Position numbers and translations under genes: made by a program. This document shows positions 1 through 57,915 of a stretch of DNA of 57,915 nucleotides, in pieces. Location: contig NW_026515684.1 in the NCBI RefSeq assembly GCF_025526975.1, forward strand, positions 558,001-615,915. The letters run 5' to 3'. The notes beneath the pieces were generated by a model. That model was given only the letters and a program-made list of their open reading frames with translations. It searched no databases and had not been told where the DNA came from. The first letter of the stretch is position 1, and every line of letters begins with the position of its first letter. This stretch comes from Fimicolochytrium jonesii (taxonomy: Eukaryota).

Positions 1-1131
1 ATGTGTGGTGAACTTGCATCATCGAACCGATCTTTGCTCATACCTATCACGCACGACATTGACGGTTTTGAACCCCCACGCCTTCGCGAGCTGGATAACG
101 GCCTGACCGACCCCCGAGTTGGCGCCGTTCTGGATAACCACATCCCCCGGCTTCAGGTCAACGAAATCTTTCAGCATTCTGTATGCTGGGATAGGGTCAG
201 TTCAGTCTTCAGCGTGCCAAGTCGTCCTTTTTCACAGTCCATATGTGTTTTTCTCACCAGTGCACGGGTTGACGCTAATAGTAGCAGCTGCAATTTTCGA
301 CACGCCCTCCTTCGGCAACTTGATCAGCTCCGCCTCCGTAAAACGTGCATGCGTTCTCCATGTTCCTACATCATAACTCAACCCTCAATAGACCGCTCAC
401 CACATCCGCATGTCACAAAATGCAACGTACCAAATCCGCTGTCCTCAGGAATGACCCAATCGCCAACCTTCAAACCCTTAATATCGCTGCCGGCCGCGAT
501 CACTTCCGCGACCCCTTCGTTCCCGCCGATGGCGCCGAATGTGTCGTTGAAGGTTGGTTTGATGGGGTATGCACCTGTGGGAGATGCGTTGTTGTGGGAA
601 AATGTTCCGATGCGGTGATCTTCATATACTCTTGGACAGACAAACCCACCTTGGATCTGATTGATGTCCGCCGGATTGATAGGACTCGCCAAGAAACGGA
701 CGTGTACGGTTGAGGATGTGAGCGGTGGGAGCGGCACTTGTACCAATCTAGGATTCGCCGTTAAAGGACAGTAAGGACAAATGAAGGATCTCCAAATCAA
801 TCTCTTCTTCCTGCGTTAAGATTCTGGTGGTATCCCGCATCCTTCCGTCCCTTCTTCCCTCTCCTCCAACCTGTCCCCAACACAAAATCACACACCTCAA
901 CACATCAGTAGGGTTCCCAAACTGCTTATATGTCAATGCCGCATACGATGTTGGAGCCACGCCCGCTCCTGCGCCAGCGTTCGTACTGTAAGCATGCGCT
1001 GAAGAGGGGATGGCGGCGGCGGGGATTGCGAGCGGGCTGGCAAGAGGGATGGCGAGGTTGTGGTGGGTGAGGTGACGCGCGAGGGCGTGGATGCGCAGCG
1101 TCGAGGGGAGGGTGCGGGCGGAGCGGGACAT
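1..1131 (-). CDS. ETR1: Mitochondrial trans-2-enoyl-ACP/CoA reductase (MECR/ETR1-like, MDR family); multi-exon, 3' end runs off the window
   Basis: Exons read [19 protein letters not shown] / [18 protein letters not shown] / [15 protein letters not shown] / [11 protein letters not shown] / [24 protein letters not shown]; Arg/Ser-rich N-terminal targeting-like peptide; GT-AG introns. Confidence 0.9.
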
Positions 1132-1465
1132 GGTTTACGAGTGGGTTTGCTAGCGATGGGACGGGATGGAACCTAAGCGCCGCCCAGTCTTGCTTGTGAT
1201 GGGAACCGGTGGGAGAGAGCCCTCACGCGTCTTTCCGCTTCTGTTTGCGTTTTGCCGGACAGCTGTCGAGCGCATCCTACCAGGCGACGGGGCACAGTAG
1301 GCACAGTAGCCCCCAATCTGCGTCTCCCCCTCTTACCTTCGCAAAACCTGTGGTTTGTCAGACATCAAAGTAGGGACGAGCGGCAGGGCTTTCTGTTGGG
1401 CCCATACAAATATCACTGCAACATCACGAACTCTCATCGCGAACCCCAGAAGTACTCCTGCGACA

Positions 1466-2842
1466 ATGTCAGGAGCATCCCGCTCAGCGGCCGTCAAACG
1501 GCTCATGAAAGAACTGTCGGATTTGCAGGCTGACCCGAGCCCGGAGTTCACCGCCGCGCCGTTGGAGGATAATCTGTTTGAATGGTGGGTTGGGGCTTGT
1601 CAGGGGATGTGGGCTCTCCGTGTTGAGGCAGGTCCGGCTGTATATGCCAGGGTTGCTGGCGAATTGAGTTGGTATCCATTGAATGTTTTGATGTTCTGTC
1701 TCCTGATGGTCTTTCTGTTGCGCAGGCATTTTACGATCCGCGGACCGCCGGAGGCCGGGTTTGAAGGCGGGCGCTATCACGGCAGGTACGCTTAACGTCT
1801 CAATCGTACATGACCGTAGCGTTCATCAGAAGATCTAACACCCCACAACCCATAATCGCTCTCTAGACTCATCTTCCCCCCCGACTACCCGTTCAAACCC
1901 CCCAACATCTCCTTCCTAACCCCCAACGGGCGTTTCGAGGTCGGCAAAAAGATCTGTCTCTCCATCACCGGCCACCACCCCGAATACTGGCGGCCAGCCT
2001 GGGGCGTGCGACTCGCTCTCGTTGCGCTGATTTCGTTTTTGCCGACTAAAGGGGATGGCGCGATTGGGGCGCTGGATTATACGGTTGAGGAACGCAGGGT
2101 GTTGGCGGGGAGGAGTCGGGGGTGGAGGTGTGGGGTTTGTGGGGTTTGTTGTGGGGATGTGTTACCTGATGAAGCCGTGGCGCCGAGTGAGAGGGTGCGC
2201 GGGGAGGCGGAGATTAGGTTTTCGACTGCGGAGTCGACCTCGGCGGGTTTGGAGAAGGGCAGTGACGAGAGTGGCGAGGGACAGGGACGGGCGGGACAAA
2301 ATATGGGACCGGGTGCTGCTGATGCTGCTACTGGGGATGCAAAACCTTCTCAGGCGACGGCCGAGTCCACGCCGGACGCCAATATCCCCGTCTCTCCTAT
2401 CGCGGCACCTCCTACGTCCATAGCCGCCCATCAACCTCTACCCCAGTCGACCCAACCAATCGACTCAAAACCCTCCACATCACAACTCAGACCTCAACCC
2501 GCCACCCCCGTTGCGAAGATCCCACCATCACCGTCTGCCGTCCCGCCACCAGCATCATCATCATCCTCATCATCCACCACCGCCCCTCCCTCACAACCGC
2601 CTGCCCCCCACGCCGTAACAATCTCACCCACCCCTTTACCCCACCTCGATCCCACCCCAACCCCGACCCCCACACCTGTACCCCAACCCGCACCCCCGCA
2701 ACACCTAACAGAAATCCTCCGAACAATCGACCGCGCCCTCGCCCTCGTCTTCCTCCTCCTCGCGTACTTTGTCATCAGGCGCGTGTCGAAGCTTGTTGAG
2801 GGGGAGGCGAAGGGTGGTGCCGGGCGGTTTTGGGCCGAATGA
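1466..2842 (+). CDS. ER membrane-anchored ubiquitin-conjugating enzyme E2 (UBE2J1/UBC6-like); 2 introns
   Basis: AVKRLMKE..PLEDNLFEW/HFTIRGP..FEGGRYHGR/..PPDYPFKPP..LTPNGRFE..KKICLSI..HPEYW; hydrophobic C-terminal segment ALALVFLLLAYFVI. Confidence 0.9.
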
Positions 2843-3107
2843 GTTGGACTGGAAGGGGTGATTAAGGGATGTGTAGGCCGGGCGTGTCTCGTGTGTTCCT
2901 CTGTTTTGGGTTGGGTTTTCTGTTTTGGGAATGGTCAATGGAATTCATATATAACATAAGAACAATCATAAATCCGGTATTCGCCCATAAGTTTGATTTC
3001 TGAGTTTAACTTTCTGCGTTTTACAGTATCATATTTACGTTGGGGTCGAAGGGGGTATACAACATCCCACAAAAGGGAAGAATTTTTTATGTGAAGCGCT
3101 ACATAGT

Positions 3108-4837
3108 CTACACCAAACTTTCCATCTCGACGACAACCCGTTCCTCCGAATACGTCACACCCCACGCATCGTCCTCCTGACCATCCTCCTGCTGCTCATC
3201 CCGACCCTCACAATCAACCGCACAGGTATATACAATAACCGTCCCGAAATCCATACCGGCGGCGTGCCGGTCCAGGAAAGTTGATAGTGTGTTTTTCGGT
3301 TCCCGTTGTGATTTGTGCGGGGAGGGTGGTTGGGACGGAAGGCTGTTGGACGATTGTTGCGCCGCTGATGATGGTAATTGCTGATGTGGTGTTGTCGGGT
3401 CCTTCGCACGTTTCACAGCCCTCGGCACACACTCCTCCGTCGGCAACAACCCCAACACCATCGGCATCAACTGGCACTCAAACACCCGGTCGCCTCCACA
3501 CCGTGTGCATTTGCCCCGTCCTTTATCGTCGCGACTCTCCCGATAATGCACAACCTCCCCGCCCACCCCGTAACGCACACACTGCTCTGGATCCGCTTCA
3601 ACGCATTTCGCGAACCGTTTGAATGATTTGGTGTAGTGTTTTGGGGCGGTTTTTTCGTACGTTTCGCCTGTCCATGTTGCGTCCTCCGCTGAATTCGAGG
3701 TGGTGGGGCCGGTGGTGTCCAAAGTGGTTTCGGTGCGTTGGTATTCGGCGAGGAGAGCCAGTTCGTGGGCGTAGGTGTCTTCGGAGGGTGTGTCAGAGGG
3801 CTCGGGGACGAATTCGAGGGGGTAGGCTGGGAAGGTTGGGGATGACGACCAGGTTAAGGTTGGGGTGGAGAGTGTGAGATTTGTTTCCAGGGAAGCCGTT
3901 AGTGCTTCGATGGCGGGGTCCGTCGTTAATTCCGTGTTGGGCTCTGGCAGGGCTGCAGTGGCATCGTTTTCTCCGTCTACTAGCGTATCCCCACGATCGA
4001 CAACGCCCTCTCCGTTTTTAGGTTTCTTCTTCGTTTTCTTCTTCTTCGGCTTCTTCTGTTTCTCAGCGGCCCCATCCTCGTCCTCATCATCGCCCCAACC
4101 ATACTTCCGATCCCGCAACTCCAACAGACTCTGCAAGTCGCTCGCAGGCGACGGTGCCGGTGATCCAGCAGCAAATCCAAACGGCGATGGAGCGGGCGAG
4201 GGCGACGCCGGCGCAGGTGACTCACTTCCAAACAGCATAGGCGTTTTGGTGGGCGTCGGGCCCGTGAACGTATCTCCAAATGAGAACGTGGCTGGTGTCG
4301 GCAAAAAGGACGGCGGTGTGGCCACGGTAGCAGCAGTCGTCACAGGTGTTTGGAACCCGTTCTTTCCGTTCCCCGTCATCGTCGTCGTCGGTGTATCCGG
4401 AAACACGTTCGCCTTCTCCTTCTTCGGTGTCGCCAACCCCACCTCCGCAGCCTCCCGTCTAACCCGTTCCCTCCTCCTCTTAACAGCCTTAACACACCTC
4501 CAGCTCCCCTCCCTAGCCCCACACATCCTCCGATTGCATCCAAAGATATACAGCACGCGATCGGGTTTATCGAATTCGGCGCGTTGGGCGAGGAGTTGCG
4601 CGATGAGGAAGAGGGGCGCGGTGCAGGAGGTGCAGGTGGACCATGTTGCAGGTGGGGGGCGGTGCGGGGTGAACCAGACCTGTTGAGGGATATAAGACGT
4701 GAGTTTCTCGACGGGTACGGGCGGAAGGGAAGAGAGTAGAAACTTACGGGACGACCACCAATTTTGTCGAGGTACGGGTCTGTGTCGTCTGCGAAGGGGA
4801 GCTTGTCGCACGGATAGCCGATATGTAAGGCGGTCAT
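3108..4837 (-). CDS. TSR4: TSR4/PDCD2-like protein (PDCD2_C domain); one intron near 4684-4747
   Basis: DKIGGRP-W start, CxxC..LFLIAQL..DRVLYIFGC, ETYEK, PEQCVRY, CTRCGGDRVFECQLMP, GMDFGTVIVYTC. Confidence 0.85.
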
Positions 4838-5428
4838 TGCGACGTAAGGAGGACTCTTGGTGTTGCTGCGAATAAATTGCCCTTCTGCCCGTCCCGCACT
4901 CTCTGTTTCTCATATGCTGGCATGTGTGAAAGTGGACAGAGAGTGTTTCTCAGGGAAAAAAACAAAGGGGGAAAATGGGGAGCAAACGAGGCCTCGTGAC
5001 TCGCGAATGCAATTTATTTCACGTTGGTCTCCAGCTCGCACAAGAACATCCTGCTTTCCGTTCACGTTCACACTGCCAGAATCATATTCACTATTCATGT
5101 GGTATATATCATCGGCCAGACTGCAACCTGCAAGCCGTTCCTTCCACAATCCGCCGTCGGTAGGTGGTACTGATTGCTCTTGGGAACCAGCAACCGTCCG
5201 CTCCGATCCATATTCGATTTGTATACACGCCACGGCCCCCATCGCTCAGGCGCGCAGGAACGACGTCGCTGCCTCAGCCGCTTCCCCAAGTGCGATCCCC
5301 AAAGCCCTGCCAAAAAAAAGTTCAACGTCCATACGTCACATACAACAACCGTAGTATGACATTGAGGAGGATCATCCCCCTCTCCCTCCGAAACCGTTCG
5401 CCCAACTTCCCCACATTTCATGAATTCC

Positions 5429-6210
5429 TCATCCCAGTCGATCGCTCATGAATTCTTCTTCGAGCAATTGCTTTTGCTTTTCTCGGAAATCCCTCTGGAG
5501 TCGTGGGTCATCTCCTTCGATGCCGATACCCTGGGAGGATTGTGTCAGGAATTTGTACTGTGCCCTGTACACAGCAATACTCCTTTGAGACATACCATTT
5601 GTGCCGTCTTGGCCTCAATGACATAGTGGTTGTCGCAGTTTGGGCAAAACTCGTCTTCCTCCTCGTAGTTGCTAAAAACAGATATCATTAGCTGGGAATA
5701 CTCAACCTCAGAATTCCCAGACCTTGATATACTCACGACATGTCTTTCCGAAACACCTTCTTGCACTTCTTACACGCAAAGCACATTTCCAGCGTTTTCC
5801 TACGTGTACGAAACGAGTCAGAAGAATTCCGTAGCAAAGACGTCGTTGCGGGAATAATCGGCGAAGGGCATTCTGGCGCCTAAGAGGCAGTGTGGATTTG
5901 CACACTCCTGCGCCTTCCTCCATCAGATGTCGCCCGCTCCCACGGCTTCGCTATCCCGCCAACCCACTCATCCCTTCCCTCAATCCAGTCCCTCCGCCTG
6001 CCCCCCGTGCCTCCTTCCTCATACCTCAAATTATGGTCCGAAACCTCAGCGTGACATTCTGGACAGTCGAACCACTTCTTGCAGCAGGGCGCACGGACAG
6101 CGACCTGTGCGTTCAATACGTGTTTGCCTGTGATTGGAGATAATTGTCAGAAGTTGGACTTCGCGGGGTTGCAGGAAGAGAAACGCTTAACGGCGCAGGG
6201 ACTTACACAT
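5429..6210 (-). CDS. Small CHY-type zinc finger protein, multi-exon
   Basis: MCK/HVLNAQVAVRAPCCKKWFDCPECHAE..DH, CKKCKKVFRK, EEEDEFCPNCDNHYVIEAKT, last exon GIEGDDPRLQRD..DRLG*. Confidence 0.8.
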
Positions 6211-6520
6211 GGGTGAGTTAGAGCGAGCGTTGAGAGAACAGAGAGGTGTCGGTAGTCGATTCGGGCCCGTGAGAATAGCCGGGTTTGCGAGCGATGCTGC
6301 TGTGCAAATGGCGAGGGTTCTGATCAGTGAGAATTGCCCAAGCATATTCGGACGGAACGCGCGACGCAAGGGAACTTTATCTCAGTCATGTCATCGCTGG
6401 TCATGTGATTCCGCAGAGTTTATTTCCCGTGAGGTTTGTCGTTTCTCGCTCTCTTTTCTCCTCGTCTTTTCCCTTGGCAAACCGCCTTACCACTGACACC
6501 CCCATCACGCTCTCGCCGCT

Positions 6521-8683
<2,163 letters not shown>

Positions 8684-11600
8684 TGGGGCGTGGATTTAGA
8701 TAGCCTTTTGCATAGCTCTCGACGCACACCCCCGAATTGGCCTGGGCCGCAGGGCGGCTAGAGCATTAATCGAGCAAAAAGGGTTTGGGAATTGGAAACT
8801 TGGCGTAGCTTCCTTAGTTTGTACATGTATTTATCCATTTTTATAAGCATTAGCATTATCATCTCCGCAAATATTAGCCCAGGCTTTGCAGTGCATGTGG
8901 TGCTGGGAACCTTTCTCTTACTTTGCCCACGGTTGCGCTGACGCTATCGCCCTTGTAAGTGACAAGTGATCGCGTGCGTCCAATCACCGAGGAAACCTTG
9001 GCACAAGTAAGAGTGGGCGAAACCTGTGCCTTGCTGCACTCTTTGTGGACTACATAAAGAGGAGAATACGCAGTCCAAACATTGGGAACAAAGCTCAAAC
9101 CCATTGCAAAACTTGGCAGGAGAACCACGAAAGGGTCGGCACTGCGGGGAATCTTGCAGGCAGTGATTGGACCCGCCAACGCCGATGCCACCCCGCAGGG
9201 AGAGGAAAGAGCGCCCGAACTTTTGAACAAGATCTTTCTGGCAGATGCGAGTCGCCAAGGCAATCGGTCACAGTGCTGTGAGCTTTTGCGGTCATTGACG
9301 GGAGAACGTCTGGGGCGGTCTGAAAGGGAAGTGCGGTCGTTGCAGTGCGATTGGATCTCGAGGTGTTGCAATCTCGGGCCGCCCGGGCCACTTGCTCTCC
9401 CTGGTCGGGGGAATCAACCGCGGCATTCATGCGGAACAGACATCGACTGGAAGCCGTTTCCTTTTCTTTCGAGGTCCTTCAAGAAAATGGAATGGTCGGA
9501 CAAGTCGATGCGGGGTAGCGTCAACTTGCATGCCGACCTGCATGAAACTGATCCCACGCCTGCTGAAAATGCCCAGCTCGCCGATGAGATAGCCAGCATT
9601 GCGCTTTGGTCTTGGTCTTACAGATCCGCCCCGAGTCCGCGGGCGCTTTATGGGTTTACTACTTGCACATCCGGATTCATCAGAGGACGACGAGTCTTGC
9701 CGCAACGCTGCCAACTCGCGAGTGAAACGTGATTTTGCTCACGAGTTTGCAGGAGTTGCGGCGAGTCTTTGGTTGCGACGCGACACGGACTTGCATTGGC
9801 GAGGAGGACTGAGGACATTGAGCAGACGGACACAGCCTTGGATTGAGAGCCCTCGGGGCCATCGGCAACATCGGTTGAAGTGCCTCGTTGGAGATCAGTT
9901 TGTTGCTTCCGAAAATTTTGGCAATACCCTTAGCTTGTATCGGGTTCCGCCGCGGGAGGGCCCGTCGTATTCCGATGGTGCCCATGGATGTTGGGGTGGA
10001 CGCCATCGTTATCCGGGAAAACTTTCGCTTTAAACGAAGACGCCTCACCCGAAGGCATGCCCAAAAGTAGTAGGCGCTACCGCAGCAGGCGTGTCAATGA
10101 GCCCAACGAGCACGGTTCTATATCAGATGAGGAAGATGAAGTTAACCAGCACGGGATGCGGGACGACTCGGAAAAAATTAGGCTTCCGCTGCACATTCTG
10201 AGTCGGGTGCGAGGTTTTGCCCGCTGACTCTCAGATAGCGCGGTCATTGTCAAGGAACGAAGAGGGCGTCAGAATCCTCATTCTATGGTGGTGCGCGCGA
10301 TGATACCCCGTAGAGTAAAGCCGATTATTGTCTGGGGTTCTGCAAACGGAGCAGTGACTGGGTGCCTTCGCCTTACCGTGAACACCGGTCTCCAAACCAT
10401 CCAAAACTGTCTCAGAACCCGGCGGAGGAATTCAACACCCATGTCAGCTGCCTATGGTTTTCAACGGGGCACTGTACAAGGACCCAATTCATTTGGAGCA
10501 GATGCAAAATTCATCGTGGGTGTACCGGAAACCCCATATTACTATCTCAGTGGAGATGAAGAAGAAGGTAGATGAGCTGGAGATGAGCTGGAGACCGGAG
10601 AGCCGCTGACGCAGATGCCACTCAGAGCACAACAAGCACTTTTAGCCAACGAAACCACAACATCATTCCAAGCAGGAAAAAGACAGCAGCTCGTACGCTG
10701 CTACCTCAACTCAAACAGAGTTTACACTCTGTACCCATAGCCTCCCGACTCCCTTGTTCAAGAGGGTGGACTTGGTCAGCGTTTCCCGCGACAGTAGAGC
10801 CACAGCGAGCCAAAAGTTACCTGCGAAAGAAAACGTTCGGCTTCGCCAAAGGGGCTCAATTTTCCCGGAATGAAGCGTGAATCTTACACGACGGGCAGTG
10901 GCGCTTATGTAGCGCGTAACTCGGACATTACGTGATCCACGGCACGGATGGAAAGAAACGCGCATGTTGGTTGATTCACTCTGTTCGCGATTTATGGCCT
11001 CCAGGCCGACTGGGGAAAGACCAGATGGCTGGGCAAGTTCTTGGAAACCACAGAAAATCCGCTGCGTTCGTACCCCATGTGATGTATCGACGGAGCCAGG
11101 AGAGCGGCCATACCTCAGTGTTACGGATGGAAACCATAGGAAGTGATGGAAGGGCATCTACAGCGCTTGCAGCGTTGTAGACGATGTAATGTTTCGCGCG
11201 TGCATCCGTGTTCCAAGAAAACCGTGATCTCCGGCGAACCTGAACGCATACCGCCAGGCAAGCACGAAATGCATCACTACAGGAGGCGGCCGTCCGTACG
11301 TACGCAGCAGAATCTCTGGAGAAACCATCCGCCAAGAGCCCGCGATCATGGAGATCGACGATGTTTTGCTGTTTTCCGCCAGCGCCGACCTTTCCGCCGT
11401 CACGCCGACGCGTGGGCTGCTTTCGGACGCGTTTCAGGACCGACGCGTCGGCTTCGCTCACAGGTCCCGTTGTCGTTGTCGTAGGCTGCTTCCCTGGTGT
11501 TCTCCGCTATGGGTGAAATGAGAGTATACAGACAATTAGAAACTATGTTGTTGGGTTCTACGTACTGATCATTGTCGTCTGTTCTTTTTCCTTCAGACGG

Positions 11601-13093
11601 GAGTCTCTGCAACGCTGTCAGCCTTCTCCCACTCGGGCTCTGGCTCGGCCAGGGTCCTCGTGTCTCTGGCCGTGTCGTTCTTCCGCTCGGCTACTTGACC
11701 GATATGATGTATTCCCGAAGTGTTTTGCGTTGGAAATGGGAACGGGGGAGCGCGTTGGTTACAGTAACACGAACAATGAGCGACTCGTCTACAACGAGAG
11801 GTACAACGAGAGCGTGTCCGGAACTTCGAAAGGGGAAGGCGGGGATAGCCTTCTGATAAGCGCCAGCGAAGTGCGGGCGGAGATCTCTCAAGACAGGAAC
11901 CACCATCTCTATGCGTTCAAAGCCCGTGAAACTGCTCGAAGATTTCATCCGGCGCATGCGAGCAGCAACGTCCGAGTTGTTCCGGGAGCCCTGAAGACAT
12001 GTCTTGGTGTACGAGGTGGCGTTCTCCGCGAGTTGACCCACCACAAATCCTAGGAACGATGCCTATCGAACCGCTTACAATAGGACAACGGTGATGCTAC
12101 TCCGCCGCAAAGCTGATCGGCGCCAGGCTATCCCGTTACCGCTTCAGCCCTGCCTGGACGACAACGTACACCATTTTCAAGCGTCCCTGGTGGAAGGAGA
12201 GTAGGTGATCGGGGCCAGGCTACAAATGCATCAGGGAGAATCAGGGGTAGAAAGGCCATCGAGGAGCGAGTGTCTTCACTACGACGCACCAGAGCAGAGA
12301 TCCGCCCTTTCCTGTCATCTATGCAGCATTGTCAATGACACGAGGAAGATCGAGTTCATGCAGATTACGCGTACATAGCGGTTCAGTGCTGGCATCAATC
12401 ATCACCCCACGCCTTTTGCGCTTACACCAGCGGAAAGAGAACGGATGGACTTCCGTTAGACACGGAAGAAGTTGTTCGAGAAACAGCGAGGAGATCGCTC
12501 CGGGCAGATTCACCCTTTGAACCGAAGGATCTGTTTGGCTCTCTGCTAGCTGCCTCATGTCGAACCGATTTTGTATACGGAGGGACGTCATGGGGAGATG
12601 TCGTCGATGCAGATGCGGAGGAGCCGATTCTGGGAAAGGGGAAGCAAAGGGTTAGCTCGCACCCCCCGCATCCTGAGGAACGGGTCAGCCCCGTCCGATG
12701 AAAACGAACACGAAACGAACACCCGTTTTGGAAAGAAGTGATAGATGCCGAGCGTTAGAACTTTGCGGTCCCGCATTGGGACATTTCTTGTGACTCCAAT
12801 CTCCTTTACATCCGGGAAAGAAACCATTGATGTGCGAGAAGAAAGCTCCTTATCAAAAACGAAACTTGATATTTGTAAAAAGCCAAAAAAAACGGCGTGA
12901 AATCTACATGTTTATCTACAGAAATGTTTGGTATGTCACAGAAGGATGGGGTTTCCTTTCTACAAATGCTCTAATCGGAATCTACAAGTGGAGGTGAAGG
13001 GGAAGGGGTGATATACAAATGAGAGGGCTTCCTAGTCTGATCCGTATCGATCGAGAGTACAAGCTATCTACAAAGAAGGAAGAGGGGCGAGAT

Positions 13094-16000
13094 CTACGCG
13101 GACTTGGACTGCGGCAAGTCCGTCGCGAAGGTGGTCTCGATGCCTAAAGATTTGTTGAAATCGTCCGCAACCTTGCCCAAGGTCTGCAACTGCTGGACGG
13201 TCAACGCCGAGATCTTGGCTCCTTTCGCACCAGCCGCCGCCGCCGCTTTCACGACCTCCTGCGCGTTACGGCAGGCCGTGATCGCCGCGTCCCCGGGGTT
13301 GCACTGGCCAGCGAGACGGGTGCAGATGGCGGTGGCGATGGAGGTCGGGTCGAGCGCGGAGGCGGTGTTACCAGCGACTTGGTCGTCGTCGCCGAAACCG
13401 GCTGGGATGAAGCGGACTTGGTCCGCGTGGTCGGGGAGGTCGTCGACCTGGAGGCCGACGGCGAGGGCGAAGGCGGAGCCGAAACATTGGTCGACGCCGG
13501 TGCCGTCGGAGTTGGTGTCGGGACCGGGGTTGGTGTCGATGGGGGCGGCGGTTTCGGTTGCGGCGGGAGCCGTTTCGGTGGCGGTTTCGGTGGCACTCTC
13601 GGTAGCAGCGGGAGCGGTGGTCTCGGCGGCGGTCTCGGTAGGAGTCTCAGCGGCGGCGGTGGTCTCGCTGGCGGTCTCGGTGGCGCTTTCAGTGACGGCA
13701 GTGGTGGTCTCGCTGGCAATCTCGGTGGCACTTTCAGTGACGGCGGGAGCGGTCTCGGTCGCAGTCTCGGTAGGCGTCCCACCAGCAGCAGATGTCGTCT
13801 CAACAGGGCTCGCGGTGATTTCAGCAGGCGGCGCATCTTCCTTTCCAGCCGGCAACGTCTCCGCAAACGTCGTGGTGATCCCAATAGCTTTGTTAAACTT
13901 ATCAGCAACCTCTCCAAGCGCCCTCAACTTGCCTGCGTCCAACGCAGTAATCTTGGCACCTTTAAGTCCAGCAGCAACAACAGCCTGCTGAGCAGCCCTG
14001 CACGCCGTCACAATCTCCTTCGCAGCTTTACACTGATCACCCAGGCGATCACAGATGAAGTTGGCGATGATGGCTGGGTTCAAGGCAGAGGACTGACCAC
14101 CGAAGATGGGATCCTTTTGGAACCCGCCGGGGATGAAACGAACCTCCTGCGCGCGCTCGCCAGAGGGGTCGGCGCCGAGAGCGACTTTGAGTTCGGCGGC
14201 GGCAGGGGAGCAGGTGCCAAGGCTGCTGGCAGGTGGAGTGTTGGAGCCGGAGCCGCCGGTGTTGGAGCCCGCGCCCTGTTGGGCAGAGGTGGGAAGCGTT
14301 GTAGCGAAGTTGGTGGTGATTCCCAGGGCCGCGTTGAACGTATCTGCGACTTGTCCGAGAGCCTTAAGCATATCCGCATCCAGAGCCGAGATTTTCGCAC
14401 CCTTGACACCACTGGCAGCAACGGCTTGCTGCGCGGTCCTGCAAGCACCAACCGTTGCCGCGCCCGCTTTGCACTGATCATTCAACCGGTCACAGATGAA
14501 GTTGGCGATAATAGCCGGGTTGAGCGCTGAGCCTTGGGATCCGAAGATAGCGTCTTTCTGGAAGCCGGCGGGGACGAAACGCACTTCTTGGGCCCGTTCG
14601 CCGGCGGGGTCGGCGCCGAGCGCGACCGTTAAGGCTGCTGCGGTGCTGGAGCAGGAGCCGAGACCGGATGATGCAGGGGGGGTGTTGGTGTTACCGGAAC
14701 CGGAACCGCTGGAGGGAGAGACGGCCGAGTTGGGGAGTGTAGCTGCAAAGTCACTCTTCAAGCCAATTGCCGCGTTGAAGGTGTCAGCGAGTTGACCAAG
14801 AGCCTTCAATTTCGCGGCATCTAAGTTCGTAATCTTCGCGCCCTTGATTCCCTGACCAGCGCTGGCAGCGACAACCTGCTGAGCAGCACGACACGCAGTA
14901 ACGGTGCTCGCAGCGGCTTTACATTGGTCGTTCAATCTGTCGCAGATGAAGTTCGCAATAATAGCGGGGTTGAGCGCCGAGCCTTGAGATCCGAAGATGG
15001 GGTCTTTCTGGAAACCGCCCGGGATGAAACGGACTTCTTGGGCGCGGTCGCCTGAGGGATCGGCGCCGAGGGCGACGGTGAGGGTTGCGGCGGAGGCGGT
15101 GCAGGAGCCGAGAGGGGCGGCTTGGTTGTTTCCGCCTTGGTTGCTGTTTCCGCCTTGGTTGTTGTTTCCACCTTGGTTGTTGTTTCCGCCTTGGTTGTTG
15201 TTTCCACCTTGGTTGTTGTTTCCGCCTTGGTTGTTGTTTCCACCTTGGTTGTTGTTTCCGCCCTGGTTGTTGTTTCCACCTTGGTTGTTGTTGTTTTCAC
15301 CTTGGTTGTTGTTTCCACCCTGGTTGTTGTTTCCACCCTGGTTCGATCCGGTGTTGGCACCCTGAGCCTGAGCCGGAAGCGACGTGGCCAAATCGGTAGT
15401 GATACCAATTTTGCTGTTGAATTGGTCGGCCAACGCACCCAGCGCCTTCAACTGCTCAGCGCTGAGGTTGGTGACTTTCCCGCCTTTCGTGCCGGCGCCC
15501 GCGGCGGTCGCGACGACCTGTTGGGCGGCTCTGCAGGCGGTGACGGTGGCGGCGCTGGCTTTGCATTGGTCGTTTAGGCGGTCGCAGATCTATCGAAGGG
15601 AATGCAGTGTGAGAGTTGGCTCTACAGTTTTCAGACTAATACGGAGAGAGGGGCACTTACGAAGTTGGCCACGATAGCGCCATTGAGAGCAGATCCCTGT
15701 CCACCAAAGATAGCATCCTTCTGGAACCCCGCAGGCACAAACCTGACCTCCTGGGCGCGTTCGCCAGAGCTATCAACCCCAACACCCACAATAAGTGCCG
15801 CGGCGCTAGCCGAACAGCTACCGAGATCCTTGTCTCCCTGTGGAGGTGTAGCAACTTGCGTCTGAGTCGCAGGTGGTGTCTGGTCCTGAGTCTGAGTCTT
15901 TGCGGGCGGTGCCTGCGTCTGGGCAGGCGGTGGGGTCTGGTCCTGAGTCTGAGTCTGCGCAGGGGGCGCGACCCCGGAATCCTTGAAGTCGGTAAATCCG

Positions 16001-16606
16001 GCCAGCTTGACCTGCTCCGCGATCGACTGCCCTCTACACGACTTGTTCTTGCCTCCCTTCAACGCCGTCGCGAGTGTCGCGTCCGCGATGGTGTTATACG
16101 CCGCCGCACCTACAAGGCCGTCGACATCGGATATATGCGGGAGGATACCGCGTAGCTGCTTGGTAGCAGGGAGGTTCCCGTCGTTACAGAAGACGGGCCG
16201 GCCGGCGCCGTTGGCTGGGTTGAAGTTCTGTTCGGCGTTGACGAGCTTCATGGCTGCGAAGAGGGGTGCTTGGTCGGCGGGGTTGGAGCGGGGCGCGGCG
16301 ACGATTTGGTCGGCGAGGCGGAGCTTGGCGCAAGGGTCGGCGGCGCCGAGGAGGGTGCTGGGGACGGTGCCGGAGAGGGTGCCTGAGAGGCCTGGTTGGG
16401 CAAAGTTCAGCTGTGGTGAAAAAGCATCGTTAGCATCAGATTGGGACATCACTACGGAATGTGATGTTCAGCGCAATACATACCCCGCTAATCTCACCCT
16501 GCACCGCGGGGTTCTGCTGTCCGAACCTTCGCGCGCTGAGCGTCGGCAGAGCAAGGCTCTGACCCGCCAGCGAGGAGAGTAGCAGTGATGCTAGAACCGC
16601 CTTCAT
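13094..16606 (-). CDS. Secreted Cys-rich repeat protein (about 1,100 aa): signal peptide, N-terminal domain, five copies of a ~115-aa 4-Cys domain, Q/T-, GGNNNQ- and E/T/A-rich linkers; 2 introns
   Basis: Exon 1 at 16606 reads MKAVLASLLLSSLAGQSLALPTLSARRFGQQNP; repeated LGSC..ERAQEVRFIP.GFQKD.IFG.QGSALNPAIIANFICDRLNDQCKA..AC..ADTFN. Confidence 0.8.
15121..15341 (-). repeat. 18-bp coding tandem repeat encoding (QGGNNN)n, about 12 copies
   Basis: Repeated CCTTGGTTGTTGTTTCCR on the + strand. Confidence 0.95.
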
Positions 16607-18692
16607 GATGGAGTGAAGGTGGTATGAACTTGATGAATTGCTTTGGTGATGATGGTGATGACGAGGAAAGTTTGAGGGGACAGCCTAGGGTGGCGCCCTT
16701 TTATGCGTATGTTGTGAGAGAGAATGGCTCCGGCGGAGGAGAGTCGAGCGATTACGCCGTCGTGGAAATCAATGGGGTAATGGAGCATGGAAGTGAGTGT
16801 TCGTACTAAATGACGGGCTAACCCTTCCCCTCATCGCTAAAGCCGAAACGCGTTTTGCGAGAGACAACGCGCCTCCCTCCCTCTTTCCTCACACACACAC
16901 ACACACCCGCACACTGGGACTTTGCGGATGAAGCCTCCCTCCCACATCCCATACGGCGATGGCGGTATTGTTACCACACTATACGAACTCTTTGGACATC
17001 GTACAATGACGCCCAATGACCGAGGGTACAGTATACGATCAATCACTCCCTCCCGGTGGAAATCCGTCGGCCACAGGTCACATCAATGGGCATGTTCTCT
17101 CTCAGGCGTGAATGGACAATGCGGATTGGAGCAACCGGCGTCACAGGAGGGTTGAACATATATGCGCCGCACAAATCATTTGCCACCCGTTTCGCATTGT
17201 CTTGGCCGTGGATTTGCTGCTCGACCCAGGTGTGCGTTTCCGCCGCACGCTGAAACACGGGGGCAGAAATGTAACTGTCAGAACTGACATCTCCGACCAT
17301 TTGGACAGCGCGACGAGGCGACATTGATTTGTGGCATGCTGTCAGTGGATAAACGGGCCCGATGGAACGGTGTTTAATCGATTTCATTTGTGCATCGACC
17401 ACGTGACTCGCTTTGTACAAGTAGCGGCGGCAACGCGCTACGAAGTCTTTTCTGACGGCTTCCAAGAGGGCCATCACCTATTAGGACCCGCTTATCAACA
17501 TCCCCAACTTGAAGCGATATTCCTTGAGCGTACCCGTTCATCAAAAATCTTTAGTGAAATACCAAACCTGCTTGTTTTTGTTGTTTCCTCAGTCGCGACG
17601 GGCTCGCCGTGGAGAAAGTAACGTCTTGGAGACAGCTGGGCGTTGGCGAGGCTGCATGGTGTTATAGCAATCTACCAGATGATGGTAGAGCGCAGAGAAA
17701 CGGGATCGAGCTGTCCAAGTCCGCGTTCTACGGCTGGACATGGTGTATTTCCCGACGAGCAGATGCGCGCGGTGGCACCCAACGTATGGCGCAACCGCTG
17801 TTCAAATCAACCAATTTGAACGAACGACATCTGGAAAAGTCCGACCTCGACCGCTGGTGGAGACTCGAGAGGGATACCTTATCCATGATGTAACAAAAGC
17901 GAAGAGAGCGGGATTGAGCTGACCCAAACCCTAAAAAAACGTGGGATTATGGGCGATCGACTGCCATTGTCCATGGATGCGGGCATAAAATATCTTTGCG
18001 CAAAGGATTTGCGGCTCGTGTACTGTACATGTACATGTTACAGGCTGCATGCATACCGTCTCGTGATGAAACCTGTCCAAATCTCTTCTAATCCCCAGCA
18101 GCGACCACAGCTTGTCGATCTTGGCACTCATATAGAGAGGTCTACGTCATCGTCTGTCCATGCCTGTCCATTGCTTGACGTCTCAAACAAGAAAGAACAC
18201 TGGTATTTGTACCCGTAGACAGAGTTCCAGTCAGAACTCACCGTCCTCCCCCGCACCGAGTTCCCAGCAACACCAGCCACTGAAATAAAATTTGAGAGCC
18301 AAGATTCTGCGCTTGCCTATATCATCAATCACCAATAGCGAAAAAGCTGATGGATCCTTCCTAGGATCTGGAATTGAATAAATAATTGATCCTCGTTTTG
18401 TTGGACAGAGCACGTTCATCAGTGTGTGAAAACTCTAAATGGGAGCTAATCATTTTTGATTGAAGGGCTGTGCGAACGGGTGTGCGGTTTGACTTAAGTT
18501 CATTACGGAGTTATGTTCCTGATGGGTTGGGGGTGAAAGATTATTGGGTCCGTCTTGTGATGAGGAGGAGGGAGGAGCCTTTATGAGGATCCTAATCATT
18601 TTGGGGGGTTGAAGTTGATGCCGCTTTCCGCCGCCGTGACTGTACTGTGCTGCTGCTGCTGAGCCTTTTGCTTTGCTTTGCTTTGGCGGCGC

Positions 18693-18728
18693 GCCCCCCC
18701 GCCCCCCCCCCCCCCCCCCCCCCCCCCT
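18693..18728. repeat. Poly-C run upstream of the chitin synthase gene
   Basis: About 35 C with a single G interruption. Confidence 0.9.
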
Positions 18729-19659
18729 GTCGTGTTTCGCTTACCCTGTTCTGTTCTGTGGGTTTGCTTGCTCATCATTTTCATTCCGAACGGCATTATC
18801 ACGGCCTTCTCAGTCCGTCATCAAGGGTTACCCGCTGACCGCCCTTTTCCCCTCGTCCCTTTGCTTACTACCGCTCAGACCACCAACAACAACCCACCGT
18901 CAACATCCTTCAACAGACAAACAAGAGATCACTCGCTCAGCACAGAGGAAACTTCACTTACGGGCTGGGCTGTTGGAGAGAGGCCGGGTCATCACTTTGT
19001 CAGCAGGGCTTTAGAACATTCGCGCCAGCCCCATAGAGAGACGTGCATTTTCCCACGGAAACTTGCACCTTCGTTCTTATACAACATAGACCTGACGCCC
19101 CGCCCCGCCTGCCCGCCTGAGTATATATTAGTAGGGGCGTTGTGCAGCTGTCAGTGGCTTCGAATCTGTCACTTCCCAGGTAAACGGAGTGGAGTCTTGC
19201 TTTTGTTTGCCTTCCCGCGCGAATGGAGGAATTGCCCCTTTCGCTTTTGGGTTGGCACAGCTAGGACAGTTTGTTGACAGTTCGTCTTCCTCTTTCTGTC
19301 ATCCGCTTGCAGCTGGTTTGGTGTGGCTTGACGGCTTATAGAGTGTATATACTCCCTCCGGTAAAAGTTCGGTTGAACACACCTTTGTCCCCACCAAGTG
19401 GAAGACGGACCTCACCTGTAAGTGCCGCTGCTTGTGGGTTCTTTGCGCCGGAGTAGAGTAGGTTGGTGTCACTTGTCAAGGGGGACGTCATAACTGAAGG
19501 TCGTCCGCAACTGCAGGAAACTTGCAAACACAAATTCTCCAGCACATGCACCACCCAATTAGCGCTGCATCAAAAACAGTCTAGACTTCCTCCCTCTGTT
19601 CGATGCTCGGAACCCTCGACCGAAAACCACTTCCAGATACCGACGGCGACGCTCTACTG

Positions 19660-22600
19660 ATGGAGACCGGTAGCCAAGCGGCCTCGGAGGCCTCCTCTGT
19701 TCCGGAGGGGCGTGCTCCCCACCCGGCATCCTACGCCATCTCTCCGTTCGAAACACCGACATCTCACTACTCGTTTGACAGGCGGCCGGACAATGTCAGG
19801 GTGGGGAACAGGCCAGCTGCGTCCGGTCGACCGCCCGTCGAGGATCATTCGCATATCTTTCCGGCCCGGCACAAGTTTGAGATTGAGAATGGGAACCTTG
19901 TGCGTAGACAGACGGGAGGTGGTGGGTTGGGGCGGAAGAACACCCTGTCCAAGCCCGAGCGTTCGAGGAGTACGCGACGAGCGCTGATGCGTCGCCCCTC
20001 CGCCGCGCCGCCAGCAGCTCGTGCGGGCGCCACCTCCGTCGCACGACCCGAACCGTCACCACTCGGAAAACAGAAGAAGGAGGAGGATCCGAACGAAGAT
20101 AGCCAAATATGGCCCTGGTCGGCGCGGATCCTGACATGCTGTTGCTTGCCTTTCTGCTTGACGGCGTTGGGAAAGAGAGACAGAGCGGTGCAGCAGGCGT
20201 GGCGTGAGAAGGTCGCGTTGTGCATGATCATCCTCGTGCTGTGTCTGGCGGTCGTGTTTTTGACGGTGGGACTCCGGCGGGTGCTGTGCCCGGATACGAA
20301 CGATGGCCTCCTCTCGCCCATGTTCAGCGCGACGCCGTCGCACGACTACTTACCCGCAGACGTGAAGGACGTCGTGGTCGGCGGTTACTCGTACGACTTT
20401 GAAGAAGTAAAGAAAAATCTCGGAGCGAACGGCTTTATTTTGACCGACGACTTCAAGGGCAAAGATATCACCAAGCTCTTTGGCGTCGCGCAAAATGACG
20501 CCAATTGCCAGGCCGTCATTCCGGCTACCGGGACCTGTGCAGCCCCTGAAGTGGCGTCTATCACGCGTCCTGCTCCTGGGCAGTGCGCTCGGATTGGGTG
20601 GGTCACTGGAATCAGCAATAGGGCCAGGCGGTACATGGAATGGACGGATTTGAATCATACAAAGCAGACCCCTAACGTCTTCACAGTGTTCAATGGAGGT
20701 AAGGATCCCGGTTCCAGTCTGTGTGCTCGGTGGTCGGATTGCAGATTCGTTGAACTAAGCACAATTGCAAACTCCGTTTCACACAGTCATAGTAAATATC
20801 ACGGAGTTTTTGAGCGGGGGCGTCTCACGAACAGGGCCATATGCTTTCCTAGCGGACAGCATCGGCAGGGACGGCACGTACCACTTCATGCGCAAGGATG
20901 AAAACCGCAAAGCCATGAACTGCCTTCGCGCGGCCTACCACGTCGGCTACATCGGCGTCGAGCGCAACGGCTGTATCGCCGCCCAAGTCATCGAGACCAT
21001 CACCCTGGTCGTCATCTCGGGCGTCGTGCTCTCCAAATTCTTCATGGCTGTCTGGTTCCACTGGTTTGGTCTGCCCAAACTCAAGCCCACCAACTCGATG
21101 CTGAGCAACGACAACAAGAGCAAACGGCTCTCCCGCGCCAGCGCCCGCTACTCGATCGCCATGAACAACCGCCACTCTGTCATTGGGTCGTATACCCCCT
21201 ATCAGAGCCAGGACCTGTATACCATCATGCTCGTGACGTGTTACTCTGAAGGGCATGATGGAATACGCGGGACGCTGGACTCGTTGGCGGGCACCGAGTA
21301 CCCGGACAGCAGGAAATTGCTGTTCGTGATTGCGGATGGGATGATTACGGGGTCTGGGGAGGAAAAGTCGACGCCGGATATTATTTTGGGGATGATGCAG
21401 TTTGATCCGGGGATGACGGAGCCGGAGCCGAGGAGTTATATTGCGATTGCGGACGGGGAGAAGCAGCATAATATGGCTAAAGTGGTATGTACAAAGTACT
21501 GAACGGTGGCTCAAGGTCGATGGAACAGTGAACTCATCTTATCTCCCTCTAGTATGCTGGATACTACATTGTAGGCAGCCGTCGGGTCCCCATGGTGACT
21601 GTCGTGAAGTGCGGCACCCCGGCCGAAGCGAGCGCCGCCAAGCCCGGAAACCGCGGCAAGCGCGATTCCCAAATGGTCATCATGAACTTCCTCAGCCGCA
21701 CGCTCTTCAATGACCGCATGACCGCGCTCGACTACGAGATCTTCACGGCCATGAACAGCGTCGCCACCACCGCCGACAAATACGAAGTTATCCTCATGGT
21801 CGACGCAGACACAAAAGTCGCACCCGACTCGCTCAAACACATGGTCAACGTCATGAAAACGGACGTGAATGTCATGGGACTCTGTGGGGAGACCCGCATC
21901 GCCAACAAAACGGCCAGTCTGACATCCGCCATCCAGGTGTTTGAGTACTACATCTCCCACCATCTCGGCAAGGCGTTCGAGTCGGTGTTTGGAGGCGTTA
22001 CCTGCCTCCCTGGCTGTTTCTGCATGTACCGCATCAAAGCGCCCAAGGGAGAGAACGGGATCACCGTGCCCATCCTCACCAACCCGGACATCGTCGAGGA
22101 GTACAGTGAGAATATCGTCGAAACCCTTCACAAGAAGAATCTCTTGCTACTGGGCGAAGACCGGTTCTTGACGACGCTGATGTTGAGGAACTTCCCGCAC
22201 CGCAAGATGATATTCGTACCCCAGGCGGTGTGCTGGACGATGGTGCCGGACCAGTTCAAGGTGTTGCTGAGTCAGCGGAGACGGTGGATCAATAGTACGG
22301 TGCATAATTTGCTGGAATTGGTGCTTGTGAGGGATCTGTGTGGGACATTCTGTTTTAGTATGCAGTTCGTCGTCTTGGTAAGCAACCATGTATCATTTTT
22401 CCCTCTCTCAACCACCCCGCAATCATTAACCAACTCCATGTCCCCCACAGCTCGAACTCATCGGCACAGTCGTTCTCCCCGCCGCCATCTGCCTCACCCT
22501 CTACCTAATCCTCTCCGCGGCCATCAACCACAATGCGGAATTAGTCCCCTTCCTCATGCTCGCAGCGATCCTGGGCCTCCCCGGCTTTTTGATTGTGATT

Positions 22601-23760
22601 ACTACCAGGAAGATGATCTATGTGTTGTGGATGATGGTGTATTTGGTGTCGCTGCCGATTTGGAATTTTGTGCTGCCGGTTTATGCTTATTGGCATTGTA
22701 AGTTTTTTTTGTGGGGTTTTGGGGGGTGGGGTTGGGAGATGGGGATGCTGATTTTTCTCCTTTGCGTAGTTGATGATTTTTCATGGGGTGAGACCAGGAA
22801 GGTTGAGGGCGAGACGAGGGAGGAGGCGCATGGAGGGAAGATTGGGCAGTTTGAGTCGAGGGCTGTTGCTATGAAGAAGTAGGTTTTCTGTCTTCGACTT
22901 TTCTGGGGAAGGTGCAGTGCTGACTGTCATTCTTGCATTACAGATGGGTCGAGTGGGAAAAAGAAAAACAAAGCGCCGGACAAAGTGCTCCCGAAAAGGA
23001 ACGTGAAAAGAGCCGCCGCTTCTCCGCCTGGGGCGGTCGCCCGCCATCCGCATACGGTGGCGTCTACGGCGTCAAACCCCAAGGCTCCCAATCCCAACTC
23101 CAACTCAACAACGTCCGTGGCCGGTCCACCGACGTCGTCGCAGGTGCTAACAGCGGAAGCAGCACAAGCTCCCTGACCCTCACGAACAACCCCCGCTCCC
23201 AAACCGCGCCCATCCCCAACAACAACTCCGGGATGATGACCGATAGCAACAACATGCAATTCTCCCCCCCACCACGCAACCGCTCCTCAATCATCTACCC
23301 CCCGGGGAATCCCACCCACGCCCATTTCTCCGAACACCCGCCCATGCCCAATTTCCCGTCCTCCGGCCGCAATCCCAATCTCCTCCCCCCACCGCCGCTG
23401 ATGATGGGCGGCCTCAACTCACCCAACGCTGGGGCGATTCATACAAGTCCGGTATCATACCACCACCACTCGCCCACGTCCCCTGTGGGTGGACAGTACC
23501 CGCCTGGACCTGCACCTGCCGCGGGACCGTACGCGGCGGTACCGGACCAGGACGGGGGTTATGCGTCGGCGTTGTATGGGCAGCCGGCCCAACAGCAACC
23601 CATCCACCCGCCGGTTCCGAGACCAAGACCGAGGTCGACGTATGAGTTGATTGCGAGGGGACAGGAGAATGTATGGAGTCCGACGAATAACTCGACGACG
23701 GGCTTTGATGGTGCGAGCTCGTCGGGAGCAAGCCAAGGGAGGGGCGGGAAGAGGAAGTGA
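19660..23760 (+). CDS. Chitin synthase, division 2 / class IV-like (Chs3-type); 5 introns
   Basis: [87 protein letters not shown]; no myosin motor domain. Confidence 0.95.
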
Positions 23761-24538
23761 ACTGAACTGAGCTGAAGGCTGTGAAAAGCGGTTCTGTTTC
23801 GGTTTTCCTCTCTGCGACGACGGTTGTTTTGGTCCTCCCCGGCCGTTCTTTCTTTCGATGCGGCGACTGGACCCGGACCCCCCATTCTTTTCAACTTTTC
23901 TCTCTCTCCGGGTTTTGGTCTTCGAATCCCCCCCCCTTTGTGCCGTAGGTTTCGCCCCACCTACTCTCATGGCCAAATAACCACAGCACCAACACCGATA
24001 CGGCGTATGCGGCTTCCCTCCATCGTCACCCCATCTTTACCAAAACGACCTCGTCCCTTCCTTCACACCTTATAGATATAACTACCCCATTCTTTGTTCC
24101 GCTCTGTGATATACATCCCTCCCTCTCTTTGTTGTTCTAATTACCGTTCTCCTGGTTGACCTTTTTTTTCCTTACACTTGTACGTTTTTTCTTGAATGTT
24201 GTGTGAAGAATGGATGTATACTACGTACTGTTCTCCTCTTCGATGGGCGTGGTGGTATGCGGGTGCTGTGTGAAGTTTTTGGGAAAGATGGTTGCGAAAA
24301 TTTCCGTTGGCCAGATTTTTTTCGCCAAGTTGGGGGATGTGTGTTTGCCTTTTGGGATTTCCTTTATGTATTTTGAGATGAGACCAGACCAAAATGAAAG
24401 ATAGGCTACGCTATGTGATGACGTGACGATACGCAAAACACTGCCCTAATAAGTTTCCAGGAGCCCATCTGGCAAACGCTACAGTAGCATGAGAAAGAAA
24501 GACGACCCTCCGAACGAATCCGAATCGCATCGAATTGA

Positions 24539-25414
24539 TCACCGCCAAACATACGCCCCCTGCGTAAACCCCCACGCCTCCCACCTCAACACCCTCTCTC
24601 CCTTTGAGTCCCCACCGGCGCCCGCACACACAACCGCAGGCATGAAATGCTCGGCGCCACCGACGGGATGCGCGTCCCGGGCGCCGTCCCACTGTTCCCA
24701 CGCGCTGAACGCGCGCCCGCGTTCCGCAGCGTCCGCGATGCCGACCGAGGCTTCTAACGCGGTGTCGAACGGGGCGTTGGGTGGTTGTGAGTTCGCTGGG
24801 GGTGCGCGGAAACGGAACGCGCGCATGTTGTGGAACGACATGCCAGACCCGACGACGGCGTAGCCTTCTTTTCGCAACGTGCCCAAGGCCTGGCCGAGCC
24901 TATAGTGTTCGTCCGCGGACTGGGAAGCGAGGACGCCGACGACGACGATGGGGATGTCGCGGAGTTGGCGGGATTCGGGGGTGTCGCCGTCGCCGAGGAG
25001 GAGTTTGAGCGGGACAAAGACGCCGTGGTCCCAGCCGCGTTGCGCGTCTGTTTGGGTTTGGATACCTGCGGTGGAGAGGGCGGCGATCACTCGTGCTGCT
25101 GCGTGCTTGTCGCCCCGCGCGTCGAACTTGACGTTGTATGTCTCTGGTGGGAAGCCGCCGTAATCGTACAGGAGGTGATGGGGCCCGTGGGCGGTTGAGA
25201 TGTGGACGACGGGGGATTCCCAGTGGGCGGTGATGACGATGAGGGCTTTGGGGGCGGTTGGGGTGAGGAGGAGGGTGCGGGCCTGGGTTGTGAGGAAGGT
25301 GTTGAGAGGGATGTGGGCGGGGTCGTTGAGGAGAGGCATGGGGCCGCCGCCGTGAGGGAGGAAGAGGGAGGGCGCTAGGGGGACTGACGTGGTAGAGGTC
25401 GGTGGGGAGGTCAT
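24539..25414 (-). CDS. LigB-family extradiol ring-cleavage dioxygenase (DOPA 4,5-dioxygenase-like), intronless
   Basis: FLPHGGGPMP, TAHWE, LLYDYGGFP, RGWDHGVFVPL, GSGMSFHN, AHP..EHFMP. Confidence 0.92.
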   Translation of the reverse strand: MTSPPTSTTSVPLAPSLFLPHGGGPMPLLNDPAHIPLNTFLTTQARTLLLTPTAPKALIVITAHWESPVVHISTAHGPHHLLYDYGGFPPETYNVKFDARGDKHAAARVIAALSTAGIQTQTDAQRGWDHGVFVPLKLLLGDGDTPESRQLRDIPIVVVGVLASQSADEHYRLGQALGTLRKEGYAVVGSGMSFHNMRAFRFRAPPANSQPPNAPFDTALEASVGIADAAERGRAFSAWEQWDGARDAHPVGGAEHFMPAVVCAGAGGDSKGERVLRWEAWGFTQGAYVWR

Positions 25415-28400
25415 TGCCGTCGAGAAGGATCCGAGTCCTGGAGAGGAGGAGGTCGAGGATGGAGTGAGACGGCCGAGAATGGGAGAGCGGAGGAGGGGAA
25501 GGAGAATGGCCAGGTGCTTCAGGTGGCGGAAGATGGGTATGGTTGCGATTGTACTTGTCGCGAGAGGGAGATGACTGAGGTGCGAGGTGTGAGATGGAAC
25601 GGAGGTGTTGCAATCCCGTCAGCTTCGGTCGTCCGTCTCTCAGATTCAGCGGTTGATAGGGGGGAGGGCTCTCCAGTTGCTCGCCACGTCCTTTTATAAG
25701 TGCCGGGAGCTAGTATGTACTGTTGTATGTGGTGGAGTGCGTGCAAGACGGGTTTGTCATTGCTGGAGTCCGCGTGTTGGGCGATGCATTTCTCATTGGC
25801 GACTCTGCGAGACTACGCGACGGAGTTCCGGAGGCAGGCGTTGCGACTCCGCCGCCCGGGGAACTCCAAATGGGCGAGAGACCGACCACTGGGTTCTGGT
25901 ATCGTTCCTGTCAATGCCGAGGGACACAGAACGCACTTCCCTCCTCTTCAAACAACCAACCTTACACATCGGCTGGTTGGGGATCTTCATTTATCATTTG
26001 GACCACCATATCTGCGAGACGCAATCAAACACCGAAATGTCCCGTTGCTCGAATGTTTGACAGCCCCGAAACTCAGGCGGTAGCTACCAGATCTCGCCTA
26101 CCTGGCGACGCCAGCAACATCCTTAAAGTGGTAAACGGAAAGCGGAGCGCCAACATAGCACATACTGTGCCCGTTTTGGGGTCAGGGATTTGATGAAGTC
26201 GGATTGGGGAAGCGGAAGCTTGTGCCGCACTTTCCGACGTTTGTTATCGATGGAGGCCAAAACGAAGCGGGAGAACAAGAAGAGCATACCGAGGATGCGA
26301 ACGAGAAACAGCATGTCACTTCATGGATGGGCACAAACGCAATTGCACGATGCGGCAGATGAATTCGCGTTGGGAGCGGGGCAACGTAGTCAGGTCCCAT
26401 ACAGCTTGGTCGTACTGGAACGGACAGGCTGTATGGTACCTGACTGCATTCTGCTTCAAGCCGCCGCGACTTGGCTGATCAGCAAATGTGGAAACGTTTG
26501 GAGTGGTGCTTTCTTACAACTTCATCATAACCCCACGGTGAGGGGGGGATGAGAACCCGCGAGCGAAGCTAGCTACCTCAAAGACATTGACTGACAATGC
26601 GGTGGACGAGCGAGGCTCACGGGCGAAGACGGGTATTCCGACTCGGGGCATACTGCGACTGCCAAGTTGGTCATCAGACGAAGTGTCCTCGGGACTCAGC
26701 TCTCGGTCGAGCAGATCGTGGCTACTGCGACTGAGAGGATGAAGTTCACCACGTCCTCCCTCCGCCGGATCTTATCAGCTACCGTAGGTGGACCTCGGCC
26801 GTACGACCGCTCCCGAGAATTTCTTCTCACTTTGGAAGTGGTTATCGCCTTCGGAAAGTGATATCTCTGCACGGTTGGAGGCTTTCATACACAGCGTAGC
26901 CGCACAGCTGCAGGCAAAAGGTTCCGAAAAGGACATTGTGAAGGAGAGGGAGCGGGAGAGGGAGAGGGAGGAGTGGATGACCACCGCAGCGGAGGTGAAC
27001 ACGGGGCGCAGACAGCTGGGGCGCAAACACACCCTGGACAACACGGCGTCAAATCCATACCACAATCTGTGGGCGGTTGGCGGAGCGGAAGGAGGGCGTG
27101 GGTGCTGCTGCGGCGGAGGAGCTTTTGAAGTGGGCAGGGCAAAACACATGGATCAAGTGTAAGACACGAAGAGCCGATGGCAGGCTACGGCAATGTCTGC
27201 AAGGCCACGTTCGTCGGCTGCTTCCAGAACCTCTACCACTCATTCGAGGCGGACATCGTGTCCGACCTCATCAATGCACTTGATGACAAAAACTGAGCGC
27301 GAACAAAATGCGAGATATCGTGAAACATCAACCCCACCAACCTTCCGCCCACTTGCCCTAATCACCACGACACATTGGGTGTATTGCATTCTGTCTCACG
27401 ACAGATTATATGCACTCGAACTCAGGAAACCACCCACGTGTCCCCACCGCACACCCACCGGACAAATGCCCAAGCGCAAGAACACACACAAAGCGCACAA
27501 GGACGGTGTGGAGCCACCACGTCCGCTGCCTGGAGGACGGGCATTGTCGGTGGCGTTGAGACATCCCGTGCAGCTTGCAATAAGTGTGGGCGTGCAAAAG
27601 CCTATCTCGACGCCATCGCAACCATCCCTGGCAAACCCGTGGTCCCTCCCAACACTATCCCCGCACCCATCCCAGCCCCCACACCCCTCACTCTCCACCT
27701 CCCGGCCCGCCCGATGACCATCCCAACCCCCGTCACCGCAGCCCAACCCACTGTCTCCGCCGCCGCTGCCCCCGTCTCCGTGCCCCACCCCCTCGCAATC
27801 TCCAGCCTCCTCAACCCCGCCCCTATCCCCAACCCCCTCCCAATCTCCGCCCTCCCCAACCCTGCCCCCATCCCCACCCGCTCCACCCGCGCCGCCGCCA
27901 TCGCGGGTGTAGCAGCAGCAGCAGCAGCAGCAGCAAGCTCACTCCCACACCCGGCGACGAGGAGGAGGAGGGTTCTGATGCCGCCGAAATCGCCCAGGAG
28001 GAGCTGGCGGCACTGGAGGAGGAGGATGCACACTGGCGGGCGTTCGGCAAGGTGGTCAAGGGGACGTGCAGTTTGAGCGCATGTCAGGCAATGAGCGCTC
28101 ACACCGCACCACTCTTTGACGCTCATCGAGCGCGCCTCGCCGCCGTGAAATAGAAAGCGGAGACGGTGCAGGCCTTTACACCAGCAGACGATGACGCCAA
28201 GGATGATGATGATGAGTATACGTCGATGGAATCCCTCCCAGACTCGGAGCCCGTGTTACGGACCTACGGATCTACATCCGGTGGCGACGAGACAGCGGGC
28301 TCCGAGTTGTGCGAGGAGGAGGAATATGCATTTTCGTGAGGGTGAGTTCATCAATGTCTCCGAGACAAACTGTCTCCGCCATCTCCACTGCTCCTGACAC

Positions 28401-28848
28401 ACGCTCTCTCGTAGGAGGGAAGTTTCAGCAGCACACAGAACACGGGCATTTGATTACCAGACAATGAACTGCTTTCGTAAACGCCGACCACGGGCGGTCA
28501 TGATACTCGTCCAGATACTCCTCCAACGTTCCCAGTGGCATATTGCTTGTTGATGAGTGGCGATCGTGCCAAGATTTCGGTGGTGATCGTGCCAGATGAC
28601 AATTGTTGCCGGCAACAATACACAGTCGCGTCTCGGACAAGCTAGACAACTCGCTCAACTCGCTCAACCGTTTCTTCCTCCTTCCGCAACCCGTCACTGC
28701 GAGACATCAAGGTTGCATCCCCCAACCCTACACACATGCAAGACCTCCGCCAGCTACAGCAGCCTCCTCTAGGGCCTTCACTTTGGCTCCCCGCTCTCCG
28801 TTTCGTGTCTGAGTTACTCTGGACTTGCGATTACTACTGACAATATGC

Positions 28849-30618
28849 ATGGGGAAGGTCACTGTCCGGATCCGCCAAGTCAAGAAGTGGAAAGATACCG
28901 GGTTGAAGAAGGCGAGGGAACTGGAGAGGTTGGCGAAGCTCCTGACGGTACGTTGCGTGGTGTCGCGGGAGATTATCCATCTTGTGCTGATTGTTGTGAT
29001 TCAGATGAAGAACCAGTATGAACAAGGTCATGCACGCCGACAGGCCCAGCATGCCTCGAGCGTCAGTATGGGTATGAAGGCCCACAGCCATCTGGCTGCC
29101 GCGCAGCAGACCATCTTCGAGGTGGCGTTCGTCCGGAAGAAGCAAAAGCGTGCGGATAATGAGGAGGACGGTGAGGAGTTGCCTCCGGCGAAGAAACGGA
29201 AGGCGGACGACGACGAAGATCGCGACGCGGATGACGACGAAGAAGAACGCGACGCCAGCGAAGAAGGCACCGACGAGGACGGTGAAGGCACTGCTGCCGT
29301 GCCCGCTAATGCGCAGTGGACCACACCAACATCCTCAAGCAAAGGATTTGGATTCGTCGATTCGGAGAGTGAAAGTTCGAATTCAACCATGTCATCAGCC
29401 CCCGAACCCGATGAGCCAGAGGAGGTGTCGGAGACAAAGCTTCGCGCCTCCCTGCAAGCGCTGAAAGGAAAGATGTGGGAAGTCGGCGGCGTAAATTTGG
29501 CCATCAAGATGCGGCGTATGCAGCGCGCAATGTTGGCGCGCCTGGAGAAGACGGGTCCAATCATAGAGACGGCAGCGACGCTTATCAGCGAAAACTGCCT
29601 GGTGATCACTGCGGAGAAGCCTAAAAGCTATTTCGCGTTCTCAGACGATGAGTGGGTCGCGGTACGGGGAGCGTTCGCGCAATACCGTCTGAAGCTAGAT
29701 CATGCTTATGAGGCCTACGCCCATGGCGAGGTTCAAAGGATGCTCACCGCAAGAGATCAGCGGCTACCATATCGCGCGTTGATCCGAGGGGAAGGCACGC
29801 AGGAGGACCACGACGTCGCGTTGCTCCTTGATCAGCTGAACAAAAGGCTTCGAACGACGAAACCTGATAGGGGGGTGCACGAAGCCACATGGTGCTGCAG
29901 ATACATGTTGCCCTACTTTGATGTGCTGAGCCCGGAGATGGTTTGGAAGTACGACAACGGTAGCCACTACGGTCCCAAACGCCCGGACTTTTCAATCGCC
30001 GACGATAAGGGCATCGGGCTCGCCAACTTTGAGGTCAAGTCCCCATGGGCCACAGACGCTGCGAAGTACCAGGATATCGCTCGCACCATCCACCGCGGGA
30101 TCGATGAGATGAAGCTGGACCTGCAGACGTGGCGACCGAAGCGTAGCCCAGCCAGGCTCTGCGTGGCGGTGGCAGCGGAGCAAGGGACGGTGTTCCAACT
30201 GATGCTGCACAAAGGCATCTTCGTGGCGGTTGAGATAGGCGTGTGGTGGTTCCCCACAGCGCTGCAAATGCATCAGGAGTGGCAGGTGGCGTCGTCTGTC
30301 GCTATGGCTTGCGCGATCATGAAGCGAGCTGGATGGGTGCGCAGGCAGGCGGCCCAGTACGTGAGGCTCGGGGTAAATGCGCCGCGGCTGAGCATCCTGC
30401 CGCCAGTGACACCTGTTTCTGTAGCAAAGTCGTCCGCTGCCAAGGGTGCGGCGCAAGCTGCCAAGCGTGCAGGTAAGCCGGGCGGTCCGCGTGCGGCTGT
30501 CCCCAATCCGCGGCCCCAGAAGACGAGCGCGGACCTTCCGGTGCAGAGCGTCCAGGTCAGTGCGCGGGCAGTCATGAAGCCTGCCAGTGGTACTTCTTCG
30601 AAGAAGCGTCAGGAGTAG
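28849..30618 (+). CDS. Putative PD-(D/E)xK restriction-endonuclease-fold protein (CR-REase-like) with acidic, NLS-containing N-terminus; probable 57-nt in-frame intron 28948-29004
   Basis: Long ORF with HEATW..Y..PYF, KRPDFSI, ANFEVKS and D..R motifs; PPAKKRK NLS-like segment; GTACGT..TTCAG intron signals. Confidence 0.6.
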   Translation: MGKVTVRIRQVKKWKDTGLKKARELERLAKLLTVRCVVSREIIHLVLIVVIQMKNQYEQGHARRQAQHASSVSMGMKAHSHLAAAQQTIFEVAFVRKKQKRADNEEDGEELPPAKKRKADDDEDRDADDDEEERDASEEGTDEDGEGTAAVPANAQWTTPTSSSKGFGFVDSESESSNSTMSSAPEPDEPEEVSETKLRASLQALKGKMWEVGGVNLAIKMRRMQRAMLARLEKTGPIIETAATLISENCLVITAEKPKSYFAFSDDEWVAVRGAFAQYRLKLDHAYEAYAHGEVQRMLTARDQRLPYRALIRGEGTQEDHDVALLLDQLNKRLRTTKPDRGVHEATWCCRYMLPYFDVLSPEMVWKYDNGSHYGPKRPDFSIADDKGIGLANFEVKSPWATDAAKYQDIARTIHRGIDEMKLDLQTWRPKRSPARLCVAVAAEQGTVFQLMLHKGIFVAVEIGVWWFPTALQMHQEWQVASSVAMACAIMKRAGWVRRQAAQYVRLGVNAPRLSILPPVTPVSVAKSSAAKGAAQAAKRAGKPGGPRAAVPNPRPQKTSADLPVQSVQVSARAVMKPASGTSSKKRQE

Positions 30619-30819
30619 GGGCCGTTTCTTCGTCTCGCTTTGTTTGTCGCGGTATACTAGTAGCCGTATGGTGGTGCTTCGTTTCGTCAGATCTCGCCGT
30701 GCCTTTTCTTGCAAATGCTTTTTCGGGGAGTTACTAACCGCGGTACCCTTGGCATTTTTTGACTCGTCGTTGGCTGAGAGTCCTATTGAGTCCTATTGTG
30801 ATGTGGGTTGGTTCGGTGT

Positions 30820-31330
30820 TGTTATGACCATAAGCTTACCTCATGACAGCACACTGACAGCCGCCAATGTCAAACGCCAATGTCAATGTCAATGTCAATG
30901 TCAATGCCTTCTCCTCTCATTTCGCCAATCCCCCGCTCTCCTCTCATCCGCCAATCCCCCATTCGCCGCTCCTCCTCTACCCCGCTCATCTGTGAGCCAA
31001 TCTCTGGCCATTTGTCAACCCCCCCAGTACTTCTCCACAGCAGCTGTAGCTTGCTCTCTACACGCCTGCTACGCTCGCTCTAGGCTAGGAAGCATGGCTG
31101 GCGCTCACCCAGTCCCCTCTTGTTGTTGTCTTTGATCTGCTGGGTTGTTTATTTATAAATAGCCGCCCCCTCTTCGTCCATTCCCGTCCTCCCCAGCAGA
31201 TCAACACCAGTTTTTCTCATCTCCTGTTCTAGTCCTTGTTTCTTGTTTCGTCAATACAACCTCTTGTCACCTATCGCTCTCGCTCTGTCTTCTCTTCTTC
31301 GCTTCCGCATCCGTCGTCGAGATCATAACA
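30820..31330 (+). mobile_element. Solo LTR related to, but diverged from, the Gypsy LTRs at 34110, 38090 and 42882; opposite orientation
   Basis: TGTTATGA...TCATAACA termini, shared CCATAAGCTTACC, (AATGTC)n microsatellite, TATAAATAGCC; no matching TSD seen. Confidence 0.85.
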
Positions 31331-31479
31331 CACGGTTTGCGAGTTGCTGAGTGGATGACGCGGTGATCTTGAGATCGCTTTGTTATCCTGAACAGCGGTG
31401 CTTGGGCTCATAACCTAATAAGGCTATTATGTGCGCTGAGGTTGAATGAGGGAAACGATGTTATTACCAGTAATGTGCT

Positions 31480-31615
31480 AAAGTTCTATGAGCTATGCTA
31501 CGAGGGGAAGCTTTTCTACACAAGTTGCCATCATTGGCGACGCCTCAGGCAGAGGTACAATGATGTGGATGGCAGATAACCACCATGGAAAATGGAATGG
31601 GGTGAAAATTCTAGA
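31480..31615 (-). ncRNA. Candidate Fanzor omegaRNA (scaffold plus guide) downstream of the Fanzor stop codon
   Basis: Position expected for Fanzor ncRNAs; hairpin at 31569-31586; 8-bp stem 31529-31536/31558-31565 enclosing a CCTC/GAGG stem; boundaries are inferred. Confidence 0.45.
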
Positions 31616-32530
31616 CTACCTACGGTTACGGGAGAATGCGTCTGGTCTGTGGCCATTGCCAAACACCACCGAAGGCACAATCGAGAGGAAATTCTTGGTG
31701 CTTAGGACGTCCCGATTGTGCACTCTCATCCGTAGTCGTAGTGGTCGTCTTCCAGAAATCTCAAATGGCGTCCAGTCTTGGTTGATACATTCGGGGTTGG
31801 GGCAACCCACCAATCCATGGACAAATTCCATTCTTCCCTTTCGAGCTTGCCACGGCTGAGGTGACAGCCGGCGTCGGATGTTTTTCTTCACACGCCCGTG
31901 GCAGTCTGGGCACAGGGAGGACGTTCGATACTCATCTAGCAAGTAGCATGGAATGCTGTTTCTTGCAAAGAGTGTGCGGAATCTGATTTCCCCCCATGAG
32001 TGAGCGTATTATAATACATAAAAAACAATGATGGTCACTCACCCTTTGGTCTTTGATGACTCCTGAAAGCGCATGGTTTTTCCAGCGTCGCTCCAATCAC
32101 CCAAGATGACCGAAAAATGCTTTCCATACAGGCGTCGCATGTTCTTGATGAGCTTGCTCTCAGACTTTTGCCGCAGTGAGAACGCCTTGAATCTGCGAGC
32201 GACGTGAATCTCATCCTGTTAAAACTCATCCAGGGCGGGATCTGGGATATGGATGTCGGCCCATGTATTACCAAAGTTGAAAATCAAAGTTGAAGTGGAA
32301 CATCATACCCGCATGTTCGTAATCCACGATGAACGCTGAGAACGCCTCGATGTTCATGCTCTTGTGTGATGGAATATGTGATCCCATCTCTGCGATGCCG
32401 GCATTGATCTTTCGCTCCGTCATGTCTCGTTGAAAGTACCGAGACTTTGTCTCGACCGCCCGTTGATTGGATGTGTATCTGGTATGGGGTGGTGCATTGT
32501 GAGAACGCTGCAGTGGAATGTCGCCGCAAC

Positions 32531-32702
32531 GGGGATGGTGGGGATGGTGATGGGGGGGATGGTGACGGGGGGGATGGTGGGGATGGGGGCGGGGACAGGG
32601 TTGAGGAGGGCGTTGATGGGGATAGCGGCGACAGCGGCGACAGCGGGGACAGCGGGGACAGCGGCGACAGCGGGGACAGGGGCAACAGCGGGGACAGCAG
32701 GG
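32531..32702. repeat. G-rich 9-bp (GACAGCGGS) and GGGGATGGT repeats inside Fanzor intron 32479-32726
   Basis: Direct inspection; flanked by a GTACGT donor and CAG acceptor on the minus strand. Confidence 0.85.
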
Positions 32703-34685
32703 CAGTAGTAATCAACTGAAACGTACCGAAATGGCCGCTCCTTCTTGTTGTCTCGACAGAACAGGAGGTCACGCTTGCCTGGATCAATGCAGACGATGTT
32801 TGGAGCCTCCCTTAGTTCCGCAATGTGGTGCTCAAAATACAGCTGCTTGACTTCTTCCCGCATTTGGGCCTTGCTGCGCTTCCGGGCCTGATGCCCATAC
32901 TTGAGCCCTGGCTTCTTGAAGTGGATGGTAGCGGAATACCCGTTTGTGCTGATTGACCCATCAATTTTGAGACCAAGCTTCTTTCGATCCTTGAAGACCT
33001 TGTCCTGCAATCCGTCATTCAGCGAGGTAATTGAAATAGGCGCAAAAGGATACAGACTTAACTTACATTCACATTGAGAAACTGCCCCCACAGCTCCCGC
33101 TTGCGTTCATCGGTGAAGTTCCCCATGCGACCTTGGCTCAAACCCAGGATATGAATGGCTAGGATCAGCGTGTCAATCCGAACAGATGACTGGATTCGAG
33201 ATTTGCGCAGCGGGATAGCAGAGAACAGCCGCATTCCACAGCGCTCATAGAGGCGTGAGAGCTCACAATAGGCACCTGTGATGAGGCGAGGCAGGTGCAG
33301 ACCATGATTATACAAAAGAGGAAGCGGGGGGGGGCCGGAAATATACTAACTCACCCAAATATGGCATTGCGTCCACCGCAAGGCTGTACGCAAGCGGCTC
33401 ATCCTGGGGAGGAAACAGAGCCCATAACTTGTCGAGGACGGTCCGCTCAAGTCGTGTGAGGCGCGCAAGCTCCTCCTCGGTTGGGTACTCTTCAAACGTC
33501 GCAAATTTTGTAAATTGACGGACCCGCTGATAATACTGTCTCCGCTGCGCTCGGTTGGCTCTGGCTCTACGGAGATGCAGTACAACTTGCTTCAAACCAA
33601 TCCTTTTGTTAACGTAGCGCAGAAATATTTGCATAAAATGCTCTTGTACGTTAACTTTGAGGTTGGTGAAGATGCTCTGAGCCGTGTACGCTGCAGTCTG
33701 TTGGCAATATCGCATGCGTATGGGGGCAAATCTGTGAACATCGCAGTACTCTTGAACCCGTGGACGCAACTCTTGCCCGATGACTGGATTGCCATTGTAG
33801 CCTGGATTGTTTAGCAGCTCAAATATCACGCTGATGTGCTTGTCCGTGATGTCCGGCAAATCGTGTAGAGGATGATCGGCTGTGGTGGGCAGACCTAGCA
33901 GTCAGGACATTGTTATGGGAAATATTATGGGAAATATACAGTGCACCTAAAAAAACTCACCAAGGTAGTACTTGAGAAAGAAGGTGGTGTGGCGCGCAAG
34001 GACGTGAACATGGGCTATAAATGCTGTCAGGCGCTCACTTTGAACTTGATTTTGATTATGGATGATTCGGTGAAGGGAAACCTTGGTGCTGGCATGTGTT
34101 TGCGGGCGGTGTTATGATCTCGACAAACTGAGGCGGAAGCGAAGTAGAGAAGACAAGGCGAGAGCGATGGGCGACAGGAGATTGTATTGGCAAAACAAGA
34201 GACGAGGACTAGAACAAGAGATGAGAAGAACTGGTGTTGATCTGCTGGGGAGGAAGGGAACGGACAAAGAGAGGCCGGCTATTTATAGGTAGGCAACCCA
34301 GCAGATCAGAGAACAACAACAACAAGAGGGGACTGGGGGGGCGCCAGCTATGCTCCTAGAGCGTGCGTGGCGAGCGTAGAGAGCATTGCTACAGCTGCTG
34401 GCTATGGGGAAGTAGTGGGGGGTGTGGAGAAGCCGAGGGGGGATTGGCGAAATGAGAGGAGAGAGGAGGAGTGGCGATATTGCAAGAGGATTGGCGAAAT
34501 GAGAGGAGAGAGGGGGAGTGGCATTGACATTGACATTGACACTGACATTGACATTGACATTGACACTGACATTGACACTGACATTGACATTGACATTGGC
34601 GTTTGACATTTGGCGGTTGACATTGGCGGCTGTCAGTAGGTAAGCTTATGGTATGGGCGCGTCGTCCATAACATCACCCCTCTCT

Positions 34686-36626
34686 TTAGCGGCGGCGGCG
34701 GCGGCGTCGAGTTTGGTGTGGCCGCAGAGGAGGTGCTACGGGGACAGAGGAAGACTTGTTGGGGTACGCGCTGTGGAAGTCCTGGAGGAGTGCGTCGGTA
34801 TGGGTGAGGTGTTCCACGGGCTCCCAGGTGTTCTCGGAGTCAGGCCAGCCCTGCCATTTGACCAAGTACTGAAGGCGACAACAATGGATGCGAGAGTCAA
34901 GGATGGCTTCAACAACCCACTCTTCTTGACCCTCAATGGTCTCTGAGGGCGCGGGTTCGGGTTCGTGTTGTTCGGGGATGGTGAAGCGGGGTTCGAGGAG
35001 CGAGACATGGAAGATATCGTGGATTTTGTACGTAGGCGGGAGCTTGAGCCGGTAGGCGACGGGATTGATTTTTTCGACGATGGGGAATGGCCCAATCTTG
35101 CGATGGTCGAGTTTCTGAGAGGGCCGGGTTGTATGGAGGTTTTTGCGGAGGAGCCAGACGTGGTCGCCAGGCTTGAAGTCCGGTCCAGGAATTTGTTTGG
35201 CGTTGGCGTAGCGCTTCATTTGATCTTGGGCTTCCTTGAGCTCGAGGGCGAGCTGTTCATGGACTTCCCTGATTTGTTTAGCGCGGGCTTCAGCGGCGGG
35301 GTTGACGGATTCGGAGGTAGCAGAGGCCGCGAAACTGAAGCGGGGGTGGAGACCCTTGTTGGCGTAGAAGGGGGTGGTCTGGGAGGCGGACTGGTGGGTG
35401 TTGTTGTAGGCGAACCCGGCGGACGACAGAAGCTGTTTCCAGTTGTCCTGTTGGTGGTTGCAAAAGCATCGGAGATACTGCTCCAGGATCTGGTTGGTGC
35501 GTTCCGTCTGGCCATCGCTCTGGGGGTGGAAGGCCGAGGAGCGGTTGGCTTTTGCCCCAAGGAGTTCGAGAAGTCGACGCCAGAACCGGGACTTAAACTG
35601 GGGTCCTCGGTCAGAGATGACGTTGTCGGGGAGGCCGTGGAGACGGATGATGTTGTGGAAGACTAGGTCGGCGGTGGATTCGGCGGATTCTGACTCGCTG
35701 CAGGCGATGAAGTGGGCCATCTTGGTGAGGCGACAGTTGACGTTCAGGATGGAGTTGTACCCGTCCCCGGGAGGCAGACCGGTGATAAAGTCCAGGGACC
35801 AAGATCCCCAAGGGCGGGTAGGGATACTGTTGGGCTGGAGTAGGCCGTATGGTTTGTGTTGACTGGATTTCGCTTGGCTACAGGTATCGCAGGACTTGAC
35901 GTAGGCCTTGACGAAGCGCCACTGGCTGGGCCACCAGTAGTTGCGGGAGGCGAGTTCGAGCGTCTTGGACATCCCAAAGTGGCCGGCTAGGGGAGTATCG
36001 TGCATGTCGTGGCAGACTTCAGCTCGGAGCTCGTTGGTGGGGACATAGACCAGGTTATCGTGCAGCAGGATCCCATCTTCATCTGAGAACCGCTTGATAC
36101 GATCTTGGGTTTCCTCAGTTCGTTGGGCGAGGGGTATCTTGAGCTTTTCGCGAATGGTCTTAGCGAGGGGATCAGAGGCCTGGGCGGCCTTAAGCTTGTC
36201 AAGCAGCGTGGTATCCATGGGTGTGAGGTAGGCAGCCGTGAGTTGAAGGCGTTCGGGAGTCAAAATTGTGGTTGCCTGGGAGCGGAACGCTTCTTCCCCC
36301 TCTTTTAGCTCATGTTCGGAGCGTCGGGAGAGGGCATCGGCTTGGTGCTGCTGGGGACTGGGGCGATAGGTAATGACAAAGTCAAAATCCGAGAAGAATA
36401 TCGACCAGCGGGCTTGGCGGCGGTTCAGGGTGCGGGTGGTCATGAAGTACTGAAGGTTTTTGTGGTCGGAGTAAACGGTGATCTTGTGACGGGCGCCAAT
36501 GAGATGGTGGCGCCACTGGGCAAAGGAGTCTTGGATGGCCAGAAGTTCCTTGTCATAGATCTCGTAGTTGATCTCTTCGGCCGTGAATTTGCGAGAGTGG
36601 AAGGCCACGGGGTAGGCTGCATCCAT
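34686..36626 (-). CDS. Partial Pol: RNase H, integrase (HHCC + DDE) and chromodomain
   Basis: PVAFHSRK..NYEIYDKELLAI; HD.P.AGH..C..C; WSLDFITGLP, ISDRG, DGQTERTNQ; GPF; EWVVEAILDSR..YLVKWQG..ENTWEP. Confidence 0.95.
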   Translation of the reverse strand: MDAAYPVAFHSRKFTAEEINYEIYDKELLAIQDSFAQWRHHLIGARHKITVYSDHKNLQYFMTTRTLNRRQARWSIFFSDFDFVITYRPSPQQHQADALSRRSEHELKEGEEAFRSQATTILTPERLQLTAAYLTPMDTTLLDKLKAAQASDPLAKTIREKLKIPLAQRTEETQDRIKRFSDEDGILLHDNLVYVPTNELRAEVCHDMHDTPLAGHFGMSKTLELASRNYWWPSQWRFVKAYVKSCDTCSQAKSSQHKPYGLLQPNSIPTRPWGSWSLDFITGLPPGDGYNSILNVNCRLTKMAHFIACSESESAESTADLVFHNIIRLHGLPDNVISDRGPQFKSRFWRRLLELLGAKANRSSAFHPQSDGQTERTNQILEQYLRCFCNHQQDNWKQLLSSAGFAYNNTHQSASQTTPFYANKGLHPRFSFAASATSESVNPAAEARAKQIREVHEQLALELKEAQDQMKRYANAKQIPGPDFKPGDHVWLLRKNLHTTRPSQKLDHRKIGPFPIVEKINPVAYRLKLPPTYKIHDIFHVSLLEPRFTIPEQHEPEPAPSETIEGQEEWVVEAILDSRIHCCRLQYLVKWQGWPDSENTWEPVEHLTHTDALLQDFHSAYPNKSSSVPVAPPLRPHQTRRRRRRR

Positions 36627-36885
36627 GAAACAGGACCTCGCACCGATGTCCAGGAGGGCGGCAAGCTGGAGTGGGGCTCGGCGAGAGGAGATCAGGAGGG
36701 TGACTCCAAGGTTTTGGTAGCTAGAGGTAGGGTGTTGCTGGTGACTTGGGGTGAACTGGGCGTGGGTGCGCCCTCTGCCGTTGCAATTGTTGCGGGGTGA
36801 GAAGGCCTACGGGAGGATTTGTTCAGCGCGCCGGCCTTTAGTGTCTACGGGGCCGGCGGGAACGGAAGCGATCTTCCAAGGTGAG

Positions 36886-37225
36886 AGGGTTGCGAGAGGC
36901 GAGCATCCTTTGTGTGGACCCCGCGAGAGGCAAGCATTCCTTTCTGGGAACCCTGCGGAAACCGAGATGAGAGGCGAGCATTCCTTTCGGAACCCCGCGG
37001 AAACCGAGGCAAGAGGCAAGCATTCCTTTTTGGGAACCCCACGGAAACCGAGACGGGAGGCGAGCATTCCTTTGGGAACCCCGCGGAAACCGAGACAGGA
37101 GGCCAGCATTCCCTTTTGGGAACCCTGCGGAAACCGAGATGAGAGGCGAGCACTCCTTTCGGAACCCCGCAGAAACCAAGGCGAGAGGCGAGCATTCCTT
37201 TTTGGGAACCTCGCGGAAACAGAGC
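36886..37225. repeat. About 40-bp minisatellite (~8 copies) inside the Gypsy element
   Basis: Repeated GAGAGGCGAGCATTCCTTT..GGAACCCCGCGGAAACCGAG. Confidence 0.9.
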
Positions 37226-37789
37226 ATGGGAGAGTGGCCCCCGCCGTTGCAATTGCTGCGTGGTGAGGTGGCCCAAGGAAACAGGGTACTGCGGATCGTA
37301 GGAAGGTGGTTGCTGGCTTCTGCCGTTGCAAATGGTGCGAGGTAAGAAGGCCAGGGAAGCCGGGGTCGGGAATTGTCGGACGTGCAGAACAAGGAACGGA
37401 GATGGAGGATGGATTGAGCTGCAACATGACAAGACGGGTGACGTGGACAACGGTCCTTGAAGTGATCGTTTGCCCACATGCCCTCGGGTAATGGGTGTGA
37501 TGAGTTACTGAGATTCTTCATGGTGTCATCTTCGTGCCTGAGACGGGGATGCGGGACTTGGATTGGGATGGCCGGAAACAGGGGTGTCAAGCAAGAACGA
37601 GAGGGTTGGCTTCTTCCGTTGCAGTAGATGCGGAGGTGAGAAAGCCCAAGGAAAAACAGACGAACAGAGCGGGTGGAGTGTTGAGGGTCTCCGGGTGTCG
37701 GCGGTGGTGTGTCGAGGTACAGGGTTTAGTTACAGGGTGACCGGGTTACTGGAGGTGCTGAGCCGAGCTGGTGTTGGGTGCTAGGGCGA

Positions 37790-38021
37790 CTAGGGCTGGT
37801 TCAGGCGGCTGAGGTTGCCTGGGCTTGAGCTGATCTTTGGCTCCAGAGCTTCAGGCGCAGGGTTGGGGATTTGGGGATGGGTGTACGCATCGGGTTGAGC
37901 CTGGGCAGCAATGTTCTGAGCAGCTTGTGCGTTGGCTTGGGCTTGGGCTAGGTTGGCGTTGACTTGGCACATATCATTCCATTGCTTTGGCGGTGAAAGG
38001 TACGGATTCGGATTGGGCCAT
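37790..38021 (-). pseudogene. Remnant of the gag N-terminus
   Basis: Follows the 5' LTR and leader; Q/A-rich segment ending APEALEPKIS, then disrupted. Confidence 0.5.
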
Positions 38022-39259
38022 GGCGAACAGGTTTGGCAGATGCAAGGCTTGACGGGTTCTGAACTTCGCAGTGTTGGAGCAGATCAAACTGTTATGATCT
38101 CGACGAACTGAGGCGGAAGCGAAGTAGAGAAGACAAGGCGAGAGCGATGGGCGACAGGAGATTGTATTGGCGAAACAAGAGACAAAGACTAGAACAAGAG
38201 ATGAGAAGAACTGGTGTTGATCTGCTGGGGAGGAAGGGAACGGACGAAGAGAGGCCGGCTATTTATAGATAGGCAACCCAGCAGGTCAGAGAACAACAAC
38301 AACAAGAGGGGCTGGGGGGGCGCCAGCTATGCTCCTAGAGCGTGCGTGGCGAGCGTAGAGAGCATTGCTACAGCTGCTGGCTATGGGGAAGTAGTGGGGG
38401 GTGTGGAGAAGCCGAGGGGGGATTGGCGAAATGAGAGGAGAGAGGAGGAGTGGCGATATTGCAAGAGGATTGGCGAAATGAGAGGAGAGAGGGGGAGTGG
38501 CATTGACATTGACATTGACACTGACATTGACATTGACATTGACACTGACATTGACACTGACATTGACATTGACATTGGCGTTTGACATTTGGCGGTTGAC
38601 ATTGGCGGCTGTCAGTAGGTAAGCTTATGGTATGGGCGCGTCGTCCATAACAGGCGGGGTCGTTGAACTGGTGGTGGTGGCGGGGGTTCAAGCACCAGGG
38701 ATCGACCCGGTGTGCTGGGAAAACGGAAAGGGATGGGCGCGGGGAGGTGCAGTGGGCGCTGCAGACCCCTGTCCGCGGGTGAAAGCCCTTGCTGCGGCTG
38801 CTGCTGCTGCCCGTCTTCATCGCCGGAGCTCTCGCCAACCATGTCTGCAATTGCTTGGGGCAAGTGGCGTTGGACAGAAGGTGGGAGCTTGAATCGCAGG
38901 GTTTGCAATGGTGTGGCTGGCAAACGTATCGGCAATCGCGGGGTAACCGGAGCAACCTTCCTCCTCTTCCGCCGTGGTGCGGCTGCTCCAGTAACGATGC
39001 CACACCACAGGTGCCCCTGGAGCGCCTGGTGTGAGGACATGTTGGCTGTGCTGTGCCGAGACAGGTGTTGCAGGTGATTGCCGTGATGGCTGTGTGTCAA
39101 AGAACTCGCGTCAGTGCTGTGGTAATGAGCGGGGAGGATTTACAGCCTGGCGCAGTCGTGGCTTGTCCACACCGCATCTCCAAGACCACACTCTCCTCCT
39201 CTCACACAAAACGTCAAGCGCTCGCAGCTCACGCAACTCACGCAGAGCACACTCTGAGC

Positions 39260-41023
39260 ATGGAAACGTCAAGCGCTCGCGGCGGACGACAGCCCCCTCA
39301 CCCCCCTGGCCAGCGCCCACCTCCTTCCAGCTCAAGCCCGGCAACTCATGCAGAGCAAGCACATTTGAGCATGGAAACGTCAAGCGAGGTGAGTGGCCGC
39401 TGGGTGTTGACCGCCTGGGCTCGCGGCCCATGTTGAGCACGACCGCCGCTTGCGGGAGGTCGACCTGCATGGGCCGTGCTGTCTGGGCGTGTTTGCCATA
39501 CGCTGCTCTCGCGGCCCATGTTGAGCACGACCGCCGCTTGCGGGAGGTCGACCTGCATGGGCTGTGCTGTCTGGGCGTGTTTGCCATACGCTGATCTCGC
39601 GCCCTATGCTGAGCACGACAGCCGCTTGCGGGAGGTTGACCTGCATGGGATGCGCCGCCCTGGTCGCGATCGGGCTGGGTCTGCTAACGCCTTCCCTTCC
39701 CCCCCTCCCTCTACCGCGCCGCAGGCCACGCCCCCGGTCGCACCCACCGCGGTCGAGGCTCTTCTGATGGGCATGGGCGAGACCCGCGCCACAGCTATCT
39801 TCGGCGACACGGTGGCCTTTTTGTATCTGCTGCTGGTAGACACCGGCCTTGCCGCCCGGGACGCCAGCCTAGAAGACAAGGCCAAGGCGATTGGCCTTTT
39901 TTCACAGAAGATCAAGCAAGACAACCCCACCCTTTGGGGTTGGTGGATCAATAGGCCAACGCGCTCCCGTCACCAGAAGAAGCGCGCCAAGCACCACATT
40001 GAGCTCCAGTCCGGCATCATCGCCGCGATCAGCGATGGCAGTCTTACCACGGCCGACTTCTCAGTCGACCTCCAGCCCTCCGCTAGCCGCCCGGCTGTTC
40101 ACATTGTGGTGCCAACGCCCGCCTCGTGCGATGGCTGGGAGGGCAAGATGGTCTATGCGGGGTTTGGGAAGAGGCTGGCGAAGGCGAGGGGCCTGGATGG
40201 GCTTGAGCAAATTGAACCCCAGGCGGGGGCGGACATCTACATCTGCGACGAGCACGGCGTCCTTGTGGCCACAATCTCGTACAATAGCGCGGGTCGTCGC
40301 GAACACGACCTGCGGCTGGGGCTCATTGTCGAGTCCTGTGGATCCCGGCCGGCTGTGGTTCGATGGAAGGCCTCAAGGGGCACAATGCACGCTGCGGGGC
40401 TTCGTCCTGGCAACAAGAACTCGGGATATGCCAGGGGGACATCGCACTATTCAATGAAAGGAGGGGCAGACATGTCCGCAAAGAAGTTTCTCGTCGCCAC
40501 GGAAAAGGCCTTCACCAAGCGACTGCTGCAGGAGCTCGCCAACCGCGACCCCACCGCGGCGGCATACCTGATGATGGCCATGCCAGAGGTGTACGGGCCA
40601 AATTCCGATGAGTTCCCCCCGCTGTTCGCCACCACCAACTATCAAGTGGTCGTTCACTCCGACCCGTCGGACAACGGCGTGGCCGGCAAGCTGAACCCGC
40701 ACACAGGCCACGCCATATGGAAGTCAACCCCCAAGGAGGAGCTTCCGGAGGAGCTTCAAGCCCGCAAGCTATGCGCGCAATGGGCGGCAGGCTATGCCGC
40801 CGCTCCGGCAACCGTCGTCGGTGAGTGGGCATTTGCGCTGCCAGAGCAAGGCTTCTACTTGGTGCTGCAGCCCGACTGCATGTGGGTGTGGATGCCTCAC
40901 AAGCTCCACGGAACGGCGGTGCTTGACATGTCCAGGGGCAGTCGCCACACGGCTGTTGTGACGCTGCCCCTGGCGACGGCCGCGGCCATCCGGAAATACA
41001 GCCTCCCTGATGAAGATGAATAA
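39260..41023 (+). CDS. TET/JBP-like 2OG-Fe(II) dioxygenase (about 475 aa); exon 1 39260-39388, intron 39389-39724, exon 2 39725-41023
   Basis: GTMHAAGLRPG; FATTNY..VHSDPSD (HxD at 40655); FALPEQG..LVLQ..WVW..KLHGT (distal His at 40907) followed by R; intron has GTGAGT donor, GCTAAC branch point, pyrimidine tract and CAG. Confidence 0.7.
39421..39649. repeat. 88-bp tandem repeat (~2.6 copies) inside the intron of the TET/JBP-like gene
   Basis: Units start at 39421, 39509 and 39597. Confidence 0.92.
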
Positions 41024-41429
41024 CCCGGCTAAATAATCCTTCCCCACAGTCATCCGTTCGGACCTTTTAGGTCGTCGGTCTAATATATAGCAACCCTCCG
41101 CTCTCTAACTCATCATCCGCTCGGACATTTTTGGTCGCTGGTTGTTAGTGTAGAAATGAATGCAATGTACACAAGTCGCTACCCACGACGGTCTTCTGGA
41201 AAGCCTTCCTGAATGACACACTGCGTTCGAAAACTGTTAGAAACGTTCGAAGCGAGGCGATAATTTTATCCTGGGGTCCACCTGGGGACCCGGACTTTTT
41301 CTTCAGGGTCCTTTGAACGGGCAGAAAAGCCAGCGCCGACCGCCGGCATTCCCAGGCATTACCTGTACTGTACTCCAGACCGCTTCAAGGTATTTCAAGG
41401 TAGCGGGATGTGCCTTCTTGCCCCCCGAT

Positions 41430-41470
<41 letters not shown>

Positions 41471-41584
41471 TGCGCTCAGGTAACCTCGGGCATACCTCCA
41501 CGCCGTGCATCTACTTGGAAGGAACGGAGCGGTCCGCAACACTATAGGTGAGAATTAGATGCAGCGATGCTCGTCCACAGCGCT

Positions 41585-41753
41585 ATCAACTCGCGCTTGC
41601 TTGAGGCAGCTCGGAATAGGAGCAGCCTCGCGATATGCTACCCTCTCAACTCGACTAGCGCTTGCTTGAGGCAGCTCGGAATAGGAGCAGCCTCGCGATA
41701 CGCTACCCTCTCGACTTGACTGGCACTCGCTTGAGGCAGCTCGGAATAGGAGC
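41585..41753. repeat. 65-bp tandem repeat (~2.5-3 copies)
   Basis: GCTTGAGGCAGCTCGGAATAGGAGC at 41599, 41664 and 41729. Confidence 0.9.
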
Positions 41754-42001
41754 TCCCCCTTTGGGAGCGCTAGCGAGCAACCTTCGCGGGCGAAACCGCG
41801 CTGTATATTATAAACGATAAATAGATACATATGATCCAGCACATCTTTGGACCCAACGACGCCGGATCCCGCACGGCGAGACCCGACTTCGGCGATATGG
41901 TAAATGAGATGCACTACCATTGCATGAAATGAGATGAGCTGCGGGAGCCCGTGCGCGATCCGACCCAAAGATGGCGGCGATATGAGAGATGAACGGTTTG
42001 A

Positions 42002-42151
42002 CGTGCGGGGGCCAAATTTCTCCCCAAAATCCATTGAGGGCTGACTAGTACAGCGTGGGGAGAGAATTGGTCCCTCGACGCGACGCACTTCCCGGTTGGG
42101 CGTGCGGGCGCCAAATTTCTCCCCAAAATCCATTGATGGCTGACTAGTACA
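42002..42151. repeat. About 50-bp direct repeat pair
   Basis: CGTGCGGGSGCCAAATTTCTCCCCAAAATCCATTGAKGGCTGACTAGTACA occurs twice. Confidence 0.9.
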
Positions 42152-42224
42152 AGTACTGACGCCTTCCTGTCAGTCGAGCAGCCACCTCAAGACGCATGGT
42201 TTGAAACCAAGCCGCCATCAAACT

Positions 42225-42420
42225 TCCGAACAATCCCGTGGATCATCAGCGAACGAAACACATTGACGTTCGACACCACTTTATTCGGGAACTTGTAGCT
42301 GAACGCAAGCTAGATATTCAGTATATCTCAACAAAAGAAATGATAGCGGACATCCAAACGAAAGCTCTTCCAAGACTGGCCTCTGTTTATTTACGGGAAT
42401 TATGTGGGCTACGACAGTAA
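42225..42420 (+). mobile_element. Ty1/Copia RNase H C-terminal fragment
   Basis: NP..HQRTKHIDVRHHFIRE.V....DIQYIST.EMIADI.TKAL. Confidence 0.9.
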
Positions 42421-42443
42421 AGTGTACACTACACGCCGTATTG

Positions 42444-42875
42444 TTAAATAATGGCTCTTCGGAGCCAAGTGAGCGGCGGAGTGTCAAAAGCTACATGACA
42501 CGACGGACACCGAACTTGATTTGACGGGTGACGCCGAACAAGATAAATGGAGCATCCATTGCATATGGTGCAGTTGCCACACGAGGTCACCATGCGACAC
42601 AAGATGGGATTAGTGCCGCACATGCAGCACTGACGATTGTGCCGGTCCCAGGTTAAGTAAACTGGCCACGGGGCTCTAAGAGAAGCAATCAATACACGTT
42701 TATCAGTTGAATTACCTCCTCTCACCACTCACCGACAAACGCCACAGCGTGGGGCGTGCAAATGAGACACCATCTCCTGGACGATGCACGTACGGCAAGA
42801 TAGGTGCCCGCACGGCCCGTTGTAGATGGCAGGGTTGACCATACAGATCGGGCAAGTTGGACCACCGTTCGGCAT
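42444..42875 (-). CDS. Small tandem RING-finger protein (about 124 aa); intron 42676-42732
   Basis: Exon 1 MPNGGPTCPICM..GPCGHLSCRTC..PRCGVCR (C3HC4); exon 2 CCMC..SCGNCTICNGC..RCPSC; GTGAGT..TAG intron joins the exons in frame. Confidence 0.7.
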
Positions 42876-42881
42876 CTTGAT

Positions 42882-43420
42882 TGTTATGATCTTGACGACG
42901 GAGGCGGAAGCAAAGTAGAGAAGACAGGGCGGGAGTGATAGGCGACAAGAGCTTGTATTGGCGAAACAAGAAACAAGGACTAGAACAGGAGATGAGAAGA
43001 ACTGGTGTTGACCTGCTGGGGAGGAAGGGAATGGACGAAGAGAGGCCGGCTATTTTTAGATAGGCAACCCAGCAGATCAGAGAACAACAACAACAAGAGG
43101 GGACTGGGGGGCGCCAGCTATGCTCCTAGAGCGTGCGTGGCGAGCGTAGAGAGCATTGCTACAGCTGCTGGCTATGGGGAAGCAGTGGGGGGGTGTGGAG
43201 AAGCCGAGGGGGGATTGGCGAAATGAGAGGAGAGAGGAGGAGTGGCGATATTGCAAGAGGATTGGCGAAATGAGAGGAGAGAGGGGGAGTGGCATTGACA
43301 TTGACATTGACACTGACATTGACACTGACATTGACATTGACGTTGGCGTTTGACATTTGGCGGTTGACATTGGCGGCTGTCAGTAGGTAAGCTTATGGTA
43401 TGGGCGCGTCGTCCATAACA
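42882..43420 (-). mobile_element. Solo LTR of the same Gypsy family
   Basis: Near-identical to 38090-38652; TG..CA ends; TSD TTGAT at 42877-42881 and 43421-43425. Confidence 0.95.
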
Positions 43421-44356
43421 TTGATGGATTGGTTGGATTTGGGTGTCGGAGAGATAGAGTGTGTTGTTGATTGGAATGGAGTTATGAGCGGGAGTTGGAC
43501 AGGCTGACTTTTGGACAGCTCGAGTCGGGGGAGTGTTGTGCAGAGACGCGAACTATCCTGCCAGTTGCTGTCATTGTGTAAGCAGACGCGTAAGCAGTCT
43601 GGTCACGGTCAGAGAGACAAAGACCCCGACGCCAGAGTCCGGAGTATATAAACATACAACAAGTAATACAAAAAGACCAGTAATGGTTCTACTCTTCATC
43701 GGCTACTTCCCAGTAATAACTCAACACGTTCTCCAATAAGACCGGACAACCCAACACGCATTACACGTTTCCCCGGGATCCCTATGCTCAAGCATCGTAC
43801 AACGTTGTTATCATATGTGTGAGGATATCTCAGAATGCTCTACTACGTATGGGAACCCCAGGGTCCTGCAGCCCGTACTTGTGTAACCCCACGTGTACTG
43901 ACAGTGCTTTTTGACAGCGAGATGAGCGAGTCTCGACTCAACACGTAGCTGGGGGATCCGTTACGGGGTTTGTTGTCCGAGTGGTTGTGCCGTTCCGCAC
44001 GGCGGTTGGGCGAGTTCCGGCTTTGCGGCCGTCTGTTCCGACACCTTCCCGGGACTCTACAAGCGAGAGAGGAGCAACTGCCGCTACTGATACGCACCGG
44101 ACTTTTCAACACCTCCGGTATGTTCTGATTCCCTTTACTAAGTTGACTCTGCCGCAGTGTAGCCATGGGTTCAGATTCTTAGCCATGGGACCGATCCGCC
44201 ATGGGTTTTAGCTTCTTTAGAACGCTTCCCTTCCGAAATGAATCGGAACGCGTGAAATGTGGAATGTTCTTCAACCCGGTTGCCAATCGTCCCGCGAGTT
44301 CGCGGGCTGGCATGCGGCGTCAAATGCGGGCGGCCGCAAACAAGAGCAAACAAAGG

Positions 44357-44523
44357 AGGACGGTCATCGATCACCCGCCGAACGGAACCGTAATAAGAGA
44401 AATGAATAAACGGGACGGTCATCGATCACCATCCGAACGGAACCACAAGTAAAATGAATAAACGGGACGGTCATCGATCACCATCCGAACGGAACCACAA
44501 GTAAAATGAATAAACGGGACGGT
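44357..44523. repeat. 52-bp tandem repeat (~3 copies)
   Basis: AAATGAATAAACGGGACGGTCATCGATCACCATCCGAACGGAACCACAAGTA repeated. Confidence 0.9.
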
Positions 44524-44652
44524 TGTGGATGCCCACGCTGAGCCGGGCAAGGTGTTCCTGTTCAACTTAGACAGACTTGGGCATGGGCGAGCACGCAGCA
44601 TCGTGCCCGTCACCAGTCCGTCTACGGTACCTTACAGCTACGTAGCTACCGT

Positions 44653-45690
44653 ATGCAATCCCTTGAAGAACCGTGTGGAAGGCAGTCCACATCACATGGC
44701 AGCAACACCGCGTCCACCTTGAGAAGCTTTGGTCAACGGGAGCGTGAACCTCCAGCATCGCAACTGCGACCCCACCTACCGGCGTTAAACGAAGCAGATA
44801 GACCTCCAATCGCTTGGGAACCTCTTCAGGACGCTCAGAACAACGTCCGGAAGAGGCCTCATCGCTCCTACTTCGTTGTGGGAGAAGCAACGCATCAAAA
44901 ACAGGTCCCGCTAATGCAAACGTACCAGAAGCATCACATCAACTTCTGACACACAACGACTGAACCAAACCCGTTCCGTTGTTGCGCAATACGAAAGCAC
45001 TTTTGTGTGGTGCCATACACGAAGATTCAGCTCGATTTGTTCAGCATCCCCGCCGTAGTGAACGAGAACGTACCCTCTATTGGCCAGACGAAGCTCGTTC
45101 GCGCCGAAAGATTCCCTGTCCGGGCCACCTTCCAGTTCTATCGAATCACGGACGAAGAGGAATCACTGGTCAACTTTTTGCAGAGATTTCTGGAAGGATC
45201 GACTCTGTCTATGTGATGGCTAAAGAGAAAGGACGCTTGGTGATTGATACCACCGCGCGCCTCACAAATCAGAAAGCAGAGACTCCATTCGACGTCCATT
45301 GCGCAATCTACCACGGATCTGAGTTTGTCGGTTACGCTCACTTTTGGTGTTCACAGCAGGTCACTATCGGGTGGATCAAGTCTGAGATAACAAGACGTAT
45401 GCCGCAAGAATTCTCATCCTTGACCTATGAGTTCCGAATCAATCCATACGATACTGACTATGGAGATGGAGGCATTGTTGAAATTTTGAAAGATGATGAA
45501 CGAACCGCTTCTTCTTACTCATGTGGTACATCGACACCGTCACATTGAATCTTGTCGCTAATACAATGACCTAGAGACCCATCTATTTTAGATGGAATTA
45601 TGGGCCATCGCATAGGGTCTCACGATTCCTCTGTCGATATAATAGCTGAATACTATCAAAATGCTAAGGATACGGGATGGTGATAGATGA
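44653..45690 (+). pseudogene. Unidentified fragmented coding-like region
   Basis: Overlapping protein-like ORFs (44653-44949, 45007-45216, 44979-45548) separated by stops or frameshifts; no family recognised. Confidence 0.3.
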
Positions 45691-46129
45691 TGGCCGTGAA
45701 AAACTGTTTATGCACTTGCAAAAAGCTCGAAAAATCTACGGGTTAACAGTCGATGACAGAAGGTGAAAAGTCGCCCGACGAAACGCGCGAAGCAGCGTAA
45801 AGCCTGGCGCAATGCTACCTTCCCCTACCTTCCCACGACACCCACAACCGACGAATCCACGATCACAACAACGCACCCCGGCGGAGCACCATACTGTACA
45901 TATTCGACGACGACCACCACCGCACGAGCCTCACGGAGCCTCCCGCGATGTCGACCCGCAGTGCTCGGCTTGAAAAGGAAAGGGTGGGGAACGGCGTCCC
46001 CGGTCCACCATCGGCGTATTTTCCCCATCTGCCATCCCCTTCATCTTGAACGTCTCGAGAGCAGCACCGTACCAGCAGCAATAGAACCTTTCGCGTCGAC
46101 CAGTTCGCCCGCTTTCGCAGGTCGTGGAG

Positions 46130-48039
46130 ATGAGTCCGTTTTCTACCATCTCCGCCATCGGTTCGCTGGCGCTCGCAGTCAGCACCCTGGCGGCGCCGCC
46201 CTCGAAACCCAGCCCCATCTGCAAGTGTCTGTCATCCGGCCCGTCCTGCTTTCCCCCAACCAGAACTCTTGACGCCTTCAACAAGACCATAGAGGGACGT
46301 CTTGCAAAGATCTCACCTCCCGCCATAGTATGCTATCAAGGCCCCGAATTCGATGCCGCCGCATGCGAGGCCTTGCGAGCCAACGCCACAAACCCTTACT
46401 TTTGGGGAGAGCATATTGGGGCCACGATGTACCCAAAGACGTTGGGCGGCGAGTTTGGTGTCAATGTTTGTCCAGCTTCATTGAATTCCTCGCTTCCGGA
46501 CTCTGCATGCGGACAAGGAAAAGTGTCCTCTTTCGGCGTTGATGCTCGCACCGTGGAGCACGTTCGGAAGACCGTCAAGTTTGCTGCAGCCCATAACCTC
46601 CGTCTGACCGTGAAGTCCACCGGCCAGTTAGTGCAAACCGCTTTGGTCATATGGGGCCCCATGTTCTTCAATCTGATATCATTTCATCTGTTCCTAGCGA
46701 TCAAGCTGGCCGCAGCTCCGCAAAAGGATCTTTCCTTCTGTGGCTTCATCATTTGCGCGGAATCGAGTTTGTTGACACCTTCATTCCGGAGTCTTGCACT
46801 GCTAGAGCCGGGTTGCCTGCCGTGACCGTCTCCGCTGGCGAGCAATGGGGCACTCTTTATGAGCAAGCCGAGGCCCGTGGCCTTGCTGTTGTTGGGGGCG
46901 CCGTACAGACAGTCGGGGTTATCGGTGGATACCTTCAGGGAGGAGGACACAGCCCTTTGTCTCGTAAGCATCAATTTCACTTTCCTGCGTTTTGCTGACG
47001 GTATGAACATGCGGCTGATCGGTCTCACCTGCGATCAGGAACCTACGGAATGGCGAGCGACCAGGTCCTGGAGTTCAAAGTGGTTACCGCCGACGGGCAG
47101 CTGCGCACCGCTAACTCGTGCACCAACCAGGACATCTTCTTTGCTCTGCGAGGTGGCGGCGTTGGATACGGCGTCGTTACTTCCGCTACGATTCGGACCT
47201 ACCCATCTCCAAAGACGGCCCTCGCTTTGTATACGATTGAGGCAAATGCCGGAAACATCACAAAAAATGCTGCCCTCCTGCGCCAAAAGTTTGTCGACAG
47301 CCAACCCGAATGGGACAAGATCGGACTCTCCGGTTACATCGGCTTTGGTTCGACAACCCTGTGGCTTGCATTGTTTCAGCCCAACGGCAGCAATGCTACC
47401 ATTGCCGCTGCGCTCAAGCCGTTATTCGATTTTGCGGATCCAGCGCGCTTTGCGGTCGCCGGCGTATCCTTCGGCTCGCCCACCTTCTATTCGGCGTACC
47501 GCATGTTCAAGTGCTACCTTAACAAGGGGTTGTGCACCGATACGGTGGGCGAAAACGGGGCGCTTGGCTCCCGTCTCATCCCAACCAAGCTGTTCCAAAA
47601 CCAAAAAGGCCGCGACAAGGTCGGCGCGGCCCTCTCATCGATTCTTGACATGGGCACCAACTTCCTGGTTGTGCATTTTATCGCTGGCGGGCAAGTGTCC
47701 AACTTCCCACCTGATGCGACGGGTCTGAATCCTGCGTGGCGACAAGCACTCTGGCACGTTGTTACGGCCAACTTTTGGGCCGACGATGCCAATGCGGCTC
47801 AGATTTTGCAGAAGAGACGTGCCACGACCGCGCAGACAAAGGTTCTCGCCAAGCTCTCGTCCCATGCTTACATCAATGAGGCGGATGAGGCCGAGGCGGA
47901 CTGGCAGAATGCGTTCTATGGCACTCACTACAAGTACCTGCTCCGGATCAAGAACAAGTATGACCCTGCGGGGCTTTTTGTATGTCATCAGTGTGTTGGG
48001 TCGGAACGGTGGTCTGCGGACGGGAATTGTAGAGTGTAG
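46130..48039 (+). CDS. Secreted FAD-linked oxidoreductase (berberine bridge enzyme-like); introns 46627-46697 and 46964-47038
   Basis: Signal peptide; CKC..GPSCFP; VKSTGH/DQAGRSS (FAD-binding His split by an intron); GGYLQGGGHSPLS; FFALRGGG; AYINEAD..WQNAFYG..Y..LL.IK.KYDP. Confidence 0.93.
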
Positions 48040-48769
48040 TAGGAAAACAAGTGGTTACTTTTTTTGAAGATCAATGCTACTATGGAACCTGTTACCTACG
48101 TCTATTGCAATGTAGTTTACAGTACATTCACATCCTTCGCGCTGCAGTATGAGCCCAGAGAGCCTTTGACAGGCTAACCGACACCCTAAGTATAGTGCAG
48201 CAGCACACCGGGTTGCAACGTCGTCTATTCTTAGCATATCCCAGATATACTATATCTGCATCTACCCAATATCTATATCTAATCTGCATCTACTCCAACT
48301 GATATCTATATCTATGATCTCATTTATGAAGGATTCGACAAAGCCTTGAGAAGGATTCGACAAAGCTTCGGCAAAGGGGTGTCTCAAAACACGAGCGGCC
48401 GAGGTGTTGTCGAAACGTGTGCCGGCCGTCAAAGGATGCATGAAATGTCCGCATGCGAGCGGGAGTGTCGATACGAGGTCCTCGACCCTCGAAGCAGGAC
48501 CTCATTGTCAATGTCGGACCTCAATGCGAGTGTCGGAGCAAGTCTACAGGGATATCAAATACAAAAGGCGCTCCTCACATACACTAGCGGCCATAGTTGG
48601 ATAGGGTGAGGTCGTCGCGGCAAATGCTCGGCGCGAGCAGCCAAAGCGGATGCGCGAAGTGGCGATTCTTGGAGCAAATCTCGATGTAGTATCCAAGGTA
48701 CCCCTCGGATCATCTGCCCCAGCCATCGGGTACGATCGAGCATTCGAAGGACAATCAATGCATCATCTA

Positions 48770-50560
48770 ATGATGGGACTTTGGAAAGATTTCGTCGAGG
48801 AGTTGTGCGTCGGCTATAATCAAACGGTTGAAAATTTGGTCAAAGTGAGACTCGCAACGAGGAAAGCAAATGCCCTGCGTAAATTGTTGGAGTGAGTAGT
48901 CGAAGTAGGTATCCGACGAAGCGACCGTGTCGCTCGCGGTGCGGCAAGTGTCGAGGTGAGTAGTCGAAGCGAGCGGCCGTTGATGGATCAAAGTGGGTAT
49001 TTTGGTGCAAGGTCGGAGTCGAGGAAACGTGGGCGGGACTCTAGGCGGGACTGGAGGTGAAAATCCATCTAGGCGAACAGATCAGGTAGATCCATCGGTT
49101 TCTCGTCTATCCAAGGTTCACCCAGTGAGGGATCCAAAAGCGACTCCGCTTCATACGGCCTCGTTCCGTAAAAGTACACGATCTTTCCAAGGAAGCGAGC
49201 TTCACCGATGCTATGCCAGCCCAGCTTTTCTTCAGATGGCATGTCGAAGCCACATTCTAGCATCATTTCCAATATCTCGTCAGGACGCGCGACTTGGTCA
49301 AGTGCCAGAATTGGAAGAACCCCTTGCCGACCGCTGTACACAGCGTTCTTAAGAATGGCTCGTCCATCTCCTTTAGTGCGCGACCAACGGCCAAGTCCAT
49401 TGTCTCATTACCCACTTCGCTGAGCACACGTTCGGCGAATGTCGCGGTTGCCTCCTGATCTTGTTCGACGTCCCACTTTGCCGATTCGTCGTCCCCATCG
49501 CCCAGATCACTCGCATTCTCGATCGCCTGCAGTACAATGTCTTTGGGACTGGGCTTCAATAAGGCTCTCCAATGTTCGCCCATCCGCAGATCGTCATACA
49601 CGAATATGTGGTCATCTGTAAGGTCGTCCATGGAGCAACCCACGTCGAGAATTAGCGTCAGATTGGCTGGATATCTGACATAAACGTTTTTGGCGACGTC
49701 CCGCCCTGATTCGGCCCATCCCCATTCAAGGGCGAATGGGAGACCCAGTGCTTCTCCGTCCCACCTGCTGGACAGTTTTATTATCCCCCGCTTTCTGAGG
49801 AATGTCTTAAAAACAAGCGGAGGTCCGGACTTGAGAAGGTCCATAATCACGTCACAAAGAGTTTCGTCGTGGTCTTCCGCCGTTTAGAATATAAATCCCT
49901 CATATCTTTTCAATCTCCCTTTGTTGCATCTCGACACTAACCACATCAAACGGTTCGTATCTTTATGATGATGGGTTCGCTGATCCTGAAGAGCACAGTA
50001 CAGCCATGTGTAGATGACTTCTTTGTCGAGGTCTCCTAATATCCATTTGTAAGACTCGACTGGTAGCGAGGAGTGTAATATGAACCTGAATCAGAGCGTA
50101 TCGGACAAGTCCCCCGAGAATAGATGTTCGAGTATGGAAGAGTTGCCGCTGAGCGCCGCGAAATCGCTGGCGTCCTGGTCGTCAATGATCTCACGATCCA
50201 GCAAGTACATCAAGAGCCTAGGCATCTCCGGATATCTCCCCATTTTGCCAAACACCAAAGCAAGTCCCAGTTGAATGGATAGCCCGTCAGAGCGCATAGG
50301 CGTAAAGTGAGGCCGAGATATCCCCTCTTGCACAGCATTTCAAGGTGACAGAACTTGGGTTCCCGACCGTGGAAGAGTAGCCAACGTAGGTTGTCCATGT
50401 TCTCGTCGGCTATAGCGTTCCTCAGCGTTGACCACTTGGTGATTTGTCTTGAACGGTGCGACTGAATGAATCTAACCTCGTGTATGTGTTGCGGACACAC
50501 ATGCCAGCAGATTTCGTCACGTATCTCCTGGGGCAGGAGGAACGGCGTGCTGTTTTCCCG
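48770..50560 (-). pseudogene. Frameshifted F-box-like / ankyrin-like helical-repeat gene remnant
   Basis: LPQEIRDEICWHV start; AI..ENMDNLRWLL and AALSGNSSILEHL repeats; consecutive minus-strand ORFs in shifting frames. Confidence 0.4.
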
Positions 50561-51548
50561 GTTGTGCCGACGGTATATACAGCGCGGGCCGGCCGACGGG
50601 TACTGTGTGTTGCTAGGTGGTGGTGTGGTGTATGTATGTATCAAAAGTATGTGGGGCGGGGCCTGTCTCTGCGAGACTTTTGGTCAGACTCGTCCACCTA
50701 CTTCCATCTGGGGGAAGGCAAAGAAGCAGGAAGCCGCAGAGAGGGCCAGGGCTTCCATCCTTTGTCAACTTGCTTGTCATCCCACCAACCATAAGGCATC
50801 TACTGCATCCACCTCTGGTCTACAGGCGTTAGGAGCCTCTACGCGCCCAAACATCGCTGAGCACCTTTTCCACAATCGTACGGCCTACCACGTTGACTCG
50901 CTCCCCCGGTCCCACCACAATCATATTCGAATCGGCCGTGCAGCGTGGTCCGTGTATGGATAATGTTGGGAGGGTTGCCTAGGACGGTGGGCATTGGGAA
51001 CACCCCGTACCCCGGGCTAGAATTTAGACCCGCCGAAAGACGCCTAAGAATGCTTTCATTGTACAAAGATATTGTTGGACATTTCCATTGTATGATTGGC
51101 CTCCCGGGTTAGAGACCTTCACATGTATTTCAGAAATTATATGAATTCAACCTCATGTAGATTGAGCGCTCTCTACGACACCGTGTTCTCACGCACTCTT
51201 TATGACGGCGGGAGTATATTATACGTGCGTAACATTAGTGTCGTAGGACCGGCATAGGTTCCTCCAAGTACAATCTGTAACGGCGCTAATGTGTATGTGC
51301 AACTGTATATAGAAGGGCGAGGCATTCGAACAATGCTGTCAAAAGGCGCGTGAGGAATGTGTCAAAACGCGTGTCCGCAGGGACACAATCAGGATGTGCG
51401 CGCCGCAAGTGATCACGAAACGCCTCACTCCGACTTTGACTGGCCGTCCTTTTAGGTCCTTGCTCCTTTCCTCCTCGGTTTACGTCGTCTCGCATTGCTT
51501 CACTTCTGTCATCTGTTCAGCAACTACCGACCAACCAAGCAACCAACC

Positions 51549-53595
51549 ATGCCAAAGGCAAAAATGACCAGATCGCCCAAGACCCAGTCACGGCGCAGAG
51601 AACACAACAACGACGTGCACCAACCTGGGCCCCCGCCCGTCATTACAGCCCCTACCCAACTGTCTGAAGTAAGTCAGTGTCCTTCACTCTCAACTACCAG
51701 CTCGGCGTCCCGCAAGGGCAGCACCTGGACAGACTTGGCCGCGGTGGGGTTGGTGTAGAAGAGCGCGGGGTCGGTGGCGGGGGCGTTCGTGGTTGTGATC
51801 TCCACGAGATGATCCACGTCCATTTTTGGGGAGGATCGGTTAACAGTGTCACAGGTTTCGTGAGACGGATGCAATGCGTCGGCGGCGACGGCGGCGTGTG
51901 ATCTGACCCGCTTGCAGTCACGGAGGAGCCGTCGGAGCTTGTGGAGCTGCGGGGGCGGGGTACATTGTGAGGCAGAAGCGACGCGAAGACGAAGGCGGTG
52001 AAGAGCACGGTGGCTGGCGCTACAAGCGGATCTTGCCAATTGTGGTGGGAGAGAAACACGCGGAGATGGGCATATTAGCGTGACCCCGCCCGTTCAACCA
52101 GGCAAAAATACTGGATTATTCCCCGTGGCGCCAAGAAGCGTATTTGTTACCAACCCTCCACCCAGAGTTTTTCAGACATTGTTACTTTGACGCCTACCAA
52201 TTTGTGGCCCGCGGAAGATATCCGTCACCTGGATCTCCACAATCCAGTGGTATCTGCCGCCTTTTCTCTGGCCGCAAAGATCCTCTCAAATCCAGCGACG
52301 CTGCAGGCTTTCGTCTTACACGTTGTTCCAAGAAGCACGAAGCCCTCCGAACGGACTCGCCCCGACTCCGACTATGAGGTAAAAAATTACAAGTTGGGCT
52401 TTCAAGGAGCATTTTATTACGATACTACTCGCTCTCTTTTGTATGAATAGCTCTTGGCAACCATCAAGCATACGCACATCGCCAACGAAATCCGGCGTTG
52501 TTTGCCCGTTATTAAGGTGCAAGACTTGGAGAAGGCGTACATGGTGTCAGAGATCGATCCCCAAAAGGAGAGAGACACACTTATTGTCCGCACAGAAGTA
52601 TGGATCACAGTGTATCTCTCTCTGTTTTCCCGCTGCTACGTGTTTGCTGATGAAGTCCCCCATTCAGCTCGCATTGCTGTGTACCAGCAGTATATCGGAC
52701 ACCGAGAGGGTATATCTAGCGGTATTGTTTGGAATCAAACTAGCCCATGAAGTTGGGCACGTCTTGCTGTTTCGGTGAGTCACAATGGCTGCTCAATGCT
52801 TAGCGCCATCCAAGGTGCGGGCCCGTGTGAAAACCCCATCGTGGACCAGCTTATCGGTTGGGTGCTACTGGCCATTGGGACCCCTGTGTTTTAGTGGGCG
52901 CGCCGGCTCCAGGTTATTATACAAGGCTAGAAAAAGTGTATTGCTCATACGTTATTCGCCGGAACCAGTTCTGGATTCGGCGCACGGACGACGTCAAAGG
53001 GGACCGTGCCAAGGACCCCTCCCGGTATTATGGGAAGCGAGGCGGGAACGTTTTTTGAGCACCAATTCGCTGGTGGATATGTTACGCATCTCCGAGAAGC
53101 GGAGCGCCAATGGCTACACGTTAGTATTTGGTGTTTTGCATTCTTTTTATCTCGGACCATTGGTTCTCAATTTCACCCCGGCGCTCAGTGCATGGGTCTC
53201 GTAGTCAAGACCCGGGTGGGTACAGCGCATCTTGTCCCGCTATCGTGGGCAAAACAGCTGTTGAGGGAGGAGTTTTGGAAAGGTATTTCCGGTTGAAAGT
53301 TTTGTGGGGCTGGGACGGATTCCGTGTTACGTTACGGTACGTTGGCGCTCAAATATTTTTTCTTCCCCACACTCGGTCGTCAGATCTCACCCGCCTATCA
53401 GACTGTAATGTCCCGCTGGAGCAATCACCCGCCTTGCCAAACTCCAAGAAGTTGGTGTTTGCTTCCTCAAACGAGGAATTAGAATTGATGGACGAGGATG
53501 ATGACGAATCAGAGGATGACGACGAAAATGTTGTTGAACTTCCGGACGGATGGGAGGTGTTCATGGAGGTTCACGAGAAAAGGGTGAAGGAATAA
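51549..53595 (+). CDS. Multi-exon hypothetical protein with zincin-like HExxH motif and acidic tail; exon model approximate
   Basis: IKLAHEVGH near 52735-52761; downstream TPPG..SEAGTFFE..FAGG; several GT-AG intron signals. Confidence 0.5.
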
Positions 53596-53789
53596 AGGTA
53601 GGTTTCAACTATAAATATCTGCGATTAAGGAAACAACCGCGCGGATTGCAGAAATCTGAACGAACGACTCAAACCCCACAGCTTTTGGTAGATTTAGCTC
53701 TGTTGCGTGGCTTGATCTTTTGGGTTGAAATCCCCTGGCAGCCTTCGGGCTGCCTAAAATGGCTGGCAAAGATCGCTACCTACACGTGG

Positions 53790-55127
53790 TGCCGGCTGTT
53801 TATGGCTAAATGCGATCAACGACTTCACAATATGGGAGGGGTAGGCGTGAATTCTTTTGGCACTGCGAGAGCCAGAAACATATTGAATCTCAGGAGAGTC
53901 TTGCATGGATTTCAAAATGAATCACTCATCCAACACAGGCTGGGTCCCAGACAGCTATCATGTGCAGTACTTTGTTTGGAAGCACAAAGCGGCGCCTAAA
54001 TATGGTCATCCACAAGTGAGTGCCGGGTTAACGTTCAAACCTCAACTCAAAATGCTGGTGAGGGTTAGGAGAAGGGTTTCACCAAGCCTTTTTGCTTGGC
54101 TTGAAAACGCCGGTTGATAACCTCCCTTTTTGCCACCCCTTTGCTCTATAGATGAAGAAAAAGACATCGATGAAGATGGAAGAGGTGTCTTTCTACCACA
54201 TTCCAATGTCCCTCTGGTGACCAAACTAATAGGGGACGACCAATCCATTTGTTACAATGCTCCGCAAATCGAACAACCTATTGCTGCTGATGAGGAAGAT
54301 CTGCAGAGCGACACAATCGCAGCATATGGGTTGGAAATCCATTCTGTTGTGAATGGTGAAAAAGGTCAACAAAGCAGTGGTGAAGATAATGACAGGGATG
54401 TGGGAAGTGAGGAGGATTTTTTTAGACCGCTGAAGGACATGCCTGATGTGGATCGGGCGGAATTGGGGAGGGGGATCAAATCTGTTGTGAAGTTCAAGTG
54501 GTAAGTCAGTCGTTGCATCAGTGGGTCGTTTTCTGTCACATTCTCGGGTTTCTGCGTCTAAATTTCCCTGCATTAATTCAAACGTTTCCACAGTTACACC
54601 CTCCAGGATTTTGAAATGACATCAACTAATCATGCCGAGTTTCATGCCCTTGCGGGTTTTTTCTCTCGCCCGAGTGAGCCATTGCGAGGAAGTAGAGCAC
54701 GGGACGCGCAGACCATTGCGAAGTCTCGAGAACGCATTTGCGGCTATTTGGGTTGGCTGAAACAATCGAAATGGAAAAAGCACCCGAGCTTTGTCGATTT
54801 CCACGATTTGGACACGTTCCTTGTAAGTCAGGGAAAGGATGCAACTGCTACATTCCCGGGAGGGGCACCGCGAACTGTCTTGTCTGTTCCCTTATTTCTA
54901 CTCATGCATATTCATTCAGGACAAGTACATAGACGGCTATTTGGTCAGCATCAGCGGTTTGGCACATGGGTCAGTCGCCAACGCCATCACTGCGGCGATA
55001 GATGTCTTGAAGGATCTGCACGCACAGTCGGACGAGCCTTTCGCAAGATGCGAAAAAATCGCGAGGCTTGAAGAATCGAAGGAACATGGAACAGACGCTG
55101 GCTGATAGACAAAGGAATTTGGTCATT
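53790..55127 (+). pseudogene. Truncated gene resembling the N-terminal core-binding region of a tyrosine recombinase
   Basis: Spliced reading EFHALAGFF..P..R..TI..RERICGYLGWL..PSF..F/..YL...GLAHGSVAN.I.AAIDVLK; ends at the telomeric repeats with no catalytic domain. Confidence 0.35.
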
Positions 55128-55196
55128 GGGTTAGGGGTTAGGGTTAGGGTTAGGGTTAGGGTTAGGGTTAGGGTTAGGGTTTAGGGTTTAGGGTTA
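55128..55196 (+). repeat. Interstitial telomeric array (~10 units with TTAGGGG and TTTAGGG variants)
   Basis: Direct inspection; same polarity as the terminal telomere. Confidence 0.97.
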
Positions 55197-56236
55197 CAAG
55201 ACCCCCTGGGTTGGGTTTTATTATTGGGTTGCCTGGAACCCTAGGGACTTAGAAATTTTCGAGTTTTTTGGCTTTTGGGTGTGTTCTACAGTTCAAATTC
55301 TTGACTCTGAGGGGTGTGGTGGCGGGGGGTGTTGCGCACCTAGGCAAGTCGGGGGGGACTAGGTGTGCAAGGGCAAGTGATGGGTCATATGGGTGGTGGT
55401 GCGGGTACGGGGGGGGGGGGGGCAGGGGTGCCAATAGGGGGGGGGGGGGGTTGATATAAAGGGGACATATATGTTATATATACGTTATAGGACTTGTGCA
55501 AATTGGGATTTTTTTAGTGCCGATCCGGAGTTGGCGTCCTAATTAAAAGTTGGCCCCATATCATATTCTCTAATTGAAGTACTCTCGGATTGGCAATCCG
55601 TGCGGAAACGGCTTCAGAAACTTAGAAAAACGAAATTTTCACGCGACAGGGGGTAAAAAATTGGAAAATGTGGTGATATCTCAACATCTGGCTGAATATC
55701 CAGTGTTGGGCACTTAATGAAAGTTGATTGTAGCCTATGGTTTGCATAGCTGATGTGGTAGCAAATCTTGTGTAACCTCGCTTTTGGCTGAAGAAAAGGG
55801 CCCCTTTTCAATTCTCAAGTAGTGACCCCCAAGACCTCCTAACAAAAGACACGAGTACGTATGTGCAGGCAAAGGGGTTTGGCTGTGTTCTCCAGTAAAC
55901 ATTTTGTGATTCCGCTGTGCATTGTAGACTGTTTGTAGGACCCTTGCGGAATGTTATTTACCAAAACTGTTGAACATTTTCCGGTTAAAGCAGTGTTCTA
56001 CAGTTTGTCCATGCAGGTTAGAGCACGTGACCTGGGCTTGCTTGCAGGGTACGCAGAGTGAGAGGGTTGGGGTTAGAGATTTCCCAGATCACTTATTAAA
56101 TTCAGCCAAACTGTCTCTGTCATGGAACATTTAAAATGGTGGAAAGTAGTATTGCATTTATTGATTTAGAGTACATTGGAAAAGCGCACATTCAGAAAGG
56201 GTTTTGGTGTAAAGTTATCAACGACATGCAACAGTA

Positions 56237-57694
56237 CTAAAGGACTTCCGCAAGCATGTCACGGACTTGGTTCTGTCCAAAAGTCGTACGGCACTCAGGG
56301 TACCTGGCGCAGCGGAGACGGAAACGATGCTGACCGCCAATGCTATGAAAAGCTGAGCCTCCACAGTTGGGACATTGAAGCTGATCACGATGCTGATGGA
56401 AGAGTTCACGGATATTGCCAATGGGAGCAGCATCAGGCACTTCCCCATCCCCATGACCCCACCAAGCACGAGCAGGATCAATGACGGGTGCAATGCCTTT
56501 GAACCATCCGGGATTGAAACCAAAAGAGTTGAGAACATCTCGGAAGCGCTGACAGTCTGTCACAGTAGTCTGTCTATTGCGATCTCCTCTGAATAGAACT
56601 CTGGTGGCAGCGTCCATGATGCCATTGATGAGACTGTAGTACTCTTCCACCGGCACAAGCTTCAAGGAGTTTGCGCCCATGTGCTGGAAAATGGTCTCGA
56701 TCTGGTCCAAATGGAGATTCAAAACCATCTGTTCCGCTGATTCCAACCTGGCGCACTGAACTCGCACTTCAACTCGCATGCCAGTAATGTGGAGCGGGTG
56801 ACTGTTGAGCCATTGACGTAAACCTCTCAGTGTCTCACTGCGATCACCAAGGCTGGACTTGGTTTGGGGCATTCGCGAAGACAAAGTCGAAGAGTAGGCT
56901 TTGAGCGCATGAACAAGCTTTGGGTAGCAAGTAACCCGAACATTGGCGTGACCCGCAATGTCAAAGCGGGTGGACCCAAATCCCTCACCAAGGATGGTGA
57001 GCATGGGAAAGGTGGCTCCAACTCCACGTCCATTGTAGCGAACCAAAGGAATGACACCACATGAGTGTTAATGTCTGACCAATGTCCCATGTGTTCAGTG
57101 CAGCATCGGGATGGTTGCTCACTTCCTGATCAAAGGAATAGGCTGGCAAAGTCTGAATGCGTTGCTTCATTCCATACTGCACAATGCGTACAGAGGGTGA
57201 CACAGCACCAATGATGTCCTGGAACCCAGACATCAACAGATTTTGCCGCCCAGCAATCAATCGTGAGTGATCCGTGCTTTCCCTCACGATGATCGAATGT
57301 TCATTGTGAAGTAACTCAAGAATCCTTGCCTTTGACTCTGGATTGAATGGAATGCTAATGACACAAGGTCTGCTAGCGATCCGCATCCAACCGGCGAAAG
57401 CTTCACTGTCCTTGATATGCTGCATCACTCCAGACAGTTCAACCAAGGTGAAGGCACCAAAGAGGGTGGTCAGCTTTGTGGTAGGGAGCGTAAAGGCCAT
57501 CCAGTCCACATCAAAGTAGCCAGTACTGCGAAAGACCCCAAACTGCTCATCCTGAGGGGCAGGAGAGTGATGGTGTTCCTCATCTGAAGAGCTTGAGCGA
57601 GAAGTTGGCAACTCGATGTCCTCACGCCCCTCATCACTATGATGATGAAAGTTGGAGCCGTTTGAACCAGAAATGGACAACTCCACATTCAAAC
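56237..57694 (-). pseudogene. 5'-truncated, frameshifted ORF with C-terminal zinc-finger-like motif, reading inward from the telomere
   Basis: ORFs 57692-56985 and 57046-56237 overlap in different frames; GMRVEVRV; CPNC-x16-C-x5-C; no ATG before the telomere junction. Confidence 0.55.
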
Positions 57695-57915
57695 TTAGGG
57701 TTAGGGTTAGGGTTAGGGTTAGGGTTAGGGTTAGGGTTAGGGTTAGGGTTAGGGTTAGGGTTAGGGTTAGGGTTAGGGTTAGGGTTAGGGTTAGGGTTAG
57801 GGTTAGGGTTAGGGTTAGGGTTAGGGTTAGGGTTAGGGTTAGGGTTAGGGTTAGGGTTAGGGTTAGGGTTAGGGTTAGGGTTAGGGTAGGGTTAGGGTTA
57901 GGGTTAGGGTTAGGG
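57695..57915 (+). repeat. Telomere (TTAGGG)n, about 37 units
   Basis: Array runs to the window end with one TAGGG variant. Confidence 0.99.

What the first reader, a model, noticed from the sequence alone, without database searches (positions are those of the whole stretch)
31480..41150. Fanzor1 head-to-head with a TET/JBP-like dioxygenase: candidate RNA-guided nuclease + DNA-base-modifier mobile module
Seen: with the Gypsy insertion removed, the Fanzor starts on the minus strand at ATG 39040 (or 38842) and a 2OG-Fe(II) dioxygenase gene starts on the plus strand at 39260, leaving only about 220-420 bp between divergent starts. Each gene has one intron swollen by tandem repeats. No DDE, HUH or YR transposase is visible in the unit. 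Established: Fanzors are transposon-borne TnpB descendants; fungal TET/JBP genes travel with Kyakuja-Dileera-Zisupton and Plavaka transposons and oxidise methylated bases. Inference: a co-regulated two-gene cargo in which the dioxygenase removes silencing methylation or marks self DNA while the Fanzor cuts empty sites. I know of no described Fanzor-TET/JBP pairing but cannot search the literature here.
Basis: partly seen in the sequence, partly recalled or inferred. Interest (0 to 1): 0.92.

Follow-up and report, generated by a model that had tools for sequence, protein, structure and literature searches.

The report
Fanzor-plus-TET transposon family in chytrid
In a chytrid fungus, a broken copy of an RNA-guided DNA-cutter gene (Fanzor) sits head to head with a gene predicted to encode a TET-type DNA-base oxidase, and the pair recurs elsewhere in the genome, so they likely travelled together in one jumping element that would both re-copy itself and resist methylation silencing.

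Summary
The geometry is real. With a young Gypsy insertion (34110-38652) removed, a 7-exon Fanzor1 (759 codons, close relative of SpuFz1) starts at 39040(-), 219 bp from a TET/JBP-fold dioxygenase (39260/39725-41023, +). The dioxygenase model (pLDDT 77.5) matches TET2, CMD1, NgTET1 and CcTet best and keeps HxD..H..R. Database names place the window in Fimicolochytrium jonesii, with at least 26 Fanzor and 12 dioxygenase models. The pairing recurs at two other contigs: one chimeric gene model spans both 5' ends head to head, and one pair has consecutive accessions. Both families show star-like trees of equal depth and strong CpG-transition decay, as for a methylated transposon burst. Against: 9 of 10 other dioxygenase models have no listed Fanzor next door, no termini, TSD, transposase or guide RNA were found, and this Fanzor copy is dead (LTR insertion plus stop codon). 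TET-carrying and Fanzor-carrying fungal transposons are each published; my searches found no report of both on one element, nor of a TET-carrying transposon in chytrids. Functional coupling is untested. Verdict: new variant of a known kind.

The parts
30820..31330 (+). Solo LTR of the same Gypsy family, no matching target duplication; cuts off the sequence 285 bp beyond the Fanzor stop
   Evidence: 87-88% identical to the other LTRs
31331..31615 (-). Fanzor 3' region, expected place of the guide-RNA scaffold and element end; one hairpin near 31566-31531; not confirmed
   Evidence: folding z -0.3 to -1.9, best sliding window -2.7; no Rfam match
31616..31982 (-). Fanzor exon 7: RuvC-II Glu (DEYR, 31936), zinc finger (31912, 31804), RuvC-III Asp (NRD, 31717), stop
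32043..32241 (-). Fanzor exon 6, with an in-frame stop at 32221-32219 (codon 579)
32309..32478 (-). Fanzor exon 5
32479..32726 (-). Fanzor intron 3' of the RuvC-I exon, 248 nt, swollen by 9-nt repeats
32727..33004 (-). Fanzor exon 4 with RuvC-I DPG (32785)
33067..33275 (-). Fanzor exon 3
33355..33879 (-). Fanzor exon 2 (REC region)
33961..34109 (-). 3' part of Fanzor exon 1, ending at one copy of the GGCGG target duplication
34110..38652 (-). Young Gypsy (chromodomain-integrase) LTR element inserted in Fanzor exon 1; LTRs 34110-34673 and 38090-38652; RNase H, integrase and chromodomain found, no RT core found
38653..39040 (-). 5' part of Fanzor exon 1: start codon and a ~130-aa Pro/Gln-rich extension with RRKRRK that does not align to SpuFz1
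39041..39259 (.). 219-bp gap between the divergent starts; candidate bidirectional promoter (untested)
39260..39388 (+). Inferred dioxygenase exon 1 (43 aa; alternative ATG at 39371), GTGAGT donor at 39389
   Evidence: no database model or RNA supports it
39389..39724 (+). Inferred dioxygenase intron with 2.6 copies of an 88-bp repeat
39725..41023 (+). Dioxygenase exon 2, 432 aa: helical N-terminal part plus TET/JBP-type double-stranded beta-helix domain (from ~40148); His 40655, Asp 40661, His 40907, Arg 40943

Best explanation
The locus is a decayed copy of a multi-copy chytrid gene pair, likely the cargo of one DNA-transposon family, in which an RNA-guided Fanzor1 nuclease would re-cut emptied donor sites and a predicted TET-type dioxygenase would oxidise 5-methylcytosine to delay silencing. 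Shown here: the two genes, their head-to-head layout, their folds and catalytic motifs, their many copies, recurrence of the pair at two more contigs, and CpG decay in both families. Inferred: one master element carried both genes and spread in a burst; a transposase acts in trans or lies outside what survives here; one short divergent promoter serves both. Borrowed from relatives: Fanzor/TnpB restorative homing (PMC13565253, passages) and anti-silencing by transposon TET genes (proposed, not tested, in PMC12730594). The two proteins most likely serve the element independently, without touching each other.
For: Fanzor: intact paralog P0032 matches SpuFz1 (8gkh) at E 4.6e-149. Dioxygenase: 4 of 11 remote homologs hit Pfam PF20515/PF12851 below cut-off; Atlas first hit 0.96 to a cluster with 15% PF20515; AlphaFold model pLDDT 77.5 has TET2 Z 18.2, CMD1 16.1, NgTET1 14.9, CcTet 13.6 as its top four, then ALKBH3 12.8; Foldseek agrees. 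Pairing: P0023 (contig of 427,701 bp) joins the antisense of the dioxygenase 5' region to the Fanzor N-terminus at 85-89% identity, so that locus is head to head too; P0021 and P0006 have consecutive accessions on one contig, about 0.05 expected by chance. Median paralog identity 86% (dioxygenase) and 88% (Fanzor); both trees are star-like with like branch lengths, and the three linked Fanzors do not group. CpG-transition products at 44 of 122 CpG sites against 19 of 307 other C/G sites (dioxygenase) and 58 of 178 against 39 of 455 (Fanzor). Sister-clade dioxygenases lie near EnSpm-type (L004) and hAT (L024) transposases.
Against: 9 of 10 other dioxygenase models with an accession are not next to a listed Fanzor, 7 have none listed on their contig; the Fanzor list is incomplete, so this is not decisive. 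Fanzor model P0022 has a different upstream sequence. No terminal inverted repeat or target duplication was found, no transposase, no significant guide-RNA fold. 0 of 65 sister-clade loci hold a Fanzor (short contigs). The heavy CpG decay shows that the dioxygenase did not keep these copies unmethylated. The CpG test has no host-gene control family. Tree support values are mostly low. Strand is unknown for P0021/P0006.
Confidence: 0.55

Rival explanations
1. Two separate elements (a Spu-1-like Fanzor element and a TET-carrying element) nested or landed side by side once, and that composite was spread to a few loci by segmental duplication or as a minor subfamily; the pairing has no function.
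For: Only 1 of 10 other dioxygenase models with an accession is next to a listed Fanzor; twice as many Fanzor as dioxygenase models; recent identical duplicates exist (P0017/P0023 and P0007/P0036); the window is subtelomeric; P0022 differs upstream.
Against: The linked loci differ from each other as much as any two copies do (82-89%) and do not form a clade (weak support); only 219 bp separate the starts, with no inverted repeat between them; both families have the same age profile.
Confidence: 0.22
2. Same co-mobile unit, but the dioxygenase makes a different mark (thymine hydroxylation as JBP does, 6mA oxidation as CcTet also does, or a CMD1-type glyceryl adduct) that labels self DNA or alters Fanzor cutting, rather than erasing 5mC.
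For: CMD1 and CcTet are among the top structural matches; sequence identity to every solved TET is only 8-16%; a ~30-residue low-confidence insert follows the HxD motif, where CcTet has substrate-selecting residues (PMC12730594 section 3.4).
Against: The copies carry a clear CpG-transition signature, so 5mC is the likely mark on them; 6mA is reported low in Chytridiomycota (PMC11258239, passage); no glycosyltransferase partner is in the unit.
Confidence: 0.13
3. The two proteins act together: the Fanzor-guide RNA complex brings the dioxygenase to element ends or target sites, a natural RNA-guided base-oxidation system.
For: Tight divergent layout kept at independent loci; the dioxygenase has no recognisable DNA-targeting domain; the Fanzor has an extra ~130-aa N-terminal arm.
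Against: The Fanzor keeps all RuvC catalytic residues, as a cutter would; no fused model was seen among 38 models; the sister clade sits with other transposases and no Fanzor; transposon TET genes are reported to swap passively between element families (PMC12730594).
Confidence: 0.07

Closest known systems
SpuFz1 / Spu-1 element of Spizellomyces punctatus (PDB 8GKH; PMC10432273, PMC3627910)
   Same: Fanzor1 from the same fungal order, alignable over residues 129-759 (E 4.6e-149); multi-copy, no transposase of its own, also hit by Gypsy insertions.
   Different: Spu-1 is a 2.1-kb single-ORF element with 30-33-bp inverted repeats; this Fanzor has six introns, a ~130-aa N-terminal extension, a TET-type partner gene, and no inverted repeats that I could find.
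TET+ fungal DNA transposons, PU/AG/PE types (Kojima 2025, PMC12730594; Iyer 2014, not held, known through Kojima's introduction and recall)
   Same: TET/JBP-fold dioxygenase as repeated, transposon-like cargo, HxD..H triad.
   Different: Described there in rusts, mushrooms and Pezizomycetes with DDE or HUH transposases; the text has no mention of Fanzor or chytrids. Here the partner is a Fanzor and no transposase was found.
Human TET2, Chlamydomonas CMD1, Naegleria NgTET1, Coprinopsis CcTet
   Same: Top four structural matches, Z 18.2-13.6, 212-247 residues aligned.
   Different: 8-16% sequence identity; substrate not predictable from the fold; ~30-residue insert after HxD.
Pfam PF20515 (2OG-FeII_Oxy_6, Tet-like)
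   Same: Nearest sequence family, reached through homologs and Atlas features.
   Different: The window protein itself has no Pfam hit; homologs score below the curated cut-off.

Membership tests
Fanzor1 | RuvC-I DPG motif, RuvC-II Glu six residues before a C4 zinc finger, terminal RD | tested here: met
   DPG 32785, DEYR 31936, CPDC 31912, CPNPEC 31804, NRD 31717
Fanzor1 | Full-length homology to a characterised Fanzor1 | tested here: met
   P0032 vs SpuFz1 E 4.6e-149; PpFz1 2.4e-37; window copy 88% identical to P0032
Fanzor1 | Structured guide RNA at the 3' element end | tested here: inconclusive
   One hairpin, z not significant; no DNA of other copies to align
Fanzor1 | RNA-guided DNA cleavage | not testable with these tools
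   This copy is disrupted; P0032 looks intact
TET/JBP dioxygenases | Double-stranded beta-helix fold closest to TET/JBP members | tested here: met
   Top four Z-scores are TET2, CMD1, NgTET1, CcTet; CcTet is tied within 1 Z with ALKBH3, the first three are not; first AlkB at rank 24 in Foldseek
TET/JBP dioxygenases | HxD..H iron triad and C-terminal Arg | tested here: met
   H311, D313, H395, R407, conserved in homologs; role of the Arg in binding 2-oxoglutarate is recalled
TET/JBP dioxygenases | Match to Pfam Tet_JBP or PF20515 above cut-off | tested here: not met
   No hit for the window protein; homologs reach 24.1 of 34.9 and 23.8 of 27 bits at best
TET/JBP dioxygenases | Oxidation of a methylated base in DNA | not testable with these tools
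   Needs an assay
TET+ DNA transposon (Kojima 2025) | Multiple dispersed, similar copies | tested here: met
   12 dioxygenase models on 12 contigs, 26 Fanzor models
TET+ DNA transposon (Kojima 2025) | Defined termini with target-site duplication | tested here: inconclusive
   No inverted repeats in the window; copies could not be aligned as DNA
TET+ DNA transposon (Kojima 2025) | DDE or HUH transposase in the element | tested here: not met
   None in 36 window ORFs scanned; may be lost from this copy or act in trans
Spu-1-type element | Single ORF between ~30-bp inverted repeats | tested here: not met
   Seven exons, second gene, no inverted repeat around the Fanzor alone

The most novel reading that the evidence does not exclude
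A natural RNA-guided epigenome editor: a eukaryotic mobile element whose Fanzor-guide RNA complex steers its own TET-type dioxygenase to element copies or target sites, erasing or rewriting cytosine methylation at programmed positions.
Probability: 0.07. Interest if true: 0.95.

Novelty: new variant of a known kind. Interest (0 to 1): 0.62.

Why it matters
It would be a eukaryotic element carrying two selfish aids at once: a guide-RNA nuclease for staying in place and a DNA-base oxidase against silencing. Neither the in vivo role of Fanzors nor that of transposon-borne TET genes has been shown in the papers I read, and one small element with both, in a relative of the SpuFz1 host, makes both questions testable together. 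It also extends TET-carrying transposons to chytrids, adds a divergent TET subfamily of unknown substrate, and points to an intact-looking SpuFz1 relative (P0032).

Tried and rejected
No whole genome is held and no sequencing run was listed, so copies could not be aligned as DNA and expression is untested. Single-sequence fold was useless (pLDDT 35). Sequence searches of the dioxygenase against PDB, Pfam, PHROGs and NCBIfam found nothing significant. No relatives of the dioxygenase, P0038 or the Fanzor in viral contigs, none of the window dioxygenase in metagenome contigs. Terminal inverted repeats: best candidates no better than chance; a 14-nt look-alike at 31518 and 41169 is in direct orientation and was rejected. 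ORF 28813-30618 was considered as part of the unit and set aside: no CpG decay (index 1.07), no transposase match. P0062 and Fanzor P0010 share a contig, but P0062's accession could not be looked up, so it is not counted. No complex prediction was run, since neighbourhood was the only ground. Earlier scan notes hold nothing for this genome or these sequences.
Full report
Setting. The window ends in a TTAGGG telomere array. Its Fanzor exon is 100% identical to a model named as Fimicolochytrium jonesii (P0009), a chytrid of the Spizellomycetales, the order of the SpuFz1 host.

The Fanzor. A Gypsy element at 34110-38652 with a GGCGG target duplication splits exon 1; its LTRs agree at 556 of 563 bases, so it is young. 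Without it the gene has 7 exons and 6 GT-AG introns, 759 codons, 88% identical to paralog P0032, with one in-frame stop at codon 579. All RuvC and zinc-finger motifs are present. P0032 matches SpuFz1 at E 4.6e-149 over residues 129-759. This copy is therefore a doubly broken Fanzor1; P0032 looks intact.

The dioxygenase. Exon 2 (39725-41023) encodes 432 residues with no direct family hit. A search of 1.84 billion representatives gave 14 hits: 3 paralogs and 11 remote homologs, the best 39% identical (P0038, E 3e-74). Four of the 11 hit the Tet-like Pfam family PF20515, one also Tet_JBP, all below cut-off; 7 of 20 further homologs did so weakly. The Atlas put a PF20515-bearing cluster first (0.96; 15% of members; recognition value low). 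A model of the 291-residue core from a 36-sequence alignment reached pLDDT 77.5, pTM 0.80. Against 48,161 chains its best matches were TET2 (Z 18.2, rmsd 3.5, 247 aligned), CMD1 (16.1), NgTET1 (14.9) and CcTet (13.6), then ALKBH3 (12.8); Foldseek ranked the same four families first, and viral JBP1/TET proteins were the best named viral matches. H311-x-D313, H395 and R407 are intact in the window copy. It is a TET/JBP-fold enzyme; its substrate is not shown. Exon 1 and the 88-bp-repeat intron are inferred from splice signals only.

Copies and linkage. Two other contigs show the pair. P0023 is a mis-joined model whose first 122 residues are the antisense reading of the dioxygenase 5' region and whose remainder is the Fanzor N-terminus, at 85-89% identity in the best segments: that locus is head to head. 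Fanzor P0021 and dioxygenase P0006 have consecutive accessions on one contig. That accession order follows gene order is my inference; it fits P0013 and P0029, two halves of one Fanzor with consecutive numbers. About 0.05 such neighbours are expected by chance, assuming 10,000 genes. Against this, of 10 other dioxygenase models with an accession, 1 is adjacent to a listed Fanzor, 2 have one 15 or more genes away and 7 have none listed on the contig, and Fanzor model P0022 has an upstream part that does not match the window.

History of the copies. Median pairwise identity is 86% among dioxygenases and 88% among Fanzors. Trees of 16 Fanzor N-terminal regions (11 models with too little overlap left out) and 12 dioxygenases are star-like with terminal branches of mostly 0.03-0.08 and low support; the three linked Fanzors do not group. 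Many models are truncated or have lost catalytic residues (HxD intact in 8 of 12). Using window codons as reference, the residue expected from a C-to-T or G-to-A change appears at 44 of 122 CpG sites against 19 of 307 other C/G sites in 10 dioxygenases, and 58 of 178 against 39 of 455 in 23 Fanzors (p 1e-13 and 1e-12; near-duplicates left out; no host-family control). In the window the (TpG+CpA)/CpG index is 1.42-2.11 over the two genes, against a median of 1.05 in 19 host windows (2 of 19 reach 1.41), and falls to 0.88 right of 41024. This is the pattern of a transposon burst followed by CpG methylation and decay, equal for both genes.

Relatives elsewhere. An AT-rich sister clade (one member named Glomus cerebriforme; profile match E 9e-12) gave 65 metagenome loci. 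None holds a Fanzor (best E 0.88), but they are short (180 kb in all). Of 12 of the 57 other ORFs scanned, those on L004 match EnSpm-type and those on L024 hAT transposase families. The subfamily is thus transposon-associated, and the Fanzor pairing may be local to this lineage.

What is missing. No inverted repeats, target duplication, transposase or significant guide-RNA fold were found. A solo LTR without a target duplication lies 285 bp beyond the Fanzor stop and may have removed the end.

Mechanism. Most likely one element carried both genes as independent aids. Fanzor would cut the emptied donor site and trigger repair from the filled copy, as shown for TnpB and reviewed in PMC13565253 (passages). 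The dioxygenase would oxidise 5mC on the element to delay silencing, as proposed without test in PMC12730594. The CpG decay shows that the mark exists on these copies and also that protection did not last. Rivals: chance composite (0.22), other chemistry (0.13), physical coupling (0.07).

Literature. PMC12730594: read parts 1-4 of 7; 11 transposon lineages with TET in three fungal groups; no mention of Fanzor or chytrids in the text or the one supplement held. PMC3627910: parts 2-4 and passages; 'dioxygenase' absent. PMC10432273: section 7 and passages. PMC10530073: passages; 'TET' and 'dioxygenase' absent. bioRxiv 2023.08.09.552727, PMC10288648, PMC11258239: passages. Iyer 2014 is not held. 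Searches pairing Fanzor or TnpB with TET/JBP/dioxygenase terms listed nothing whose title or abstract start describes the pairing; most listed papers were not opened. Supplements of the Fanzor surveys, bioRxiv supplements, subscription journals and Repbase were not seen and could list this element.

Verdict. Observation confirmed, interpretation partly supported. Two known transposon accessories in a combination and host group that I could not find in print: new variant of a known kind, interest 0.62.

Noticed in passing
window 28813-30618 (+): Gene with an acidic N-terminal stretch and a KRPDF..EVK motif that by recall resembles PD-(D/E)xK nuclease domains of Crinkler-type proteins; no Pfam or PDB hit; Atlas neighbours are unnamed Mucoromycota clusters (0.93).
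   Followed up: partly
window 27100-28430 (+): Unnamed multi-exon gene with a Pro/Ala-rich repeat and a CpG-decay index (1.53) like the transposon genes; may be another repeat family.
   Followed up: partly
window 42882-43420: Clean solo LTR of the same Gypsy family with a TTGAT target duplication; four LTRs of this family lie within 13 kb. Fanzor model P0017 ends in the same LTR sequence, so the family hit another Fanzor copy too.
   Followed up: partly
window 42190-42410 (+): Short fragment that by recall resembles the RNase H end of a Copia pol; no Pfam hit at the threshold used.
   Followed up: partly
window 55128-55196 and 55900-57694: Internal TTAGGG array that cuts an upstream gene, followed by a 2.5-kb CpG-depleted (index 2.46) segment with ORFs running in from the terminal telomere and a weak zinc-ribbon hit; possibly a healed break plus a telomere-associated element.
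   Followed up: partly
window 13094-15769 (-): 831-codon ORF with internal ~445-nt repeats, 45-nt and 18-nt tandem arrays and a weak nitrite/sulfite-reductase ferredoxin-like hit.
   Followed up: no
P0002, P0005: Two dioxygenase models share a ~40-residue C-terminal tail not found in the window, hinting at downstream element sequence missing from this copy.
   Followed up: partly
L004:901-3739, L024:3466-5424, L006:287-667: Tet-like genes of an AT-rich fungal clade lie near EnSpm-type and hAT transposases and a Myb/SANT gene: likely TET-carrying transposons in a fungal group not covered by PMC12730594.
   Followed up: partly
window 41051-41126, 41589-41753, 44358-44523: Short direct and tandem repeats (63, 65 and 52 nt spacing) right of the dioxygenase; role unknown.
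   Followed up: partly

What the first reader, a model, noticed from the sequence alone, without database searches (positions are those of the whole stretch)
31616..39040. Hidden intron-rich Fanzor1 that can be reconstructed in frame
Seen: seven exons join through six canonical GT-AG introns (33895-33960, 33276-33354, 33005-33066, 32479-32726, 32242-32308, 31983-32042). Removing 34110-38652 plus one GGCGG copy restores ..VQRPR-PQTHASTKVSLHRII.. in frame, 765 codons from ATG 39040. The RuvC D/E/D residues and four zinc-ribbon cysteines are intact. The only lesions found are the retroelement and a TAA at 32219-32221, at a position where Tyr would be expected (F-Y). Inference: inactivated fairly recently, so a functional enzyme might be restored by two edits, or intact paralogs may exist.
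Basis: partly seen in the sequence, partly recalled or inferred. Interest (0 to 1): 0.85.

Follow-up and report, generated by a model that had tools for sequence, protein, structure and literature searches.

The report
Six-intron Fanzor1 beside Tet-like gene
This is a broken copy of a multi-copy, six-intron relative of the Fanzor RNA-guided DNA cutters in a chytrid fungus, with a predicted guide RNA at its end; in at least three copies it sits head-to-head with a gene that likely encodes a Tet-like DNA-demethylating enzyme, a pairing I did not find described.

Summary
Observation confirmed: six GT-AG introns, a 4.5-kb Gypsy insertion with GGCGG duplication, and one TAA. The product is a Fanzor1; a full-length paralog matches solved SpuFz1 at E 4.6e-149. 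Named hits place it in the chytrid Fimicolochytrium jonesii, with 35 family gene models on 22 contigs.

Corrections:
- Intron 1 likely ends at 33880 (760 codons, not 765).
- "Two edits" understates the damage: 32 private changes, no left end found, altered terminal TA.
- Intron-rich Fanzor1 genes and Gypsy insertions in them are already published.

Added here:
- Metagenome contigs show the empty insertion site, a Tyr codon at the TAA, and the right end at 31520.
- A 75-nt omegaRNA scaffold is predicted at 31593-31519.
- A divergent multi-copy ORF (39518-41023) has HxD..H..R and resembles Tet-like dioxygenases by language-model features only; Pfam gave no hit and two folds failed. The head-to-head pair recurs at two other loci.

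No RNA data were available. The scan holds no look-alike; one unchecked note reports an intron in S. punctatus SPu-3.

The parts
38653..39040 (-). Fanzor1 exon 1, 5' part (codons 1-129): family-specific Pro/Gln-rich extension that SpuFz1 lacks; includes one GGCGG copy (38653-38657)
   Evidence: SpuFz1 alignment starts at P0027 residue 129
38954..38977 (-). PRRKRRKV basic cluster, candidate nuclear localisation signal (likeness to classical NLS is recalled)
   Evidence: present in paralog N-termini
34110..38652 (-). Ty3/Gypsy chromodomain LTR retrotransposon inserted in exon 1. LTRs 38090-38652 and 34110-34673; pol remnant 34686-36806 (RNase H part, integrase, SH3, chromo; no RT family among 9 Pfam hits)
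   Evidence: empty site joined in one X1 contig
33961..34104 (-). Fanzor1 exon 1, 3' part (second GGCGG copy at 34105-34109)
33355..33879 (-). exon 2 (REC region by alignment to SpuFz1)
33276..33354 (-). intron 2, 79 nt, phase 1
   Evidence: 13 of 13 models contiguous
33067..33275 (-). exon 3
33005..33066 (-). intron 3, 62 nt, phase 0
   Evidence: 17 of 18 models
32727..33004 (-). exon 4 with RuvC-I Asp (GAT 32785-32783; D496 in 760 numbering, aligns to SpuFz1 D383)
32479..32726 (-). intron 4, 248 nt, phase 2, swollen by 9-nt and 15-nt repeats
   Evidence: 17 of 17 models
32309..32478 (-). exon 5
32242..32308 (-). intron 5, 67 nt, phase 1
   Evidence: 18 of 19 models
32043..32241 (-). exon 6 with the premature TAA (32221-32219) and the GDWS motif of the rearranged RuvC-II
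31983..32042 (-). intron 6, 60 nt, phase 2
   Evidence: 14 of 14 models; spanned by an X2 DNA contig
31616..31982 (-). exon 7: alternative catalytic Glu (31933-31931, aligns to E541), CPDC..CPNPEC zinc finger, RuvC-III Asp (31711-31709, aligns to D606), stop
31519..31593 (-). predicted 75-nt omegaRNA scaffold ending at the element's right end; the guide would be the flank from about 31518 to 31504
31519..31565 (-). right terminus of the element; family contigs end at 31520 and their flank consensus suggests a terminal TA, where this copy reads TG
39415..39678 (+). three 88-nt tandem repeats at the 5' end of the partner gene, shared with other loci
39518..41023 (+). divergent intronless 501-aa ORF, multi-copy, H380-S-D382..H464..R476; likely Tet-like 2OG-Fe(II) dioxygenase

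Best explanation
This is a pseudogenised copy of a multi-copy, six-intron Fanzor1 gene, likely carried by a TA-flanked DNA transposon of the chytrid Fimicolochytrium jonesii, whose intact members would work like SpuFz1 and at least some of which likely carry a divergent Tet-like dioxygenase gene. Shown: exon structure, catalytic D/E/D and zinc finger, multi-copy family, Gypsy insertion with target duplication, nonsense codon, and a right boundary 96 nt after the stop. Inferred: spliced mRNA makes a ~759-aa nuclear protein. It binds a ~90-nt omegaRNA made from the right end (75-nt scaffold plus flank-derived guide) and cuts the empty donor site next to a TA-ending TAM, so that repair restores the element. 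A transposase elsewhere in the genome would move the element through DNA, which keeps the introns. The Tet-like protein would oxidise methylated bases (5mC or 6mA) on or near the element and counter silencing. This copy is dead: a reverse-transcriptase-less Gypsy element, a TAA and further drift disabled it.
For: Sequence join. Match to SpuFz1 across all junctions, which is a single-exon CDS. 35 F. jonesii family models on 22 contigs; 12 of them, the window included, form one 100*-supported branch in a quick tree. Junctions agree in 13/13, 17/18, 17/17, 18/19 and 14/14 models. An X1 contig skips 34105-38652 exactly. An X1 contig reads TAC at the TAA, and three X1 contigs stop at 31520 with unlike flanks. 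Stop-to-end distance is 96-97 nt here and 96 nt in Spu-1. The first 20 nt of the predicted scaffold match the SpuFz1 omegaRNA at 13 of 20; 32 of 115,790 window positions score that well. The predicted first stem spans nt 9-28, near where SpuFz1 stem 1 lies. Partner: 11 further copies. Gene model P0015 on another contig runs antisense through the partner ORF, the 88-nt repeats and the spacer into the Fanzor ATG. P0013 and P0035 have consecutive accessions, against 0.05 expected by chance. Atlas top hits score 0.95-0.96 and carry PF20515, with further 0.91 hits to clusters that are 100% PF20515.
Against: No transcript or small RNA was seen; junction support is gene models plus homology. The scaffold folds no better than shuffles (z -1.1; the opposite strand folds better, z -2.65), and its second stem (nt 29-65) differs from SpuFz1's 35-75. 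An 18-position test against nucleotides named in the SpuFz1 paper gave 9 of 18, which about 2% of positions reach. No left inverted repeat in the window, so the transposon class is not established. Partner: no Pfam, PHROG, NCBIfam or PDB profile hit; Atlas recognition 1897 is under the 2300 guide value, and PF20515 is on only 15% of the top cluster's members. 10 of the 11 other partner models are not accession-adjacent to any of the 25 Fanzor models whose accession I had. The upstream extension of P0014 does not match this window's spacer.
Confidence: 0.8

Rival explanations
1. The Fanzor1 element and the Tet-like gene are separate repeats. The head-to-head pair arose once (one element landed in or next to the other) and was then spread by segmental or subtelomeric duplication, with no functional link.
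For: This copy lies about 19 kb from a telomere. Only 3 loci show the pair, against 35 Fanzor models and 12 partner models. No left end encloses the partner. P0014's upstream differs.
Against: The paired copies are not each other's closest relatives: the window's Fanzor is sister to P0029, not P0013, and its partner is closer to P0031 and P0191 (90-91%) than to P0035 (87%). Partner and Fanzor paralogs have diverged to a similar degree (mostly 81-91% vs 84-94%). Gene models undercount pairs in repeats.
Confidence: 0.35
2. The 39518-41023 ORF is not a Tet/JBP-type dioxygenase but another repeat-borne protein; the HxD..H..R pattern is incidental.
For: No profile or structure match. HxD is intact in 8 of 12 copies and the Arg in 6 of 12. 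Both AlphaFold2 models were unusable.
Against: Atlas scores of 0.95-0.96 with 196-212 shared features; shuffled proteins reach 0.95 about once in 100; all ten best family-bearing hits are of one family or clan. The motif order fits the 2-His-1-carboxylate triad described in PMC12730594 section 3.4.
Confidence: 0.25
3. The whole family is extinct: every copy is a decaying relic, the full-length model P0027 is inactive, and there is no working nuclease or omegaRNA left.
For: Only 1 of 35 models runs from the family ATG to the C-terminus with all catalytic residues, and it has 17 private changes, including T>K in the motif before the zinc finger. Of 13 differences between X1/X2 contigs and this copy, 9 change the residue. 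CpG is depleted in the element (0.73-0.88 vs 1.01-1.21 in five host-gene regions).
Against: 10 of 18 aligned paralog models keep D/E/D and four Cys; several differ little from the majority (P0010 1.2%, P0023 0.8%); short models may only reflect wrong start choice.
Confidence: 0.3

Closest known systems
SpuFz1 and the Spu-1 element of Spizellomyces punctatus (PDB 8GKH; Saito 2023 PMC10432273; Bao and Jurka 2013 PMC3627910)
   Same: Closest solved relative (E 4.6e-149 for P0027; 38-47% identity to three named S. punctatus paralogs). D383/E541/D606 and the CCCC finger align. Same stop-to-end distance and a similar scaffold 5' end. No transposase in the locus; Gypsy insertions occur in both.
   Different: Six introns against a single exon; about 125-aa N-terminal extension; N385 is Gly; TAM contacts R96 and N133 are not kept while Q129, Q130, R291 and Y345 are (read by eye), so the TAM may differ from CATA; unrelated terminal sequence; no left repeat near the ATG; divergent Tet-like neighbour.
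Intron-containing Fanzor1 of Chlamydomonas reinhardtii (CRe-1, 5 exons; CRe-2 and CRe-3, 10 exons; PMC3627910; CrFNuc in PMC10530073)
   Same: Multi-copy, spliceosomal introns, RNA from the 3' end.
   Different: Those sit in Helitron2 elements of a green alga; here the end looks TA-flanked and the host is a chytrid whose close relative's best-studied Fanzor1 is intronless.
TET/JBP-carrying fungal DNA transposons (Kojima 2025, PMC12730594; Pfam PF20515 Tet-like)
   Same: Multi-copy repeat-borne protein with HxD and a downstream His, proposed to counter methylation silencing.
   Different: Reported from Pucciniomycotina, Agaricomycotina and Pezizomycotina, next to a transposase or Helitron gene; the main text has no 'chytrid' word. 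Here it is in a chytrid, next to a Fanzor1, with no transposase seen; enzyme identity is not established.
Ty3/Gypsy chromodomain LTR retrotransposons
   Same: LTRs, 5-bp target duplication, RNase H-integrase-SH3-chromo order.
   Different: No reverse transcriptase family detected in the pol remnant, so it likely moved in trans.

Membership tests
Fanzor1 | C-terminal motif D-X(125,275)-[TS]-[TS]-X-X-[C4 finger]-X(5,50)-RD (PMC3627910) | tested here: met
   D496, T658-S659, C662/665/698/703, R728-D729
Fanzor1 | Rearranged RuvC-II: Gly at the canonical Glu position, alternative Glu downstream (PMC10530073; G500/E536 in PMC3627910) | tested here: met
   GDWS at 619, E655 aligned to SpuFz1 E541
Fanzor1 | Full-length homology to Fanzor1 rather than Fanzor2/TnpB | tested here: met
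   PDB hits are the three solved Fanzor1 proteins only
Fanzor1 | Multi-copy element with a defined right end just after the gene | tested here: met
   35 models on 22 contigs; three X1 contigs end at 31520
Fanzor1 | omegaRNA scaffold at the right end | tested here: inconclusive
   position and 13 of 20 match fit; folding not significant and stem 2 differs; no Rfam hit
Fanzor1 | Expressed omegaRNA and RNA-guided, TAM-dependent cleavage | not testable with these tools
   needs small RNA-seq and a cleavage assay; this copy cannot encode the full protein
SPu-1 family | ~2.1-kb element, single ORF, 30-33-bp terminal inverted repeats on both sides | tested here: not met
   six introns; no left repeat in the window; terminal sequence unlike Spu-1. 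It works like SPu-1 but is a different family
TET/JBP (Tet-like 2OG-Fe(II)) dioxygenase | HxD plus downstream His triad and a 2OG-binding Arg (the Arg is recalled) | tested here: met
   H380-S-D382, H464, R476 in P0190; HxD in 8, His in 9, Arg in 6 of 12 copies; motif picked by eye
TET/JBP (Tet-like 2OG-Fe(II)) dioxygenase | Profile match to PF20515 or PF12851 | tested here: not met
   no hit at E 5-10; only language-model similarity. Not filed as a member
TET/JBP (Tet-like 2OG-Fe(II)) dioxygenase | Double-stranded beta-helix fold | tested here: inconclusive
   AlphaFold2 pLDDT 32 and 37 on 10-sequence alignments
TET/JBP (Tet-like 2OG-Fe(II)) dioxygenase | Oxidation of methylated DNA bases | not testable with these tools
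   bench assay
Ty3/Gypsy chromodomain element | LTRs, 5-bp TSD, RNase H before integrase, chromodomain | tested here: met

The most novel reading that the evidence does not exclude
F. jonesii carries a transposase-less DNA element that pairs an RNA-guided Fanzor1 nuclease with a divergently transcribed Tet-like dioxygenase: one cargo restores lost copies by cutting, the other erases or rewrites the host's methyl marks (this species has over 1% 6mA, PMC11258239), perhaps also controlling whether the AT-rich TAM can be cut. It would be the first Fanzor-TET element and the first TET-bearing transposon outside Dikarya in the papers I could search.
Probability: 0.4. Interest if true: 0.72.

Novelty: new variant of a known kind. 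Interest (0 to 1): 0.52.

Why it matters
As a Fanzor alone it is a new family close to SpuFz1, the best-studied eukaryotic RNA-guided nuclease. Its TAM-contact residues differ, so it may offer another TAM, and a natural full-length paralog and a predicted guide scaffold make that directly testable. Six introns in a transposon gene whose relative in the same order is intronless give a clean case for studying intron gain or loss in mobile DNA. The larger point is the likely Tet-like partner. If both genes ride one element, a homing-type nuclease and an anti-silencing enzyme act together in a 6mA-rich fungus, which bears on the open question of what Fanzors do in their hosts.

Tried and rejected
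- No assembly was held, so paralog DNA, termini, flanks and dN/dS could not be examined.
- Sequencing runs: no RNA holder listed. Two DNA metagenome runs with a 0.05 word share were laid; parts without cover, including most of the partner gene, say nothing.
- Left inverted repeat: best match 9 nt within 39041-42880, below the shuffle median; no second copy of the terminal 22 nt (best 15 of 22) and no match to the interior of X1 record 3.
- Metagenome scan with the terminal 22-mer gave one contig (L001) with no similarity beyond the 22-mer; rejected as chance.
- Viral contigs: no relative of the Fanzor or the partner. Phage tblastn: only E 8-9.
- Pfam finds none of the Fanzor exons at E 0.01; Rfam finds nothing in 31300-31700.
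- Two AlphaFold2 jobs on the partner failed, so no fold search was run; the Fanzor was not folded.
- The tree is the quick version (47 rows; short hits and most near-duplicates left out); the careful search did not finish.
- Intron read-through in paralog models was detected only for introns 4 and 5 by the 8-residue test.
- Rejected readings: membership of SPu-1; the 33895 acceptor as the main junction; a canonical Helitron end (it ends CTTG, not CTRR); a giant-virus insert (the one passage on this species in PMC13533422 mentions only a lone capsid gene).
Full report
Observation. The six introns are at the stated coordinates with GT..AG ends. Joining the exons and dropping 34105-38652 gives 765 codons with one internal stop at codon 584. 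The insertion has LTRs of 563 and 564 nt that differ by 7 C/T transitions and one gap, with GGCGG on both sides. Its only long ORF gives RNase H, integrase, SH3 and chromo hits but no reverse transcriptase among 9 Pfam families. The window ends in TTAGGG repeats.

Identity. The last exon matches SpuFz1 (8GKH) at E 5.9e-27. A search with exon 2 returned 18 proteins, 15 named Fimicolochytrium jonesii and 3 Spizellomyces punctatus; the top hit is 100% identical and is this locus's own truncated gene model. With cluster members and an N-terminal search I had 35 F. jonesii models on 22 contigs. Models are not loci: P0005 and P0024 have consecutive accessions. Paralogs are 84-94% identical to this copy and the three S. 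punctatus proteins 38-47%. P0027 (761 aa) is a full-length model and matches SpuFz1 at E 4.6e-149. SpuFz1's catalytic D383, E541 and D606 (PMC10432273, passages) align to D496, E655 and D729; its N385 is Gly in this family. In a quick tree of 47 rows the 12 F. jonesii rows form one branch (100*) inside a 96* group with the S. punctatus proteins.

Junctions. Family models read contiguously across the LTR site in 19 of 21 cases and across introns 2-6 in 13/13, 17/18, 17/17, 18/19 and 14/14. The shorter form aligns to SpuFz1 without a gap, so the product is likely 759 aa. These are predictions, not transcripts. The independent check is that SpuFz1 is a single-exon CDS (PMC10432273 Supplementary Data 1, part 1 of 83) and aligns across every junction.

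Outside DNA. Two metagenome runs hold short related contigs. One X1 contig joins 34104 to 38653, the empty site. One reads TAC at the TAA. Three begin at 31520 and continue into unlike sequence, which marks the right end; their flank consensus gives TA where this copy has TG (consensus of three at 0.57 agreement, so weak). One of the three matches only the last 38 nt, about 46 allowing a 2-nt gap, and may be a left repeat or a ghost element.

Guide RNA. In Spu-1 the element ends 96 nt after the stop and its last 75 nt form the omegaRNA scaffold (PMC10432273, parts 2-3 of 8). Here the end is 96-97 nt after the stop. I set the register by eye on a UCC triplet; it then coincided with the contig boundary. 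At that register (31593) 13 of the first 20 nt match the SpuFz1 omegaRNA printed, a score reached at 32 of 115,790 window positions. The predicted first stem covers nt 9-28. Against this, the fold is not better than shuffles (26 of 200 as good), the second stem differs from SpuFz1's, the opposite strand folds better, and an 18-position test was uninformative. No left end was found.

State of this copy. Besides the insertion and the stop, it has 32 private differences from the family majority over 756 columns, 10 of them where S. punctatus agrees with the majority. P0027 has 17 and 6; P0010 has 7 and 5. Ten of 18 aligned paralog models keep all catalytic and zinc residues. A natural paralog or the majority sequence is therefore a better test object than a two-edit repair.

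A 501-codon intronless ORF (39518-41023, +) starts about 480 nt from the Fanzor ATG. The other five frames hold 7-16 stops. Eleven further F. jonesii models match it, most at 81-91%, and no other organism was hit. It has H380-S-D382, H464 and R476. ESM Atlas returns Basidiomycota clusters at 0.95-0.96, the top one with PF20515 (Tet-like 2OG-Fe(II) oxygenase) on 15% of members, and 0.91 hits to clusters that are wholly PF20515. The recognition value is low. Pfam, PHROGs, NCBIfam and PDB profiles give nothing and two folds failed. I put Tet-like identity at about 0.7.

Linkage of the two genes. Model P0015, on a 427,701-bp contig, matches the antisense partner frame (39868-39503, E 4e-26), the repeat and spacer (39489-39349, 89%) and then the Fanzor start. 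P0013 and P0035 have consecutive accessions, with 0.05 expected by chance. The other 10 partner models are not adjacent to any of the 25 Fanzor models with known accession. The nine short models and P0011 had no accession; five of the nine lie on contigs that also carry a partner. The pair thus exists at three or more loci, but whether it is the family's rule is open. CpG is mildly depleted in the Fanzor, LTR and partner sequences (0.73-0.88) relative to five host-gene regions (1.01-1.21), which hints at cytosine methylation of repeats. The species has over 1% 6mA (PMC11258239, passages), and CcTet acts on both 5mC and 6mA (PMC12730594 section 3.4).

What is known. Fanzor1 genes with 5 and 10 exons (PMC3627910, passages), intron and NLS gain (PMC10530073, passages), Gypsy insertions in Spu-1 and TET-carrying transposons in Dikarya (PMC12730594, passages and section 3.4) are published. 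I found no paper on this family or on a Fanzor-TET pairing: Fanzor+intron+Spizellomyces gave 1 review; Fimicolochytrium 17 papers, 15 listed, none on Fanzor by title; JBP+dioxygenase+transposon+fungi+Fanzor 0; Fanzor+TET+dioxygenase 2 reviews, listing only; Fanzor1+chytrid since 2024, 0. Nine Saito supplements lack the genus name and one could not be read. The two Jiang supplements lack even Spizellomyces, so they are uninformative. Kojima's supplements were not searched, and subscription journals are outside the library.

Verdict. As a hidden intron-rich Fanzor1 it is a new family of a known kind. The interest lies in the predicted guide RNA, a possibly different TAM and the recurrent Tet-like partner.

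Noticed in passing
window 31517-31525 (+), 41168-41176 (+), 43877-43885 (-): The 9-mer at the Fanzor right end recurs twice (3 matches against 0.19 expected; pattern chosen after the fact) with no similarity beyond it. 43885 could be a very short left terminus of a 12.4-kb element enclosing both genes; the X1 boundary at 31520 argues against it.
   Followed up: partly
window 42882-43420 and 30820-31330: Two solo LTRs of the same Gypsy family: 96% identical with a TTGAT duplication, and 87% identical without matching flanks. Four LTR copies lie within 13 kb.
   Followed up: partly
window 38090-38652 vs 34110-34673: All LTR differences lie in the last 220 nt; the first 340 nt are identical, which suggests gene conversion or a recombinant element.
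   Followed up: no
window 42205-42420 (+): 71-codon frame that looks like the RNase H tail of a Ty1/copia element (motif recalled; not confirmed by a profile).
   Followed up: no
window 55130-55200 and 57695-57915; ORF 56237-57067 (-): An internal TTAGGG array 2.5 kb inside the telomere; between them a 276-codon frame with a weak transposase zinc-ribbon hit (PF12760, E 0.002, under the cut-off).
   Followed up: no
window 41586-41780, 41994-42151, 41050-41142: Further tandem or near-tandem repeats (65, 59 and 30 nt) downstream of the Tet-like ORF; they may belong to the same element.
   Followed up: no
window 1856-25618 and 46085-48039: Ordinary host genes: ubiquitin-conjugating enzyme, PDCD2, arginine methyltransferase, chitin synthase, LigB dioxygenase, berberine-bridge-like oxidase; a repeat-rich ORF at 13094-15589.
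   Followed up: no
window 28813-30618 (+): 601-codon stop-free frame with no Pfam hit next to the solo LTR.
   Followed up: no
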